A stretch of 63,913 bases of DNA, counting the filler, from Reclinomonas americana ATCC 50394 (taxonomy: Eukaryota), in assembly GCA_048213135.1 (NCBI GenBank). It is 13 parts of 13 records of this genome, joined end to end, with 100 filler letters (N's around TTAATTAATTAA, not from the genome) between each part and the next. Parts side by side here need not be neighbours in the genome. Positions count along the whole stretch, not along the records: positions 23,243 to 30,313 come from AFZH01017821.1; 12 more parts are not named here. One strand, given 5' to 3'. Under the pieces are notes generated by a model. That model was not told the DNA's origin and made no database searches. It was given only the letters and a program-made list of their open reading frames with translations. The translations under genes were made by a program, and so were the position numbers. Below are positions 1-63,913 of the stretch, piece after piece. The stretch's first letter is position 1, and each line of letters opens with the position of its first letter.

Positions 1-91
1 GTTCGTCGACTTAGTTCGACTAGTCGGACGGACGGAACGTAGTTCGTACGACCGACTACTAACCCAAACCAACTAATAGTCGACAACACTA

Positions 92-135
<44 letters not shown>

Positions 136-1206
136 CTGATTCCGTGTGCGTGCGTACAAGAGACTGTAATACTGAGCGACAGTCCTCGTATTCACGACAG
201 CGAACGCCTTTTTCTCTGCAGTGTCTGGGCGCATGAGCGACAAGATAGCTGAGAGACAGTCCCCGCATGAGCCACTAAGCACTTCTCTGCGACTGCAAAC
301 GCCCCTCTCTGTCACTCTCTCAAATGTGTCCCCACACAGCTGAGAGAAGAGTACTCGCATGTCGACAGTAAGTGGCTCTCTGCGACTACAAACGCCTATC
401 GCTCCCTCCCTCTCTCTCCCTCCCTCTCTGTCTCTCTGTCTCTCTCCATGTGTCTGTGCGCACGTGGCTGACTCAACGTCCCGCCGCTGCGCCCTCCCAT
501 GACGCTCCCTGTGCACGCGACCAAGTCGAAGACGAAGAAGTAAAAGGCGCACTCGGAGGTGCCGGAGCAGTCGGCATCGCTGGCACCGGTCGATATCGAG
601 AGAAGCCTGAGCAGAGAAAGAGTGAGAGAAAGACAGAGCATTGATCATCAATCACTTCAATCAATGCACTACGCACACAAAAAGAACACACACACATACA
701 CACACACATACACACACACACACACACACACAAGAGAATGCATATCTCTCTCTCTCTCTTGCAGGACTCACAGTGAACACACGCTCTCACAGTATTTATC
801 TCTCTCTGTTATTGCTGTTGATGTTGTTGCTTGCACTCAACTCTCTGGCAACTTGCTGAACAACCACTCTCTCAGCGTGACTGAGCTCGACAAGCCGCGA
901 ACTTGCAATTGTTGATGTGTGCGACCAAGCATTTGCTGAAACCACATTCTTCTCACTTACTCACTCCACTCGCTGTGAGAAAGAGAAAGAGGGAGGGATA
1001 ACACCGGATCACTCACACACTGAGAAAAGGAGGCAGATGGAGTTCTGAGGCCGCCGGACACGCGACGTTTGGATGTATGTGGATGAGGTGCTGAGAGATG
1101 ATTCGGTGCTGTCATTGACGCGAGTATGGCGGGTGAGTGGGCAAGGCGGAGGAGTAATGTCGCAGAAGGAGTAAGGGTAACAATCGCATCTTCATTGATT
1201 TTTCCT

Positions 1207-4200
1207 TCAAACATCAAGGGCGTCGGTAAAGTCGGGCAACACTGGGCCGATGATGCGCTCCACCAGCCCGCGAGTGCCTCGACGCATGAGATAGATTGAG
1301 CTGCCCGACACGCGAGCAGTGTACGAAGCGCCATATGCCATACAGCCAACAGTGACCACTCGGCCCGATTCAGGACTCACAAGGTCCGCCTGCTCGTCAA
1401 GGGGCACTTCTTCGCCATTGGCCAGTGACCACACACGAACAGAGCAGTCAATGCTCCCGCACACAATGTACTGACTGTCGGGAGAAACACCGACTGACAT
1501 TATCATGCCAGTGTGTCCCTCCGACCGCCGCACCTCTTCTCCACACTCTAGCGACCACACGCGCACTGTCTGGTCCTGACTCCCACTGACAATGTACTGA
1601 CCATTGGGGGTGACGACGACCGATCGCACCCAATTGTCGTGCCCCACCAATCGCAATACTTCATATCCATTCGACAGCGACCACACACGTACTGTTCCGT
1701 CGTTACTGCAACTCACGATATGCTGACCATCGGGGGTGACAGCGACTGAGTTCACCCAGCCAGTGTGTCCCTCCAACCGCCGTACTTCCGCTCCACTCGT
1801 CAGCGACCACACTCGCACCGTCAAATCATCACTGCCACTGACAATGAATTGCCCATCGGGAGTGACGGTTACAGAGTTCACCTCTGCAGTGTGTCCGTCC
1901 AACCGAAGTACTTCTTCTCCAGTCACCGGTGACCACACCCGCACTGAGTTGTCTTCGCCTCCTCTAACAACGAGCTGAACATTTTGAGCGAAAAAGAAAG
2001 CTGCACCACCGGGGCACTGCTCGCCAATTTTCCACAGTTCCTCACCGGTCGTCAAGCGCCACCTCCGCACCGTCCCGTCGGTACCTACACTCACAACGTG
2101 CTGATCATCGGGGGTGAGCACGACCGAATGGATCCATCCAGTGTGTCCTCCCAACCGACGTATCTCCTCTGCATCCCCCGCTAAACTCCACATTCGAACA
2201 GTGCTGTCTGCACTCCCACTGACCACATGCCGACCATCGAAAGTGGTGGCGACAGACAATACAGCATCAGTGTGACCCTCCAACCGTTTCACTTCTTCTC
2301 CACTCACCAGTGACCACATCCGCAGTGTCCTGTCCCAACTCCCACTGATAATGTGCTGCCCATCTGGTGTAATGGCAATAGTCGTCACTGCAGCAGTGTG
2401 TCCACTCAGCCGTAGCACCTCTGCGCCACTCGCCAGTGACCACACTAGCACTGACTTGTCCTTGCCTCCACTCACAATGTGCTGACCATCGAGAGTTATG
2501 GCGACAGAGTACACTTCGTCGTAGTGTCCCTCCAACCGCTGCACCTCATCGCCACTCAACAATGACCACACTCGCACAGTAGAATCCTCACTCCCGCTGA
2601 CAACGTGCAGACAATCAGGAGTGACGGCGACAGAGCACACTGCACCAGTATGACCCACCAACAGTCGCACTTCTTCTCCAGTTACAAGAGACCACACGCG
2701 CAACGTCGCATCCCCGCTCCCACTCACAACATGTTGACTGTCGAAAGTGACAGCCACGGATTTCACATCATCACTGTGACCTTCCATACATCGCACCTCT
2801 TCTCCACTCGTCAAACACCACACTCGCACGGTCTTGTCATGACTGCCACTAACGACGTACTCGCCTTTGGGTGTAAAGGCTACAGAAATGATCCCTCCTA
2901 AATGTCCCTCGAACTGCCACAGTTCTTCACCGCTCGCCAGCGACCACACCCGCAACGTGCAGTCCACACCCCCGCTGACAATCTGCTGATCACAAGGAGC
3001 GACAGCGACAGAGAAAACTGCGCCAGCGTGCCCCTCCATCGGCTCCCTCGGCCACGTCACTTCCGTCACATCCGCCCCTCTGAAATCCGCCTCCCTCGCA
3101 TACGCCATGCACAAATTCACTCCTCGCAAATCGGCACCCCTCCACACCGTCCTATGCATCACCGCGTCCCTCAAATCCGCACCCCTCAATCGCACACCCG
3201 ACAGATCTCGCCCACTGAACGATACTTGTGCCACACACAACACCGTCGCGGCATTCGCCGCGGCCGTCACCACTCGCTCTTCGTCCACATCTCGTGACAA
3301 TCCTATCACCTCCCACAGTCTTGCTTGCAACGCAGGAGACCGTCGCACCACCTCGGCCATCTGCTCCACCAACGATGGTCTGTCATTCAGCAGTCGCATT
3401 GCCAGCACATGCTGCCGCACATCTTCCATCGTCAACTTTCTCTCCTCATCCCACGTCTCCCACGCAAACACATGCCGCGCCACACAGTGCTCCAGCAACG
3501 ACAGATGCACGAATCCCCACTGCGTTGTCCCATACCGTCGCACAATCGGACAGCACACTCGCACATGCTGGTTCTTGTGACCGAGGAACTTGTCGAACGG
3601 ACCCTCTTCCACTCTTCGAATATCAAGTGGCGCACCGCCAAAATCATCCTCCTCATCACCTAACCGACTCTCCATCACAGACACACGCACAACATTCCTC
3701 TCATGCATGAACCGAGCCAGTCCCTCGCAGAAGGAGAGACACGTCTCCTCACTCGGCACACGCTCTGCACCAAGACGCGTCTGTCTCTCCTGCTCCCTCA
3801 AAATCCACTGTCGAATGAATCGGTCAAACGCATCACGCCGAGTCGGTCGCTGCACACCACTCGCAACCAACTGCGGCAACACGCGAGCCACCACTGCCAG
3901 CAGGAATGGATTCGACACCAGTGCATCCAGTCCATGCACACTCTGCAGTGCACGAATGTACTCCTCGGCAGTCGACCATCGCACGTCACCGTCATCATCA
4001 TCACCGCCCACTTGCACCAGTCGCTCAAAGTACTCTTCAATCTGCTCCTTGTTGAACGGTGCAATGTGTCGCTCCATCAACTGCTGCATGCACAACTGTC
4101 CTCGTGCATCCACTGGCGCAAACAGCCTTCGATACTGTGTCGCACCACCCAACGCCGTCAGTGCATAATCACCTCGACAGGTGATAATCACCTTCACATC

Positions 4201-5859
4201 GCGACACACATCCAACTGATTCTTGACAAACAGATTCACACCACGGTACAACTCGTCATACCCGTCCAGCAACAACAACAGTGGTTCCTCCTTCAACCGT
4301 CGCACATCCGACTCCAATCCCAACTCGGGTGACAATCGCTCCAGTGCCTCCACCAACAATCGCTCATCGGCATTGCGCAGTGCACCGAGAGGCACACGCA
4401 CAGGCACTCGTCTGCTTTCTCTCGTCTGCCACTGTCGCCACGCTCGCTCGGCTAGCACCGACATTGTGGTGGTCTTGCCGGCCCCGCTGTTGCCAAAGAG
4501 TACCAGCACACGCTGCATCGTGTTGGAGTCGGAGAGGAAAGCATCAACCTCTGTGGACAAATCCGTCATCTTGTCTCGCGACGAAACATCACGATCACGT
4601 GAGCATTGCAGTGGCACATACATCTGCATGTCCTTGTGCACACTCTCATCGTGCTGGTAGAATGAGAGCTCACGTACAGCCAGTCGCTGCAGTCGCTCCT
4701 CAAAAGTGCTGACGGTTAGCTGCACGGAACGTGCCTCTCGGACACGAGCAGAGAATCGCGCAAGCTCGTCAGCCGTCAACTGCAGTCGGGAGAGAATGGA
4801 GAGGAACACACCAACGTCACCGAGGTACTGCTGCACAGTGGAATCCGTCAGCGGCAGCTCATCGTGTTTCAGCTTGTTCCTGACGCTGTGCAGCTCCTCG
4901 ACCGCCTTTCGTTCAACGACATCGTCAATCAGCAGCAGCTTGCGACCGTCATCAAGCACAAAGCCACCATACTGCATGATGGCATGCAGCGCCGTCGTGT
5001 CGAGTCCGGAACACGACGGGTCGGACGAGGGGTCGGCGTCAAATGCAGCACGCCAGGCCACAACCACCGGCTGCTTTTCTTTGAATAGTGCAACTCGCAC
5101 AGAATGAAGCGGTGCGTGGCGATCACGCCACGCCTTCACAGCCACTACATCCATGCCAGCAGGCGTGAAACTCGGCACCCACGCTCGCACATCAAAGTCG
5201 AGATGATCCCGACTAAACTGTGCCAGTGCGCGTTGACAGCGCAGACGCACGGCCTCCTCCACCACCTCGAAGGCCATGTTGATGCGCTGTGAGTTAATCA
5301 TGCTGTGCGTGTACACACACAAACGCAGTCAGCACAGATTCACACACAGTGAAGAACAAGGAAAGGAGAGGAGGATGACGACGGCAAGCAAAACAAACCG
5401 AGTCACTCGCTCCGAGTTGCTGTGCGAAGACATGAGAGTGAGCTGCATGTTGCGCAGAGAGATGATGCACTCACATCCCAGACACACCTTGCATCCGCAC
5501 TCCCACTCCCTCCACTCGACTGCAGCGCCACGCGAACGTTCACACGGACGATGAGATGCGTGGATGAGTTGATTCCGAGTGTCCTAAGCTTTGTCACCGG
5601 GGCGTCTTCCAGCTCGTATTCTGCTGGCCTCTCCACCCCCACAATCTCCATCGCCCCATCTCCACTCTTCTCACGCATCAAGCGTGTGGCCTCGTGCAGC
5701 AAGCCCGCGAGAGTGGACACGGCCGACATGCCCTCCACCACCACCGACAGCGACGAATCGTGTGCCGCACTCACATTCACAGAGAACTTTGACACACACA
5801 CAAGTGCAGTGAGCACACAACAACAAAGGGAAGAGACAGGAAAAGCACACCGACAAACA

Positions 5860-5893
<34 letters not shown>

Positions 5894-5919
5894 ATGCACA
5901 CAAAAACACACACCGACAT
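1207..5919 (-). CDS. NLR-like STAND protein: ubiquitin-like domain, HEPN-like domain, NACHT NTPase, pentapeptide repeats and about 13-14 WD40 repeats. Exons 5919-5914, 5786-5488, 5419-5399, 5302-1207.
   Basis: Walker A GNSGAGKT (4471-4494); Walker B LLLLLDGYDE (about 4252-4281); Rx4H motif RNKLKH (4864-4881); pentapeptide run FSGRDLSGVRLRGADLRDAVM...ADFRGADV; 42-aa GH...W repeats at about 1400-3045. Three GT-AG introns join in consistent phase (0,2,2), adding an N-terminal beta-grasp-like segment MSFSVNV...KLRTLGINSSTHLIVRV. Confidence 0.92.
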
Positions 5920-6196
5920 CGTTGTGTGCGTGTGTCAGTTCTCCGCCAGAGTTTTCTCGTCACAATTGGAATGCAATTTCCCGCGCAGGTCTTTCGGAAG
6001 TCCTTCCATGATCAACCAAGCCGCAGCGGGAAGAGAAAACAGGTGCCGGTGCAAGCGTCTCACATGCCACATCAACTTCATTCACATTACCACCCTCCCT
6101 CAATGCATGCTGAACCACCCCAAAAACGGCTTTCGCGCCCCACCCTTCTTCCCCTTCTTCTTCTCCCCCGATGATCCCGCCGCGCTACCCGCCGCC

Positions 6197-8204
6197 TCAC
6201 CCTCCCCCTCCCCCCTCTCCCTCCTCCTCCCCCACCACCACCTCCCCCGCCGTCAGCCGCCGCAACACCGCCAACTCCCGATCCACCACCTGGTTCGTGT
6301 ACGCATACCGCCAGTCCGCCTTGCGCTCCTCCACCGCCGCACACAATCGCTCCACCACCGCCGCCGGCTCCGCCGACATGCTCACGTAGAACACCAGCTG
6401 TCGCCACGCATACGCCAGGTTCTTGCGCACCCGTAGATTCGCATGGCTCGCCGACAGCGGCTGCTGCCGCATCCACCGCCCAGTCGTCACCGCCAGCTGC
6501 TCCATCTCCACCGGTACACGCAGCAGCGGCAGCAGCACCAGGTTGTGCGTCGTCAGCACCTGGCAGCACTCGATCGTGCGCCCATTCGCCACCACCCACT
6601 TGGGCTCACGCTCGCCCTTCACCATCGCCCGCTGTGCCATGCTCTCGCACGCGCGCAGCAACTCGCCCGGCGACGGCGGCTGATTCGTCCACGCCGCCAG
6701 CACCTCGCTGATGCCAAAGTACTCGGCGTACACGCTGCGCGGTCGCACGTGCGTGGCGGTGAGGTGTGCCGCCACACAAAACGCCTCCGAGAACTGGCCC
6801 ATGAAAATGTCGGCCGCCAGCTCCGACAGCACCGGGAAGTAGTCGGCGTCGGTCGGGCGCCGGTTCGGCCGCAGCAGGTTGACGCACTGCTGCATCACCG
6901 CGTTGACCATTGTGTTGGGCATCAGCGTCTGCGGGAAGGCGNNNNNNNNNNNNNNNNNNNNNNNNNNNNNNNNNNNNNNNNNNNNTTAATTAATTAANNN
7001 NNNNNNNNNNNNNNNNNNNNNNNNNNNNNNNNNNNNNNNNNTGGTCCGAGCTCTGCACCAAGCCGCGCTCCACAAAGTGCGCCGGCGTGTCCAACACCAC
7101 ACGCTCCGCCAGCTGCACAAACACCGCCGAGTCGCCCTCCCGCACCAGCTGCTCCAGTCGCTCCACACCGCCATGCATGCGCCCGCGCAGCTGCTCGCTG
7201 CCCTGCACGCGCTGAATCAACGCCTCGTGATCCATCAGTCGCATCTGTCGCAGCTGCGTGGCGTACAACTCCGCACGCCGCTCGCGCGCCTCCGCATCCA
7301 TACCATACTTGCGCAGCGATGCACGCACAATCTCCCTGTTGCACCGGCCGTGCCGATCGCCCAACTTCTCCTTGAGGAATGCCAGCAGGTGCTTCAACGA
7401 GCTGCGCGCACGCTGACGACCACCGCGCGGCAACAACCGCTCCACCTCGCGCACCGCTGCCTCGGCGCGTTGCCGGTACTCGTCCGTCATCACAAACTCG
7501 TCTGCGGCCTCGGCCACCAGCTCCACCACCTGCAGCTTCAGTGGCGCCACTGCGCGCAAAAAGTGCTCGTGGCGACACTTGAGCGACGACTCGTAGCGCT
7601 CCTTCTTGCGCTCCAGTGTGCGCACGAGGTTGCCGAGAGTCAGCAGACACGTGCGCGTCGGCATCTCCATCACCTGCTGCTCAGCTGCTGCCGGTGGCAC
7701 AAACTGCAGTCGATCCATCAGCGGCGCAATGGCCATCATCACACGCTGTGCGGCCTCGGTGTCGCCCTGCTCCAGCAGCCACACATACGCCATCAGCGCG
7801 CCATGCTCGGCGTGCACCAAGCGGTAGCGCCCACTGTGCAGCAGCTCAGTCACGCGCGGCAGCTGCTCCAGCTGATTGTGTCCGGCGTGGCGGTCGCCGC
7901 GCGCGGCCAGTGCATTGCCCGAGGCGAATCCGCCCTGCAGCACCTCCAGCGTCACCCACTCGGGGAATCCCTGCACGGGGGCGCGCTGGCCAATGGAGAC
8001 CTCGCCGGCGGCCATGCGTGTGTAGGCCTGCAGGTAGCGGTCCAGTTTGGCGCGAAATGCGGCCTGGGCGGCGTTGGAGGAGCCGGCGGCGCGCATGCGT
8101 TCCATGAGGTGGAGGAGGTAGGTGGGGTTGCCGAGGAGCGTGGCTTCGTTGATGTCGTCGTCGTCATCCGAGTTGGGGATGGGGGGTGCGTCGCGCTCGG
8201 CCAT
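6197..8204 (-). CDS. Intronless uncharacterised protein resembling a bacterial hypothetical family, interrupted by an assembly gap
   Basis: Two long GC-rich, intron-free ORF halves on the same strand flank gap 6942-7041. Motifs PEWVTLEVLQGGFASG, AFPQTLMPN, ELAADIFMGQFS, NGRTIECCQVLTTHNL and KNLAYAWRQLVFY. Resemblance to actinobacterial/myxobacterial proteins is from recollection only. Confidence 0.75.
6942..7041. other. Artificial 100-nt scaffold spacer. Others start at 17459, 20023, 23143, 30314, 33721, 35801, 52443, 55407, 58606, 59899 and 62513.
   Basis: Identical N44-TTAATTAATTAA-N44 at every gap; the insert places stop codons in all six frames. Confidence 0.98.
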
Positions 8205-8579
8205 GATGGTGTGGGGGAAAATGTGATAAGGAGAGGTCGGTTAGATGGGTTATTTGTGGGTTTTTTGTGGGGCAGATGCAGTGACCGGAAAAGGGTCTCG
8301 TGTACCGTCTGTATTCGACAAGTCGGACGGTTGAGGTGGCCCATAACACCGCTGCATGGCAACAGAACTGCGCAAACAAGAGGCAAGCCTGGTACCCAGA
8401 CTTGAAGGTGAGAAGGGCCAAGGCAAGCTCCTTCATCATTCTTCCAAAACATTCGACTTCGGGGCTGCCGCACTTCCTTCTCTTTTTTGTCGCTGTTACA
8501 GGCCAGAGACTCTAACAGCAAGCGTACAAGACGAAGAGATAGGAGGCATAGCATTGGGGAAACTGTTTCTACTCGCTCA

Positions 8580-8642
8580 GCAGCTGCTCGCTGCCCTGCA
8601 GACGCTGAATCAACGCCTCGTGATCCACCAGGCGTACAACTC
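8580..8642. repeat. Degenerate partial duplication of an internal piece (7187-7271) of the neighbouring gene
   Basis: gcagctgctcgctgccctgca..cgctgaatcaacgcctcgtgatcca.cag followed by gcgtacaactc is shared with 7187-7271, with an internal deletion of about 21 nt. Confidence 0.85.
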
Positions 8643-8747
8643 TGAACACTCTCTCGCACTCCACCACCAGAATCTCACAACAACACTTTCTTTTTCACTC
8701 TCATTTTCTGCACAACTTCCCTTCTCCCCTTCTGCCCCCTCCACCTC

Positions 8748-10257
8748 TCACGCCCGGAAATCCCACGTCAAATTCTTCTGCACCAACGGGGCACGGCGCA
8801 CCACCGTCATGAAATCGTTGAACGACACGCGGCCGACGGCATCCAAATCCGACTCCTGCATCACGCGCTCGACAATCACCTTGCGCTCCTCCACCGTCAG
8901 GATCTGCGCGCCAGGGGCGTCCATGTTGCCGGTGCTGGCCATCAGGTCCGACGGACCGCACAGCAAATCGACCAGCGCCTCAATGTCCTGCCGCGTGATG
9001 AAACCGCGCGCCGTGTCGTCGGCGCCCTTGGGCCGATCAAACACGCGGAACAGCAGCTCGGCCTTGGAGTCGAAAGTGGCGTCGGCGTGCAGGCTGTCGG
9101 CCATGTCGATGAAGCCGTCGAGGGTGAGGTAGACGCGCGTGTCGCGCACCTCGTCGTACGGCAGGCCGGAGAAGACGCGGAAGATGCGCTTGAGGAGGGG
9201 GGAGATGAGGCGGTTGTTGGCCCACATGTCGTTCTTTTGCCAGTCGCGGAACATGATGTAGGGTTCGTCCATTCCGAGGGGGTTCTGTGGAGGAGAAGGA
9301 AGGGGGGGGGGGGGGGGGGGAGGGATGAGAGGGGAAGGGGTGGGGGGAAAGGTGAAGAGGGGAGGGGGAATGATGGGAGAGGGGAAGAGGGTTTGAGTGA
9401 ACGAGAAAGAATGTGAAAGAATGTGATAGGGGGAGAAAGGGGATACAGGGGATACAGGGGATAAAGGGGGAGCAAGGGGGAGAAAGGGGGAAAGAGAAGT
9501 GGTGAAGTACGTCAAGTGAAAGAACTACGGTGAGAGAGCGATTCAGAGTATGCAACAGAGAAGAACGGAGAAACGGAGGGAAGGAAAAGCTGTGCATCCA
9601 GCGAGGAGGAAGGAAGACGTATGGAAAGGAGAAGCTCGCGCGAGTGAAGGAGAGTCAGAAGGATTGTTGGACCATGCGACAGAGTGACACAGGGTACAGA
9701 AGGGAAGGTGGTAAACCGAGCGAGAAGAAAGAGGAGCAGAGAGCAGAGAAGGAGAAGTTCGTGAGTAAACGAGAGTCAGATGGAGTGTCGGACCAAGCGA
9801 CAGAGTGGCACAGGGTACAGAAGGGAAGGTGGCGGCGCATCAAGAGAAGAGGAAGACGAGCGCATTGGACACAGAGAGAACTGAGTGCAAGCGAGAGGCT
9901 GGTTCAGTGTGCGACAAAGGAACAGAACAGCAGACTGGTGAAAATGAAAGAAGCTGAGTGCGTATGAACGAGGAGATGGAGTTCAGAGCGTGTGACGGTG
10001 TGATGCAGAGTTTTGTGCAGGGAAGAGAAGGACAATCGATGAAAACTGGCTTACATGAAGTGAGTAAAAGATGAAAAGAACTGAGAGCGAGATAGCTGAG
10101 GGGAGCGAGAAGAAAAAGAGAAGAGGACACGTCCATAAGCACGTAAACGGGAAAAGAAGAGAGTGGGAATCATGCACTAAATGACGGGCAACAAAGACAG
10201 CGCGTGCCGTGAAGATCACCAGATGAGATCACGGCGAATCAGTTGTCCGACGAGGGG

Positions 10258-10334
<77 letters not shown>

Positions 10335-10996
10335 TAGGTAGTAGAGACAATGGGTGAGTCAATTTTGTCAATCGAAGAGTGCGCGATTTCCCGCCCTCTT
10401 GCTGTACTGTACGTCTGTCTGCGTGACAGAGTACGTGGGCGAGTGAGAGACAGAGTGTGCCAGAGTGAGTGTGCGTGAGAAATGGAACTTGAGGGTGACA
10501 ATGACAGAGACAGAAGATTTCTGAGGGACAAGAGAGTGGGTGGCGACTAAGAGGGAGAGAGTGAGGGAGGGTGTGTGAGTGAGAGAGAGAGCTGAGTGGG
10601 AGAGAGAGTGTGTAAGACAGTGAATGACAGACAAGTGAGTGAGGGACAGTGAGTGAACGCCGACTGTGAGTGAGAAGGTGAGTGAGTGGGAGAGAGTACA
10701 AGAGAGTGAGAATGAGCGTGTGAGAGTGGAGTGAGAGAAGTGAGAGAGTGACATCCTTCTCTCACTTGTCCGGTTATCACTCTCTCTCTCTCTCACACGT
10801 TCTTATCCCCCTTATCCCTCTTCTCCCTCTCTTCCCTTCTCTCTCTCTCTCTCTCTCTCACCTGCTTTCTCCGCGACGAGGCAATGTTATAGAACTTCTT
10901 GGCCAAGTAGTGAATATCACGACGCGTCAGGTTGTGTGTCAGTGACATGTACATGTCGACTTCTTCAGGCGACAGATCAGAGGTGGCGGAGCCCAT
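8748..10996 (-). CDS. EF-hand calcium sensor of the CIB/calcineurin-B-like type. Exons 10996-10862 and 9284-8748.
   Basis: N-terminal MGSATS myristoylation-type motif, LSPEEVDMYMSLTHNLTRRDI, KAELLFRVFD...GFITRQDI and EF loop DLDAVGRVSFNDF. Phase-0 GT-AG intron of about 1.6 kb. Confidence 0.85.
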
Positions 10997-11659
10997 CTTA
11001 GCACTCTTTCTTCTCTTTTCTCACAAAACGCGTCAAGACGAGGAGACCGTTGACATTTGGCGCGGGACAACGGACACTTGGACGGTTGAAGTGTGACGTT
11101 GGTCTGTGGAAGATGGCCAAGTCCAATACAGGTATTGCAGCAGCACAAAGCACCAGTTTTAAAGGCAGCTGCAGGATTTCAGTGTGCCTTGCAGTTGTGG
11201 ATTCCTCTCCGTGCACCCTCGCCGCGTCAAGGGTCCTATTCGGCTCGCGATCGCTGCGGTATCACGAACCCAGCGTCAATTTGCGGTCTCTCCGCGTTCT
11301 GCCACTGCATCCTTACCCTGTTTACCTCGATCCTTGAGCCCTGAGATCCCCCTTCCAGTGACATTGCGCAACTGCGTCCTTGACTGTACACAATTGACCC
11401 GTGACACCCTTGTATCACTGTGCACGTGACCATTGTATCCACATCCTTGAACCTTGGGGTAGGAGAGAGAGAGAGAGGAAAGGGGGTTAGTGCATCACTT
11501 TCTTATTCTCATGAGTGCGGAAGAGAAGAAGAACTCGAAAGGCGCAGTTTTGCACCTTGCAGCAACGGCGTCCACCACCACCAGCGAGATGGCACTCCCA
11601 GTCACCATCTTCTGTAGGCACGGCTCCACCATGATTCTCTCAAAACTTCTCCGCCATCT

Positions 11660-13679
11660 TCATGTATCACCATGCCCACAAAAAGGCTCTCCACTGCCGT
11701 CGCTCTTGTGCAGCGACCGCAGCGTCACGTGGTGGGCCGACGCCTGCAGCCACTCGTATCGTCGGGCAATGTCGGGCAGCGCCGCGTGTATCCGCTCCAC
11801 AAAGCCAGTGATGAGTTCCGCCGCAGGAGCTGTATCTGAATGTAAGCATCACGTCCATAATCAAGCTCCCTTTCCACTCGCCCACTCACAGTCGCCGATG
11901 AAAGCCACCAGCGTTGACTCGGCGTCGCAGGTCGCCGTGTATCGCGTGCTGTCTTGCAGACCCACGGCGGTCACCGGCGACAGCCACTGGTTGTAGTAGG
12001 CCTCGTCGTCCTTGCGCACCTCATTCAAGACGGATGCCGTGAAGGCCACTGTGTAGGGAAAGATGGATGAGACTGCGAGAATGCGAGGAGCGTGCAGGAG
12101 GTGAATCCGCACACCAGAGTCGGCATCGACTTCGTCGTCGTCCGTAGGCTGCAGTGGAATGTCGGCGCGATATGGAAGGTTCACCAGGTCGCGAGAGCGC
12201 AGGGTGACTGCCGACACGGTGGAGACAGAGAAGCGGTGTGCTGCGTGCAGAGAAGAGAGAGTGAGAGTGGGCAAAGCGGGAGGTCTCAAATAGAGCAAAG
12301 TGTGTGGACCCCAACAAGCAGAGAGAGAGGGCCCCAGAAAGGGATGACTGCGCGCCTAGTAAGATAAACGAATGAAGCCACAAACAGCATCGCTTGCGTG
12401 CTGGTCTTTTCTCTTGGTCCTTCTGTCAGCTGATGCTCCTCTCACTCGCCACCGTTGCTCATCTGTCTCCTTTTTTTGATTTCCTCCTTTCTCTGACCTT
12501 TCGCTCAGAACTACGCCTCACACTCTCTTCCAATCTCTCCGATTTATCTTCCACCTGCCAAAGTTGTACACACTTTCTGACCCAATTGCTCTCCCCGTTT
12601 AATTCCCTTGCCCCTTTCTTTCTCCCTACCCCTCCCCACGAACTTGAAACCGCCAGCTCCTCCGACAGCTTCTCGCACAGCGCCACCAGCTCTCGAAACT
12701 CGTCAAGCGAGAGGTGCTCATGTGGTCGGAGGGCCGCCAGAGTGACCTGCAAGAGCACAATGAGGAGAAGGCGTGAGAATGGAAGAGGTGGGAGAAGGAA
12801 AGGTGCGAGGGAGGTAGCAGGAAGAGAAAGGGAAAAGGGGGGCGAAGGAGGAGGAGAGAAAGGAGACAAGTGCACGGCCTTGTCAAGGGGAGAAAGAACG
12901 AGAGATAAGCAAGAACAGGAGACTCTTGCTTTTTGTCTCTCCATCTCTTTCTCGTCTTTATGAGTGCGGCCTTGTCAAGGAGAGAAAGAGAGAGGAGAGC
13001 GAGAACAAGGAAAGAGAGACAGAGAGGAAGAGAGGGCGGTGACAGAGGAGGAGGGCAAGGAGAAGAGAATGGCCTCGGTTGCTTGGCCTTGGGGGTGAAC
13101 TTGAGAGAAGAGGAACAAAGGAGAGGAATTGGGAAGGAACAGGAGAGGATGAGGGGGGCGGTGAAGGAGGAGGGAAGCTGATAAGTGTAACCTCCTTCAT
13201 ATCGCGTTGGGAGAGTGAGAGAGAGAAAGTGAGCAAGAAGGAGACCAAGAAGAAGAAGACGAGAGACACTGAGTGGCAGAGAAAGGAAATGGAAAACCTT
13301 GAGCACACAGGAAGAGAGGGCGGTGACAGAGGAGAAGGAAAGGAGACTCCCCCATCAATGCATTCACCTTTGGCCACTTGCTTCCCATGTTCTCTCGCTG
13401 CAACGGCAACACAGCAAGGTTGCGCTTGAGAGTGGCCAGTGGGCGAGTGAAACCTGTCATCACTCCTCAATGAGAGAGTGTGCAAAGTGTGCACAGTGAG
13501 AGAGAGAGACGCAACACTCGAATGCCAGCACAAGAACACCCGAGCCCGCAACGAAGAAGCACGCAGGTGTCAAGTGCGTCTTTTGAGTGGCTGCAACAAC
13601 ACGTGAGTGAGTGAGTGTTGTGCTTGTTTGTGTGTGACTGAGTGCGCTCACCGAGAACGAGTTGTCTCAGATCTTCCAT
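11660..13679 (-). CDS. Uncharacterised multi-exon protein, possibly 2H-phosphoesterase-like
   Basis: Exons splice in phase to MEDLRQLVL-ATQKTHLTPACFFVAGSGVLVLAFE...ENMGSKWPK-VTLAAL...STLVAFIGD...YEWLQASAHHVTLRSL. C-terminal HVT motif and an internal KVT counterpart. Confidence 0.65.
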
Positions 13680-14526
13680 TGAACGATGATGATCGAGACT
13701 GAGAGGACGACACGACGTTGCTTTCTTCACTCAAGAAGCAGAAGAGTGAGTTGCTGTGCGTTCTTAGGCTACTCAGTGCAGGAAACTGTTGAAAGAGGAG
13801 ATAATCATGCAGTTGCCCCACTTGCGATGCAAGCTGCAATAACAACAAAACTCTTCATGATCATTCACGTGCACACCACTTTCCTATAATGCGACAAACG
13901 CCCTTACATCCCTTGCCAACACCAACAACATACAAACACACAATTACTCTTCTCCGACCACCACTTCATTCACCACATCGCCCTAATGCTACAAACGCCC
14001 ACACATCCCTTGCCGACAGTGACCTCGGCACTCCAACAATATACAAACATATACTGCTTCTCCAACAGTCATGATCCCTTTCAGGAAGTTCAGGAAGCAA
14101 AGCCAATCAAACGCGTGTTGGCCACAAAGGGATTTCGTGGCTCTTCAACTCTTCATCTCTTCGCCATCGGCGACTTGCACGAGATGACCTCGGCTCGATC
14201 GGAGAGCAGTCTGTCAGTCGAGTTGCAATCCGATCGCCACTCGTCGCGCCACACTGATAACGTGCTGGCCATCTGAAATCAACCGCAAGAGCTGTCGGCC
14301 TTTGCCTCTTCTCGTTGTGCGAGCAGGCCGACAAACGCCGCACCCGGCGATTGCTACTTGTCTCACGACACATGTCCTCCCACCGTCATCGCGTTCCTGC
14401 TCTCAAGGTACGGACATCAAAAACAGGCCACAAGAACGCCAGCAAAAGATGGCGTCCTTTCCACCGTCACGCCCCCCTTTCCACTAGCTTCCTCCTCCCC
14501 TTCCCCTCTCCACCCCTTCCCACCCC

Positions 14527-15597
14527 TCACACTCTCGCATCCTCCCACCGAAACACCACCACCTCCGCCTCCTCCACCACAAAACACCGCAACACAATCT
14601 CCACCAGGCACCGACACTCATCCATCAAAGCCTCCTGCACCGCCGCCAGCGCACTCCTCGCCGCCACCTCCTCCCTCCGCGCCAGCACATGCGCCGTGGA
14701 CCACACCAACACCGCCCCATCCGCCCCACCCGACACAACATGCCGCCCATCCGCAGTGACGCACACCGACGACACCGCCCCGGTGTGACCCGCCAGCGCA
14801 AGCAACTGCTGCCCCTCTTTCGACCACACCTGCACGAGCTTACCACTGTCGCCAAACACGACATGCTGCGTGCCGACGGCCACACACGACACGCCACTCG
14901 CCAGGCCCTCCAGACGACGCACCTCGTCGCCACTCGCCAGCGCCCACAGTCGCACACTCTTTCCGGATCCGTGATCGCCCGTGACCACATGCCGCCCATC
15001 GCCGGTCACCGCTACACTGTACAGCCAGGTGTCGACACCGCGATGCCACACCTGCTCGCCACTGCCCATGCACCACACACGCACAGTGCCATCGGAGCCT
15101 CCAGAGACAAAGTGTCGCCCGTCGGGGGCGACAGCGACTGCCAGCACCCAACCTTTGTGCTCCCACAAACGATGCAACTCGTCGCCACTCTCCAAGCACC
15201 ACACGCGCACCGACTTATCGACACTGCCTGTCACCAGGCGCTTGCTGTCGGGCGAGATGGCCACTGCGCGCACTGCTCCCGTGTGTCTCTCAAACGAGAT
15301 GAGCAGGTCGCCGCTGGTGAATGACCACACGCATGCGCTGCGGTCGTCACTGCCGGAGACAATGAGCTTGCCGCAGGAGGACACGGCCAGAGCGCGCACG
15401 GACTTGGTGTGGCCTTGCAGGTGCCACAGCTCGTCTCCTTGTCCCTCCAGTGACCACACGTGGATGCAGTTGTCGCGTCCGCCCGAGAGGATGTGACGGT
15501 TGTCGGGAGTGACTGCCACGGCAAAGATGCTGCTGCTGGGGGTTGTGGTGGGGGTGGTGGTGGTGAGGCGGGTGCGGAGGGCGAGGGTGGGCAGCAT
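14527..15597 (-). CDS. Intronless WD40 protein (about 7 repeats) with a C-terminal helical motif
   Basis: Repeats such as GHTKSVRALAVSSCGKLIVSGSDDRSACVWS, of the same type as in the NLR. Tail VAARSALAAVQEAL...LVEIVLRCFVVEEA. Confidence 0.88.
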   Translation of the reverse strand: MLPTLALRTRLTTTTPTTTPSSSIFAVAVTPDNRHILSGGRDNCIHVWSLEGQGDELWHLQGHTKSVRALAVSSCGKLIVSGSDDRSACVWSFTSGDLLISFERHTGAVRAVAISPDSKRLVTGSVDKSVRVWCLESGDELHRLWEHKGWVLAVAVAPDGRHFVSGGSDGTVRVWCMGSGEQVWHRGVDTWLYSVAVTGDGRHVVTGDHGSGKSVRLWALASGDEVRRLEGLASGVSCVAVGTQHVVFGDSGKLVQVWSKEGQQLLALAGHTGAVSSVCVTADGRHVVSGGADGAVLVWSTAHVLARREEVAARSALAAVQEALMDECRCLVEIVLRCFVVEEAEVVVFRWEDARV

Positions 15598-16145
15598 GGC
15601 GGAGAGGGTGAAGGGTGGTCGGAGTGGGAAGGTGTTGTCCTGCACATGCGCGACGTCGCCTCACGCAGTGACGCAGAGACGAGGTGCCTGCCACTGCGAG
15701 GAAGCTGGAGACGGAGAGACACGAGTTCGTGGCTGGAGATGGAGAGACACGAGCTCGTGGCAAGTCCTTGATGAGTATCGTAACCATGTCCTGTTCGGGA
15801 TTGCCCTTCTTGGCCATGGTTTCGAAGCCTGTTAAGCTCTCACTGGCTTTGGCGAACCTTGATCTTCACCTTGGTAGCATACACCTAGCAGCAGCCTTGT
15901 GGGGTTTGCATCCTCTGCGATTGAGCTCCGCGAATTCGAATTCCGATGCATATGCTCCATTTCTCACATATTTTACCCTTGCATCCATGACCCGTGACCC
16001 TCGGCAGAACGCCCTGGAGGTCAAGACCGACCAATACCCCGCTCTGTTGATCACACAAACGTGGCCGCACTCACAAAGGCAACAATGAAGAAGCGAAAAA
16101 CTGGGATGGATGCCGTAAACAACCGTGCACTGTACATTCTCACTC

Positions 16146-19100
16146 TCAGTGGACCATGGTGAAGGCGTGCTTCATCACCCGGGTTATCTTGGGCATTCGC
16201 TTCCCGTTCGGCAGTGTCTCGCTGCGGGACTGCGAGATGGAGAAGGACGGGGTGAGTGAAATCAAGTTTTTCCGAGAAACGGCAATGAAGAAACGCAACG
16301 TAATCCAGTTGCATGAATGCTGGGGCCACACCCGGTGCGCCGCAGCCAGCGTCGCACTGCGCAGGCAAGGAGGAACAGGATGAGGGTCACGGTTCACACA
16401 AAGAGGCGTTTTCATGCAAGTCTCTCTTGCAGTGATGCTGACGTAGCTCCGCGTCTCTGCATATTATTGTCTCCTCTCACATACGCACTCCATTTCTTTC
16501 CTTCGCTCCTTCTCCGCCCTTCTCTCCCTCCCCATCACTTGCCACATGCGCGCTGCAGTTGCTCTCTCTCTCTCTCTCTCAATCTCTTTCTCTTTCGCCT
16601 CTTTCAGTTTCTCGATATCTCTTCCGATATCCTTTTCTCCTTGACTTCCTCTCCTCCAAACTCTCCTCCCACTTACTTCTCTCCTACGCACTGCGATTGC
16701 TCTCTTTCTCTCTCACATACACACACACTCTCTCTCTTCGCTTCCCTTCTCTTCTACCCTCCTTCCCCCTTCTCCCTCCCCACCTTTCCCTTTGTCCCCC
16801 TTCCTCTCTCCCTTCCCCTTGATACTCACCGCCACCCTCGTCCACTCCTCGCTATTCTTCACCCTCTGCGGGTCCTTCTTCTCCATCAACCTCCGCGCCT
16901 GCGCGCTGAGTGCCTGCCGCTTCGCCTGAATCAACTTTGGCCCGATCTTGGGGTGCGTGTACACGCGACTCGACTTGTAGCCGGGAATGAGTGCCTCCAC
17001 GTCCTCCACCTGCGTGAGCACCTTGCTTGGCGACAGCAGCGCACTGCCCTGCAACGAGAAGCCGTTTTTCGCGGGCGATGCCACCGCTGCTGCCTCCTCT
17101 TCGACGGGTGGTGACACTGCGAGACAGTGGATAAGAAAGGGTGGTGGAGAGGTCACTGAGAAAAGGGTGAGCGCACCTGCTCGTCGACCAGCAAGACCGC
17201 CGGCTGTCAGTGAGGGCTCGTCGGCTGTGTGTTTGCACAGAATGAGAACCATGAAAGCCCCTGCCTTCCCTCTCTCCAAAACTCACCTTGCCATCGCGCC
17301 TCGCATGCACCAATCGTGCCCACCAGATCTCGCACAAACTGACTGGCTGCCACGGCGCGGATCTCGCCCGTGCCTTGCGTGGCGACGGTCGGCGACGCTG
17401 CCACCATGCGCTTGCGCATGCCGAGCCGGCTGATGGTGATCACCTGCTCTTCCGCAACNNNNNNNNNNNNNNNNNNNNNNNNNNNNNNNNNNNNNNNNNN
17501 NNTTAATTAATTAANNNNNNNNNNNNNNNNNNNNNNNNNNNNNNNNNNNNNNNNNNNNAGGATGAGAACGCACCTCCCGACAGCATGACAAATCCGCTGT
17601 TGTTGGTGTTGTCGGGGCGTGTCGGTGCCACAGCAAAGCGTGCCGATACCGCCTCCATGCGTGAGTCGCCGTTCACCGTGCCCTTGAGCACGAAACTCGA
17701 GCGCGAGGCTGAGTTGCTTGTCACCGAAAAGTCGTCGCCGCGAATGCGTCCATCATTGCCGGCAACCGACTGGCGCATCGACATGACACCGATCACGGCC
17801 ACGGGAACGGCAGGCACCGACGCAAACTGGTACGCGGATGACACACTGACCAGCTGTGCATGACACGAAGTAAGCTGGGTGAGCAGTCGCGAGAGAGACG
17901 AGGATTCACAAAAATCACGCAACAGTTGAGCTGTTCTTGTTTACCGCATCCGACGCCCACGCTGCGCTTGTCAGCGTGCGCTGACCATCCATCGACAGAG
18001 CATTCGTCTGATGCACGTAGTACGCCAGGTAGCCTGCACATGCAGCAAAGCGGAGGGAAGATGATGAGTCACACACTTCAATGCCTTGTCCTTCATCGCT
18101 GTGAACGCAACTCAGCGTGATGGTGGGTCCCAGCTGGCCGTCACTTGACACGCCATGGCATCGAGTCGACAGTTGCGCCGCAGTCACCACCGGCTCCGCA
18201 CAGAATGCGAAAGTGCCGTCAGTCGGCTCGTTGGCAAGAGTGGAAATTGGGCCAGCGGCGCCCTGACGACCGACACTGGCAAAGCCGAGCAACACGCGCG
18301 GGCGGCGGTAGAACTCGCGAGCAAACGTGAACTGGATCGTGGTTGCCGTCACTGCCAGTGTTGACATGCTTGGCTTCGGGGTGGCAGGGCTGCTGTCCAT
18401 GTCGTCAACGGTCGACAGCGTTGATGTGGGCGCCGCGCTGCTGCTCGCACTCAGACCACTGGCCGTCATGAATCCGGCAGTGAATGACTCCCCCGACGAC
18501 ACGTACGGTCCGTTGTTGGCCGCCACACACAACTTGTAGGCACCGCCGCCACTCGACCCGTTCGGCGTGATGGTCGCGCGGAACACGCGGCAGCCAGTCG
18601 CAAACTCACACGTGTCGGCACCGGTACGCACAAACGACGCGCCAACACTCCCCGTCAGCGTCGAGTAGTCCGACAGAGTGGAGCAATCGACGCCGACCGG
18701 CACCAGCTTGAAGCTCGTGCAGTCGGTGAGGTTCTCAGTGGTGGAACCAATCACAATCGAGTTGGCAATGCCGTACTTGAGCACGGGCGGATTGGCAAAG
18801 GAGATCACCGGCGTCGATGAGGCGGCAGTCACAATGAGCGGGAGGGGTTGCAGGCGGTACACGGCGGTGCCACCGGCCTGGAACCTGGAGGTAGAGAAGG
18901 GCAAAAGTGAGTTAGAGAGATGGAGGATGGAGGCAGAGGGACGGAGAGGGAAAGGATGAGAGGAAGGAGAGGAGGAATCGGAAAAAGAAAAAGAGAGGGA
19001 GAAGTGGGGCGAGAGGGAGAAGGAAAGTGGAGTGAGCGTGTGATTAAGTCAAGAGACACGAAATGGAGTGCCCGAGAGGGAGAGAGAAAGAAGAACAGCA

Positions 19101-20021
19101 GCAGGAACATCAGGAATGCAGAGGGGGGAGCCAGACTCGAATCACACAAGCGTCTCTTCTCTTCTTTCCGGTTCTTTCTCTTCTCTTCTCTTCTCACTTC
19201 TCCTGTATATTCTTCCTTTCAACCTCTCTCATCTTCTCTCTCTTCACATCTCTTGGAGGCGGCGGACCTCACATGATTACAAATTACTGAGTGTTTCCCT
19301 TTCTCTCCCCCACATCAAACGCAACTTGCCACACAGATAGTACACGCCCGGTGTCACCAGCGAGCATGAGCCGGCGGCCGTCACACCCAGCGCACCCTGC
19401 GCGAACGATGCGCCAGTGGCCACCGAGAACACAGTGTAGAGACCAGCCGGATCGCTGGACTGCAACGTGACGCTCGAGTTTGGTGCCGTCGACCCGCTGC
19501 AGTCGGCGGCCGAGTACAGACCGAACGAGCCGCCAGCCCCCAGCTCACGATTGGCAAAGTGCTGGCCAGTCACCGTCAGCCGAAAGTCGGCGAGACCATT
19601 GACCAGCTGCGGCGACTTGTTCTGCGAGCCAAGGGTGTCTGCGTGGACGGGAAGGGAATGGGAGGATGGAGTCAGTCGGAGGAGGCACACATCATGGCGA
19701 GAGTGATGGAGACGCAACAGACAAACACAGTGGCGACAAACTCGTTGCGCGCGGCCGCGCCCGCACCGTCCATGTCGATGCACAGGTATCGCTCACCACC
19801 ATTGACATCACCCGATGCATTAAAAGTGAGCGAGGCAGCAGAGATGGTGCTGGAGTTAAGGACAGTGGTGGGCGACACGCCAGTGCACGCGCGGTCGAGG
19901 AAGAGAGTGGCAGTGGAGGCAGTTGACCAGGCAATGGCCGAGCCAGCGACACTGATGTCAACGATCTGGCCAGCGGTGCCGGTTCTGATGGCGATGTTGC
20001 TTGGGGAGATGACGACTGCAA
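16146..20021 (-). CDS. Large multi-exon beta-rich, probably extracellular/surface protein with H-type-lectin-like segments; 5' end lost in gap, 3' end uncertain
   Basis: Ser/Thr/Gly/Cys-rich exons with recurring YxLC motifs (RYLCID, YYLCGK, YKLCVA), IQFTFAREFYRRPRVLLGF and YQFASVPAVPVAVIG. GT-AG boundaries are present and the reading frame continues across gap 17459-17558. Confidence 0.55.
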
Positions 20022-20128
20022 CNNNNNNNNNNNNNNNNNNNNNNNNNNNNNNNNNNNNNNNNNNNNTTAATTAATTAANNNNNNNNNNNNNNNNNNNNNN
20101 NNNNNNNNNNNNNNNNNNNNNNCTACTC

Positions 20129-22812
20129 TTGTCGATTTGTGGTGGCGCTGAGGAGAGAGTTTCACCTGACAAACTCGCTGTGGTTCTCTGTCGCAGTAAT
20201 CTGTCACGACTAGCCTCGTTCATCAAGTGCATGAGACGAGCCGTGCGCAAATTCGTGCGTTATGCCAAGGGTGCAGAGCAATATTTTGGGAAAGGTGTGT
20301 GTGTTGTTGCAGAGTCCGTGGTTCTCGCTTTCATTCTCCACCTCACTGATCTGTCAGCTCTTGCGAAAGGCCCGTGTGAGGACGTCAAAGTGGATACCTC
20401 CGCTGACGAACCCAGCGCGGACGATGATACTGGTGCATCGGGGTCTGGTGCGCCGGCCGAGGCCGACAAACTGGAGTTTTCAGAGTCGGCTTCTGATGTG
20501 TCAGCGCCTGGTGCATCGACTCCTGATTCATCGAATGTGGGTGGAGACACGCGGGCGTCGCTTGCAGAACTTGCCATGCTCACCTGTCCGTATCATGAGA
20601 GCACTGTGTCGCATCACAACCTGGCCGACATATTCCAGTGCTTCACGGATCACGGACTCCCGTCTCGGTTCGAGCACGTGATGGGAACCGTGCGACCCGA
20701 CTGCAATATTTCGGCCGCCGTGGGCGAGCAGTTCGAGGTGCTGTGCATGGCAGGAATTGCTTGCGGGCCTGCTCCAGAGCTTTTCCAACCTGCAGTCATT
20801 GACAAAATGTTTCGTAAGGTGCACGAGCGTTTTTGTTGTCGCGTGTTATTGTACCGCGAATCTAACTCGTTTGTGCACGAATTAGCACGGCGGCGTTCCC
20901 GAATACGTATACGGAGAAGCCGATTCGTGTCGGTCCTCGCGGCACCCGGTTCAGCGCCCTCAGAGTCGGCTTGCCAATCGCCTTCGGTGCTGACAGCGAA
21001 CACAAGGACTTTGTCAAGGTTGTGTGGAACATGACCGGCAACATGCTGATGATGGCCCACACATTGCGTGCCACGGATGCAAGACGTCAACTGCGCTGCT
21101 TCGCCATGCTGGCAACGGGTCAGTCCATCGCGTTGCTGGCGTTTCGCCTTGATCCGGCGCTGTGCGGCGATGGCGATAAATTCGCTGTTCTCGTTTCACT
21201 GGTGGGCACGTGGGTGCCGAGATTTGGTGCGTTTGTCCGCGCGCAGGCATTCGTGCTTGTGAGTCGTGGGTATTTTGTTCATCTTCTGAGTATTCTTACG
21301 ATGCAGGCGCAACTCAGGAGTCACTCGTGATTGCAATGACGCGAATGTTCTTGGCAATGTGTCGGAGTCAAGAGTTGCTCACGGAGGCTATTCGTGGTGG
21401 TCGGCGACAGCAATCTCTCCCCACGTGGGTACCCATCTCTTCAGATCCGAAACACCATGAAATCGGGAACAGTGCCAACAAGGTTGCAGAAAACACTCCG
21501 GCAAAACCTGCGGGACTGAGGCCAGCCACGTCGAGAAACCTAGTGTTTGGTGCGAAACGTCGCGTGGTGTTGCACGACGGTGAGTGACTTGTTCATGGCT
21601 CGATCAGCTGAACATTATTTTCTTTCCATTGCTGATCTGGGTCACGTTTTTGCAGATGGCTGCCGGCAGTGGGTCGTCAAGTGGGTCAACTGCAGCGAAT
21701 GTGCTCCGAGCGTTGTCGACGCTTTCGGGTGTCTGCACGAGGCTCAAGTACTTTTGCGGATTGCGTCGCCCGCGGTGCTCTCCATTCCTCGCGTACTCAA
21801 CTGGGGTCCGTTGCCGATCCCGATCCCCTCCAACATTGCCCACCGCCACCAATGGTTCGGGCTCACCACGCCGTACTATGGCAATGACTGGCCTCGCACT
21901 GTTGATGACGCGTGTGCATTGACGCGACACCTGCTGGCGGCGCTGGCGCACGCAGCTTCGCACGGTTACATTCACCGCGACGTGAAAGGCGACAATGTCT
22001 GCTTTTCGTCGCAGTCAATGGTGGCTGTGCTGGTTGACTGGGGCCACGCACGCTTCGTCGGAAACGGTGACTTGCCGTATGTCGGCCGTGGAGGCACCGT
22101 GGGCTACCTTGTTGCGCTCTGACTCGCCGCTTCCTGTCTGTTCCACGCGTTGTGTGCTAAATACTTGGGGGCGTTGACATGTACGCACATGTGCGCGCGC
22201 AGGCTCCGGAGTCGTTGCCAGATCCACTGGCGGCGACGGACGTAAGACGAGGTGGGCGAGTGGAGCTTCGCGTCAGATATGTGGAGTGCAGGCGTGGTGA
22301 TTGCCGAGGCGCTGCTGAAGCGGAAGCTGGTGCAGATCGATTCTTTTCTGCCTCACGTGGAGCCGATCGACTTGGCGACCACGCTCATCGAGTTGTTGCA
22401 CCAAGAGGCCGAGGAGCTGGCGGAGGCCGACAATGTCGCCGCGCATGCCCGATTCATGCAGGGCATTCAGCTTGTAAGCGCCTTGCTGATTGACAAGCCG
22501 CAGTGACGCCTGACGGCGCAAGAGGCACTGACTCACAGTTTCTGCATGCATGTGAGCCGCATGGAGTTTTCTGCTCCTGCTGGCGTTTCCGCAGCGGTTA
22601 CCGAACGCCCTGCTGACGCTCCGGCTGTGGCGGCCGCCGCCGTCACTGCTAGAATCGACTGCCATATCGGCGTCTCGAAACCTGACCCGGTTGCGAGTGA
22701 CGAGAACCAGCGCCAGGCAGCGTCGAGCGTGGCAACCGCACAGATGACGAAGGCAGTTCACGAGGAGCCGAGACCGATGCAAGTGCGGATTCCGCTGATG
22801 CCGAAACAGTGA
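20129..22812 (+). pseudogene. Ser/Thr protein kinase with long N-terminal extension, apparently disrupted
   Basis: WVVK, IHRDVKGDN, DWG, GTVGYL|APE, SDMWSAGVV and RLTAQEALTHSF are present. The frame changes between APE and DMWS (about 22203-22252) and an in-frame TGA sits at 22504-22506 within subdomain XI. Confidence 0.75.
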
Positions 22813-23258
22813 GGCGTGCAGCAGGCGGCCCACCACATACCCCTCAATATAGAGTAAAGAAGCTACTTCATGCCACCTTCCCGACTGGAGCGCACGTTGT
22901 ACTCGACATAAGTCGAGAAATGGCGGGAGAAAACAGCAATTTTCGCGCCCAAATCTCTGAATCTCTCTCTCAACACACACACATCGTCGCGAGTGCGATC
23001 GATGCTCGGGCAGATCGACTTTGAGGCGCTCTCCTATGGGTTGGAACGCGAGGCGCGATTTGAGGGTGTGTGCGGTTAACTGTGATTTCTCTCTCTCTCT
23101 CACTCACTCTCTCACTCTCTGTGTGTGCGTGCGTGCGTGTGTNNNNNNNNNNNNNNNNNNNNNNNNNNNNNNNNNNNNNNNNNNNNTTAATTAATTAANN
23201 NNNNNNNNNNNNNNNNNNNNNNNNNNNNNNNNNNNNNNNNNNGCGACGACGGAGGAGT

Positions 23259-23307
<49 letters not shown>

Positions 23308-23353
23308 CCTGTATATGTGTGTGTTGGTGTCTCACCTCGCGTGGGGTGAACAG

Positions 23354-24445
23354 GTTCTGAAAGGGCACACTCTCGAGGTCTGCTCCGTCACTGTCACGCC
23401 CGACGGCCAACACATCATTAGTGGGAGTGGAGACATGACAGTGCGAATGTGGTCACTGGGAACATGGAAAGCAGTGCGACTGTTCGAGGGGCACACCAAT
23501 GCGGTGACTTCTGTCGCCGTTACTCCCGATGGTCAGCATGTTGTGAGTGGCAGTGCGGACAAGACCGTGCGAGTGTGGTCACTGGCGAGTGGCGAGGAGG
23601 TGCGACGGTTGGAGGGTCACACAGAGGCCGTGCTTTCCGTCGCCATCACACCCGATGGTCAACGCATCGTCAGTGGCAGCTACGATCACACTGTAGGAGT
23701 GTGGTCTGTGGCGAGCGGAGAGATGGAGCAACAGCTACTGGGCCACACTGGGTCGGTGCGTTCCGTCGCCACCTCTCCCGACGGTCGGGCCATTGTGAGC
23801 GGCAGCATCGACGGCACTGTGCGAGTATGGCCTCTCGCGGGTGGCGAAGAGGTGCGAGACGTTACTCGTGCCAACTATCACGGAGTGTGGTCTGTTGCTG
23901 TCACTCCGGATAGTTCGTGCATTGTGATTGGGGGCCGCGACATGATGGTGCGCGTGTTTTCGTTTGCGAGTGGTGACACACAAGCTCGGCAAGTTCACGC
24001 GCTTCAAGGACATAGTGACTGGGTGTGCTGTGTCGCCGTCACTCCCGACGGTCAGTATGCAGCAAGTGGAAGCTACGACCGAAGTTTACGAATGTGGTCA
24101 GTGGCGAGTGGAGCCAAAGTGCGCCGCTGGTTTGCACACAGTGGAATCGTGTGGTCGGTCGCCATCTCTCCGGATGGTCAACACGTCGTGAGTGGGGGGG
24201 TTGACAAGACAATACAAGTGTGGTCCACGTTGCGCGGGCGTGCTGGGCTCGAGGTTGCGGCCGCGCGACTGGCGGTGGTGGCTGTCAATGAGCTGCTTGC
24301 GGAGCAGGAGGAGGAGAAGGAGGAGGAGGATGATGATGGTGACCGTCGTGAGTGGATCCTCGTCGATGTCGTGCTGCGGTGTTTTGTGCTGGAGGATGCG
24401 AGGATGATCGAACGGCGCTCGCCGGGGTGGTTGACGGATTTGTGA
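23354..24445 (+). CDS. WD40 protein (7 repeats), paralog of 14527-15597; 5' exon probably lost in gap
   Basis: Repeats such as GHTNAVTSVAVTPDGQHVVSGSADKTVRVWSLASGEEVRRL. Acceptor CAG at 23351-23353. Tail EVAAARLAVVAVNELL...LVDVVLRCFVLEDA. Confidence 0.9.
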   Translation, partial: VLKGHTLEVCSVTVTPDGQHIISGSGDMTVRMWSLGTWKAVRLFEGHTNAVTSVAVTPDGQHVVSGSADKTVRVWSLASGEEVRRLEGHTEAVLSVAITPDGQRIVSGSYDHTVGVWSVASGEMEQQLLGHTGSVRSVATSPDGRAIVSGSIDGTVRVWPLAGGEEVRDVTRANYHGVWSVAVTPDSSCIVIGGRDMMVRVFSFASGDTQARQVHALQGHSDWVCCVAVTPDGQYAASGSYDRSLRMWSVASGAKVRRWFAHSGIVWSVAISPDGQHVVSGGVDKTIQVWSTLRGRAGLEVAAARLAVVAVNELLAEQEEEKEEEDDDGDRREWILVDVVLRCFVLEDARMIERRSPGWLTDL

Positions 24446-24980
24446 CGTGCTGGCACCGTGGACGTACGCTGGTCGAGCGTCAAGCAAGAGGATTATGCGT
24501 AGCCCAGAGCCCCCCCCCTCTTATGAGTTTCTCCAGGGAATTCTGATCACTTCGTTGTCCTTCGCCCGGCATCTCGTGCCCGCATCAAGTGTCGTTCCCC
24601 AATGAATTTGACGATGTACACTGTATTTATCAAGTGGATGCAAACTGCCGTTGTCTCCAACGGCAGCCGCGGTGGCCTGGCACTCTGCCTCGCCGCCGGC
24701 ACCGCCACCGCCACCGGCACTCGATGCCAGCTCGTCGAATCAGCTGCACGGGGACGTTGATTTGGAGGAGGATGATGATGATGCTGATACATCGCAGTCC
24801 GATTAGTATGCCGCCGGCCGTGTCGGTCTCTGCTGCGAGTTCGGGTTTGTCGCAGGTGGTGGTAGAGAAGGAGTAATTAAGGAGCCACTGGAAAAAGTAC
24901 ACTCACCATCGTCGATAGTTGGCAACTGTTCACTACTCACAAGGCAACACTACAAACTGTCTTCAACCTATCCTCGCACA

Positions 24981-27900
24981 TCACCGCCGCGCCGGCGGTG
25001 GAGCCACAAACGTGTGGAATCCGTACCCCTCACCCGCATCCACGCCCTCCACTCGCACGCGGCACACCGGACACTCGCCACTCTTGCTTACCAGCCGCTC
25101 CGCGCACTTCCGGCACAAGACTTGGTGCATGCACGGACGCAGTCGCGTCTCGCGCAGTCCGTCGCACACCATGCACGCCCGCCGACACGACAACACCGTC
25201 AGGTCACTCAACTCGCTCGCCAGCTGTTGCGCCGTCGGACGACGTGCTGGTCGACCATCCAGGCATCTGCAGATTGAGCGTGTACGCCAGTCAGCGTGTC
25301 TCCTCGCAACACTCTCTGGGAAACACACAAGTACCTCAGTGCGAGTCGCACAATCCGCTCACACACAGGAGCCGGCCATGGTCGACCGACAGCAGCATCC
25401 GCCAGCTCCACCGCGGCATTGAGGAATGCTTCTCCGTCGTCGCCGTCAATGTCATCCATTTCCTCCAGTGTCTCCACTCGCCGATGCACCTCCTCAATCG
25501 GCAGGCCGCTGAACACTTGCAGGAGGACGAGACCGAGCGAGAACACATCCGAACTCAGTCGCAGCTGGCCATGCATGGCCTTGGGATCGGCATACTTCGG
25601 GTCGCCAGCAAAGTGCACTGACAAGTGCGTCTGTGCCATGCGCACGAGGAAGGGAAGGATGAGGGAACGGGAAGGGAGAGCGTGCAGGAATGGATCACTC
25701 ACTCCCTCGGTGCGGAACCAGTGCGCCACTCCCAGGTCCGAGATGTATGCCATTCCACTGTGGTTGAACAGAATGTTGGATGGCTTCAGGTCGCGATGGA
25801 TCACTGAGGGAGAGGGGGAACAAGTGAGTGGAACTATATGAGAGAAGGGTTGAGAACAGACACACGTACCATTCTGCGCATCGCGACAAACGAACAAAAA
25901 GACACGAGTCAGTCAACAAAGAGAATGATACCGGAACCACACGCATGATCTCCCTCACTCACATGCCTGCATTATCCGTAAGCACAAGGTGAGTCCAAAG
26001 AAATGGAGAGCAAAGCAACATACAACAAGATATTGGAGCGCAACTTATGCAGCGAGGCAACTGCTTCGGCACATCGCAGCATGCACGTCATTCGCGCCTC
26101 AATCGACATGGCCGGCAGTCCGCGCTCCGCCCACTGCAGCAGTCGGTGCGCCAAGTTGTGCTCACTGCAAATCACCTGAGTCAGTATACAAGAGCAGCAG
26201 ATGATCCCCACAGCGAGGCGTGGTGGCCATGGTGATTTCGACCAAGACAGAACAGGTCACATCCAAAACAATCAGTCTCTCTCTCTCTCTCTGTCTGTCT
26301 GTCACTCAGCCTCTACGTTACACATCCACTTGCTCCGTGCGATCTCTTTCTCCTCCTGCTTTCTCTCAGTCCGTCTTGCTCATCCCGCTTGCTCCGCTCT
26401 CTAATCTCTCGTAATCAATGTCATATCTACTACTCTCTGATCACCTTCCCTGTCGATCTTTGTGTCTCTCGCCTTTTCTTCTCTCTTTATCTCTCACAGA
26501 GTCAACCATGCTGATCGCGCTCTCAACAATCGCACCACTCTGCAGTCAATATATCTCTACTGTTCTCTGACCACCTTCCCTTCCTCTTTCCCCTTAAACT
26601 CACCTCATCGCCTCGAGCACCACACATCGCTTGCCGTCGTCAGACTCCGCAAACCCGATCAGCGGCACAACCCCAGCCACACTCACCGCCTTGAGCTTCT
26701 CCAACTGAGATGCACGCAGAGAGTGAGAGCGAGAAGACCACATTCTCCCTTCTCTGCTTCACGAACCTCATTGGAGAACGACTCGATGCACCACGGCAGC
26801 GCACTGTCAAACACCTTGATGGCCACACTCTGTCCGGCCCATTCCCCACAAAACACCTTGCCCTGTCCACCATCGCCACCCAGGCGCTCCGCGAAATTGT
26901 TGCTCATCGCCACCACTTGTTCCCATGAGAATGCCGTCAACGGCGCTGCGTTCATCAACAAGCAAACAAAGTGAGTCTCCAATCATCATCACACTTCCCC
27001 TTCCCCTCCTCCAGCCTCACGCACCCCGATGGGTGAGATCACGCTGAACGGCGACCAGATCAGCCTCGAGTCGCTGTGCTCGGTCATGTTCGCGCTGTCG
27101 CTGCTCGTCCACACGATCCAGCGCTTCCTGCAGCGCAGCCCGCGCGGCTTCCTGCTGCTGGAGCGCGGCAGTATGCTCCGCAATGGTCACTTCCTGCTGT
27201 TGTACGCGCTGTTGCCACTCGCTCATCTTCGCTCGCTGATCATCCAATTGTCGCTGCAACTCCTCCATCTGCTGTTGCACGCGAGGCACAGTATCGTCCA
27301 GCTGACGCGAGCGCTCCTGCCACTCGTTTGTTCGCTGCCGCCACTCCTCCTTCTCTCGCTGTGCCGACTCGACCTCCTGTTGCAGCTGAGCAGCAGTTTG
27401 CTCGTATTGCTGCACACGCGCCTGCCACTTGCTTGACTGCTGTCGCTGTTCCTCCAGTTCTTGCCGCACAGCGTCGGGCTGGCGGAGAGCTTCTCCCATC
27501 CTAGCAGCCTGGCCGACAGGGCCAGCCTGCTCGAAGGCGACAGAGGCGGAGGGTGTTCCAGATGCCTGCTGGGATGTGAGCGAACGGGTCACACGGAAGC
27601 AAAGGCTGGGCACCAACGAAACCGTTGATCCTGTTGGTGATTTCACAGCGTCGACAGCCACTGTGTCGGGGAGCAAGCGCGTAAGATGGGCGTGATGAGC
27701 AGAGGTGACACAACTTGAACTCACAGTTGGAAGAGCCGGGCAGACCTTGTTGCTTCGTCTTCCCCTCCTCCTCCTCGCCTTCTTCGTATGATACTCCTCC
27801 CTTGCGCCGAGCATCCTCAAGAGCAGCACGAACGTCATCCAACAACTTCCGATCGGCTTGAGTCGGCATAGTCTCGTCACCGAGACTTCGTCGCATCTCG

Positions 27901-29321
27901 GTCCACATCTCCAAGAGACGCTCGGCTTCCGCCAAGTTCCTGACGCCGCCGAGTTTCGAGAGGTGGAACGCAAGGTTGTGTACACAAAGCAGCGTGGTTG
28001 GGTGACAGTCGCCAGATCGTTCTCGTCGAAGAGGTAGCAACGCCCGCCCGATTTGAACTGCATCTCCAAAGCTCCCGCAGTCCGCGTAAGCGAGTGCGAG
28101 TTGGAACATAGTCTCCAACGAGGCGTCGCTTTCCCGTTCCTGCCTCTCCAGTGTATCACAAAGCACGGCAACAGCTTCCTGTTGTCGACCAGACAGTCGC
28201 AGGGCGGTGCCCAGTCTTGCTGACACGGCAAGTGTGCGCGAGTCTCCGGCACCATGCAGCTGTCTCCACCGCTCACGCGCATCCTCCAGTAGAGTAATGG
28301 CCTCCGACAAACAGGCCTCGCCGCCGACGCGAATAAGACTCTTGCTGAGGCGGGAAGCGCATTCTATAACTCGCTCGTCGTCAACGCCGTACGCAACGCG
28401 TGCCTGTGTCAATATCTCGCGACCGACGTCAACTGCCGCCTCGAAGTCACCGCTCTCGTGGAGCGCGTGGGCGAGGAGATGCATAGTCTGCAGCCTATCC
28501 GCGCCAGGACTGTCTACTGGAAATAGAATGCGTTGTCGGCTCTGCAGCGCGTCACGCAGCACCACGATTGCCTCGGGGTACCGACCGAGCTTGCAAAGTG
28601 CGTCACCGAGCAACCGCGCCGCTTGTGGTCTGACGGGATTCTCGTAGCCAAAAAAACTGAAGGGATTACAAACGCCAACTAAACCATTACCCTTGTACTC
28701 GACCGCGCACTCGAGGAGAGTCACAGCCTCAGTCAAGTTAGCCGTGCCGCCAGCTCCCATGAGAGCCACCGCAAGCTTGAAACCACTTAACCACCTTAAA
28801 TCCTCATCAACCCTCCACAACACGTCTCGGGCAACGTCCACAGCCTCCTCGTGCAAATGCGCGGTGGTGAGAGCGGCTGACAAATCGCCCATCGTCTGCA
28901 CCAGCAATTCGTCGGTGTTGCGCAGCACGCGTTTCATTCTCTCCACCGCAGGGCGCTGCAAATCGACAGCCTCCACGAATCGATGTGCTTCGAACAATTT
29001 CTTCCCCAGTGTGGCCGACACTGTCAGCGTCACCTTGTGGTCCTCACCAAACACCTGACTGTACCGCGCCAACAGTTCCTCGAGCACCGGAATCACACCA
29101 GCTGGGTCTCTCGAAGAAGAGAGACAGGTAACGTATTTGAATGCGGCCGGAATCGTCCACTTCTTGTTCTTGGGGCCGAGCACCTCGATAAAGTCGCGCA
29201 CACACTCGGCAACAAGTGGAGTTGCTGCGTCGAAGTTGAAATTGGGAGCCCTCATGAGAGTCATCGCTTCTTCGTACCGAGCAGTGGCTGCGGCCAGGCG
29301 TTGATCGGTGTTGCGGCTCAT
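24981..29321 (-). CDS. TPR repeats, coiled coil, IRAK/Pelle/RLK-like kinase and C3HC4 RING finger (multi-exon, with two 4-nt microexons)
   Basis: Kinesin-light-chain-type TPRs (VFGEDHKVTL, SGDCHPTTLLCVHNLA); Q/E-rich coil at about 27030-27500; FSWEQVVAMSNNFAERLGGDGGQGKVF, VAIK, HRDLKPSN, DLG, SDVFSLGLVLLQ, RRPT; RING CMVC...PCMH...CRKC...CPVC. All junctions were checked by hand and are in phase. Confidence 0.88.
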
Positions 29322-29614
29322 GGATTGCGTGGAAAGGGAGAGGGATTGAGACAGAGATGGAGTGAGAGCGAGAGAGAGAGAGAGAGAGCGGATGAGAGCA
29401 ATGAGGTGCAGTCTTCTTGCGTGTGCGTGTGCGTGTGTAGATGTGTGTGTGTAGTGGGACGGGGACAAGATTCTTTTCCTCGCCGTCTCTCACGCTATAA
29501 CACGTCCGCATACACTCTTTATATCACGACCGCTCCTGTCATCAGTTTAACTTCACATCCTCCACCTCGCTTCCCACCTCCACCCGTCGCCGTCGGTGTC
29601 AGCATTCCGTGTGA

Positions 29615-31921
29615 TTATGAATGGATCTCAACGAGCCAACACAGTCGCTGATTTCGCACGGTAACGCATCTCGGCCGTAGTGGGACCCGACGACCGTCTA
29701 CAGAGTGACACCAAAGTGAGCGAACCCCCAGGAAATCACATTTCCTTTTCGCACGTCGCACGCAACGATGCACGACCAGGCACAGCACCCGGCGACTGTG
29801 ACGACGGCTGCAGAATCGACTGCAACAGCATGCCGCCACGTGTACCGCTTCCCCGAGTTGCCCCCGCCGCCGCCGTCGCCGACGAAGCCGCAGCAGCTGC
29901 ACAATTGCAATCAACAAACGTGAGCCTGATGAGCGACTTCACATGCCGGCATAAAGAAAGCAAACGTACTTGGCAGCCGTCGATCTTGCGACGCTCTCCA
30001 CGTACGGTAATTGTCCATGGCAGACTGTGCCGCAGCCGACACTCTGCACACACAATCGTATGAGCTTCGCATTACAGGCAACAAGTATTCTGCGCGTCGC
30101 ACCCATCCTCAAACGACTGCAGCGGCGGCGTACGTGTGCCCGGTGCGGAACTGCGCGAGCGATCGGGCGTCAGAGCCACCGACCCGAATGGAGCCGGCAT
30201 GCGGCCGCCGCGTGACTGTATGAGACCGCCCTTTGCCATGTCAGCACCCACTGTGCAAGCACCGTGTCGCAATCCACACAGACACACACATACAGACACA
30301 CACACACAGACACNNNNNNNNNNNNNNNNNNNNNNNNNNNNNNNNNNNNNNNNNNNNTTAATTAATTAANNNNNNNNNNNNNNNNNNNNNNNNNNNNNNN
30401 NNNNNNNNNNNNNGGACGGGCCAGCACTGCCACCACCTACTCTTGACGGGGGCATAAGACGTCGCTTGATGGGCGACATGCTCAGCGTCATGGTGCCCTT
30501 CGGGTCGGCGATCGAGGACATGCCAACCGAATCGCCATTGGCCGACGCCAGCAATGCAGCCGAGAACCCACTGCCGCCGGCCGCCGCCGCCCCAGCCCCT
30601 GTGGACGGCACCATGGAGGGCAACAGGCTGGCGTCGCCCACGTACGCATTTCCGCTTCCCGAGCCAGCTGCGGCGCCACTCGCCACCGTTGACACGGTCC
30701 GCTCGCCCTGCTTCCATAGCCGCGGTTGCATTCTGTTGTGAACAACGAAAGTGAGTTTAAATCAATCGCCTCCCCACGACTTACGCTGCCGCGCAACTGC
30801 TTCAAGAAGTTCTGCTGCGGTCCAATCACACTGCCCGGTCGACATAGTCGCAGGTAGCCAATCACCTGCGAAAGGCGCACAGAATGTCGTGTCAATAATG
30901 GCATTGAGAGAGAAAGAGAGACGCAAACGTGGACACACCTCGGGTGCACTGAACCGGTAGTGCTTCATCAAGTAGCAGGCAATCAGCGAGCCGGTGCGAC
31001 CGAGACCGGCCTTGCAGTGCACAGCAATCGCCCCGTTGGACTGCTCGGCAATCTCCAGGAACCGTCTCACGATATTATCCGATGGGGTCGAGCCGTCGGG
31101 GAAGAACAGGTCGTGATGCGCAAAGCCGGCATCGAGGAATTTCCTTCTCTCGTACACCTTCTTGTTCAGCCGCACAATGGTCGTCACCCCGAGTCGCCGG
31201 AATACCTTCACGTAGTCCTCTGTGCGATGCGTGGTTGAGCAAGCGTGCAGGGGTCATTGTTTCCATCCTCGATAACACGGTGTGCCTGTCAACTGCAAAG
31301 TGCGCATTCTTTACATCTCTCTCTCTCTCTCTTCAAATATCTCCCTCGTTCTCTCTCTCACTCTATCTGTTTTTCTTTATTTCTCCATGCAAGTCTTGGT
31401 TCTGCATCACAAATCACAATGGCCTTCCAGCTCTCCAGAACTTCCGTTTGCTTCTTCGTCTTCTAAATTTCCTCTCTCTTCCTTCTCACTCACATGTTCT
31501 CTCTCTCTCTCTCTCTCATACACACACACACTCTCTCTCTCTCCATGCACGTCGCGGCTCCCGCTCTCCAGAACTTCCATTTGCTTCTTCGTCTTCTAAA
31601 CCTTTCTCTCTTCCTTCCCACTCAAGTGCTCTTTCTCTCTCTCTCACACACACACACACTCCACGCACGTCTGCTGCTCTGCAACACAAATCACAATAGC
31701 CTTCCAGATCTCCCATGCTTTCAATTGCTTCTTCTCCCTTCGCCTCACTCTCGCTCTCTCTCTCACCATCTGTGTTTGTGGTTCCTGCGGCGCTTCTCCT
31801 CATTCTCGCTGTCGCACATGCAAGTGTGCCACTCGGTCCATGTAGATTCATGCTTCTCGCCAGCGCCCTCTCTCTTGCTCTCTCTCGCACACACAAACAC
31901 AAACGCACACACACGCACACA

Positions 31922-31963
<42 letters not shown>

Positions 31964-32219
31964 CACAGGCAGACACACTGACAGACGCTCACACACACGC
32001 ACGCACAACACACATTCATCGCGTTCTATGTCTCTCTGGCAATCTGGGGTCGTGGCCTCGCGGCACCCGACCTTGTCCTTCTGTCACTGTCTCACTCGCT
32101 GCCTACCTGCTCTGTGTCACACCCTGAGCCACACACATATTCATCTCACACTGTCACATCGACGTTCCTCCTTTCCATCAACCCACCTCTCTTCAACACA
32201 ACCCCGGAGCACGGCAAAG

Positions 32220-32259
<40 letters not shown>

Positions 32260-33498
32260 AAGTCTCCAAAATGAATACCAGACACAGTAACAAGTAAAAG
32301 CATCAACGAGACCCACACACAATACCACACCGAAACAGAAACCAAACAAAGCACGACTCCCCATCCTTTTCCCTTCCCTTCCCTTTCCCTTTCCCCTCCC
32401 TTTCCCTTCCCCCATCCTTCTCCCTTTCCCTTTCCCTTTATCTCCCTTTCCCTTCATCCCCCTTTCCCTTCGCTCACCTACAATGTACGTCCTCAATCCC
32501 CCATCAAACTCCTGCGCCACCGCATTGGGCCCGGAAAAGGCGAGAAACTTGCCCGGCACGATCCAATTCATGTCGCCATTCTCCACCCTCTCCATGTGCT
32601 CATACTCGTCCACATCAAACTTGTCGTACTCGAAAAACTTGTTCTCCACCGCCCGCTGCATGCCGCGCAGACAGTCGAGAATCGTCAGGTTGTACGTGCT
32701 GATCCCAAACGACGCATCGCGGAACGGAATGAACGGCGGGTAAATGCCGACAAACGGCGCATACGCTTCCTCCGCCGACCGACCCAATCGCAGCAACTAT
32801 ATCATCGGTTTTGATGTGAGATACAGCTGGAAAAAAAGAAACAGGGGTGCGCGCCGAGTTTGCCTCACGCAACAGCATACAGGCAGATCAAGCACGCGGC
32901 ATTTGCTCTCTTGTGTCCATCGTGACTCGAGTAAAAGTAAATCCGGCGTGCCTCCGTCTGCCGAAATGCACGTCATGAGTGACGAAAAACCAGACCAAAC
33001 GGCTCACACTCCAAGTACAAAATCAACAACTTCTCTCTCTCTCTCACACACACATACACACCTTTCGCTTCTCATCCAACAGCTGACAAAAGCGGTAGGT
33101 GGAGCCGAGGTGAAGCGGACCAAAATCGGCGAAAAAGGGCTCGTAGAACAACACCTCGTCGACCGAGAAGAAGTGCTCTTGATCCGAGTCGGCCGGAGCG
33201 GACTTGAGCGAGATGAAGTAGAGCTTATCTGCACACACGCACACACACACAAAGAGAAAGGAGAACGAGAAGACGACGTAAGCACTCTCCGAACAATTGC
33301 ACTGTCAGAGAGAACTCTTTGCGTGTGTGTGCGTGTGCTCACTGTTTGCCTGTCACTCACTCTGTGCTCTCTTGCTGTGTGAGAGAAACAACTCTCTCTC
33401 TCTGTTCTCTCTGTTGCTCTCTCTCTGTGTGTGCTATTTGTGTGGCACGCTGCACACCGACCTTTGATGAACTCAATGGCCCCAGACAAGTCGCTCAT
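29615..33498 (-). CDS. CDC14: Dual-specificity phosphatase CDC14; 3' low-complexity exons beyond gap 30314-30413 are less certain
   Basis: [56 protein letters not shown] and [10 protein letters not shown]. Confidence 0.95.
31408..31720. repeat. Degenerate intronic tandem repeat, unit about 135 bp
   Basis: ctctccagaacttcc.tttgcttcttcgtcttctaaa occurs at about 31431 and 31564; cacaaatcacaat occurs at about 31408 and 31686. Confidence 0.7.
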
Positions 33499-33820
33499 CT
33501 CGTGTGGAAGTGTGTGTAAGGCGCACAGAGAAGGCGCTCTGTGAGAGTGATTTTGTGAGAGACAACGCACGTGGACAGTGCTCGCTCTGTCCATTGCACG
33601 GTTTGCCATCACACGCGCTTTGTTGTCGGTGTTTGTGTGTCGCGCGCGTCTGTGTGTGTGTGTGTGTCTACACACGTCTTGTGAGCAGACAGTGAACAGG
33701 CACGCGCGCGTGTGTGTGTGNNNNNNNNNNNNNNNNNNNNNNNNNNNNNNNNNNNNNNNNNNNNTTAATTAATTAANNNNNNNNNNNNNNNNNNNNNNNN
33801 NNNNNNNNNNNNNNNNNNNN

Positions 33821-35731
33821 CCGGTGGGGGATATGCGGGGCACGCGGGCGCTGCTGTCGGCCGCCGAGGGCATTCGGTGCTTCTCGCCGACGCACGGCAA
33901 CGACTTTGAGTTCCGTCCGTTTCAGGCACACTTGTTGGGGTCGCCGGCGATTGCAATGACGCCGCATGGTGGCGTCTCGGCGTCGCGCATGAATGTGTTT
34001 GATCCCATGTCGCCGCTGCTGCAGATTGGTGGAGGTGCGTGCGGTGTGCTTGTGTTCAACTGAAGGTGACAAGTTGAATTGACGTTTTTCCTTCTCTGAT
34101 ACAGTTCGATCGCCAACCTCCCGGTCACCACGACACGACGAGTACTCGCCCTCACGCGTTGATCCAGTGACAGGCAAGGCGAAGAAGCCGCGCATGGGAT
34201 CACTTGGAAGTGGTGCGTCCTCATTTCTTGCTTGCCATACCGTTGTGTTGAAAGTCCGCTGAAGTGTGTGTTCTCTCTCCCCTTCCCCTTCTCCCTCTGT
34301 CTGCATTCTCTCCCCTTTCGCCTTCCTCCTTCCCCCTTTCCCGCTCGTCCTGTTTGCCTTCCTCTTTCTTATTTGTTTCCCCCTTCCCTCTCTTTCTCGC
34401 GTTTTATCTGTCTCTTCTCTCTTCCCTCTCCCCCCTCCCCTCCCCCTTTGCCCTTTCCCCTTTCCCCTTTCCTTTCTCCCCTTTCCCTTCCACCAGATGA
34501 CGACGAGGACAGCGAGCAATGGGTGATTGTGAAAATGCCGTGGAGTGCATTCAAGACAACTCTCGAACCCATGCTCGTCCGCCAAGACATCCCGCACGAC
34601 GTCGAGTACGTGCACCCGGTGGCGGCGGCATTCTCGGACCAGATTAATCCCACCTCCGACTCGCTCTCCAACCCCGGCATCATGGTGCACGAAAGCACGC
34701 CGACGCCAATGGACGAGGACGACGAGGACGACCTGCAGCAACAATCAGCGGCAGCGGCAGCAGCAGCCGCCGCCGCCGCCGCTGCCGGTGGTGGTAGCTC
34801 GGCTACGGTGCTGGCAGCCGGTACCACATTAACGGTGCCGTCGGCGTACCCCATACCCGAGTACAGCAACGACGAAGAAAATGACGACGAGGAGGACGAT
34901 GACGACGATGAGGACGAGACGGATGATGACGACGATGACGATGATGACGATGACGAAGAGGAGGAGGAAGAGGAGGAGGAGGAGGAGGTGAAGCCCACAC
35001 GGCGACGGAGAGCAGCTGCCACTGCGTCGACGGCGTCCGGCCGGAAACCACGTGGAGGTGGAGGCCGTGGCGGTAAGCGCGGCGAATCTTCCATCTCTGC
35101 GTCCTCCAGCCCACGCTCTCCCGGCACGGCGGCGAAACCACGACAAAGACGAGTGTCGGCCGCTGCTGCGGCTCGTGAGGCTGCTGCCGCGGCCGCCGCT
35201 GCCGGTGGTTCTGGTATGTGAAGAGAACATCTCTTTATCCTTCCTGCCTTTCCTCACCTCTCCCCTCTTCCGCAGGTGCCACGCCCGCGCCAAACTCCAA
35301 GAGGAGGAAACGCTCGGAGAACGCAAAAGTGCCCACCGATTCCGCCGGCCGCGAAATCAAGCTGGGTGCGTGGACGGTGGAGGAGGACGAGAAGCTGGCG
35401 CAATTGGTGCACGAGGTCGGTGCACGACACTGGAGCAAGATTGCGGAGAAGATGCCGGGTCGGCGTGGCAAGCAATGTCGCGAACGCTGGTTCAATCATC
35501 TCGATCCAACTGTCAAGAAGGAGGGCTGGTCGCACGAAGAAGGTGAGCACAGAATCGCACGTTGCATGAACAAAGAAGCTGCGCAGTCTGACGACAACGT
35601 GATGCCTGTGCAGATTTGCGTGTTATTGAGTTGCACGGCAAGTACGGCAATCAGTGGAGCTACTTTTCGAAAATCATTGCCGGTCGCACAGCGAACGCCA
35701 TCAAAAATCACTGGAATTCCACCCTCAAGAG
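33821..35731 (+). CDS. R2R3-type MYB transcription factor, truncated by gaps at both ends
   Basis: GAWTVEEDEKL...WSKIAEKMPGRRGKQCRERWFNHLDP...WSHEED...GNQWSYFSKIIAGRTANAIKNHWNSTLK, preceded by SP/TP-rich and acidic exons that splice in phase. Confidence 0.92.
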
Positions 35732-35751
35732 GTGTGCCTTCTTTCCCCTTG

Positions 35752-35786
<35 letters not shown>

Positions 35787-36357
35787 CTCTCTCTACTACT
35801 NNNNNNNNNNNNNNNNNNNNNNNNNNNNNNNNNNNNNNNNNNNNTTAATTAATTAANNNNNNNNNNNNNNNNNNNNNNNNNNNNNNNNNNNNNNNNNNNN
35901 GACGACCACCACAGCCACTGCGGCGGCTGCGCCGGCAGCACCGGCAGCAGCAGCAGCAGCAGTACCGCCACTTCCACCGCCACCACCACCACCATTGGCA
36001 AATGGCACTGCGGCAGCTGGTGGCGACGATGCGGGGGCGAATTCACGGAAACGCGCCATTGATCAAGTGGATGCGGCGGGAGCTGACTCTTCGACGCCGG
36101 CGTCGGAGGCAACGAACGCAGCTGCCAGCACCGGGGAACCACCAACAAAGATGGCGCGGACAGCCTAGTGAGATGCGAGGGAGTGGCGACGAATGGTGTT
36201 TATGTTTTGCTTTGTTCTCTTCGATTTTCTTGCGTCGGTGTGTGTGTGTGTGTAGTAAGGTGGCGGCGAGCCGACGGACGGGGCGGCGTTTTTCCGTCGT
36301 GCTTCTCCAAAAACAAACAATGTGGCATTACAAAATAAGAACAGTCTACTATTTTTT

Positions 36358-38839
36358 TTACGTGGATGGCGATGAGGATTTGCTCTTTCGTGTCCGTTTC
36401 GTGGCCGCAGGCTTCTCTGCACTCCCCGCACTGCTGTCGCTGGTGAGCGATGCCGCTGTCGTCGACGGCTCCTGCAGCATGCGCTCCGCCAGAATGGTGA
36501 GCACCGTGTTGGCCAGGTGCTCCTCGTCGGTGGCACCGGCCGACGCAAAGTACTTTTCCGGCAGCGTCTTCCACAGACCGCCGACCGCATCGTGAATCGA
36601 TACGCCCACGGAACCCGGCGGCGCACGCACATGCTCATCGGTGAGCGACTGCACAAACTGATCCAGGCTGAGCGCCACCTCCGACATGGTGGCCTCGGCG
36701 GCGGAGTCGGGCACTTTGCCGCCGAGGTCGATCGGATCGGTGAACTCGGCCATGTCACGCTCCAGTGTGCGTCGCGCACGACGTGGTCGCTCCGCCAGCG
36801 CTGTGGAGGCCTCGGGAGACGACGGGTCGAGGTTGGTCGCTCGCGGCACACTCACGTCGATGAACTGGCGTGCGGCACGACCGTACCGCGGGCCCATCAG
36901 TTCCGCCACTCTGTTGAGCAGTGGCAACGTGAAAAAGGGGAGGGAAAGGGAGGGAGGGAGACGGTGCAAGGTGGCGGCGCGCAACTCGCGAGTGACATCG
37001 GTGAGAGAGAGCTCGAGGAACTGCGGCAGTGCCGGATACAGGCGGTCGTCATCCTGTTTGACCACGTGCCCCTCCGCTGCCTCCTTCTTTCGCTTGGCTC
37101 GTTTCCCAGCGCTCGCCGCCGACGCTGATTCTGAAGCCGCTTGTTGCTGCTGTTGCTGCTGCTGCTGCTGTGCTGCGTTTTCGCTCACAATGGACAGCGC
37201 ATTGGCAAAATCGAGTGACAGCAGCGGCGACGACTCGGCCAACAGCGACGACGTCGTGGCCGCCGCCACCGCCGGCGTGTTGGCCCGCCCCTGTCCGCTC
37301 GCCTTCTTCTTCAGCGCTTCGTAGTGCCGACGAACCGCCTCGGCCGCCTTCTCCAGGCCTGCTCGGTCGTGCCCGAAACGGAGCGCGAGGTTCGGGGGCA
37401 AGCGGAAATCAGCCGGCACCGCCACGGGGTTGGTGCCGAATTCCTGACCGACAAAGTGACAATTGAGTGGCACGGGAGAGGAGGAGAGTGAAAGAGAAGA
37501 GAAGAATGTTGCCACACCATGTCTATGATGTTGTAGAGACGGTTGCTCATCGCGCCAAAGGTGGCCGTAAAGTGAAACTTGTCGTACGGTGTCAGCTGTC
37601 GCTCACCAGGGACGTCTACCACGAACTGCGTGAGCACAAGGTTTTCTCGAGTGCACACTCAATCATGCACACACACGCTCACCAACAGCCGCCTGATCAA
37701 AGCGACGCACACGACGCTCCACCCGCGGCACATCGTGACCACTCGAGTAGCGAATGAGCTTGCGACCAGGTCCCTGCCATTCACGATCAAAGAGCACGAT
37801 TGAGTCTCTCGCTGTTTCAGCATCCCCTCCTGCCTTCGCCCATTGCGCGCACACCTTGAACCCTGCTTGTGCTCCTCCCTCTTTCTTTTCGTTGCATGTC
37901 TGCGTGCTTCTCTCCCTTCGCTGTGCTGCTGCTCTATACCTGTCTCAACAGTGCGCTCGCTTCTCAATCTATCTCTTCGCTGTGTGTCAGCATGGATATC
38001 AGGCTCTCTTGCGTACTCCTCTCCCTCGATGCGCGGCAAGGCAACCCTCACTCTCTTGCATGCCTGCAACATCAGCTGCCTCTCCTCCTGTCTCGCTTGC
38101 TCGCCCGTTGCTGCTCATCTGCATCCCTTCCGCTTGCCCTTAACCCTTCTCGTTCCCTCCCTCCTCCCTCCCTCCCTCCCTCCCTCTCCCTTCTCCCTCT
38201 CCCTCTCCCTCTCCCTATACCCCCTCCCCCTCAACCCACCGTGGGCTCCGGCGGATAGATCGTGGGCCACCCCGACTCCAGCTCCGACACACTCGGGTCC
38301 TTCAAGTACGCCCTCCGCCGCTCCCACTCCAGAAACAAGCCCACATCCACTCGCCCTTCTTCCTCGGAATCCATTGGCGTCTCCAGCGGCGCCTGCAACG
38401 ACGGATGCGCCTCAAAGCGCCTCACAAACCGCGCCCGATCCGCGTCTGCACACAAGAGCTCACAAGCCACTCTCTGCGACATTCATACAAAAGCGCATGC
38501 ACACTCACCACTGGTGCCCAGCATGCCCATCTCCCTCCACATTCGGTCGAGTCCTCCATCGCCCGCCACAATGCGTCGCCCTTCACTCCCACCACCCTCT
38601 GCTCCTTCCTCCTCCTCCTCACCACCACCACCACCTTCCTCATAGTCGTCGTCATCATCATCGTCGTCGTCCACCTCAATGTCATCCTCCTCATCGTAAT
38701 CATCATCGTCGAACCCCGCAAAGCCGCGTCGCTGCAGCTGCCAAGTGGAGTTGGCCACGGCGGCGGCGGTGAGGCGTGTGCTACCCACAAGCCGAAGCGA
38801 GGCGCCGGGTGGAAGACGACTCGCCAGCCGCCACAGCAT
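36358..38839 (-). CDS. Uncharacterised multi-exon protein with a putative mitochondrial presequence
   Basis: N-terminus MLWRLASRLPPGASLRLVGSTRL...LQRRGFA is Arg/Leu/Ser-rich and acid-free, followed by an acidic tract. Further GT-AG-bounded exons run down to TAA at 36358. Confidence 0.65.
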
Positions 38840-38878
38840 GTGAAAGATGATGATGAATTTTCACGCGCTCAATCAACA

Positions 38879-41800
38879 ATGCGCCTCGTGGAGGACGCGC
38901 TGGAGGTGGCTGCGCTGCAAGGCAAACCCGGTGCGCGTACCCTCTCTATCTCTCTCTTTACACGCAAGCGCGCATTGATGCCCATTCTTTTGTTCCTGAC
39001 ACAGGCATTCTGTTCTGGACGCTGTGTCGACGACTGCTGTTCTCGGCGAGCAGTGAGGCGGCCGTCGCAGTGGCGGTGGAGGACAGCACGTGGTGCGATC
39101 GAGTGGTGCTTCTGTGGGAGTCACTGACGGCGTCGCCGCGGCGATGTGCGTTCTTTTGGAAGCACAATGTTGCGTCGCGCCATTTGCCTCGTTCTTGTCT
39201 TTGCGCGGTGTGGTCACCGGTGACGCGCAGGTGGAGCAAGGGGCGGTGGCAGCGGTGGCGGCTGAGGTGCATAGTCAAGCCAACGGTGACAGCGATGGTG
39301 GGGACGATGAGGATGATGACGGTGGCGACGACGACGGCAAGCAGCCGAGTCGCGCGTTCCAATTCGATGGCTACGTGGACGCCCGCGTCAGCATGGTGGA
39401 GCTGTCGGCTGCGGAGATGGAGCAGGTGCATCGCTCGCTGACTGAGTTGCAGCCGGGTGCGGTGGCGACGACGCTCTCGCAGTTGCAAGTGTGGGTTCGC
39501 GCGGAGGTGACGTTGCGGCAGCGGGTGCTCGGTTCGGCGCGCCTCACCGATGGTGTCCGTCGAGATGTGACGTATGCGTTGCTGGAGGCAGTGGCGGCTG
39601 CTGGACCAGGCGGTGTGCTGCAGGCGTCTGTGGCCAAGTACCTGAGAATGGAGGCCAAGGCGCTGTCGTATCATGCCACCCTGTTGGTCAACGCGCAGTT
39701 GGTGTTACGTGACGATTGGTGGAAGCGAGGATGCGTTTTCGTGAGAAGGCTGATGGTGTTGCTGTCGCCAGATTTCGACCGCCGGGACGGCAGAACAAGC
39801 GCCTCACGTTTGTGTACGAATGGCGTCCGCACGGTCAGCGGGCAGGTGGTGCGCAAACTGCGAGCGCGAACGGCGAAGTTGATGAGCGGGAGGTATGTGT
39901 GTGTGTGTGTTTGTTTTCATCTCTACGCAGCACCGCTTACACGTGTGTGGTCAGGTGAGCTACGACAAGGTCTCGCCACGCATTGTGGCGCTGTTGGAGT
40001 CGGCGCCGAACATGGTGGTTCAGCAGCGCGAGCTCACGCAACACCTGGTTCGTGCGGGGAGGGGCGCGCGCTGATGAGAAGACCAAATGATATGCTGACA
40101 CGATTGGCAGATGGAGTGGCAACCGGCACTGGATCCGCGGCAGCTGCTGCGCATGTATCGTCGCATGGCACACCATGGCTTGATCAAATTCGTCAAGGCA
40201 CCGTCGCTGCTGGAAAAGCCGAATGTGGCTGAGGAGTTGCATGCAGTGGCGGCGGCGGCGGCGGCGACTATGAGTGAGATGCCGCTGTCTGGCGATGATG
40301 GTAGTCGTCGTCGATCGCCACAGCTCAGACGGCGTCGCGCACGACCGAGTAGGCGTCAAGACATGGGTGGGAGCGGTAGTGAGAGCGCCGATGGCGACAG
40401 TGGCGATAGCGACACGAGTGACGGCGAGTACGTGGTGCGTTCCGACGATGAGGACAGCAGCAGTGCAGCGTCGGATCTCCATGAGGAGAAGATGGAGAAA
40501 GGGGACACGAAGCGTGGTGGGAAGCAAAAAGGCAGGAGACGCGGCCGCCGCTCGCGAAACACGAAAGATGATGGTGGCCCGCTCTATGTGCGATGCGTGC
40601 AGCTGCTGCCAAAGGCAATTGCCTCGCGCGACGAAAATGCTTCCCTTTCGTCGCTGCTGGCGATGCGGAATGGAGGGGCTGACGGTGTGGCTTCTGCGTC
40701 TGCTGAAGAGGCAGAGTGTCTGGGATTGGGGGAGAAGCCGGTGTTTGCGCATTTCGTCATGCCGAAACGTCGCGAGGCAATGTTGGGTTCGGTGGCAGAG
40801 CAGCAGGGTGAAGATGGTGAGGAGAAGGGGGCAGTGCAAGGTGAGTGGGGCGTCGAGGAAGACGATTGCGATACAAGAAGAAAGCTGACTGTGGTTGTTC
40901 GTCCCAGAAGAGTATCAACGATCAACACTGCGCCATGGTTGGTCGCATTCGCCCGTGTGTCAGGACATGTCGCACGATCGCAGAGTTCTGTGCCTACTCA
41001 CCGCGGCCGGTGACGCCGGCATGACCGTGGAGGTGCGTACTATTGAGATTGCATCAACACCCGGCCAATGTGGTGTTACCTCACCCTTCCACAGAGAATC
41101 AGTCGTCTCACGGGCTTGGAGGCGCGGCAAGTCACTCATCTCATAGAAGACTTTGAGAGCCTGTACGGATTGGAGCGCACGAGCCACTCGGTGCCCGGCG
41201 AGAAGGGCGGTGGGCGAAACTTTCACAAAATCCGCCTCCCGCAACGACTGCGCGAGGATTACTACGAGAAGATCTTCAAGATCAGGTGCATCCCCTCCCT
41301 TCTGCTTGCCTGTGTTGCGTCCACACGCACTCATGCCACCGCTGTAGCAAGGAGCAGGCGCAGCGTATCCTCGGCGAACCAAAAAAGGAAGCAGACACGG
41401 CGATGACAGCAGTGGCGACCAAGGTGTCGGTGAGAGTCATGCATGTTGATTGTGTCTATGGTTGTCTTCATGATTGCCTCACCACATTCCGGCGCGGCGC
41501 ACACGCAGGGCACGGAGCATTTCGAAAGCAGTCAGCGGCAATGGATCCTCACCGACATTTCAAAGGAGCGCATGCAGTTCTTTGAGGGCCTCGTCAACAA
41601 GTACCGCGTCCTGACCTTTAGCATGCTGGTCCTCGCCGCCACTGGTGCGTCTCCTTGAATAGAGGGCCCGTTGCGCAAGTGCTTAACGCGATTTCGCGCA
41701 CACGAACAGAAAAGGAGAGCGTGATTAGTCGCAAGACGGTGGACAATGTTGTGCGTGAGATGGAAAGCAGGAACTTGGTGCGACGACTGCACGCAGAGTT

Positions 41801-44800
41801 GCGACGCCGCCCTCCTCGCTGTACGGTGGTCATTGCTATATCACGACTCACATCAATGCATGCAGTGCCCCGCGCTCTCGCTTTGGTACTGCGGAAAAAA
41901 TCGCCATGGTGGTGCTGCCAGAGGTTGCCGATGATGATCCCGACATTGCCGCCCTTGCGCGCGTGGCCACAATGATCAAGCGCACGCCACCGCTGGCCTG
42001 GCGCACCATGTCCACTGAAGAACTCAAGGAATATGCCGACAAGTCTCGAGCCGTGGCTCCTCAGCGTTGCGTCGCATTCTGACGGGTTTTGACCGTGGTG
42101 GCGTCTTCCATGCGGACTCACACGTGTGCGCACGTGCAGTTGACACCTTATCATTCAGTGTCGGCTCTGTGCTGGAGGCGCCGATGGACGTTGGTGATGG
42201 CGGCGGGGTAATATCGCGATCTGCTTCTCTCAGTGCACTAGACGAGATGGCTGTCGACGTGCCACCCCCAGCAATACCGGGAATGTCGGCTGCTGCGCCA
42301 CCACCAATGCTGGTGTGTCGATGTTGGAAAGGACCTTGTGTGTGTGGATGCTTGCTCACACAATTACTTCCAATTCTGGCAGTCGCCGGCCAAGCCCAAA
42401 ATGATCGTGGAGGAAAGTCGGCACTCGGCACTTGCACGAGATCGCATGTCGATTTCGCAGATTGTCGCCAAGGCGCGTGGCAACTTTGATTTTTCGTGCA
42501 TGGGTCCTGTGCGTGCCCTCCATCAGCACATGTGGTCGCGTTCGCTGCAACGCTGTGCAGAAGGCGGTGGTTTGTTTGCGCACAACAGTTTGCTCTCTCG
42601 TTCTGTCTGTGCGTGCTGGGCTGACTCTGCACACCTTGCCGCAGTTCCGCTCGAAGATGCACTAGTGTGGAGGTCTGCCAAGGATGTTGTCGCCAGGTGT
42701 GCCTTGTCGCGTGCATTTGGCGTTGTATGTTCTGTACTCGCCGCTCACGTGTCTGTCGCCTGCACAACAGCATGTCATTTCGAATGGTGGCGCGGGTGTT
42801 TGGAGTCACGGCGTACAGTTCGAAGATCGCCGAGTGCATGGAGCAAGATGAGCCATGGGAGAGTGTTCCGCAGCACATTCGGTGCGTGGGTGGGTGTGTA
42901 GCAGCCACTCAATCACCCTACACTGAATTGCGTGCGATGCAGCAAACAAGCGGCATCCACCACACGGTTATTTATCGCTGCCGATGTGATTGTGCGACAC
43001 ATGGTGCTGCTGCGGCTGGCGACGTATGTGGTGCGTGGGTGAGGAAGGAAGGAGGTTGGTTCTGTGGAGCGCTGACTGCTCGCCGTGCACGCAGTCTCCC
43101 GAAGGATCCTGGACGGAGGGTGTTCGTTTGTTGACGCACGTCGGTAAAGTGCTGTGCGAGTGTGTTTGTGTGGCCGTGTATATCGCTCATGGTTTTGTGC
43201 TGTAGTTGCGCCGACTACATTTGGCAGCATGGTGGATCGCGTGTTGAGCAATGAGGACTCGGGTACGTGTGTTCGTGGGAGAGTGTGTTTTTTTTGAATT
43301 ACGTTGCCCATTCACTGTCCGTGTATCCGATTCGGCAGTCAAATCATTGTGGAATGCCTATAGTGCCGTGGCTCGTGCCGACTCTGTTGTGCTGAAGCGA
43401 CTGAATCTTGAGCTCGACGCATGGATGGCCAGTTGCGATGCGGTGAAGCATCGACGCACTGGATTCTCCACCACCTTCGGACCAGATGCATGGGCAGGTG
43501 TGTGAGTGTCTGGCAAGTGACGCGTGCTGCTTGAAGCGATTGCTGATGTTGATTGGTTGGTGTGAGTGTAGAAATGCGTGCGCCGACAGTGGAGGAGCAG
43601 AGTGCGCTGGAGCGAGTGTACCGAACCAAGATGGGTGCCTTGCAGGAGGGCATCGAGAGGGAGCCTGATTTGAAGCGTCGACAGGAGCTGGAGGTGCGTT
43701 ACTGGTCGTTGTTGCGAACTGTGGACTGCACAATTGACTGAGTATGTGTGTGTTTGTTTTTTCGCTGAGCAGAGAAGGCGCGACAATATGCTGTATGATG
43801 TCGATTTTTACGCTGCGTGCTTGCCAATTCTCAATACGCCGATCCTGGCCGCCCGCATTGTCGTCCTCTACTTTCTGCGGTACCGCGATATCATCAGCAG
43901 TGACGAGAACGGGTGTGTGTTGGTACGAAGACGCTCTGCGTGCTGATCGTGTGTGTGTGACCCCGTTCTGTGTCGTCTCAGAACCAAGAGCATTCGCGAG
44001 TTGCCGATCACGGTGAACTGGGAGCGACGACAAAAGGCTGTGCGACAGGCGCTGAGTGCACAGACGCGAGCTGAGCGAGCCATGGAGAAGGACCGCAAAA
44101 AGATGCTGGCTCGTGAGATGCAGGGAATCGATATGGAGGCTGGTGCACCGGCTGGTCGTCTCGAGGCAATTGGTGGTCGACCGCCAGGTTTTTTTTATTC
44201 ATTCCCTTCTGTGATTGCTGTCGTTCTCATGCTTATGGTTGTCCCGCAGTGTTGCCACCGCCGTCACTGCTTCCGCCGCCGCCTCAACTGCCACCTGTCA
44301 TACCATTGGCTGCCGGCAATGACTATCCTGTCGTGCCGCCGAAAGTCGTACCTGTTCCGCGCGCCGGAGGTCTGCGGTATCGCTGGTCACAGGCCGCCAC
44401 GTGGGCGTGCATGTATGGAGTGGTGCGTGCCAGTCGGGTATCATATGCCGCGCGTACATAGTCTGATCTGAACGTCGCGCTTTACCAGCTGTATGCGCTG
44501 GCTAAGACCCCGGCTTGGATGTTGCCGATGCGTGATGGCGCGCCCCAGATTCCCGTCATGGTGCTGGACCAAGTCAACTCGGCGCTGTTTGGCGGTCTGC
44601 TGCAAAGGGAGCAGATCAGTCGGCGATTCCGGCGAGAATCGAAGCAGCCGGTGGGTTGATGACTGCCGAATGCTGTACACGCGTTGACTTCCCTCATATT
44701 GTGCTTGCTCGCAGTCGGGAGCTTGGGTGCTTTCCGTCATTCGACACCACCTGCCTGAGCTGCGCCAGCTGGCCAGCTCGTTCCCCAAGTTTGGTGTGCC

Positions 44801-47800
44801 GGTGAGTTCTATCTCTCGCGCGCGCGCTCTCTTGTGCATGTCAATGCCGCATCGCTCACGTGGAGGCGAGCAGGGAGAGAACGATGAGGAGGTGGCGACC
44901 GAGGTGCCCGCCGAGTTTGCCGCGGGTGTGGATCAAATTCGTCTGCGTGTGATGAACGAACCAGCGCGGCCACTGTGCGTCACTCGCACCTGTCTCTTCT
45001 GCGCCTCTCCATCCGTTCTCACGTTATTCTTGTTGTCGCTGCTGTTTTGCAGTGCGGAGGCGGTAATCATGGCAGTTGACGAAGAGAACACGGCGCCGTT
45101 CTCGGCGCTCAGTAACGTCCGCACGTCGGCGCAGTTCTTTGAGAGGTTCATTGTCCGCACCGCCGGCAGCAACAAGCCGTCGGTGTCGATGAGTTTCTTC
45201 GAGTTGGTGTTTGTGGAGCAACTGAAGGCCTCCCTGCTTGGCATCGACTTTGCGGACGAGTCGCAGTACGCGCCGCAGATTGCCATGATCCTCTTGAACT
45301 CCACACCGCCGTCTGTCGACGCCATGGAGGTGCGCGAGAAACTGCGAGTGGAGGTGCGTGCCATGGATTCTGCTACTTCTGCACTAGTGGTTGCTGCTGA
45401 CTCCACTGTAGGGTGTCGTCAAGCGACGGACCGATGTCGTCGACGTGGACTTGTCGGTGTCAAAAGAGTTTTGCGTTGGCTCATGTTCTTTGCAGGCCGT
45501 AATCAGTGCACTGACCAACTCACAGACTGCTGCGACTCACGCTGGAACATTCATACGGCTCGGCATTCTCCGTGGCGCTATCAAGTGCGCTGAGTCGACA
45601 ACCTCTGCATCGCCTGTGCAGCCGTTCTGGTCGACAACCGGCATTGCCACCGGGTGAGGCGCACTGTTGTTCTCCTCCTACTCCTTCTTTTCCTGTCTCT
45701 CTCTCTCTCTCTCTCATCGATCGATGTGATGCAGTGGAGCGTGAGTTGATCATGACGGACGTGGAGAAGCAGCTGTGGAAGGAGGAGGAAAGCATCAAGC
45801 AGCTGAATTATCAAGTGGCTCCAGATCACCCCTCCGAGGAAGTGCGCAATGCCTCGTTTGTCAGTCTTTGCGCGCGCGTGTGTATTGATGATGATATGTC
45901 TTTGCAGCTCGCACTGTTGCTGGAGCAACTGATGTTGACGCCCGCCTCATGCAATCCCGGAGTCTCGCCTGCAGAAGGCGGCTTTGTGATGGACCGCTCC
46001 GCTCCGAGTGTGTTCCTCCATCCCTTTGTGCAGTTCGATCCACTCGCTGGCATGGCCGTCATGTCGGTGGAGAGGCCCGGCCGTATTGTGCGATTTCTGC
46101 ACTTGTGTATATGCGCGTGTTTTGTTTCTGATTGCGTCCTCTGGTGTGCAGAATGTTGCCGAGGCGAGTGCCATGGACGAGCCCGGTTTCGTTGCGTGAC
46201 AATTTGGTGTTGTTTATGTTTGCGGTCGATCCTTATATTGTTCAACGGGTTGTGCAAGCGCAGAATCGCCTCTTGCCGCCAGCGCACTCGTTTGGCAGTC
46301 AAGCGGTGATTCAGCACAGCCTGCCTGTGTTGCCCCGCACTGTTGATGACACTCCTGGCGGCAAGGTGCGCAGATACTACCACGCTCATTCCTCCCTCGT
46401 TCGTGTCTGTCTCATCATCCCCGCAGGTTGCCGAGTTGATTCGTCGCAGATCCGAGCACCGCATTCCACTCAACTTGCCGTTTGAGCGCCTTGATCACGA
46501 GCACGCGCGCAGTTATTTGCAGTTTGGTTATTCTTTGCATGCCATTGTTTGCTCTGACGCTCTCTCTCTCTTCACCGCAGATCGCGTCTCGCAGCCGCCG
46601 GCACCAACATGTTGCGTTGGCAGTGTGCACGAGAAGAATGGAGCTCTGTCGCGCTGACTCGCCTTGTTGCGCAGACTTGCAGGTGGAATGGATCGGACCG
46701 GTGGTGGACGAGGAGTTGTATGCCGATGCGCTGCTCGCCGACATGGCAGAGGAGAGTTGTCACGACGACGACGACGACGAAGACGGTGGAGGCAGCGTTG
46801 TGTTTGCAGAACGACTCGCAGTGCGGATGCTGACAACTCGTTTGCGCAGTCGATTTTGTCGGAGTGCGACGTGTGCGCGGCAACGAAGATGACGACGATG
46901 CTGGTACCGATGGGGGTACTGGGGTGAGTATCGTGGTGGAGGAGAAATCAAGCATGAGTCGTTGACTGAGTCGCGATTCGTTCGTTTCACAGCCATTGCA
47001 CAAGCGTCCACGCACCATCTCGTCGGCCGCTGCTTCCGAGCCAAACGACGTTGCTCGTTTCTACGCGGTGCTGCCGCCGCTCTTGCGTGAACGTGCAGAG
47101 TACTTTGTCGAGTCCCTTCAAGTGGCAGGGGTGCGTGCCGCTGCAATGGTCAACAATCGGCTGAGTGATGCGATGATACTGAAATGCTTTGTGCTCTCTC
47201 TCCCCTCTAGTTTGCACGTGCGCTGGCGCAACTAGCCGCCTCCCGCTCCGTTCGCTTGTCGGCGCTCCAGGAGACTGGCGAACGACAGCGTGTGGAACTC
47301 GACATGATCCGTGCGCTGCGAGTGCTTGTGATTGTGTACGGAGAGCCAGTGCAGGCGCAAATGGACGGCACCTCGTTGTTTACCGGGGTCACGCTGTTGC
47401 AGCTTCATGTGCGTGGATGTTGCAGCCTTGGCCGATACGTGTATTTCGCGTCCACCCACCGTGTTTTTCGACACAGCGGACATTGTACACACTGGAAGAG
47501 AAAGAGGCGCGCAGCTCGCGGGACGGCCGCACCCCTGCGCGAATGACACAACCGCAACCACGCGACCGCGGCCTGCAGCGGTGCGCCACGGTGTTGACCT
47601 CTGACGAGTATGTTCGATTGCGCTCACGTCAAGTTGTTTTGTCGCAGTGTCATCGTGCACGAGGAGGACGTGGAAAGTGCCATCAACACTTTGGAGCAAC
47701 TCGAACTTGTCGTGTATGTCACCGGCGCGGCCGAACTACGACTGTACCCCACAGCCCTGGCGTGTTCGCTGCGGCTCGTTGCCGATGTACGCGGTTGGTT

Positions 47801-48648
47801 CCAGTCGTCTCCCGAGTTTCGTGCTCACACCGAGCACTTGCCACTCAATCATGGTGAGTGTTGCACGTACCGTGTTGCTTCTCTTTCGTCCTTTGTGTTC
47901 ACTGGAGAGCAGAGTTTCTTGGTGCCTACCGGCCGTGGATCACGGCACTTGGCCGGTTCAACACAACGCTGTACGCGGAGCTGGTCGAAGCAGTCGTCGT
48001 GCGCGTCTGTGAGAATCCGGGCATCCCCGAAGTGAGTGCGCGGCTTGGTGGTCATTCGTGCTAATGATGAAGACTCACTCTTGCGTACCACGTTGCGCAG
48101 TCGCGTCTGATTGCCGAGATGCCGCTGCTGAGTGGTGCCAGTATGCAATTGCTGCTGCGCGACCTGGTCGGCTCCTTCCTGCTGGTTCGACGCCAAGTGT
48201 GTGGCTCACCCGCTGTCAATGATCGTGATGGCGACGACGACGACGACGACGACGATGGCCACGATGAAGTGGGCGCGGTCATGAACGACGGTGAGGGAGA
48301 GGAAGCTTTTGCTTGAACGTGGTGCTTCCTGATGCTGACAAGAACGCACAATCAGTGCACGGTGTGCGCCATCCGGAGTATCCCGATGTGCTGCTGCTCG
48401 TCACTGAGCGGTGCTACTGGGTGCGCCCCTGCATCTTCCAGCTGTTGGCGAAACTGCGTGAACACCACGTGAAGGAGCTGCCACTGGGACTGTGGGAGGC
48501 ACACCAGGTCGGCAGCAGTGGACTGGCACAGCCGGGCGAGGAGAGAATGGAGGATGGTGGGGAGGGTGAGGGTGAGGGTGAGGGTGATGAGGATCAAGAT
48601 GTTGAAGACGAAGAGGAGGAGGAAGAGGGACAGGAGGACGAGGAGTAA
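38879..48648 (+). CDS. GTF3C1: General transcription factor IIIC B-block-binding subunit (tau138/GTF3C1-like), many introns
   Basis: N-terminal MRLVEDALEVAALQGKPGILFWTL and winged-helix YALLEAVAAAGPGGVLQASVAKYLRMEAKALSYHATLL, with further wHTH-like exons. The roughly 9.8-kb span fits a very large protein. Internal exon boundaries were not all resolved. Confidence 0.72.
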
Positions 48649-48681
48649 AACAATTGTTGCAATTTAGGAATAGTACAGGAT

Positions 48682-49832
48682 TCAGATCCACATATTGCGG
48701 CAACCGGGCGGTCCGCACTGGCATCGCGTTCTATATCGCCGAAGGTAGTCGCCTGCAACAAAAAAACGCGGTGAGCGGCACCGGCAGCCAGAAACAAAAA
48801 AAAAACGAAATGCACACGCCACCTTCATATTTGTAGTCGATGCACAGTTCCTCGCCCGGCAGCACCAACCGATTGGTGAAGAACGCCAAGTGTGGCAAGT
48901 GCTGGCCGCGTTCATTGCACACCTGCGTGGAACAAAGAAAAGATAAGCATCACGCACAAACTCAACAACAAAACTTGCAGCGGCGACACACGCAACAGCA
49001 TACACATCCACATTGGGGTCACAGGAATGATTGAGCCAGCGGCACACATTGCCGAGATTCATCGCATCGACACTAAACATGAGCGATCCCTCCTGCTCAC
49101 TGTCGCCCGCCACGCCGAGAGCGTCGGGAAAGTCAATGTCATACACGTACGACACTCCGTCGCGGTCGGCAATGGTGGAGCGCCGATCCGACTCCCACGC
49201 CGGCACCAACTCGCCCGAGTACACGCCAATAAACGTGTACCGCGCAATCTCTCGCCTCGCCACGACGCCCCAGCCCTTGCCGCACATGCGATCCACCAGC
49301 AGTGGCGCATTGGCACCGCGCTCCACCAGATGGTTCACCGACCGCCGTCGGCAAATCTCATTCGTGCACTCAAACACAAACATGGACTCCGTGCGAGCAA
49401 CACGGCGCCGCAGTCGTGGCTGCTGCGATCGGTAGGCGGCTTTCGGTCGACGTGCGTTCACATCTTGATGGCGGACAAGTAGTGAGTGAGGACAGAGAGG
49501 GAAAGGGTTGGGGGAGGTTGATCAAGACGCACCACCCCTATTGAGCACACATATGCAGAACGACTTGGCATCTCGCAGCGCCTGCTGCAGCAGCAACTGG
49601 AAGCGCACGGGAAACCCAAAGCCAGCCACCGTGACAGGGGCGTACTGCGCGGAGGATGCGTGAGTGCGAAGCCAAGAGTGGTCGATCCATCAACGGCAAA
49701 CGCAACATCAACGACCGGGAACGGAGAACGATCGACTCCGTTGCGGCACGGCAGCGGAACGACTTCGCGGCCCATGGAGATGTCGTCCACGTAAAACTCG
49801 ACAGACTTCTCGGCGAGGCGCGACGGCTCCAC
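48682..49832 (-). CDS. Pre-SET/SET/post-SET histone lysine methyltransferase (SUV39/G9a/SETMAR-like), catalytic 3' exons
   Basis: DISMGREVVPLP, CASSCCCSRRC, VFEC, KGWGV, FIGVYSGE, GNVCRWLNHSCDPN, EELCIDY and CQCGPPGCR. Confidence 0.93.
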
Positions 49833-52800
49833 CTATGCCACAATGTGAGGCGCGCACACGACGGATAAAAAGGCCATGACCTTCGAGCACTCACCGCGCG
49901 CAAAAAGTGCGCCTCGATCGAGTTGAAAGTGCTGTCAATGTCGCTGCGGAGCTGTTGCAGGGTGCTGACGATGGAGCTGACGCATGGAAGCCATTGCCAC
50001 GCCAATGCCTCAGCAAAACTACTCGTCGGATCACCCAGGACGTGGGAGCTGAATAGGCCGCCACCACCACCATCCACTCGGATTCCACTTCGCGAGCCCG
50101 ATGATCTCTCCACGGCAACATCCAAGTGCAGCCACTGCTGCAGTGATAGCGGGGAGAAGCCATTCGGGTAGAGATATGCTCTGCACACGGCGATTGAAGA
50201 GAAGTGAGAGCCAGATGCAACTGCTTCGGTATGGGCGCTGCTGATCACCTCGAGCACACGTATTGATGCGGTCGCCGCTCCTCCACCGATCCCTTTGTTT
50301 CGCCGTCCATCCCGTCATCTTCGATTTCGTCTCGCTTCTCCAGATGGCGAACAATGCATCGTCCCGTAATCATGTGCACGTGCAAGTCAAAGATGTGATC
50401 CGTGGCAAACACCTATTCACAACCCGGAGGTGAGTGACGGAACAAAGGAGCGAGTTGGCAACACAATGCCCACCTCGTGCTCGGCGGCCGACGACAAGCA
50501 CAAGCGATCCAACACCTTGTCGTGCCGGCGCAGAAACTGCACGCCAGCGTCAATCAATTGTGACATCGCGAACACGTACCAACAGCACAGTGAGTGCATA
50601 CCATGCGACAGCGAACACCAGTCTTGCGTGTGTCTCGATCCTTCCAGCATGCGAGGATTTTCGCAATGTGCATATTGTCCGGGTGCGAAAAGCCGCCCAC
50701 ACGGTGATAGATGAAATCGCCGACTGTGAAGAGGTGTGAGAAGGTTGTTGTTGCAACGGACATTGATTGTTGGCTATCCATACCGTGATACGTCGCGTAC
50801 GCGTGCAGCGTGTGGTACAGGTGGACGGTGGAGAACCAAATGTTGTTGCCGTACATCTTGAATGGCGAACGCAACACTGGATCCTTGACGGTCTGCTGTG
50901 TGTACAGGCCGGGTGCGAGCCGTAGGGAGAAGATGCCGAGCTGCGGGCGAGGGAGGGAAGGAGGGGGGGAGAAGGAGAGGGAAGAGACAGAAGAAGAGGG
51001 AGGGGTAAGAGGGAGAGGGAGAAGGGAGAAGGAGAGAGAACGGGGGAGAAGGAGAGGGAGAAAGAGAAGGAGAGGGAAAAGGAAAGAAGTGGGAGAGAGA
51101 GCAGAGGGAGAAGGAGAGGAGAGGGAGAGGGAGAAAGAGATGGAGAAGGAGATGGAGAAGGAGATGGAGAAAGAGATGGAGAAGGAGATGGAGAAGGAGA
51201 TGGAGAAGGAGATGGAGAGGGAGATGGAGAGTGACGGAAGAGGGAGAGAGGGAGAACAAGAGGCAAGGACAGAAAGAAGGAGAGGCAAGGACAGAAAGAA
51301 GGAGAGGGAGAAGGATAGAGAGAAGAAGAGGAAGAGGGAGAGGGTGAGAAAGAACGGCAACGAGAAAGAGAGAGAGCGAGAGGCAAAGGAGAGAGAGAAC
51401 GGCAGCGAGAGAGAGCGAGAGGCAAAAAGAGAGAGAGAAGGAGAGAAGGACAGAGGGAGAGAGACGGGAGAAGAAAACTCTGAGATTAAAGGTCGACAAA
51501 ATCAAGAAAAGACAACATGGCTCACCGATCGAGGTTTTGGAGGTGAGCACACGCTGATCGGTTCCTCGGCTGCCTCGCGACTTGCCTCGGCCAAACTGTC
51601 CTGGTACCAACGCACGAATTCGCGATACGAAGCGTCGGGAGGCAGTGATGGCAACGACGGACCGCACGGGTCGTCGTCATGCTCGTCAATGGACGGCATC
51701 AGTCGCTCAGGCGACGAACGGTCGTCGGTCGACTGGTCGATCTCCACCTCGGGTTGACTGGCCATGAACAGAGCAGTCCGCTGCAACGGAAGTGCCGCGT
51801 ATCCTGCATAAGGAAGCGCATGAGAGAGATAGAGAGAGGAATTGCATCTTTTGTTGAGTGACGGAAACTCAACTCGACTCCAAGTACTGCTTCGTGTCGC
51901 ACACTGCAGTGGCAAATAAAGTCAGTTGCACAATTCTCTGCAAGAGGCACAAGTGACAGACGCAACAGTCGGCGGCGGCCAGGAGTGGAGCATACTCCAC
52001 TTCTTGCTGGTACAGGCGCTTCAGTGCCACCTCCAGCGTGGACATGGTGCTCCAGTCGAATGAGCGTGTTGCTCCCTGCAGGTCGGCCAGCGAATTGAGA
52101 ACAAGGATGACACGAGTCGGGAGAAAAATCGGCGCATGTACCGTTGGTGATCCGTCAGGTCTGACAACGCCAATGGTGAGGTCGATGGGTTGTCTGTGCA
52201 TTGGTGCTCGTCGTCAGCAGAAGGAGACAAAGAAAGGAGATGAGGTCACAAACGCAACAAGGAGCCCGATTCACGCGGCGCCCAAGACAGGGGTTCGACG
52301 TGTAAGAAGGCCTCGGTGAAACCCTGCGCGGCACAGAAGAGAGAGAGTTGAGAGAGAGAGAGAGAGACAAAGAGAGAGAGAGAGAGAGGAGGGAGGGAGA
52401 CTTCTTTCATGACAAGCACACCTACAATATCGTGAGTGGCACNNNNNNNNNNNNNNNNNNNNNNNNNNNNNNNNNNNNNNNNNNNNTTAATTAATTAANN
52501 NNNNNNNNNNNNNNNNNNNNNNNNNNNNNNNNNNNNNNNNNNACGATGGGGGAGACGATGGGGGAGACGATGGGGGAGACGATGGGGGAGACGATGGGGG
52601 AGACGAAGTGGAAGACGAATGGGGGGAGACGACGGGGGAGACGATGGCGGAGACGATGCGGATGGGTGGGGAAGAGAGAGATGCACTCACCGACGACCGT
52701 GAGGAGTTTGGTGGATTCACAACTGGATTGAACACTACATCGCTGCGTTGCGAGACGTCTGGGCGGGGCGTGTCAGGCGGAAACCTCTGTTTTCCCGAGA

Positions 52801-55029
52801 GCACAAGAGCAGGCACGCAACTTGCCGGCCATCTCTCACACTTTCCCATATACACAAATTCCATGGGCATGATATTATCGTCGGGATCGGCGATGCTGAC
52901 AGACACGAGCCTGGTGGCTCGCTGGAATTTGGGAAACACCTCCTCGGCAAACACCAGCTGACTGCCGAAATACTCGAAATACGTTTGCGATAGACTCTTG
53001 GCCGCATTGCTGACACGCACACGCACACATGCATGAGCGGTGGAGGAGTACGCACTGCAAGGAACGAGCATAGAGGGCGACGACACGCACCGAACCCGCG
53101 AGTTGCCTGCAAAGCTAAATACCTCCTTGAAACAGCGCCAAAAAAGCGGCGTCGCCAGCTTGACAATTAGCTTGTCATACGTCGCCACCTGCGTCACCAT
53201 GCGCAGTGGCCACCGAATTGCCCCATCATCTATGCATGCGCAACGGAAAAATGAGCCAGCAACTTGGCCGAGGACGAGCCGAAGACGAGCACCGCATCAC
53301 CGATTGTCAAGTACAACTGTCGCAACATGCGACGCAGCAGTCCACACACACTCCTCGTCTCCAACTCCGACGGCTCCCGTCCGTGCGGATCCATGCGCTC
53401 CATGATCTCCACGAACGCGGATGGAGGCGCACCCCCACCTCCACTGCCTCGCATCGACAATGCACTGCGCAGATCCTCCACCATGTCGCTGACCAGCTCC
53501 ACCATATAAACCGATGGCTGACTGAGCAGCCGCTGCAGCGCACGTGGACATGCTTCCCATCTGACGCGACACACAAACGCAGGCTGGAGTCAGCGACGAT
53601 CGGGCAAGAGAGACACAAAGGAAAAAGACCGGCGAAGCAGCAGCAGGATAGTGCAAAGGGAATGCTTCGCTTGCTGTCACACTCTGTTGCCACGCTACCA
53701 CCCACGTAGCACACACTGTTGCACACACTGTTGCACACACTTTCACACACTTTCCACACACCCTTCACCGCACAAGAAGCGTGTTTGCGCACATGCATAT
53801 GTCACATTCTGTCACATTCCTCCTCCACCCTACTTCCCTCTCCCATTCACTGTTGCACACACTGCTCCCTCACACACTATTGCACACACTGTTGCACACA
53901 CTTTCACACACTTTCCACACACTTTCTTCACAAGAAGCATGCTTGTGCAAATGCATATGTTGTCACAATCTGTCACATTCCTCTTCCTCTCTGCTCCCCT
54001 CTCCCATTCACTGTTGCACACACTGTTGTACACACTGTTGCACACACTATTACACTCACTTTCACACACTTTCCACACACCCTTCTCCTCAAGAAGCATG
54101 TTTGCGCACATGCATATGTCACATTCTGTCACATTCCTCTTCCTCCTGCTCCCCTCTCCCATTCACTGTTGCACACACTGCTCTCTCACACACTGCTGCA
54201 CACACTGTTGCACTCACATTCACACACTTTCCACACACTTTTCTCCACAAGAAGCATGTTTGTGCTAATGCATATCACAATCTGTCACATTCCTCTTCCT
54301 CCCTGCTTCCCTCTCCCAATCACTGTTGCACACACTCCTCTCTCGCACACTCTTCACACACTGTTGCACTCACATTCACACACTTTCCACACACTCTTCT
54401 CCTCAAGAAACGCGTGTGTGCAAATGCAAGCTATCACACCCTGTTGTCGCTCATCCCCTCTTCCTCGCGGCTCCCCTTTCCCATTCACTGTTGCACGCAC
54501 TGTTGCACACACTGTTGTACTCACTTACACACACTTTCACACACTTTCCACACACTCAAGAAGCACACAGTCAATCACATGTTGTTCAAGAAGCATTTGT
54601 GCAAATGCATATGTCAACTCATTCCTCTTCCTCCCTGCCGACCTCTCCCATCACTGTTGCACGCACTCTTCCCACACGCCTCCTCCACACCAACAAACGC
54701 AACTCATCCGCGACCTGATTGACCTGCTCCAAGCGCGCATTGATCTCCGCCACCAGCTGCTCCCTTCGCTCACCATCCCGCAGCAGCTTGCGCACCTGCG
54801 CAGCACTGACGCCCAGCGGCCACTGACACACCTCGCGCAGCGACACTGGTGGCGCCGCAGACACATAGTAGTCATCGTCGGCGACGACAACGTGGTGGTG
54901 CTCTCTGCGCTCTTCTTTGATGCGCACAGTGGTGGTCGTGGTGGTGGAGGAGGAGGCGGAGGAGCGGGAGGCGGTGGAGGCCACGTCGGGCGCGGTGATC
55001 TCCGAGGTGAGCCAGTGGTGGAGTGACAT
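49833..55029 (-). CDS. Probable upstream exons of the SET-domain gene, or an adjacent uncharacterised gene
   Basis: A series of minus-strand coding-like GT-AG exons starts at ATG 55029 (MSLHHWL...) and continues across gap 52443-52542. No recognisable domain. Confidence 0.5.
51130..51230. repeat. 12-bp minisatellite (GGAGATGGAGAA)n in a purine-rich intron
   Basis: About 8 tandem copies, seen directly. Confidence 0.9.
52543..52660. repeat. 12-bp minisatellite (GACGATGGGGGA)n
   Basis: About 5 near-perfect copies plus degenerate ones abutting the gap. Confidence 0.9.
53708..54680. repeat. Intronic tandem satellite, unit about 158 bp, about 6 copies
   Basis: Anchor aagaagc at 53774, 53932, 54091 and 54249, with variant aagaaac at 54405. 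Internal 12-bp CACACTGTTGCA subrepeats. Confidence 0.9.
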
Positions 55030-55516
55030 TCACTGGGAGAGAGGCAAACGAGACAAACGACGGAAGGGTGGCGAGCATTATTTGTTTGTGTTTGTGTGCC
55101 AGTGAGTGAGAGAATGACGCGCACGTGCTCTCAGCGTTTTGTCGATGCGCTGCTTGTGCTGTGGATGCTGATGTGTGAGTGGAGACAGCGTTCTCTGCGG
55201 TTCCTTGTCTCTCATTTCTCTCTCTCTCTCGCTCTCTCCTTCTCTGTGTGTTTGTGCGCGCGTGTGTGTGTGTGTTACTCTGGGAGATATCTGCAGTTCC
55301 TCCTCTTCTCCTCTCTCTCTCTCTCTGTGTGTGCCTGTCTCTTGTGTTCGTGTCCTCTTTCTTCACCATTCTCTTCTCCTTTCTCTCTCTCTCTCTCTCT
55401 CTCTCTNNNNNNNNNNNNNNNNNNNNNNNNNNNNNNNNNNNNNNNNNNNNTTAATTAATTAANNNNNNNNNNNNNNNNNNNNNNNNNNNNNNNNNNNNNN
55501 NNNNNNAGAGAGAGAG

Positions 55517-55564
<48 letters not shown>

Positions 55565-55736
55565 GTGTGAAACACGTGTGTGTTGCGTTCGTGCGTGTTG
55601 CGCACACACGCACTCTTTCACGCGCGCTCTCTCTCTCTCATGTGGTTCTGTTGCCTTGCATTTCCCCTTCTTTCATGTTGTGCTCAATTTCGTTCGATTT
55701 TGTGTGTGCGTTTGTGTGTGTGTTGATGACATACAG

Positions 55737-56906
55737 GTTCTCGTGGATGCGTACTGGTGGTGGGCGTCGCCGTCGATTGATCTGCTGCTCAGTGTGAATC
55801 CGTTGTGGTATCAAGTGATGGCGGTGAGTGGCGCGAGAGAAGGGAATCGGCGGGAAAAATGAGATAAGAGATGATTGGTAGCGGCTGTTTTTCTGCAATC
55901 CCCCCGTGCACTCTTTCGCTCAAGTAGTCGCATACGGCCACATGACGCGGAAAACACCACATCCCGTCCGATCTGTGAAGTTAAGCCGCGTTCAGCTGGG
56001 TCAGTACTAGGGTGGGGGACCACTTGGGAAGCCCCAGTGCTTGTATGCTTTTGCCACTTTTTTTGAATTTAGGAAAGGAGAAGGGGCGAGGAAGAGGAGA
56101 GGGTCATTTGAGAGAAGCATAGAACCTTGCAGTCGCACAGAGAGGGATTGGTGCCGAGAGGAGACCGATTGAGTGCAAAGGTCTGCGATCTTTGGAGAAT
56201 AGATTGCGCTGCGCACGAGAGCGCAAGTCCAGCAGCAGACAGAGAGGGCTTTTGTGCCCGTCGTTCGTGAGAGGAGCATAGAGATACCCATGCGTGATAG
56301 AGGAAGGAAAGGCGTGCAACATCGAAAGGATCGTAAGAGAGGAGAATCGTGTGCGCTGTGCCTGAGAAGACGGCAGCCCTTGAAACAGAGGATCTCATCA
56401 AGCGAGTGCCTGACTCTCTCCTCCGTGCAGATGGTGTCGCCGGTGCTGTACGCCCCGTTCTACATTGTGGCCACGTACGCCTTCATCCGCGGTACGCTCC
56501 TCACCTCATGTGCGCCCCACTCTGCCACCAAAACCAACTACTCACTTCCGCCCTCCTTCCCCCCACCGAAACAGGCCGCGACTGGATCCGCCTGCCGGGC
56601 GCCTGCTTCGCGTGGGGCTTGCTGTACACGACTGTGGTGATTCTCGTCGAGCAGGTGTGGGGTGAGCATGCGTCGCCGCAGCCGCTGCAGATCCTGGCCG
56701 CGTACGGCTCCTACGCTGTGATGCCGCTGATTATGCTGGTGCGCCTGTTCGGCTCGGACCCGTTCGGCAACAAGGCCGACCGGAAACGCCGCCGCGAGGA
56801 GAAGAAGAAGAAGTCGAGCTCGCGTCGCAGCACCAGCGCGGAGAATGTGCCGCCCGCGGGTCCGGCAGAGAACGAGCCGCCCACCATTCACGACAAGTAC
56901 AAGTAA
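55737..56906 (+). CDS. EXPERA-domain (EBP/TMEM97/TM6SF-like) membrane protein, 5' partial
   Basis: YWWWASPSIDLLLSVNPLWYQVMA|MVSPVLYAPFYIVATYAFIR|GRDWIRLP...ILVEQVWG...AYGSYAVMPLIMLVR; several hydrophobic helices. Confidence 0.8.
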
Positions 56907-57142
56907 GACGACGAAGTGGGATAGGAGGAGCTGCTTTGAATCTCTCTCCCTTTCTCTCTCTCGCTCGCGTGTTCTGCGTGTGTGTTTTTCTTCTCCTCCC
57001 CTTTTTTTGCGCGCCACCCTTTCTGTGTAAGTGAATGGTGCGTGCTTTCGTGTGCGATAACGGGCGGGGGGAAGAGGCATTTACATGCATAACGGGTGGG
57101 ATACAGGAGACGCGAGGGGAGGAGAGGGAGGGACGGCACAGC

Positions 57143-60815
<3,673 letters not shown>

Positions 60816-60879
60816 CGTCGTGTGAATAAAGTGGAAAATGCAATTTGTCCTGTACAACTGGAGAAGTGGAACCAGGCTG

Positions 60880-61600
60880 TTTCTGCGGCGGAGCCTCCCC
60901 TGCACTCTACCTGCAACACCCCACTCAAGGAATCCGTGAGCCGCGCAGCTTGCGAGAGTCTGCTTCCGCTCACAGATCGATTGTCCTGCGAAACAACATG
61001 CAGGCGGATCTTGCTTGTCTCTGCACCTTCTTCGTCACAGCCTCTTCCACATGCTGCGTGTAACATTACGCCCAAGGAGTTCATGAGAGGCGCAGCTTGC
61101 AAGCCCCTCCTCCCACTCATAGATCGATTGTCCCGCGCAACTGGATGCACGCCGATCTTGCGCCTCTCTGCAGCCCACTCGCCGCGGCTTATTGGGCGCC
61201 TTGCCTATCAAGTCTTGCACATGGAGCCGTGAGCCGCGACGCTCGCGGGTCTCTGCTTCCCCTTCCACATCGGTTGTCCTGCGCAACTGGATGCACACCG
61301 ATCTTGCTTGTCTCTGCAGCCCGTTCGCCGTGGCTTATGGAACACCGTGCCTATCAAGTCTTGCACATGGAGCCATGAGCCGCGACGCTCACGGGCCTCT
61401 GCTTCCGCTGCAGCATTGATTGTCCTCTGCAGTTGGATTTCGTGAGAACATGCGTGCATTTGCAGCCCATTCGACGCGGCCTCTCCTGCACGATGCTCGT
61501 CAAGTCCCATTTGCAGAATCCATGAGCCGTGCCACTTTCTTGCCTCTGCATCTCTTCTTTCTGAGATTGTCCTGCAGTCAATATCTGGCAAACCACGTCG
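60880..61600. repeat. Diverged tandem repeat, unit about 146 bp, about 5 copies, directly upstream of PCYT2
   Basis: ctggatgcac at 61141 and 61287; gagccg at about 60938, 61231, 61377 and 61523. Confidence 0.85.
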
Positions 61601-61918
61601 CGAAACGCTGCTCTCTGCACGCCATCTCACACTTTGTCTTCCACACTACATCTACCACACTCTGCACACTCGCATTCGGCCATCAGAGGCCTCTGTTTGC
61701 GAGTTGTCCTGCATTGCCGGATCCTGACAGGATCCATGCTGACCGTTTCTTTTCCTCCTTGTGAGTGTGCGCGTTGTCGATGGGCTTTTTCCTGGCCATC
61801 GGCACCATCATTCGCCGAGTGGTGTGGGCCGGTGCCTGTGCACTCGGATACTTTGTGGTCAAAGTTCCGCTCTCTCACACACACACTCTGTCGTTTCCGA
61901 CGCGTGCTGATCGTGCAC

Positions 61919-61986
<68 letters not shown>

Positions 61987-62882
61987 CACTCACTCCACTC
62001 ACTCACACTCACACACACTCACACACTCACACTCACTCACTCACTCACTCTCGCTCACAGTTTTACACTGACTTTGAGCGAGCGCCGACGGGAGAGTGGC
62101 AGCCGCGTGACATATGTGCTGAGCTGGACAACACGGAGAACGGAATGGTGTGCAAGTGAAGACAGAGAGAGCGGGGAGAGAGGGGAGAGAGTGAGAGTGT
62201 GAGAGTCAGAGAGACAGAGAGTGTGTGAGAGAGAAAGAAGTGAAAGACGAAGAAGAAGAAGAAGAAGAAGAGAGACAGAGAGAGAGAAGCCAGAGAGAGA
62301 GAGAGAGGAAGAGAGTGAGAGGAAGAGAGTCCTTGCTCTCCTCTCTTGCACACAACTTCTCCCTCTCCCTCCCCTTCTCCCTCCAGTCATGAGATGACTT
62401 ATTTCCGCCTTTGATGGGGGTCATGCCGTCGTGAGTGCGCTTTGTTTTCTCTCTCCTTCTCCTCTCCTCTCTCTCTCTCTCTCTCTCTCTTCCCCTCTCT
62501 CTCTCTCTCTTCNNNNNNNNNNNNNNNNNNNNNNNNNNNNNNNNNNNNNNNNNNNNTTAATTAATTAANNNNNNNNNNNNNNNNNNNNNNNNNNNNNNNN
62601 NNNNNNNNNNNNGAGAGAGAGAGAGAGAATTAAGTGGAAAGAGTGCGAGTGAGAGAGAATGCAGGGAGACGAGAGAGAGAGAAGGATAAGTGGAATGACA
62701 AGCGCGACAGGGAAGGGAATGAGTGCGTGAGAGACAGAATGCACGACTCCGCGATAGAGAATGCAAATGTGCAAATTCGTTTGACCACACACACAAAGTC
62801 ACACACACTCTGTCTCTCTCTCACACACTAACACACACGCCCATCTCTCTCACACAACACAACACACACTCAAACGCAACAC

Positions 62883-63371
62883 ATGTACTGGCCCATGGAA
62901 GCACGCGAATCGACAGCAATGATGACACCGCCCCTGTCACACAACGAGAGAAAAGAGTGAGACACACACACACACTCTCTCTCGCTCTCTCTCATGGAAC
63001 GCACTCATAGATGAATCCAAGTGTGGTCGTGCTGAAAGACAACACACAGTGTGAGCATTCATCACACACACACACAATGAAGAGAAGACAACTTGCACGC
63101 ACCCATGCAAGAACTTGATGTCACAGCGGTCGACAAACTCATCAGGCTGTGCGTCGTGCACACACAAAGAAAGAGAGTGAGGCAAAAGAGTGTGTGTGTG
63201 TTTGCACAAGAGTGACCATTTCGCGCGCGCGCGCGTTCACAAAACTCGTGTCACGTTGGGCATGAGAAAGTTCTCTGTCTTCAGCTCGTGCATCAGAGAG
63301 GTCACCGTGGCCTCTTCCTCAGCCGCGCTGGCGTCGATGGCCGGTCGCTCGAGAAAGTCCAACTTCAACAT
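62883..63371 (-). CDS. PSMB5: Proteasome subunit beta type-5, 5' part. Exons 63371-63246, 63146-63103, 63031-63005, 62933-about 62883; remainder not seen.
   Basis: Spliced reading gives a propeptide followed by DIKFLHG/TTTLGFIYEGGVIIAVDSRASMGQY, the beta5 autocleavage site and catalytic Thr. Confidence 0.92.
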
Positions 63372-63913
63372 TTGCGTGAGTGTGTGAATGCGTGACAGGG
63401 CTGGGTTTAGTTGGTCGGCTGGAGTGGTGGAATTCGATATTTCTCTGGAGTGTGGTGCCTTTCTTTCCCTTGAGTGTCGCTTGTGTGACCCAAGAAGCAT
63501 CTCGGATCGGTGCTGTTAATATCTGCAGAAAAGATAGAACATGAATGCGGACAAAAATTGAATAAAATTCCAAGGCCAGCGCTGCAGCTGGAGTTCATGT
63601 GCACCCTTCTTGCCCCTTCATCGCCACCTCCTTCTCTTCACACACGACTTGTCACCTTTTCCAACTTGCTGTTCGGATCAACGAATCTTCATTCTCTCTA
63701 CTCTTCATTTCTTGCATCACGCCTAGCCGTGCGCGTGTGTGCGGAGCAACAACAACCAAGACACGTACAAATGGCTTCTCGACCTCCTCCACGCCCTCGC
63801 TCATCAACAACAACTCCCTCACTGCCAATGTCTGCCTCTTCTCCGTGCGACGACGATGAGAAAGCAGACATGATGTTCATCGACAACAAGCAGCATGTGA
63901 CGACGGCGATGAC

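What the first reader, a model, noticed from the sequence alone, without database searches (positions are those of the whole stretch)
1207..5919. NLR-like receptor with a Ubl-HEPN-NACHT-pentapeptide-WD40 architecture
Seen: three in-phase introns link a 6-nt start exon, a ubiquitin-like exon and a 21-nt exon to the large ORF. The region before the NACHT contains LDTTAL...VEELHSVRNKLKH followed by an amphipathic helix. Known: Rx4-6H is the HEPN RNase signature, and NACHT-WD40 proteins (Podospora HET-E/NWD family, bacterial NACHT defence proteins) are ligand-activated immune switches with N-terminal effectors. Inference: WD40 sensing drives oligomerisation and activates a HEPN ribonuclease, with the Ubl acting as header, degradation tag or decoy. 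The ORF track hides the Ubl fusion.
Basis: partly seen in the sequence, partly recalled or inferred. Interest (0 to 1): 0.88.

Follow-up and report, generated by a model that had tools for sequence, protein, structure and literature searches.

The report
HEPN-NACHT-WD40 receptor, possible ubiquitin-like cap
A protist gene encodes an immune-receptor-like switch protein whose front end looks like an RNA-cutting HEPN domain, and a conserved small exon just upstream is probably, though not provably, spliced onto it.

Summary
The minus-strand ORF 1207-5301 is a real STAND gene. NACHT, pentapeptide and 13 regular WD40 repeats all pass Pfam cut-offs.

**HEPN.** The 260-aa N-terminus has almost no relatives: 1 weak hit in 1.84 billion representatives. 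Three weak lines agree on a Swt1-like HEPN:
- It is the only Pfam hit (E 0.011-0.03, below cut-off).
- It is the top ESM-Atlas cluster.
- My own profile of 45 bacterial sequences scores 15.5 bits; 0 of 5000 shuffles reach that. R141, N142 and H146 sit on the catalytic columns.

**Upstream exon 5488-5786.** It is coding. The ubiquitin-like fold remains only a lead.

**Fusion.** Splicing onto the receptor ORF is unproven: no RNA run was listed, and 31 other in-frame joins exist. Branch-site-like motifs at both acceptors and the coding-potential boundaries favour it.

**Novelty.** HEPN-NACHT proteins are already described in bivalves, cnidarians and bacteria, so this is a new variant of a known kind.

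The parts
5914..5919 (-). Candidate coding part of the start exon (ATG TCG, Met-Ser), followed by a GTGTGT donor.
   Evidence: The related EST ORF P0027 begins M-A-T directly before FSVNV, so a very short coding start spliced at 5786 is expected. An alternative is ATG 6072 or 6081 up to 6064 with a GTGAGA donor.
5787..5913 (-). Intron 1 (127 nt). GTGTGT...CAAAG, with CTCAC starting 27 nt before the exon.
   Evidence: The acceptor position is supported by P0027. The frame upstream of 5786 is microsatellite-like and non-coding, at -16.5 bits.
5488..5786 (-). Exon 2: a conserved ~85-residue domain (ubiquitin-like lead) plus a Gly/Ser linker.
   Evidence: 48 of 69 residues are identical to P0027 from Reclinomonas americana EST EC785470.1. 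Codon LLR is +24.3 bits. The Atlas gives ubiquitin-family leads. There is no Pfam hit.
5420..5487 (-). GTGTGT...CACAG, with CTCAC starting 23 nt before the exon.
   Evidence: Read-through after the donor scores -15.3 bits over 28 codons.
5399..5419 (-). Possible 21-nt micro-exon. It may also be skipped: a single 185-nt intron 5487-5303 keeps the frame.
   Evidence: No evidence decides between inclusion and skipping.
5303..5398 (-). GTTTGT...CACAG, with CTGAC starting 30 nt before the exon.
1207..5302 (-). Large last exon. It encodes 1364 residues from the ATG at 5301, with the stop at 1207-1209.
4732..5301 (-). N-terminal Swt1-like HEPN candidate (residues 1 to about 190), with an insert at roughly residues 45-100.
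4864..4881 (-). RNKLKH (residues 141-146), the Rx4H motif with Asn after Arg.
   Evidence: In one search, R, N and H align with the R, N and H columns of the bacterial Swt1-HEPN profile.
4021..4512 (-). NACHT NTPase domain (residues 264-427). Walker A is GNSGAGKT at residue 270; Walker B-like LLLLDGYDE is at residue 342.
   Evidence: Pfam PF05729, E 1.8e-8, 34.8 bits against a 26.7-bit cut-off. Motifs.
3058..3201 (-). Pentapeptide-repeat segment (residues about 701-748).
   Evidence: PF00805, E 2.7e-9, 36.9 bits against a 20.2-bit cut-off.
1210..3036 (-). Thirteen regular 42-residue WD40 repeats (residues 756-1292) plus a 72-residue tail.
   Evidence: PF00400, 12 stretches, E 7.8e-124. Regex count of 13. 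126-nt DNA period with 68-71% matches.

Best explanation
This is one eukaryotic NLR-like STAND gene.

**Shown by sequence.** Its main exon (5302-1207) encodes, in order:
- an N-terminal domain that is most likely a catalytically competent Swt1-type HEPN RNase, with R141-N-x3-H146;
- a NACHT NTPase;
- a short pentapeptide solenoid;
- 13 WD40 repeats plus a 72-residue tail (enough for two propellers if the tail adds a blade; this is my reading, not tested).

A conserved, transcribed-in-a-relative exon (5786-5488) lies 186 nt upstream on the same strand. It has no usable stop of its own and is most likely spliced onto the receptor. That would give a small N-terminal cap domain (possibly ubiquitin-like) plus a Gly/Ser linker.

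**Inferred mechanism** (from what is known of STAND/NLR proteins and HEPN RNases, not tested here):
- The repeat region holds the NACHT in an off state.
- Binding of a ligand to the repeats permits nucleotide exchange and oligomerisation.
- Oligomerisation brings the N-terminal HEPN domains into the dimeric arrangement that HEPN nucleases need for a composite active site.
- RNA cleavage then arrests or kills the cell, or destroys invader RNA.
- The cap would regulate or mask the HEPN.

**My odds:** HEPN about 0.75; fusion about 0.65; beta-grasp fold of the cap about 0.55.
For: **Domains**
- NACHT, pentapeptide and WD40 are all above Pfam cut-offs.
- Walker A and a DGYDE Walker B are present.

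**HEPN**
- PF18731 is the only Pfam family hit for five different cuts of the N-terminus, at E 0.011-0.031.
- The top Atlas cluster is 99% PF18731.
- My profile uses 45 HEPN_Swt1 matches from genomes of one bacterial phylum; two of the 45 were re-checked against Pfam. It scores 15.5 bits on the N-terminus, E 6.3e-7 for one target, with R, N and H aligned.
- 0 of 5000 shuffles reach that score; the maximum is 11.1.
- Among 1045 six-frame ORFs of the window, only this ORF matches (E 0.0063; the next is 3.1).

**Exon 2 is real**
- P0027 matches at E 5.8e-19, with 48 of 69 residues identical, and starts MAT-FSVNV.
- Codon LLR is +24.3 bits, against negative values in the other five frames and in both flanks.

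**Fusion**
- The exon-2 frame runs 28 non-coding-like codons before a stop.
- Both downstream acceptors are CACAG with CT[CG]AC starting 23 and 30 nt upstream.
- Three introns I inferred from domain continuity elsewhere in the window have YTSAY at 22-29 nt.
- Only 19 of 192 CACAG sites in the window have CT[CG]AC in that range.
- GTGTGT also serves as donor in the CDC14-like intron.
Against: **HEPN**
- The HEPN score is below Pfam's gathering cut-off (15-16.5 against 27.5 bits).
- PF18731 was not listed when the 760-residue piece was scanned (protein 1).
- hhalign gives P 0.0014 but only 17.8% probability.
- The similarity rests mainly on about 40 residues.
- The AlphaFold2 model of the N-terminus is unusable (pLDDT 38.4), so the four-helix fold is untested.
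- No homologue exists to test conservation of RNKLKH.

**Fusion**
- No RNA evidence is available.
- 31 alternative in-frame joins exist.
- The ATG at 5301 sits near the start of the bacterial HEPN profile: residues 2-19 pair with profile positions 14-31, a piece that scores -1.3 bits on its own. The ORF could therefore start there by itself.
- The upstream gene ends only 278 nt before ATG 5919, and a published jakobid genome has spacers of 44-691 nt (PMC7050145, passages read). Short spacing alone therefore does not prove one gene.
- P0027 stops after 72 residues, before the end of exon 2, and shows nothing downstream.
- The branch-motif argument was defined after looking at only three reference introns.

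**Ubiquitin-like fold**
- There is no Pfam hit.
- The model has pLDDT 42.9.
Confidence: 0.6

Rival explanations
1. There are two separate genes. One is a small stand-alone gene for the conserved ~100-residue domain (exons 1-2). The other is an independent HEPN-NACHT-WD40 gene starting at ATG 5301. The in-frame joins are coincidence.
For: - 31 in-frame, stop-free joins are possible, so the frame arithmetic carries little weight.
- The ATG at 5301 pairs with the start of the bacterial HEPN profile, though that piece scores only -1.3 bits.
- The genome is compact: there are 278 nt to the upstream gene.
- The related EST ORF is short (72 aa, labelled complete) and shows no receptor part.
- No HEPN-like relative of the N-terminus appeared among EST-derived proteins.
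Against: - The exon-2 frame has no stop at the end of the conserved part. It runs through 28 Cys/Ser-rich, non-coding-like codons scoring -15.3 bits.
- Only about 100 nt would remain between that stop (5403-5405) and ATG 5301 for a 3' end, a promoter and a 5' UTR.
- The conserved part ends in a Gly/Ser linker followed at once by a GTGTGT donor.
- Both proposed acceptors carry well-placed branch-like motifs. The background rate is 19 of 192 CACAG sites.
Confidence: 0.3
2. The N-terminal 200 residues are not an active HEPN RNase. They would be an unrelated helical or mixed domain (adaptor or other effector) that happens to carry RNxxxH.
For: - The Pfam score is below the cut-off.
- hhalign probability is 17.8%.
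- Four Rx4-6H strings occur in the 260 residues, so the bare motif is common.
- Residues 45-100 are predicted as strands, not helices, in a low-confidence model.
- There are no relatives to show conservation.
Against: - Two methods, Pfam and the ESM Atlas, pick the same family out of 24,736 Pfam models and 7.7 million Atlas clusters; a profile I built for that same family (not an independent pick) agrees.
- 0 of 5000 shuffles reach the score.
- R, N and H fall on the catalytic columns, and the following helix also aligns.
- An effector-type domain in front of the NTPase is the expected place in NLR-like proteins. HEPN-NACHT and HEPN-STAND fusions are documented (PMC3710099 and PMC9646362, passages read).
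Confidence: 0.22
3. Exon 2 is fused as proposed but is not a ubiquitin-like beta-grasp. It would be another small alpha/beta domain.
For: - There is no Pfam hit at E <= 1.
- PDB sequence and profile searches give nothing ubiquitin-like.
- Foldseek on the low-confidence model ranks ribosomal protein S6 permutants first, at E 0.067.
- The two best Atlas clusters (0.91 and 0.90) are unnamed.
Against: - Four clusters shown in the Atlas top 30 carry a Pfam family. Three of them (ranks 3, 7, 30) are ubiquitin or Rad60-SLD. The fourth (rank 26) has OTCace_N on 19% of its members.
- P0027 weakly hits the SIN1 Ras-binding domain at E 0.069. That this domain has a ubiquitin-type fold is my recollection.
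- The predicted element order is strand, strand, long helix, strand ... strand.
Confidence: 0.4

Closest known systems
Animal HEPN-NACHT NLR-like proteins: DZIP3-like HEPN-NACHT of bivalves, and CXorf38-family HEPN-NACHT of cnidarians and cephalochordates.
   Same: An N-terminal HEPN with Rx4H (Asn after Arg), a central NACHT, and a C-terminal repeat sensor that can be LRR, TPR or WD40 (PMC9646362 passages; PMC3710099 passages).
   Different: - The HEPN here matches the Swt1-like family (PF18731), not DZIP3-like or CXorf38.
- The host appears to be a jakobid-like protist.
- A pentapeptide segment lies between NACHT and WD40.
- A possible extra N-terminal cap domain is present.
Bacterial Swt1-like HEPN proteins: the Ava_2192 type with an AAA+ ATPase, and HEPN-STAND-TPR proteins.
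   Same: - The best profile match is to this type, and the catalytic R-N-x3-H aligns.
- The paper lists Swt1-family HEPN fused to STAND ATPases in bacteria. It also lists bacterial-type Swt1 HEPN domains acquired by Naegleria, dictyostelids and Daphnia (PMC3710099).
   Different: - The eukaryotic acquisitions are described there as solo domains; here the domain heads a NACHT-WD40 protein.
- The similarity is weak (15.5 bits), and an insert of about 55 residues is present.
NACHT-pentapeptide-WD40 proteins of Mortierellomycotina fungi, their Mycoavidus endosymbionts, Hexamita, Peziza and EukProt 'tig' records.
   Same: The NACHT-to-pentapeptide region is 24-31% identical over 51-100% of the query (95-100% in 18 of 23 hits), at E down to 4.2e-36, followed by WD40 (23 hits). 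18 of the 24 loci lie in Mycoavidus MAGs.
   Different: - Their N-termini differ. Kinase is one example (PF00069, so named by a source). PF07647, PF00536 and PF13676 also occur; I recall these as SAM and TIR.
- None of the 24 proteins tested matches the HEPN profile (best E 0.074) or the N-terminus.
Fungal HET-E/NWD NACHT-WD40 proteins (recalled, not examined here).
   Same: NACHT followed by a long array of very regular WD40 repeats, with a variable N-terminal effector.
   Different: - No HEPN effector is known to me in that family.
- Repeat similarity here is moderate (68-71% at the DNA level).
- Membership was not tested.
Sacsin.
   Same: One polypeptide combining an N-terminal ubiquitin-like domain with a HEPN domain (PMC3710099, Table 1 passage).
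   Different: - Sacsin's HEPN is C-terminal and of the HEPN-T family.
- It has no NACHT or WD40.
- It is not homologous in architecture.

Membership tests
NACHT (PF05729) STAND NTPases | Profile match above the curated cut-off. | tested here: met
   E 1.8e-8, 34.8 bits against 26.7; residues 264-427 against profile 1-162 of 167.
NACHT (PF05729) STAND NTPases | Walker A GxxxxGK[ST], and Walker B hhhhD followed by an acidic residue (the motif definitions are recalled). | tested here: met
   GNSGAGKT at residue 270; LLLLDGYDE at residue 342.
HEPN superfamily, Swt1-like (PF18731) | Rx4-6H motif with a polar residue (usually Asn) after Arg. | tested here: met
   RNKLKH at 141-146, aligned to the R-N-x3-H columns of the profile. 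The motif definition comes from PMC3710099 and PMC9646362 passages.
HEPN superfamily, Swt1-like (PF18731) | Profile match above Pfam's gathering cut-off. | tested here: not met
   15.0-16.5 bits against 27.5; E 0.011-0.031.
HEPN superfamily, Swt1-like (PF18731) | Similarity beyond chance to bona fide members. | tested here: met
   Custom 45-sequence profile: 15.5 bits, and 0 of 5000 shuffles reach it. It is the only hit among 1045 window ORFs. hhalign gives P 0.0014 but probability 17.8%.
HEPN superfamily, Swt1-like (PF18731) | Four-helix up-and-down bundle fold. | tested here: inconclusive
   AlphaFold2 from a single sequence gives pLDDT 38.4. No fold search was attempted on it.
HEPN superfamily, Swt1-like (PF18731) | Metal-independent RNase activity that depends on R and H. 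| not testable with these tools
   Needs a bench assay.
Ubiquitin-like beta-grasp domains | Profile match to a ubiquitin-family model. | tested here: not met
   0 Pfam families at E <= 1. Nothing ubiquitin-like in PDB sequence searches.
Ubiquitin-like beta-grasp domains | Beta-grasp fold. | tested here: inconclusive
   Model pLDDT 42.9, with element order E-E-H-E...E. Foldseek gives no match at E <= 0.001. The Atlas gives ubiquitin or Rad60-SLD clusters at 0.87-0.89 as leads only.
WD40 (PF00400) and pentapeptide (PF00805) repeats | Profile matches above the cut-offs. | tested here: met
   WD40: 399 bits in 12 stretches. Pentapeptide: 36.9 bits against 20.2.
NLR-type immune receptor (functional class) | Ligand-triggered oligomerisation and an immune or cell-death output. 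| not testable with these tools
   Architecture only. PADLOC gave only weak P-loop-level hits (best E 2.4e-4, mad8).

The most novel reading that the evidence does not exclude
A free-living jakobid-like protist has independently built an NLR by placing a bacterial-type Swt1 HEPN RNase in front of a NACHT-pentapeptide-WD40 module. It then capped the RNase with a lineage-specific ubiquitin-like domain, joined by a Gly/Ser linker that contains a Gly-Gly. The cap would act as a removable or regulatory safety catch on the RNase: cleaved, or recognised by the ubiquitin system, on activation. Related cap-bearing genes would form a family in jakobids (the Reclinomonas EST would be one member).
Probability: 0.15. 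Interest if true: 0.7.

Novelty: new variant of a known kind. Interest (0 to 1): 0.45.

Why it matters
If confirmed, this would extend HEPN-armed NLR-like receptors from animals and bacteria to a deep-branching group of free-living protists. It would be another case of the 'RNase effector plus STAND switch plus repeat sensor' design arising by domain shuffling.

It would also show a bacterial-type Swt1 HEPN inside a eukaryotic multidomain receptor. The one survey I read describes such eukaryotic acquisitions as solo domains (PMC3710099).

The possible ubiquitin-like cap would be an unusual regulatory add-on. I found no paper with both NACHT and Reclinomonas (0 papers). The titles and abstract openings of the six papers listed for NACHT with Discoba (of seven that hold both terms) did not concern NLRs.

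The practical lesson is that the gene's 5' end cannot be read from the ORF map alone.

Tried and rejected
- **RNA evidence:** no RNA holder was listed for 1207-6000, so read laying could not be used.
- **Whole genome:** none is held for this window.
- **Relatives of the N-terminus:**
  - None at E <= 0.01 among proteins of 750-2387 aa.
  - One 75-aa fragment, matching residues 198-255 only, among 1.84 billion representatives.
  - No PDB sequence hit.
  - No paralogue in the window by tblastn.
  - Two metagenome scans found no relative of the HEPN-NACHT part or of exon 2.
- **Structure:**
  - Both AlphaFold2 jobs gave unusable confidence: 38.4 for the N-terminus and 42.9 for exon 2 with a 2-row alignment.
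  - Foldseek on the exon-2 model gave no match at E <= 0.001 and S6 permutants on top. I do not read this as evidence about the fold.
  - I ran no fold search on the N-terminus model.
- **PADLOC:** only weak P-loop-level hits.
- **Rfam and tRNA scans of 1-6941:** nothing.
- **Earlier findings of this scan:** nothing by place, sequence or words.
- **Genomic context beyond 6941:** rejected as evidence, because the window is a chain of contigs.
- **Canonical-donor alternative** (GTGAGT at 5474 to acceptor 5287): considered.
- **Complex prediction:** not used. Without relatives, a HEPN dimer job had little chance of being informative.


Full report
**What the window is.** The sequence is eukaryotic: it has spliceosomal-type introns and is rich in microsatellites. 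It is also a chain of separate contigs. Twelve joiners of the form N44-TTAATTAATTAA-N44 divide it. The finding lies wholly in the first piece, 1-6941, so only that piece is true genomic context. No whole genome is held for the window, and no RNA run was listed.

**The observation.**
- 5919-5914
- 5786-5488
- 5419-5399
- 5302-1207

They are bordered by GT..AG, with introns of 127, 68 and 96 nt. They join into a 4422-nt frame whose only stop is the terminal one. The strings LDTTAL and VEELHSVRNKLKH are present. RNKLKH is residues 141-146, counted from the ATG at 5301.

Two corrections are needed.
- The introns preserve the frame but are not all of one phase: phases 0, 2 and 2.
- Frame-preserving joins are cheap in this sequence. 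One search lists 31 single-intron, stop-free, in-frame ways to link exon 2 to the big ORF. One is a direct 185-nt intron (5487-5303) that skips the 21-nt exon. One search also lists alternative start exons: MWH or MKLMWH ending at 6064 with a GTGAGA donor.

**The large ORF.** Pfam places the following:
- NACHT at residues 264-427 (34.8 bits against a 26.7-bit cut-off)
- pentapeptide repeats around 701-748 (36.9 against 20.2)
- a very strong WD40 signal (PF00400, 12 stretches)

Walker A (GNSGAGKT) and a DGYDE-type Walker B are intact. I count 13 regular 42-residue WD40 units plus a 72-residue tail. The DNA period is 126 nt at 68-71% matches.

The NACHT-to-pentapeptide region finds 23 proteins at 24-31% identity:
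- mostly Mortierellomycotina fungi
- a Mortierella endosymbiont
- Hexamita
- Peziza
- EukProt 'tig' records

Those proteins carry other N-termini. Kinase is so named by a source. Other Pfam accessions in the listing I recall as SAM and TIR. None of the 24 proteins I could test resembles this N-terminus or a HEPN profile.

**Is the N-terminus a HEPN?** By ordinary searches the first 260 residues are nearly orphan:
- nothing among proteins of similar length
- one 75-aa fragment covering only the pre-NACHT residues 198-255, out of 1.84 billion representatives
- nothing in the PDB

Three lines point to the Swt1-like HEPN family.
1. PF18731 is the only Pfam family reported for five different cuts of the region. 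E is 0.011-0.031 at 15-16.5 bits, and residues 129-168 always pair with profile positions 74-112. This is under the 27.5-bit cut-off. PF18731 was also not listed when the 760-residue piece was scanned.
2. The nearest ESM-Atlas cluster is 99% PF18731 at a score of 0.81, which the tool rates as a lead only.
3. I built an independent profile.
   - I searched 401 genomes of one bacterial phylum with PF18731: 45 had a match and 41 were over the cut-off.
   - I took 30 loci from that call and 15 weaker ones, then aligned the domains.
   - The profile scores 15.5 bits on the N-terminus, E 6.3e-7 for a single target.
   - R141, N142 and H146 fall on the R, N and H columns, and the next helix also aligns. 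A weak colinear piece pairs residues 2-19 with the profile's first helix.
   - 0 of 5000 shuffles reach 15.5 bits; the maximum is 11.1. hhalign gives P 0.0014 but only 17.8% probability.
   - Of 1045 six-frame ORFs in the window, only this one matches (E 0.0063; the next is 3.1).

AlphaFold2 without relatives gave pLDDT 38.4, so the fold is untested. I put HEPN at about 0.75. It is Swt1-like rather than DZIP3-like.

**Is exon 2 real, and is it ubiquitin-like?** Exon 2 is clearly coding.
- It matches P0027 at E 5.8e-19, with 48 of 69 residues identical.
- The source names P0027 as EukProt EP00694, Reclinomonas americana, from EST EC785470.1, ORF p2.
- P0027 begins M-A-T immediately before FSVNVSAAHD. 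In the genomic frame, no Met precedes FSVNV. This supports an acceptor at 5786 and a very short coding start exon. It does not say which ATG is used.
- Codon-usage log-odds, trained on the large ORF, are +24.3 bits for exon 2 in its frame and negative in the other five frames. They are -16.5 bits upstream of the acceptor and -15.3 bits over the 28 codons of read-through after the donor.

The ubiquitin-like fold has only lead-level support.
- Atlas clusters annotated as ubiquitin or Rad60-SLD appear at ranks 3, 7 and 30 (0.87-0.89), below two unnamed clusters.
- P0027 has a weak hit to the SIN1 Ras-binding domain (E 0.069).
- A low-confidence model (pLDDT 42.9) has strand-strand-helix-strand...strand order.
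- Pfam, PDB sequence and profile searches, and Foldseek give nothing.

**Is exon 2 spliced to the receptor ORF?** There is no direct evidence.

For the fusion:
- The conserved part ends in a Gly/Ser stretch followed at once by a GTGTGT donor.
- The frame has no stop for another 28 non-coding-like codons.
- Only about 100 nt separate that stop from ATG 5301.
- To learn what introns look like here, I inferred three from domain continuity elsewhere in the window:
  - a kinase intron at 22111-22202, which restores a GT-x-GY-x-APE motif
  - two CDC14-like introns at 33061-32958 and 32873-32797, which restore consecutive DSPn profile positions
- Their donors are GTTGCG, GTGTGT and GTTGCG. Each has a YTSAY motif starting 22-29 nt before the next exon.
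- In the whole window only 414 of 8147 AG sites, and 19 of 192 CACAG sites, have CT[CG]AC in that range.
- This motif was defined after seeing the data and from only three reference introns, so I treat it as moderate support.

Against the fusion:
- The many alternative joins.
- The natural-looking start at ATG 5301.
- The compact spacing: the upstream same-strand ORF ends at 6197, 278 nt before ATG 5919.
- A published jakobid genome has spacers of 44-691 nt and introns of 55-756 nt (PMC7050145, passages read).
- P0027 ends after 72 residues, short of the end of exon 2, and says nothing about what follows.

I put the fusion at about 0.65. I leave the 21-nt exon undecided.

**Mechanism.** The shown parts are the domain order and the intact NTPase and HEPN motifs. 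The rest is inferred from what is known of STAND/NLR switches and HEPN RNases:
- The repeat region senses a ligand.
- The NACHT then oligomerises.
- The N-terminal HEPN domains are brought together into the dimer that forms the active site.
- RNA is cut.
- A cap domain in front of the HEPN could mask or regulate it.

**Comparison with what is known.** HEPN in front of NACHT or other STAND NTPases is already described.
- CXorf38-family HEPN-NACHT occurs in cnidarians and cephalochordates, and N-terminal HEPN-STAND occurs in bacteria (PMC3710099, passages read).
- More than 50 DZIP3-like HEPN-NACHT proteins occur in a pearl oyster, some with WD40 or TPR (PMC9646362, passages read).
- PMC3710099 also records bacterial-type Swt1 HEPN domains in Naegleria, dictyostelids and Daphnia, as solo domains.
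- Two papers on bacterial conflict systems list HEPN among the effectors of such systems (PMC8195603, passages); the passages I read in PMC7159879 mention HEPN only in its reference list.

What is new here is the combination and the host:
- a Swt1-type HEPN on a NACHT-pentapeptide-WD40 chassis
- an organism whose only identifiable relative is a jakobid
- a possible extra cap domain

I therefore rate it a new variant of a known kind, of moderate interest.

Noticed in passing
window 6942-7041, 17459-17558, 20023-20122, 23143-23242, 30314-30413, 33721-33820, 35801-35900, 52443-52542, 55407-55506, 58606-58705, 59899-59998, 62513-62612: There are twelve joiners of 44 N + TTAATTAATTAA + 44 N (a six-frame stop spacer). 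The window is a chain of separate contigs, so adjacency across these points is not genomic.
   Followed up: yes
window 6197-6941 (-): This is the C-terminal part of another gene on the same strand. It is strongly coding-like (87 bits, GC3 0.89), has no Pfam family at E <= 0.001, and ends 278 nt upstream of ATG 5919.
   Followed up: partly
window 30765-33304 (-): A CDC14-like dual-specificity phosphatase gene is split by introns. DSPn pieces lie at 33047-33304 and 32149-32796, and the catalytic part at 30765-31253. Two short introns have donors GTGTGT and GTTGCG, and one intron of about 950 nt is full of microsatellites.
   Followed up: partly
window 21544-22503 (+): A protein-kinase gene has a 92-nt intron (22111-22202, GTTGCG...GCGCAG). 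There is an apparent one-base frame break near 22240, which could be an assembly error or a pseudogene.
   Followed up: partly
window 14530-15660 (-), 23195-24445 (+), 27504-29489 (-): Further WD40 and TPR_12/TPR_10 ORFs lie on other contigs of the window and may belong to other STAND-like genes. tblastn with this gene's NACHT found nothing there.
   Followed up: no
window 24984-25912 (-), 48685-49521 (-), 39057-40232 (+), 8748-9524 (-): RING finger next to a kinase ORF; a SET-domain ORF; a TFIIIC B-block ORF; an EF-hand ORF.
   Followed up: no
loci L001-L018 (Mycoavidus cysteinexigens MAGs) and proteins P0004-P0018: NACHT-pentapeptide-WD40 proteins occur in many copies both in Mortierellomycotina fungi and in MAGs labelled as their Mycoavidus endosymbionts. 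18 of 24 loci lie in those MAGs. This suggests either gene exchange or fungal contigs binned into the MAGs.
   Followed up: no
window 5936-6081 (-): Upstream ATGs open short reading frames in the likely 5' leader (MKLMWH... and an ORF ending at a TGA near 5936). One of them offers an alternative start exon with a GTGAGA donor at 6063.
   Followed up: partly

Follow-up and report, generated by a model that had tools for sequence, protein, structure and literature searches.

The window analysed here is a stretch of 63,913 nucleotides, filler included, from Reclinomonas americana ATCC 50394 (GenBank assembly GCA_048213135.1). Its minus strand carries, from 29321 to 24981, a gene of 10 exons whose coding sequence of 3324 nt specifies 1107 amino acids and, on checking of the complete reading frame, contains a lone, terminal stop. 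The encoded protein combines TPR repeats, a coiled coil, an IRAK/RLK-like kinase domain and a C-terminal RING finger. The same check found the frame from ATG to stop to be open only when eight bases are supplied between exons 5 and 8. The parts of the gene outside that interval are as follows:

27725..29321, minus strand: exon 1, which opens with the start codon at 29321 and encodes the TPR region (open frame, ATG, Pfam and coding-sequence check)
27661..27724, minus strand: intron 1 of the gene, 64 nt, GTGAGT...ACAG, linking the TPR and coiled-coil frames
27025..27660, minus strand: exon 2, a Q/E-rich coiled-coil region (open frame and coding-sequence check)
26946..27024, minus strand: intron, 79 nt, GTGCGT...ACTCAC...CGCAG
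26767..26945, minus strand: exon 3, the kinase N-lobe with glycine loop, VAIK lysine and C-helix Glu (from translation)
26705..26766, minus strand: intron, 62 nt, GTTCGT...TCTCAC...CTCAG
26604..26704, minus strand: exon 4, kinase subdomains IV-V
26165..26603, minus strand: intron, 439 nt, containing a (GA)n microsatellite
26045..26164, minus strand: exon 5, the helix E region, with 3' end ...CTG CAT AA in phase 2
25703..25803, minus strand: exon 8, starting TG ATC CAT CGC GAC, with the catalytic loop HRDLKPSN and DLG, the equivalent of DFG
25631..25702, minus strand: intron, 72 nt, in frame and without a stop
25335..25630, minus strand: exon 9, the kinase C-lobe (Pfam)
25267..25334, minus strand: intron, 68 nt, GTACTT...GCTGAC...CTGCAG
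24981..25266, minus strand: exon 10, the end of the kinase domain, the RING finger and the TGA stop (Pfam)

The TPR region is matched by Pfam families TPR_12 (99.2 bits, cut-off 30.1) and TPR_10 (69.6 bits), and the RING finger by zf-C3HC4_3 (38.8 bits against a cut-off of 27), while exon 2 yields weak matches to coiled-coil families and no others. A search by hand for phase-compatible joins between these two frames yielded one, the intron at 27661..27724. Pkinase (PF00069) reaches 43.8 bits against a cut-off of 31.7 in the open frame that holds exons 8 and 9, the match beginning at exon 8, and the N-lobe exons alone have no Pfam match; the spliced kinase domain scores 191 bits on a local kinase profile. 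Translation places the catalytic residues in G-D-G-G-Q-G, VAIK, HRDLKPSN and DLG, which stands for DFG, and the APE motif is divergent (A-D-P-K); the role of each catalytic residue is presumed to be as in kinases generally. The closest solved chains are IRAK4 (E = 1e-11), followed by SymRK and BRI1, and the top named protein relatives are plant receptor-like kinases at 34-37% identity. On the opposite strand, five plus-strand open frames have no Pfam match, and Rfam gives no match opposite the interval between exons 5 and 8.

Close relatives of the kinase, orthologues and paralogues included, were not found in the collections searched. In a word-indexed protein search 33 of 4919 candidates reached E <= 0.001, with a best identity of 38%, and an exhaustive search of representative proteins returned 2678 matches at that threshold, none above 51% identity among the 150 matches listed. 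Scanning metagenome contigs with the exon 9 peptide gave 311 pattern matches, of which none was confirmed; genome contigs gave 165, and the single confirmed match, 12 residues long and in a bacterial MAG, was spurious. Elsewhere in the window lies a CDC14 gene, one exon of which encodes a product 66% identical to animal CDC14 and 64% identical to that of Chlamydomonas, and in which GTGTGT donors are used twice.

The interval between exons 5 and 8 contains two sites at which four bases stand between an AG acceptor and a GT donor, and both have the form of an ultra-short internal exon (15 nt or less). The original prediction had placed these microexons at 25966-25963 and 25873-25870, coordinates that are exact on the minus strand, and its splice flanks read as it gave them: ...CTG CAT AA/GTTGCG...AATGCAG/GCAT/GTGAGT...GCGCAG/AATG/GTACGT...CCCTCAG/TG ATC CAT CGC GAC. 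The predicted parts, from 5' to 3', are:

25967..26044, minus strand: intron before GCAT, 78 nt, with weak donor GTTGCG (-1.3 bits), branch-like ACTCAC at 25994-25989 and acceptor AATGCAG
25963..25966, minus strand: microexon 1, GCAT, 4 nt, in the context CAG/GCAT/GTGAGT
25874..25962, minus strand: intron between the microexons, 89 nt, with donor GTGAGT, branch-like ACTGAC at 25913-25908, a T-rich tract and acceptor GCGCAG
25870..25873, minus strand: microexon 2, AATG, 4 nt, in the context CAG/AATG/GTACGT
25804..25869, minus strand: intron after AATG, 66 nt, with donor GTACGT, branch-like ACTCAC at 25829-25824 and acceptor CCCTCAG (5.4 bits)

The signals that bound the two microexons are strong for this contig. 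Among 483 AGs on the contig strand, AATGCAG (7.8 bits) lies above the 95th percentile and GCGCAG (8.9 bits) at about the 99th; among 485 GTs, GTGAGT (6.8 bits) lies above the 95th percentile and GTACGT (5.0 bits) at about the 90th. Each of the three short introns has its own branch-like ACTCAC or ACTGAC motif 21-35 nt from its 3' end, and in length and branch distance all three fall within the range of the introns that we curated by hand (8 of 9 of which measure 62-104 nt), with a T content that is equal or higher. Beyond the (GA)n tract they show no similarity to each other or to anything else in the window, and an origin from introners or repeats is rejected on that ground.

With both microexons included, the product reads LHKHNVIHRDLKPSN: the junction AA+GCAT+AATG+TG brings the sequence back into frame and fills the gap from LH to the V-I-H-R-D strand with three residues. 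The histidine of LH is then five residues from that of HRD, a spacing shared by 14 of the 75 homologues in which it could be measured. It had been claimed that any skip breaks the frame, and this holds: omission of the first or the second 4-nt exon alone brings an immediate TGA, directly after LHKM or LHKH, and omission of both causes a frameshift that ends in a stop at residue 956. Retention of the 78-nt or the 89-nt intron likewise leads to an early stop; the 66-nt intron, if retained, is in frame and stop-free and would add 22 amino acids.

We compared this structure with every alternative in a set of 5232 GT/GC-AG paths of up to three introns, 1066 of which are in frame and free of stops. 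Paths were ranked by a local kinase profile, built from 131 of 182 fetched homologues, and by a joint score that adds to the profile the splice-site position weight matrices (PWMs), a branch-motif term and an intron-length term and subtracts 8.2 bits per intron; the matrices rest on nine introns, six of them from this same kinase gene, and the intron prior and length model are assumptions. Two codon-usage intron finders proved too noisy, and pattern-based training was discarded as confounded, GTGAGT and the branch-like ACTCAC being reverse complements of each other, so that the nine hand-curated introns were used. The parse with two 4-nt exons ranks first of the 1066 by profile (191.0 bits) and also by joint score (186.6); the second and third joint ranks (184.4 and 179.6) likewise use both 4-nt exons and differ only in the upstream donor. 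Whichever of four training subsets is used, both 4-nt exons are present in the leading one or two parses.

The first alternative to be weighed has no microexon at all and reads the interval as a single intron, either 25985-25804 (donor GTGCTT), which would leave LHK and L-I-H-R-D separated by a hydrophobic stretch of 19 residues, or a GC-AG intron at 26039-25804. Both parses are in frame without a stop, and the read-through peptide holds S-N-I-L, reminiscent of the catalytic loop. That hint was followed as a possible duplication of the catalytic-loop exon, from the S-N-I-L in the read-through of the intron before GCAT, and was rejected: the segment has no nucleotide similarity to that exon, and 668 of 2000 shuffles reach the alignment score of 15 between the two. 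Like an intron, the inserted segment is rich in T, and the read-through frame has no Pfam match. The two parses score 175.0 and 179.4 on the profile against 191.0, and 25985-25804, though it has the best profile of any stop-free single GT-AG intron, reaches only joint rank 113 (162.7). The LH-HRD spacing of 24 residues occurs in none of the 75 homologues measured, and both microexon signatures would have to be due to chance; we regard this alternative as extremely improbable.

The microexon signatures do, however, exceed chance expectation. The pattern YAG-N4-GTRMGT occurs six times in the window on both strands together, against 3.65 expected, and 14 of 100 shuffles reach six; two of the six are the microexon sites, 93 nt apart on one strand, and the chance of two falling in a given stretch of 241 nt is, by our arithmetic, about 2e-5. 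When the interior of the gap was shuffled with dinucleotides preserved and its in-frame, stop-free parses were scored, none of 4000 shuffles reached 186.6 or 184.4, the best attaining 181.9, and none of 400 reached the score in a smaller run. These results bear also on the view that the gene is a pseudogene or the assembly in error, the gap being one 241-nt intron, the frame truly broken and the microexon-like sites coincidental. The assembly is indeed fragmentary, the window consisting of 13 short contigs joined by linkers; against this, every other exon is open and every other intron canonical, the protein keeps complete TPR, kinase and RING domains, and a rescue of this quality is absent from the 4000 shuffles. 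A pseudogene or an assembly error is very improbable.

Closer in score are parses that lengthen one of the microexons, with or without the other. A priori, a tandem of 4-nt exons is very rare and a single microexon likelier than two, and the eight missing bases could come from a single 8-nt exon, either GCATGTGA (25966-25959), with donor GTGAGG and a 155-nt intron after it, or AATGGTAC (25873-25866), with donor GTGTGT and a 171-nt intron before it. Both are in frame and stop-free, leave the spacing unchanged and place K-H-V-M-I or K-M-V-L-I ahead of HRD; their profile scores of 188.1 and 185.8 bits lie near 191.0, a margin of just 2.9 and 5.2 bits, and GTGTGT is the donor type that the CDC14 gene employs twice. 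The CDC14 gene also provides a control, since in its 1.26-kb intron, scored with neither branch nor length term, the simple parse was surpassed by as much as 4 bits by others that invoke spurious microexons, so differences of a few bits are noise. A second microexon case considered in that gene is unneeded, the single intron 32477-31220 fitting. With all terms included, the single 8-nt parses reach 172.0 and 172.2 against 186.6 (ranks 21 and 19) and lie 7-17.5 bits under the best parse with two 4-nt exons in all four training subsets. Their introns of 155 and 171 nt exceed eight of the nine curated ones, and each leaves a complete, high-scoring acceptor/donor pair and a branch-like motif unused inside an intron, one such unused site in about 160 nt having by our arithmetic a chance of about 0.005. 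To a single 8-nt exon we accordingly allow a small probability. A slighter one still attaches to mixed parses that retain one or more microexons no longer than 10 nt, such as that in which GCAT is used and the second exon is longer (10 nt, AATGGTACGT, donor GTGTCT), adding two residues. This version stands at joint rank 4 (178.9; profile 185.8) and at rank 2 in one training subset; its donor is weaker (2.5 against 5.0 bits) and it falls 4-9 bits below the pair of 4-nt exons in every subset.

The choice of upstream donor is more evenly balanced, and one further feature is needed here:

26018..26023, minus strand: alternative in-frame donor GTATGT, strong at 5.0 bits, 21 nt downstream of the donor at 26044

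Use of this donor would extend exon 5 by 21 nt (seven residues, LRSNILL) and cut the first of the short introns to 57 nt. The resulting variant scores nearly level with the parse from 26044 (joint 184.4 against 186.6). The score of GTTGCG depends on a single other GTTGCG intron, in CDC14, within the training set, and when that intron is left out the 26023 variant ranks first. The original prediction gave the exact product LHKHNVIHRD; this is the top-ranked parse, though one that hinges on the weak GTTGCG donor (-1.3 bits). The upstream donor would be 26044 or 26023, and both might serve as alternative 5' sites.

Taken together, these comparisons make it likely that the kinase gene needs two back-to-back, obligatory 4-nt exons to hold its catalytic core in frame. 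The obligatory tandem pair first proposed was the best parse in every in silico test that was run, its splicing being a prediction from the DNA. Between 26045 and 25803 the pre-mRNA would comprise three short, complete GT-AG introns and two 4-nt exons, and removal of all three introns would join AA+GCAT+AATG+TG. Each flanking intron would behave as a self-contained unit with donor, branch-like motif and strong acceptor; exons of 4 nt are too short for signals of their own, which leaves the flanking introns as the necessary basis of recognition. Splicing by intron definition is a reasonable inference because the introns are short, and by analogy with plant microexons they are probably taken out one after another rather than simultaneously. 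An on/off switch, as was also suggested, is speculation, its one support being that any skip would give a premature stop.

A more ambitious joint reading would hold that consecutive exon pairs described to date are all longer than this one and that the pair forms a double frame-lock, that regulated or stress-dependent skipping toggles the product, that the choice between donors 26044 and 26023 adds a second, in-frame level of variation, and that three intron positions are recorded within eight coding bases; as a whole we find it improbable. If the frame-lock is real, skipping either exon puts a TGA in frame at the start of the catalytic-loop exon, and if the toggle is real, the gene would alternate between a full TPR-kinase-RING enzyme and either a truncated, kinase-less TPR/coiled-coil scaffold or a target of nonsense-mediated decay (NMD). 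Confirmation of the two exons would place the gene at the extreme end of spliceosome capacity, with 4-base exons one 89-nt intron apart that are obligatory for a catalytic core, and would make it a demanding benchmark for gene finders and for aligners designed to detect microexons. An annotation without these eight bases would leave the gene frameshifted or truncated ahead of the catalytic loop. A confirmed case would also add a protist example to kinase domains as a frequent home of ultra-short exons.

Set beside known systems, the gene structure is extreme but not unprecedented, joining ultra-short exons of kinds already known, and a new mechanism is not established. In schistosome micro-exon genes, the coding sequence consists mostly of many symmetric microexons (multiples of three) and the protein is secreted; here two of 10 exons are micro, each is 4 nt, and the product is a multidomain kinase of cytoplasmic type. 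Plants and green algae have internal coding microexons of 1-15 nt, about half of which, in the accounts of Yu et al. and Feng et al., are not multiples of three, so that their omission frameshifts the gene model; the introns on either side of them are canonical and carry strong signals, and annotation routinely misses such exons (Yu et al. 2022, PMC8831610; Feng et al. 2024, PMC11096116). The flanking introns are described as being removed consecutively, the downstream one often first (PMC8831610; PMC11096116). Validated plant cases include 1-nt and 4-nt microexons and an adjacent 5+12-nt pair, by RT-PCR or RNA-seq (PMC8831610), the 4-nt rice exon and the 5+12-nt pair by RT-PCR (PMC8831610; PMC11096116), and in Chlamydomonas Pkinase heads the motifs encoded by microexons (PMC8831610). 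The predicted exons share with these a length far below 15 nt, a critical role in the frame, canonical flanking introns and a kinase host; unlike them, both neighbours are 4 nt, and a single 89-nt intron would lie between them. Regulated microexons of the kind known from animal neurons are in humans, according to the same source, mostly multiples of three (PMC8831610), and the frame-preserving length that marks regulated alternative microexons is absent here, since each exon is 4 nt and its skipping brings an immediate TGA. Human MPC1 has a constitutive 4-bp exon whose recognition, as reported from minigenes, depends on proximal intron sequence through an 'exon island' (exon-definition) mechanism (Koh et al. 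2023, PMC9929638). The length of 4 nt, not a multiple of three, is common to both; as described, however, MPC1 has one such exon between long vertebrate introns, whereas here two would follow in a row within introns of 62-89 nt, and the mechanism is a proposed one. Consecutive microexons of 3, 18 and 22 bp are described in RPS24 (PMC12207440), which shares with the kinase gene the presence of several microexons in a row; in that account they are alternatively spliced and close to where the coding region of the vertebrate ribosomal protein gene ends, in contrast to the pair proposed here, which would be obligatory for keeping the frame of an enzyme core.

The kinase gene was rebuilt on the minus strand as 10 exons, running from an ATG at 29321 to a TGA at 24981-24983. 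Exon 1 matches the Pfam families TPR_12 (99.2 bits) and TPR_10, exon 2 encodes a coiled coil rich in Q and E, the open reading frame (ORF) with exons 8 and 9 matches Pkinase (43.8 bits; Pfam cut-off 31.7) and the last exon carries a RING finger (zf-C3HC4_3, 38.8 bits; Pfam cut-off 27). Among solved chains IRAK4 (E = 1e-11) comes nearest to the kinase, followed by SymRK and BRI1, and the nearest named proteins are plant receptor-like kinases (34-37% identity). The roles of the glycine loop, VAIK, HRD and DLG residues are well established in kinases, and the predicted domain looks catalytically competent because its translation carries the glycine loop, VAIK, HRDLKPSN and DLG. A protein-library search for relatives gave a best identity of no more than 51% among the matches listed, and searches of metagenome and genome contigs for relatives of the gene returned nothing related. 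The strand opposite the microexon region encodes no product recognised by Pfam or Rfam. We infer splice-site use in this gene from sequence statistics only; between exons 5 and 8 the proposed path is:

26045, minus strand: end of exon 5, reading ...CTG CAT AA
between exon 5 and GCAT, minus strand: 78-nt intron, GTTGCG...AATGCAG
25966-25963, minus strand: candidate microexon GCAT, 4 nt
between GCAT and AATG, minus strand: 89-nt intron, GTGAGT...GCGCAG
25873-25870, minus strand: candidate microexon AATG, 4 nt
between AATG and exon 8, minus strand: 66-nt intron, GTACGT...CCCTCAG
25803, minus strand: start of exon 8, reading TG ATC CAT CGC GAC

Rereading the minus-strand sequence bore out the original prediction in its microexon coordinates, AG and GT flanks and exon boundaries, and in its claim that the two microexons together restore the kinase frame: the coding sequence is then 3324 nt, divisible by three, with a sole, terminal stop and 1107 amino acids, and donor 26044 gives the junction peptide LHKHNVIHRD. 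Skipping breaks the product, as had been proposed; without either microexon the initial TGA of exon 8 falls in frame (stop at residue 879), and without both the frame shifts (stop at residue 956). Retention of the 78-nt or 89-nt intron also introduces stops. The 66-nt intron (25804-25869, minus strand) and a 72-nt intron of the kinase domain (25631-25702, minus strand) are stop-free multiples of three, and their retention adds 22 and 24 residues, respectively, with the frame intact. Within the 78-nt intron, 25985-26044 (minus strand) reads L-R-S-N-I-L-L-Y... in the exon 5 frame and resembles the catalytic-loop L-K-P-S-N-I-L-F 240 nt downstream; this likeness may be chance, because it does not extend to the nucleotide sequence of the catalytic-loop exon. 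Comparison of the three introns with each other and with the window revealed no repeat relationship.

Splice signals were assessed against nine introns curated irrespective of donor strength, six from the kinase gene (by frame logic) and three from a CDC14 gene (by alignment to CDC14 proteins), the catalytic exon of which is 66% identical to animal CDC14. The CDC14 gene and its introns are:

about 33229-30790, minus strand: CDC14-type dual-specificity phosphatase gene
33061-32958, minus strand: CDC14 intron
32873-32797, minus strand: CDC14 intron
32477-31220, minus strand: CDC14 intron (~1.26 kb, with microsatellites)
30938-30866, minus strand: CDC14 intron

The three introns around the microexons measure 66-89 nt (curated introns 62-104 nt, with a single longer one at 439 nt), have a branch-like NCTNAY 21-35 nt from the 3' end (curated 16-35 nt) and contain at least as much T as the curated introns. 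By the nine-intron position weight matrix (PWM), the acceptor before GCAT scores 7.8 bits, exceeding the 95th percentile of the 483 AGs on the contig strand, and that before AATG scores 8.9 bits, about the 99th percentile; the donors that follow score 6.8 and 5.0 bits. The GTTGCG donor at 26044 is weak (-1.3 bits). This unusual hexamer gives the best fit as a 5' splice site in both the kinase gene (26044-26039, minus strand) and the unrelated CDC14 gene (32873-32868, minus strand), where the intron 32873-32797 reproduces the 8-residue spacing of two homologues. Both genes have an in-frame GC alternative three bases past GTTGCG. Elsewhere in CDC14, 31253-31221 (minus strand), in the predicted intron just upstream of acceptor 31220, codes for P-L-H-A, a match to the Y-P-L-H-A that CDC14 homologues conserve. 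An in-frame TGA directly precedes it and no AG acceptor is able to include it; it could be left over from a shifted acceptor, or reflect non-canonical splicing or an error in the sequence.

Frame compatibility by itself is little proof. The 241-nt gap between exons 5 and 8 admits 5232 paths with up to three GT/GC-AG introns, 1066 of them in frame and stop-free (620 of 2887 in a narrower earlier count), and all 1066 were therefore scored against a kinase profile derived from 131 of 182 fetched homologues. The path with both 4-nt exons and donor 26044 came first (191.0 bits), closely followed by paths in which one 8-nt microexon replaces the pair, either GCATGTGA (donor GTGAGG, 188.1 bits) or AATGGTAC (donor GTGTGT, 185.8 bits). 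Readings with no microexon fared worse, at 175.0 bits for the best single GT-AG intron, which inserts 19 residues, and 179.4 bits for a single GC-AG intron. A joint score summed the bits from profile and PWM with a branch and a length term, less 8.2 bits per intron, a cost assumed from roughly one intron in every 300 coding bases (the kinase gene has nine in 3324 nt).

Joint scores of candidate paths across the gap
rank 1, 186.6: both 4-nt exons, donor 26044
rank 2, 184.4: both 4-nt exons, strong donor GTATGT at 26023 (seven more residues)
rank 3, 179.6: both 4-nt exons, GC donor at 26041
rank 4, 178.9: 4-nt and 10-nt exons
rank 19, 172.2: single 8-nt exon AATGGTAC
rank 21, 172.0: single 8-nt exon GCATGTGA
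rank 113, 162.7: single intron 25985-25804

As a control, the 1.26-kb CDC14 intron was scored without branch or length term; a single-intron parse is adequate there, and since spurious microexon parses reached up to 4 bits higher, a difference of a few bits counts as noise. Single 8-nt exons trail by 14 bits, more than this noise, and we consider such an exon quite unlikely; the 2 bits between donors 26044 and 26023 lie within it. With four different training subsets the top one or two parses always contained both 4-nt exons, the order of the two donors reversing once the CDC14 GTTGCG intron was dropped. The spacing from the LH histidine to the HRD histidine, measurable in 75 of 122 homologue domains, was 5 in 14, 6 in 6, 7 in 2, 8 in 37, 10 in 13 and 12, 2 and 3 in one each. 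The paired microexons give 5 with donor 26044 and 12 with donor 26023, and because both values occur in homologues both products are possible; the single GT-AG intron gives 24, found in none of the 75, and a gene with no microexon here is scarcely credible.

In the window, YAG-N4-GTRMGT occurs six times (3.65 expected), two of these being the microexon sites. Microexon-like signatures (acceptor of 5 bits or more, donor of 4 bits or more, exon of 1-12 nt) number 61 in 127.8 kb of both strands, by our arithmetic about 0.12 expected per 241 nt. When the gap interior was shuffled with dinucleotides preserved (first 9 and last 40 nt fixed), none of 4000 shuffles gave an in-frame, stop-free parse that reached 184.4 (best 181.9), nor did any of 400 in a separate run. 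We judge that the main mRNA probably contains both 4-nt exons. The obligatory tandem originally claimed is partly supported: parses with the pair lead every ranking, and the choice of upstream donor lies within noise; the precise product proposed, LHKHNVIHRD from donor 26044, is a tentative reading.

Four bases would be too few for exonic enhancers. Nearly every base of such an exon sits in the stretch normally contacted at the adjoining acceptor or donor (U1 and U2AF binding). Intron definition would be the likely mode, because the introns on either side are short and each is complete in itself, and they would probably be excised stepwise, a microexon being joined first to a normal exon; the pair would be obligatory, because failure gives a premature stop. 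In plants, one survey reports, the downstream intron tends to be removed first (PMC8831610).

The window comprises 13 contigs rather than a single molecule, separated by 12 linkers of the form N44-TTAATTAATTAA-N44 (6942-7041, 17459-17558, 20023-20122, 23143-23242, 30314-30413, 33721-33820, 35801-35900, 52443-52542, 55407-55506, 58606-58705, 59899-59998 and 62513-62612). Genes across a linker need not be genomic neighbours. The microexon pair lies on a 7.07-kb contig (23243-30313) with no internal gap. Many contig ends carry (GA)n/(CT)n microsatellites, G+C is 0.50-0.63 and the source genome is that of an intron-rich eukaryote. Other features are:

55930-56049, plus strand: 5S rRNA gene, complete (Rfam RF00001, 103.2 bits); Rfam matches nothing else in the window
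21544-22119, plus strand: second, divergent kinase-like gene (Pkinase 31.0 bits, just below the cut-off of 31.7)
1210-5328, minus strand: WD40-repeat gene
14530-15660, minus strand: WD40-repeat gene
23243-24442, plus strand: WD40-repeat gene
35179-35799, plus strand: Myb DNA-binding domain exon
48685-49521, minus strand: SET domain exon
39057-40229, plus strand: TFIIIC B-block domain exon (first Pfam scan)
15677 (7 nt), 34025 (10 nt), 46299 (7 nt) and 51910 (11 nt), plus strand: microexon-like candidate sites
45529 (6 nt), 31678 (10 nt), 29795 (12 nt), 2420 (2 nt) and 1019 (3 nt), minus strand: microexon-like candidate sites

The second kinase-like gene has the motif Y-I-H-R-D-V-K-G-D-N and a catalytic-loop region without an intron. 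Repeats are very similar among the three WD40 genes; that at 1210-5328 consists of one 1373-residue ORF, whose C-terminal half contains at least 12 of them, while that at 23243-24442, which the contig start cuts off, and the kinase gene lie tail to tail. A further 122 ORFs of at least 100 residues matched only Myb, SET and the CDC14 N-terminal domain (DSPn). The candidate sites combine an acceptor of at least 7 bits (PWM) with a donor of at least 5 bits within 12 nt; they may include real microexons as well as chance matches.

No account of two consecutive 4-nt exons turned up in a search of the open-access literature. Plants and green algae are known to have ultra-short coding microexons (PMC8831610; PMC11096116), and an exon of 4 bp is constitutive in human MPC1 (PMC9929638). 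Across 10 plant and green algal species, one survey reports 2398 exons of 1-15 nt, around half with lengths not divisible by three; those validated include exons of 1 nt in both APC11 and VPS55, a 4-nt exon in rice and an adjacent pair of 5 and 12 nt; in Chlamydomonas, Pkinase is the commonest microexon-encoded motif (PMC8831610). The tandem 4-nt exons would be a further case of these established ultra-short microexons.

Follow-up and report, generated by a model that had tools for sequence, protein, structure and literature searches.

Among the proteins that carry a kinase and a ubiquitin ligase in one chain are the plant PUB-VI (RLCK-IXb) U-box kinases (Arabidopsis PUB32-35, 50-53 and 61), in which an N-terminal domain, a long helix and an RLK/Pelle kinase precede a C-terminal E3 domain. 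PUB33 is reported to have kinase and E3 activities and to ubiquitinate a pathogen effector, whereas pub33 mutants had no clear immune-signalling defect; the PUB-VI group includes predicted pseudokinases (10.64898/2026.02.10.704836). Kinase–RING proteins also occur in protists, where the Capsaspora-type class is known from database records and has no formal definition. Capsaspora owczarzaki 'TKL/IRAK' examples are LRR-kinase-RING (P0163, CAOG_08838), SH2-kinase-RING (P0165) and COR-B-kinase-RING-RING (P0170), and the Logan protein P0195 is ankyrin-helix-kinase-RING. Restriction factors of the TRIM5/TRIM21 type unite a variable binding domain, a coiled-coil dimer and a RING E3 in a single chain; compared with the family described below their domain order is opposite, their sensor is PRYSPRY and they have no kinase, so the likeness is an analogy only.

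Here we describe a TPR–coiled coil–kinase–RING gene of Reclinomonas americana and its family. The window (the whole stretch of DNA analysed) is 63,913 nucleotides long. The initial annotation implied that the fusion was novel, a claim lowered by the records from Capsaspora and other protists: a kinase–RING cassette was already known from the Capsaspora LRR- and SH2-kinase-RING records, and plants have helix–kinase–U-box proteins. What is gained is evolutionary evidence at the level of the family, not the fusion, since the architecture class is already in databases (Capsaspora) and has been studied in plants (PUB33). We lean, somewhat beyond even chances, towards reading the family as a lineage-specific cytosolic repertoire of non-self sensors and E3 ligases that works without an NLR switch.

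Gene model and domain architecture

All of the fusion gene is contained in a single contig (G000:C2354), which is bounded by the N-joins 23143-23242 and 30314-30413. On the minus strand, from an ATG at 29321 to a stop at 24981, the gene model connects 11 exons across ten GT-AG introns in a single open frame. The product of 1088 aa has the module order TPR–coiled coil–kinase–RING, and Pfam searches of the exons found TPR_12 in exon 1 (1e-28) and Pkinase (3e-11) and zf-C3HC4_3 (8e-10) at the 3' end.

27725..29321, minus strand: exon 1; ATG, about 11 TPR repeats (TPR_10/TPR_12 type, aa 1-505; Pfam TPR_12 1.2e-28, TPR_10 1.7e-19), then an acidic/low-complexity tail; the 3' end is a phase-1 donor, a phase kept in subfamily paralogues
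27623..27660, minus strand: exon 2; linker, 38 nt, phase 1 to 0 (gene model; of 12 subfamily copies inspected, 7 have a homologous small exon that ends in this donor)
27025..27565, minus strand: exon 3; linker and coiled coil, about 150 aa, Gln/Glu/Arg-rich (weak long-coil Pfam matches, hydrophobic period peak 3.5); continuous with the kinase in paralogues L040/L041
26767..26945, minus strand: exon 4; pre-kinase motif, Gly loop (one-residue insert, aromatic position Gln), beta3 Lys, alphaC Glu (plant RLK structures rank first with the family N-lobe profile)
26604..26704, minus strand: exon 5; beta4-beta5, gatekeeper Leu (gene model and motif reading)
26045..26164, minus strand: exon 6; alphaD-alphaE, preferred donor 26044
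25963..25966, minus strand: exon 7; 4-nt microexon (needed for the frame; most paralogues have 4 or 10 nt here, and in L040/L041 it is continuous with exon 6)
25870..25873, minus strand: exon 8; 4-nt microexon (4-nt candidate at the same place in 55 of 58 copies)
25703..25803, minus strand: exon 9; HRD catalytic loop, DLG (Pkinase 2.8e-11)
25335..25630, minus strand: exon 10; P+1 loop (GD in place of GT, Lys at the APE Glu position), alphaF-alphaH (best PDB match IRAK4)
24981..25266, minus strand: exon 11; kinase subdomain XI, C3HC4-type RING (about 25181-25044; zf-C3HC4_3 7.9e-10), short tail, stop

Both microexons (25966-25963 and 25873-25870) were required to keep the frame open. The exon-6 donor was chosen by comparison with paralogues, GT being present at the position of 26044 in 45 of 46 models; it replaced a donor at 26023 that had given a 1095-aa model. 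Exon 11 had 66 matches across the genome and was 29% identical (BLASTP, 2e-16) to the kinase end and RING of P0195.

No stretch of transmembrane-grade hydrophobicity was present in the 1088-aa product (maximum KD19 1.58, in kinase alphaF), and none of the exons scanned with Pfam contained NACHT or NB-ARC. Neither a death domain nor an ectodomain with a transmembrane helix was found; the front end according to Pfam is TPR only.

Evidence that the four modules form one gene

The initial annotation had proposed that in-phase splicing joins the four modules, and this was confirmed at the DNA level, in one frame and with splice sites that are kept among paralogues. Complete, stop-free kinase models with identical intron positions were obtained for 46 of 59 anchored kinase copies, and the 4-nt candidate microexon lies 60-102 nt upstream of the HRD exon in the 55 copies that have it. 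One paralogue (L040/L041) has lost four introns (coil|kinase, both microexon introns and kinase|RING), so that its coil-kinase-RING joins are genomic. The shared intron positions, the recurrent microexon candidate and the intron loss argue that the gene model is not due to chance, and this comparative splice evidence also backs the predicted single-chain architecture. A look-up of RNA runs for 24900-29400 returned none, which speaks neither for nor against the model.

The join between TPR and coil is probably real, to judge by conserved splice signals only. Introns separate repeat and coil in every copy checked and L027/L032 are coil-kinase copies in which the repeat domain was not detected, as would be seen if a TPR-only gene lay upstream of a separate coil-kinase-RING gene. 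We consider two genes highly improbable, however: the phase-1 donor, linker exon and acceptor are conserved across paralogues, no stop precedes the exon-1 donor, the introns between the modules are only 64 and 57 nt long, and the module order is fixed in at least 28 loci. An apparently intronless TPR-coil join in L045 and L048 was dropped; the frame of L045 reads through intron-like sequence.

Relationships of the kinase

The kinase had been assigned an IRAK/Pelle/RLK affinity, which was upheld by the best PDB matches and by the trees and is weakened by the gatekeeper and by the margin of the AU test. In maximum-likelihood trees (LG+G4) the family, which sits on a long stem, fell inside the IRAK/Pelle/RLK clade with 73 rows (96/96) and with 61 rows including six sister kinases of the same genome (100/99), the outgroups being oomycete-type TKLs and bacterial kinases only, with no RAF, MLK, LRRK, RIPK or TK rows. 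With these same limited outgroups, placement outside the clade gave AU p=0.266 without the sister family and p=0.0596 with it. The C-lobe matched IRAK4 best in the PDB (73 bits, compared with 56 for the next family). The top four matches of the family N-lobe profile were plant RLK structures, aligned from the pre-kinase segment on, which we take to be an RLK/IRAK-type motif.

The gene shares its clade in the trees and its best C-lobe match with animal IRAK4, Pelle and PIK-1 but has no death domain, and a sister-group relation to animal IRAK was rejected (AU p=0.027). The nearest group in the 61-row tree was RLCK-IXb/PUB-like (94/84, unstarred; the tree had only two PUB-like rows), a placement not recovered in two other trees.

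A Tyr gatekeeper is given as a hallmark of IRAK/Pelle/RLK kinases (PMC4260089). The residue is Leu in this gene and was Tyr in none of the 46 family models. We call the kinase IRAK/Pelle-derived, and presumably not a canonical member, because this Tyr is absent. Tyr gatekeeper and DFG were present in all eight models of the sister family from the same genome, which were extracted with a pattern that required both motifs; the pair was also observed without the motif filter.

In the family, as in the Capsaspora proteins and P0195, a lineage-expanded and soluble IRAK-type kinase leads directly into a zf-C3HC4_3 RING with a similar short tail, and the N-terminal binding domains are interchangeable. 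It differs in having a TPR or a different ankyrin module in front, together with the coil of about 150 aa, and in the gatekeeper, which remains Tyr in the Capsaspora kinases. The two sets of kinases formed no common group in the 61-row tree, as a single origin of the cassette would predict, although the AU test did not reject such a group (p=0.123). With PUB-VI the family shares the module order, including a long helix ahead of the kinase; PUB-VI combines USP with a U-box in nine genes, and the family combines TPR or ANK with a zinc RING in dozens.

Variable predicted binding face and conserved kinase–RING

The idea of a sensor was put forward for the single gene taken alone, and so missed the family; the copy number, the exchangeable front ends and the selection on the binding face now give it real evidence. 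About 60 copies are present in the genome, often in tandem, of which perhaps half are second haplotypes. Of 31 loci scanned, 19 had a TPR front end and 9 an ankyrin one. Copies stand in tandem arrays, some are broken, and cassette exons have been duplicated; the ankyrin modules of L060 are cassette exons.

Within this gene's subfamily (36 pairs from nine genes), the median TPR pair was 44% identical with dN 0.50 and dS 0.88, and the median kinase+RING pair was 96% identical with dN 0.019 and dS 0.32. Because dS is discordant between TPR and kinase, recombination is likely in the family, and it inflates the codon tests that follow, which assume that there is none. These were home-made models with fixed trees and naive Bayes posteriors, and probable haplotype pairs were included.

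The TPRs are under positive selection that is concentrated on ligand-groove positions and is weaker in this gene's subfamily. The site models gave 2dL of 54.4 (M1a/M2a) and 37.5 (M8a/M8) for the TPRs of subfamily B, a modest 12.7 and 13.3 for those of this gene's subfamily, and 19.4 and 22.9 for the ankyrin modules. Selected sites of subfamily B (posterior >0.9) occupied 22 of 30 sites at TPR positions 2, 5, 6, 9, 12 and 13 and 2 of 140 elsewhere (Fisher p 6e-19); in this gene's subfamily (posterior >0.5) the counts were 22 of 60 and 17 of 280 (p 4e-9). These six of the 34 TPR positions are described as ligand contacts in a study that also reports hypervariable binding positions in TPR families generally (PMC1261162). 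For that reason the pattern indicates changing partners, not pathogens as such. Purifying selection on the kinase+RING is strong (omega 0.117 and 0.059 in the two subfamilies), with 2dL of about 0 and no selected sites, and this part looks homogenised among copies.

A housekeeping family of substrate-adaptor E3/kinases, diversified once to endogenous clients, could leave some of these signals if omega >1 were largely an artefact of recombination or relaxed constraint; omega averaged over the entire TPR domain stays under 1 (0.43-0.62) and the discordant dS fits recombination. Such an origin is unlikely in our judgement, as recombination would not target six groove positions, the same pattern arose independently in the ankyrin-fronted copies, and the arrays show tandem birth and death with broken copies. 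Selection on the binding face is also silent on the identity of the partner, so the same mechanics could serve allorecognition, mating or conflict with selfish elements, with the species' own genes supplying the fast-changing ligands; NLRs of fungi that carry repeats of this kind are reported to work in allorecognition. We regard this as rather unlikely, since the diversity is spread across about 30 or more paralogous loci, not over many alleles of few loci, and the TPRs of probable haplotype pairs share 94-99% identity.

Positive selection on the concave face of a repeat sensor, as in NLR/STAND receptors, is thus present in the family. The TPR/ANK-sensor NLRs of fungi (PMC4986451), for which the same selection pattern is reported, and the NB-ARC-TPR/ROCO genes of Ectocarpus (PMC3341825) share with it the repeat classes, the concave-face selection, clustering, birth and death, and cassette exons. 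It differs from them in that a NACHT/NB-ARC/ROC switch is missing, the sensor is N-terminal, no gene is built of near-identical repeats, a single exon encodes the TPR domain, and the homogenised part is the effector part.

Predicted activity of the kinase and RING

Every motif quoted in the initial annotation occurs in the gene, as do the DLG in place of DFG and the Lys that replaces the APE Glu, and the suggestion of an atypical kinase was borne out more strongly than stated. The GT threonine is replaced by Asp and the APE Glu is absent in all 46 models, and DLG or DMG is found in 45. The GT of the P+1 loop and the APE glutamate are features of active Ser/Thr protein kinases. The kinase may be weak or dead because these two residues and the Tyr gatekeeper are lost. 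The beta3 Lys, alphaC Glu, HRD Asp, catalytic-loop Lys/Asn and Mg-binding Asp are all present in this gene, and each member of the active-site set is kept in 40-46 of 46 models (beta3 Lys 43, alphaC Glu 45, HRD Asp 40). The RING is a zinc-binding C3HC4 RING, not a U-box; its eight-ligand pattern is intact in this gene and in 41 of 46 models, and the Arg after the last Cys is present here.

These losses would suit a decoy or scaffold, in which a kinase of weak catalytic activity acts as bait or switch for pathogen effectors, leaving ubiquitination as the sole output. Some copies have HRN or HGN/HGD in place of HRD, and PUB-VI too has predicted pseudokinases in the report cited above. Bait should co-evolve rapidly with effectors, yet kinase omega is 0.06-0.12 without selected sites and Lys/Glu/HRD/Asn/Asp are retained, which makes the proposal quite unlikely.

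Proposed function

If the family is a sensor/E3 repertoire, the concave TPR groove would bind a fast-changing foreign or self-variant protein and the coiled coil would dimerise the chains. Clustering driven by ligand might then allow the IRAK/Pelle-derived kinases to phosphorylate themselves or each other, or to serve as ATP-binding switches, and the RING could ubiquitinate the captured target, the receptor or both, combining removal and signalling in one chain. Our working analogy is PUB33 plus an NLR-type variable repeat sensor, minus the NOD switch; conflict with microbes or viruses would be the most likely driver.

It is possible, but doubtful, that the family adds a third type to the NLRs and TRIMs among cytosolic innate-immune receptors: a single-chain [variable repeat]-coil-IRAK kinase-RING protein with swappable, selected TPR or ankyrin sensors and a kinase-E3 part kept uniform by gene conversion. 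If so, this family, the Capsaspora LRR/SH2 forms and plant PUB-VI would jointly suggest that an ancient kinase-E3 cassette with a role in defence predates the TLR-IRAK-TRAF6 and RLK-PUB pathways, where the kinase and E3 parts are separate proteins. That IRAK/Pelle-derived kinases have expanded and been fused to an E3 in an organism that is neither plant nor animal bears on the role of this clade before TLR and RLK signalling. For pathogen recognition in unicellular eukaryotes the family is a testable candidate that offers dozens of natural predicted binders with a mapped, positively selected groove and the same two assayable predicted enzymes on each.

Occurrence in databases and literature

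Word-index searches with exon 10 (597 candidates) and with a partly misaligned C-lobe/RING alignment (8000 candidates) found no homologue, which is weak evidence against a close relative. A profile search across 1.84 billion representatives returned mainly multi-kinase proteins and says little on single-domain relatives or on TPR-kinase-RING in other organisms. In a literature search covering the main texts of mostly open papers, we found no description of TPR- or ankyrin-coil-IRAK-RING proteins or of the Capsaspora IRAK-RING expansion, and the literature searched yielded no report of a diversifying sensor face in PUB-VI. One Atlas query returned kinase-RING clusters with haptophyte members at 0.86-0.93 and the other generic kinases only; these are leads. 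The 64-kb window also carries an ORF of NACHT-WD40 type, which shows that NLR-like genes are present in the organism.

Gene structure and splicing

The TPR–coiled coil–kinase–RING gene of Reclinomonas americana is a real gene. On the minus strand it reads as a single frame through ten GT-AG introns, starting with an ATG at 29321 and ending with a stop at 24981, and the whole region lies within one contig (G000:C2354). Its features, with exons numbered from the ATG end and domains from Pfam, are:

exon 1 (-): TPR repeats (TPR_12/TPR_10)
middle exon (-): hydrophobic periodicity of 3.5 residues
25966-25963 (-): first 4-nt microexon
25873-25870 (-): second 4-nt microexon
kinase C-lobe (-): Pkinase
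last exon (-): RING finger (zf-C3HC4_3)

The two consecutive microexons are required for the open frame and are conserved across the family. In 55 of 58 copies a candidate 4-nt exon lies just ahead of the HRD exon; among paralogues the first microexon usually measures 4 or 10 nt, both lengths preserving the frame. Complete stop-free kinase models with identical intron positions were obtained for 46 of 59 anchored copies; the others are cut short at contig ends or gaps, or disrupted by inversions or the loss of introns. The paralogues support the two-microexon frame. Paralogue evidence also shifted the exon-6 donor to 26044, giving a protein of 1088 aa.

The initial annotation proposed that in-phase splicing joins four modules; an unlikely rival reading is two separate genes rather than one fusion. 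Two loci of the same genome, L040 and L041, lack the coil/kinase intron, both microexon introns and the kinase/RING intron, with the microexons merged into the upstream exon, and those joins are therefore present in the DNA. The predicted TPR/coil join rests on conserved splice features, namely a phase-1 donor, a small linker exon and an acceptor shared by 7 of the 12 copies examined. Splice conservation among paralogues supports the joined reading; a look-up of RNA runs covering the region listed none.

Kinase identity and catalytic residues

The proposed IRAK/Pelle affinity held in part. In trees the family fell inside IRAK/Pelle/RLK with support of 96/96, and of 100/99 when sister kinases from its own genome were added and 18 rows left out; it was weakly adjacent to plant U-box kinases (94/84). 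In PDB searches the best C-lobe match was IRAK4, followed by plant RLKs, and plant RLKs came out on top for the family N-lobe profile; exon 4 alone matched activin/TGF-beta receptors best, weakly. Against 279 fetched proteins, a pool rich in these groups, the full-kinase profile scored best with a plant RLK and fish IRAK4. However, AU tests with thin outgroup sampling gave p=0.06 for placement with oomycete-type TKLs (0.12 with Capsaspora-type kinases, 0.027 with animal IRAK), and the Tyr gatekeeper, described in PMC4260089 as an IRAK/Pelle/RLK hallmark, was found in none of the 46 family models. Both this Tyr and DFG are retained in a sister kinase family of the same genome, whose exon breaks match. 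The domain is therefore best called IRAK/Pelle-derived. That sister IRAK-type family is larger, occurs in tandem arrays (L073-L084, L088-L092) and also lacks the APE glutamate.

The kinase retains its catalytic Lys, Glu, HRD, Asn and Asp, under omega of 0.06-0.12. Other motifs are atypical: in all family models Asp replaces the GT threonine, and there is no APE Glu. A rival and less likely reading makes the kinase domain a decoy. Judged from these residues, the kinase probably binds ATP; whether it carries out normal phosphotransfer is uncertain, with the estimate tilting slightly in favor.

A family with varied front ends

With 150 of 324 candidates scored, the C-lobe has at least 65 genomic matches at E <1e-23; the RING exon has 66, of which 63 are near full length. 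Head-to-tail arrays are common. Many loci are paired at 88-97% identity, flanks included (e.g. the arrays on contigs G000:C125 and G000:C95), and the gene under study (window 23243-30313) pairs with locus L013 at 94.8% over 5.65 kb. This suggests that the genome is diploid and highly heterozygous, with its two haplotypes assembled separately. Because so many loci are near-identical pairs, the raw count is inflated, and a more cautious estimate is about 30-35 distinct loci.

Among 31 loci with upstream frames scanned, the front end was TPR in 19, ankyrin in 9 and, within the upstream frames given, neither in 3. Locus L060 has four ankyrin cassette exons, every one phase 1-1. Such exons stand in tandem before one coil-kinase-RING unit at L060:3561-6957 (-), and also in L043, L047 and L059; they could be spliced serially or alternatively. 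Some copies are degraded or reduced: L014 and L046 contain stops, L058 has a frameshift, and some copies have no RING. HRN, HGN or HGD replaces HRD in L027, L032, L036, L042, L048, L050, L051, L085 and L086, some of which lack a RING or repeat domain; these are possible pseudokinase regulators of the family.

Kinase-RING cassettes with interchangeable front ends are already in databases. Capsaspora 'TKL/IRAK' proteins combine zf-C3HC4_3 with LRR, SH2 or COR-B, and an unnamed protein (P0195) is ankyrin-helix-kinase-RING. Neither the TPR form nor selection in such a family was described in the literature searched, and the available portions of PMC10463195 and PMC3517549 mention no such family.

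Selection on the repeats

In the subfamily of the gene under study (9 genes, 36 pairs), median values were 44% identity, dN 0.50 and dS 0.88 for the TPRs and 96%, 0.019 and 0.32 for kinase+RING. Nucleotide identity in L019/L031-type pairs is about 0.65 in the TPR, rising to 0.9-0.97 over the kinase including introns, and several array members with dissimilar TPRs have kinase introns 0.93-0.98 identical. Uniform kinases, introns included, beside divergent TPRs probably reflect either gene conversion acting on the 3' module or swapping of sensors.

Codon models, run with custom code on fixed FastTree topologies with naive Bayes and without modelling recombination, gave 2dL of 54.4 (M1a/M2a) and 37.5 (M8a/M8) for the TPRs of subfamily B, a distinct TPR-fronted subfamily (12 genes, 246 codons). 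The gene's own subfamily gave 12.7 and 13.3 (7 of its 9 genes, after two near-duplicate partial copies were set aside), and ankyrin modules 19.4 and 22.9 (10 of 16, leaving out five divergent modules and one lacking an anchor). For kinase+RING, 2dL was about 0 in both subfamilies. Fast sites in subfamily B were concentrated at TPR positions 2, 5, 6, 9, 12 and 13 (22/30 vs 2/140 elsewhere); at a laxer threshold the gene's own subfamily gave 22/60 vs 17/280. These are the ligand-contact positions of the concave face as described in PMC1261162. Because that source also describes them as variable across TPR families generally, the fast sites mean changing partners, not necessarily pathogens. On less likely rival readings, the fast-changing ligands would be encoded by the organism itself, or the genes would form a housekeeping adaptor family. 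Fungal NLRs (as outlined in PMC4986451) and Ectocarpus NB-ARC-TPR genes (likewise in PMC3341825) show the same selection on the sensor face.

The demonstrated level is that of architecture, repertoire and selection pattern, from which we infer a mechanism: the TPR groove would bind a changing ligand, the coiled coil would dimerise chains, clustering would bring the kinase into play and the RING would ubiquitinate the target or receptor. PUB33, a plant helix-kinase-U-box protein, is described in 10.64898/2026.02.10.704836 as having both activities, oligomerising and ubiquitinating a pathogen effector. One helix-kinase-E3 chain can thus do both. The present family is of interest chiefly because, taken as a whole, it is a candidate for non-self recognition in protists.

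Other genes in the window

An intronless frame of 1373 aa at 1210-5328 (-) encodes NACHT (1.9e-8), a pentapeptide repeat and at least 12 WD40 repeats, a predicted HET-E-like NLR architecture in this protist. Two more WD40 frames with regular repeats lie at 14530-15660 (-) and 23243-24445 (+). The latter runs toward the 3' end of the kinase-RING gene in convergent orientation; because it starts at a contig edge, it may be the tail of another NACHT-WD40 gene. Neighbouring contigs carry an unrelated protein kinase fragment at 21544-22506 (+) and a dual-specificity phosphatase exon at 30762-31253 (-).
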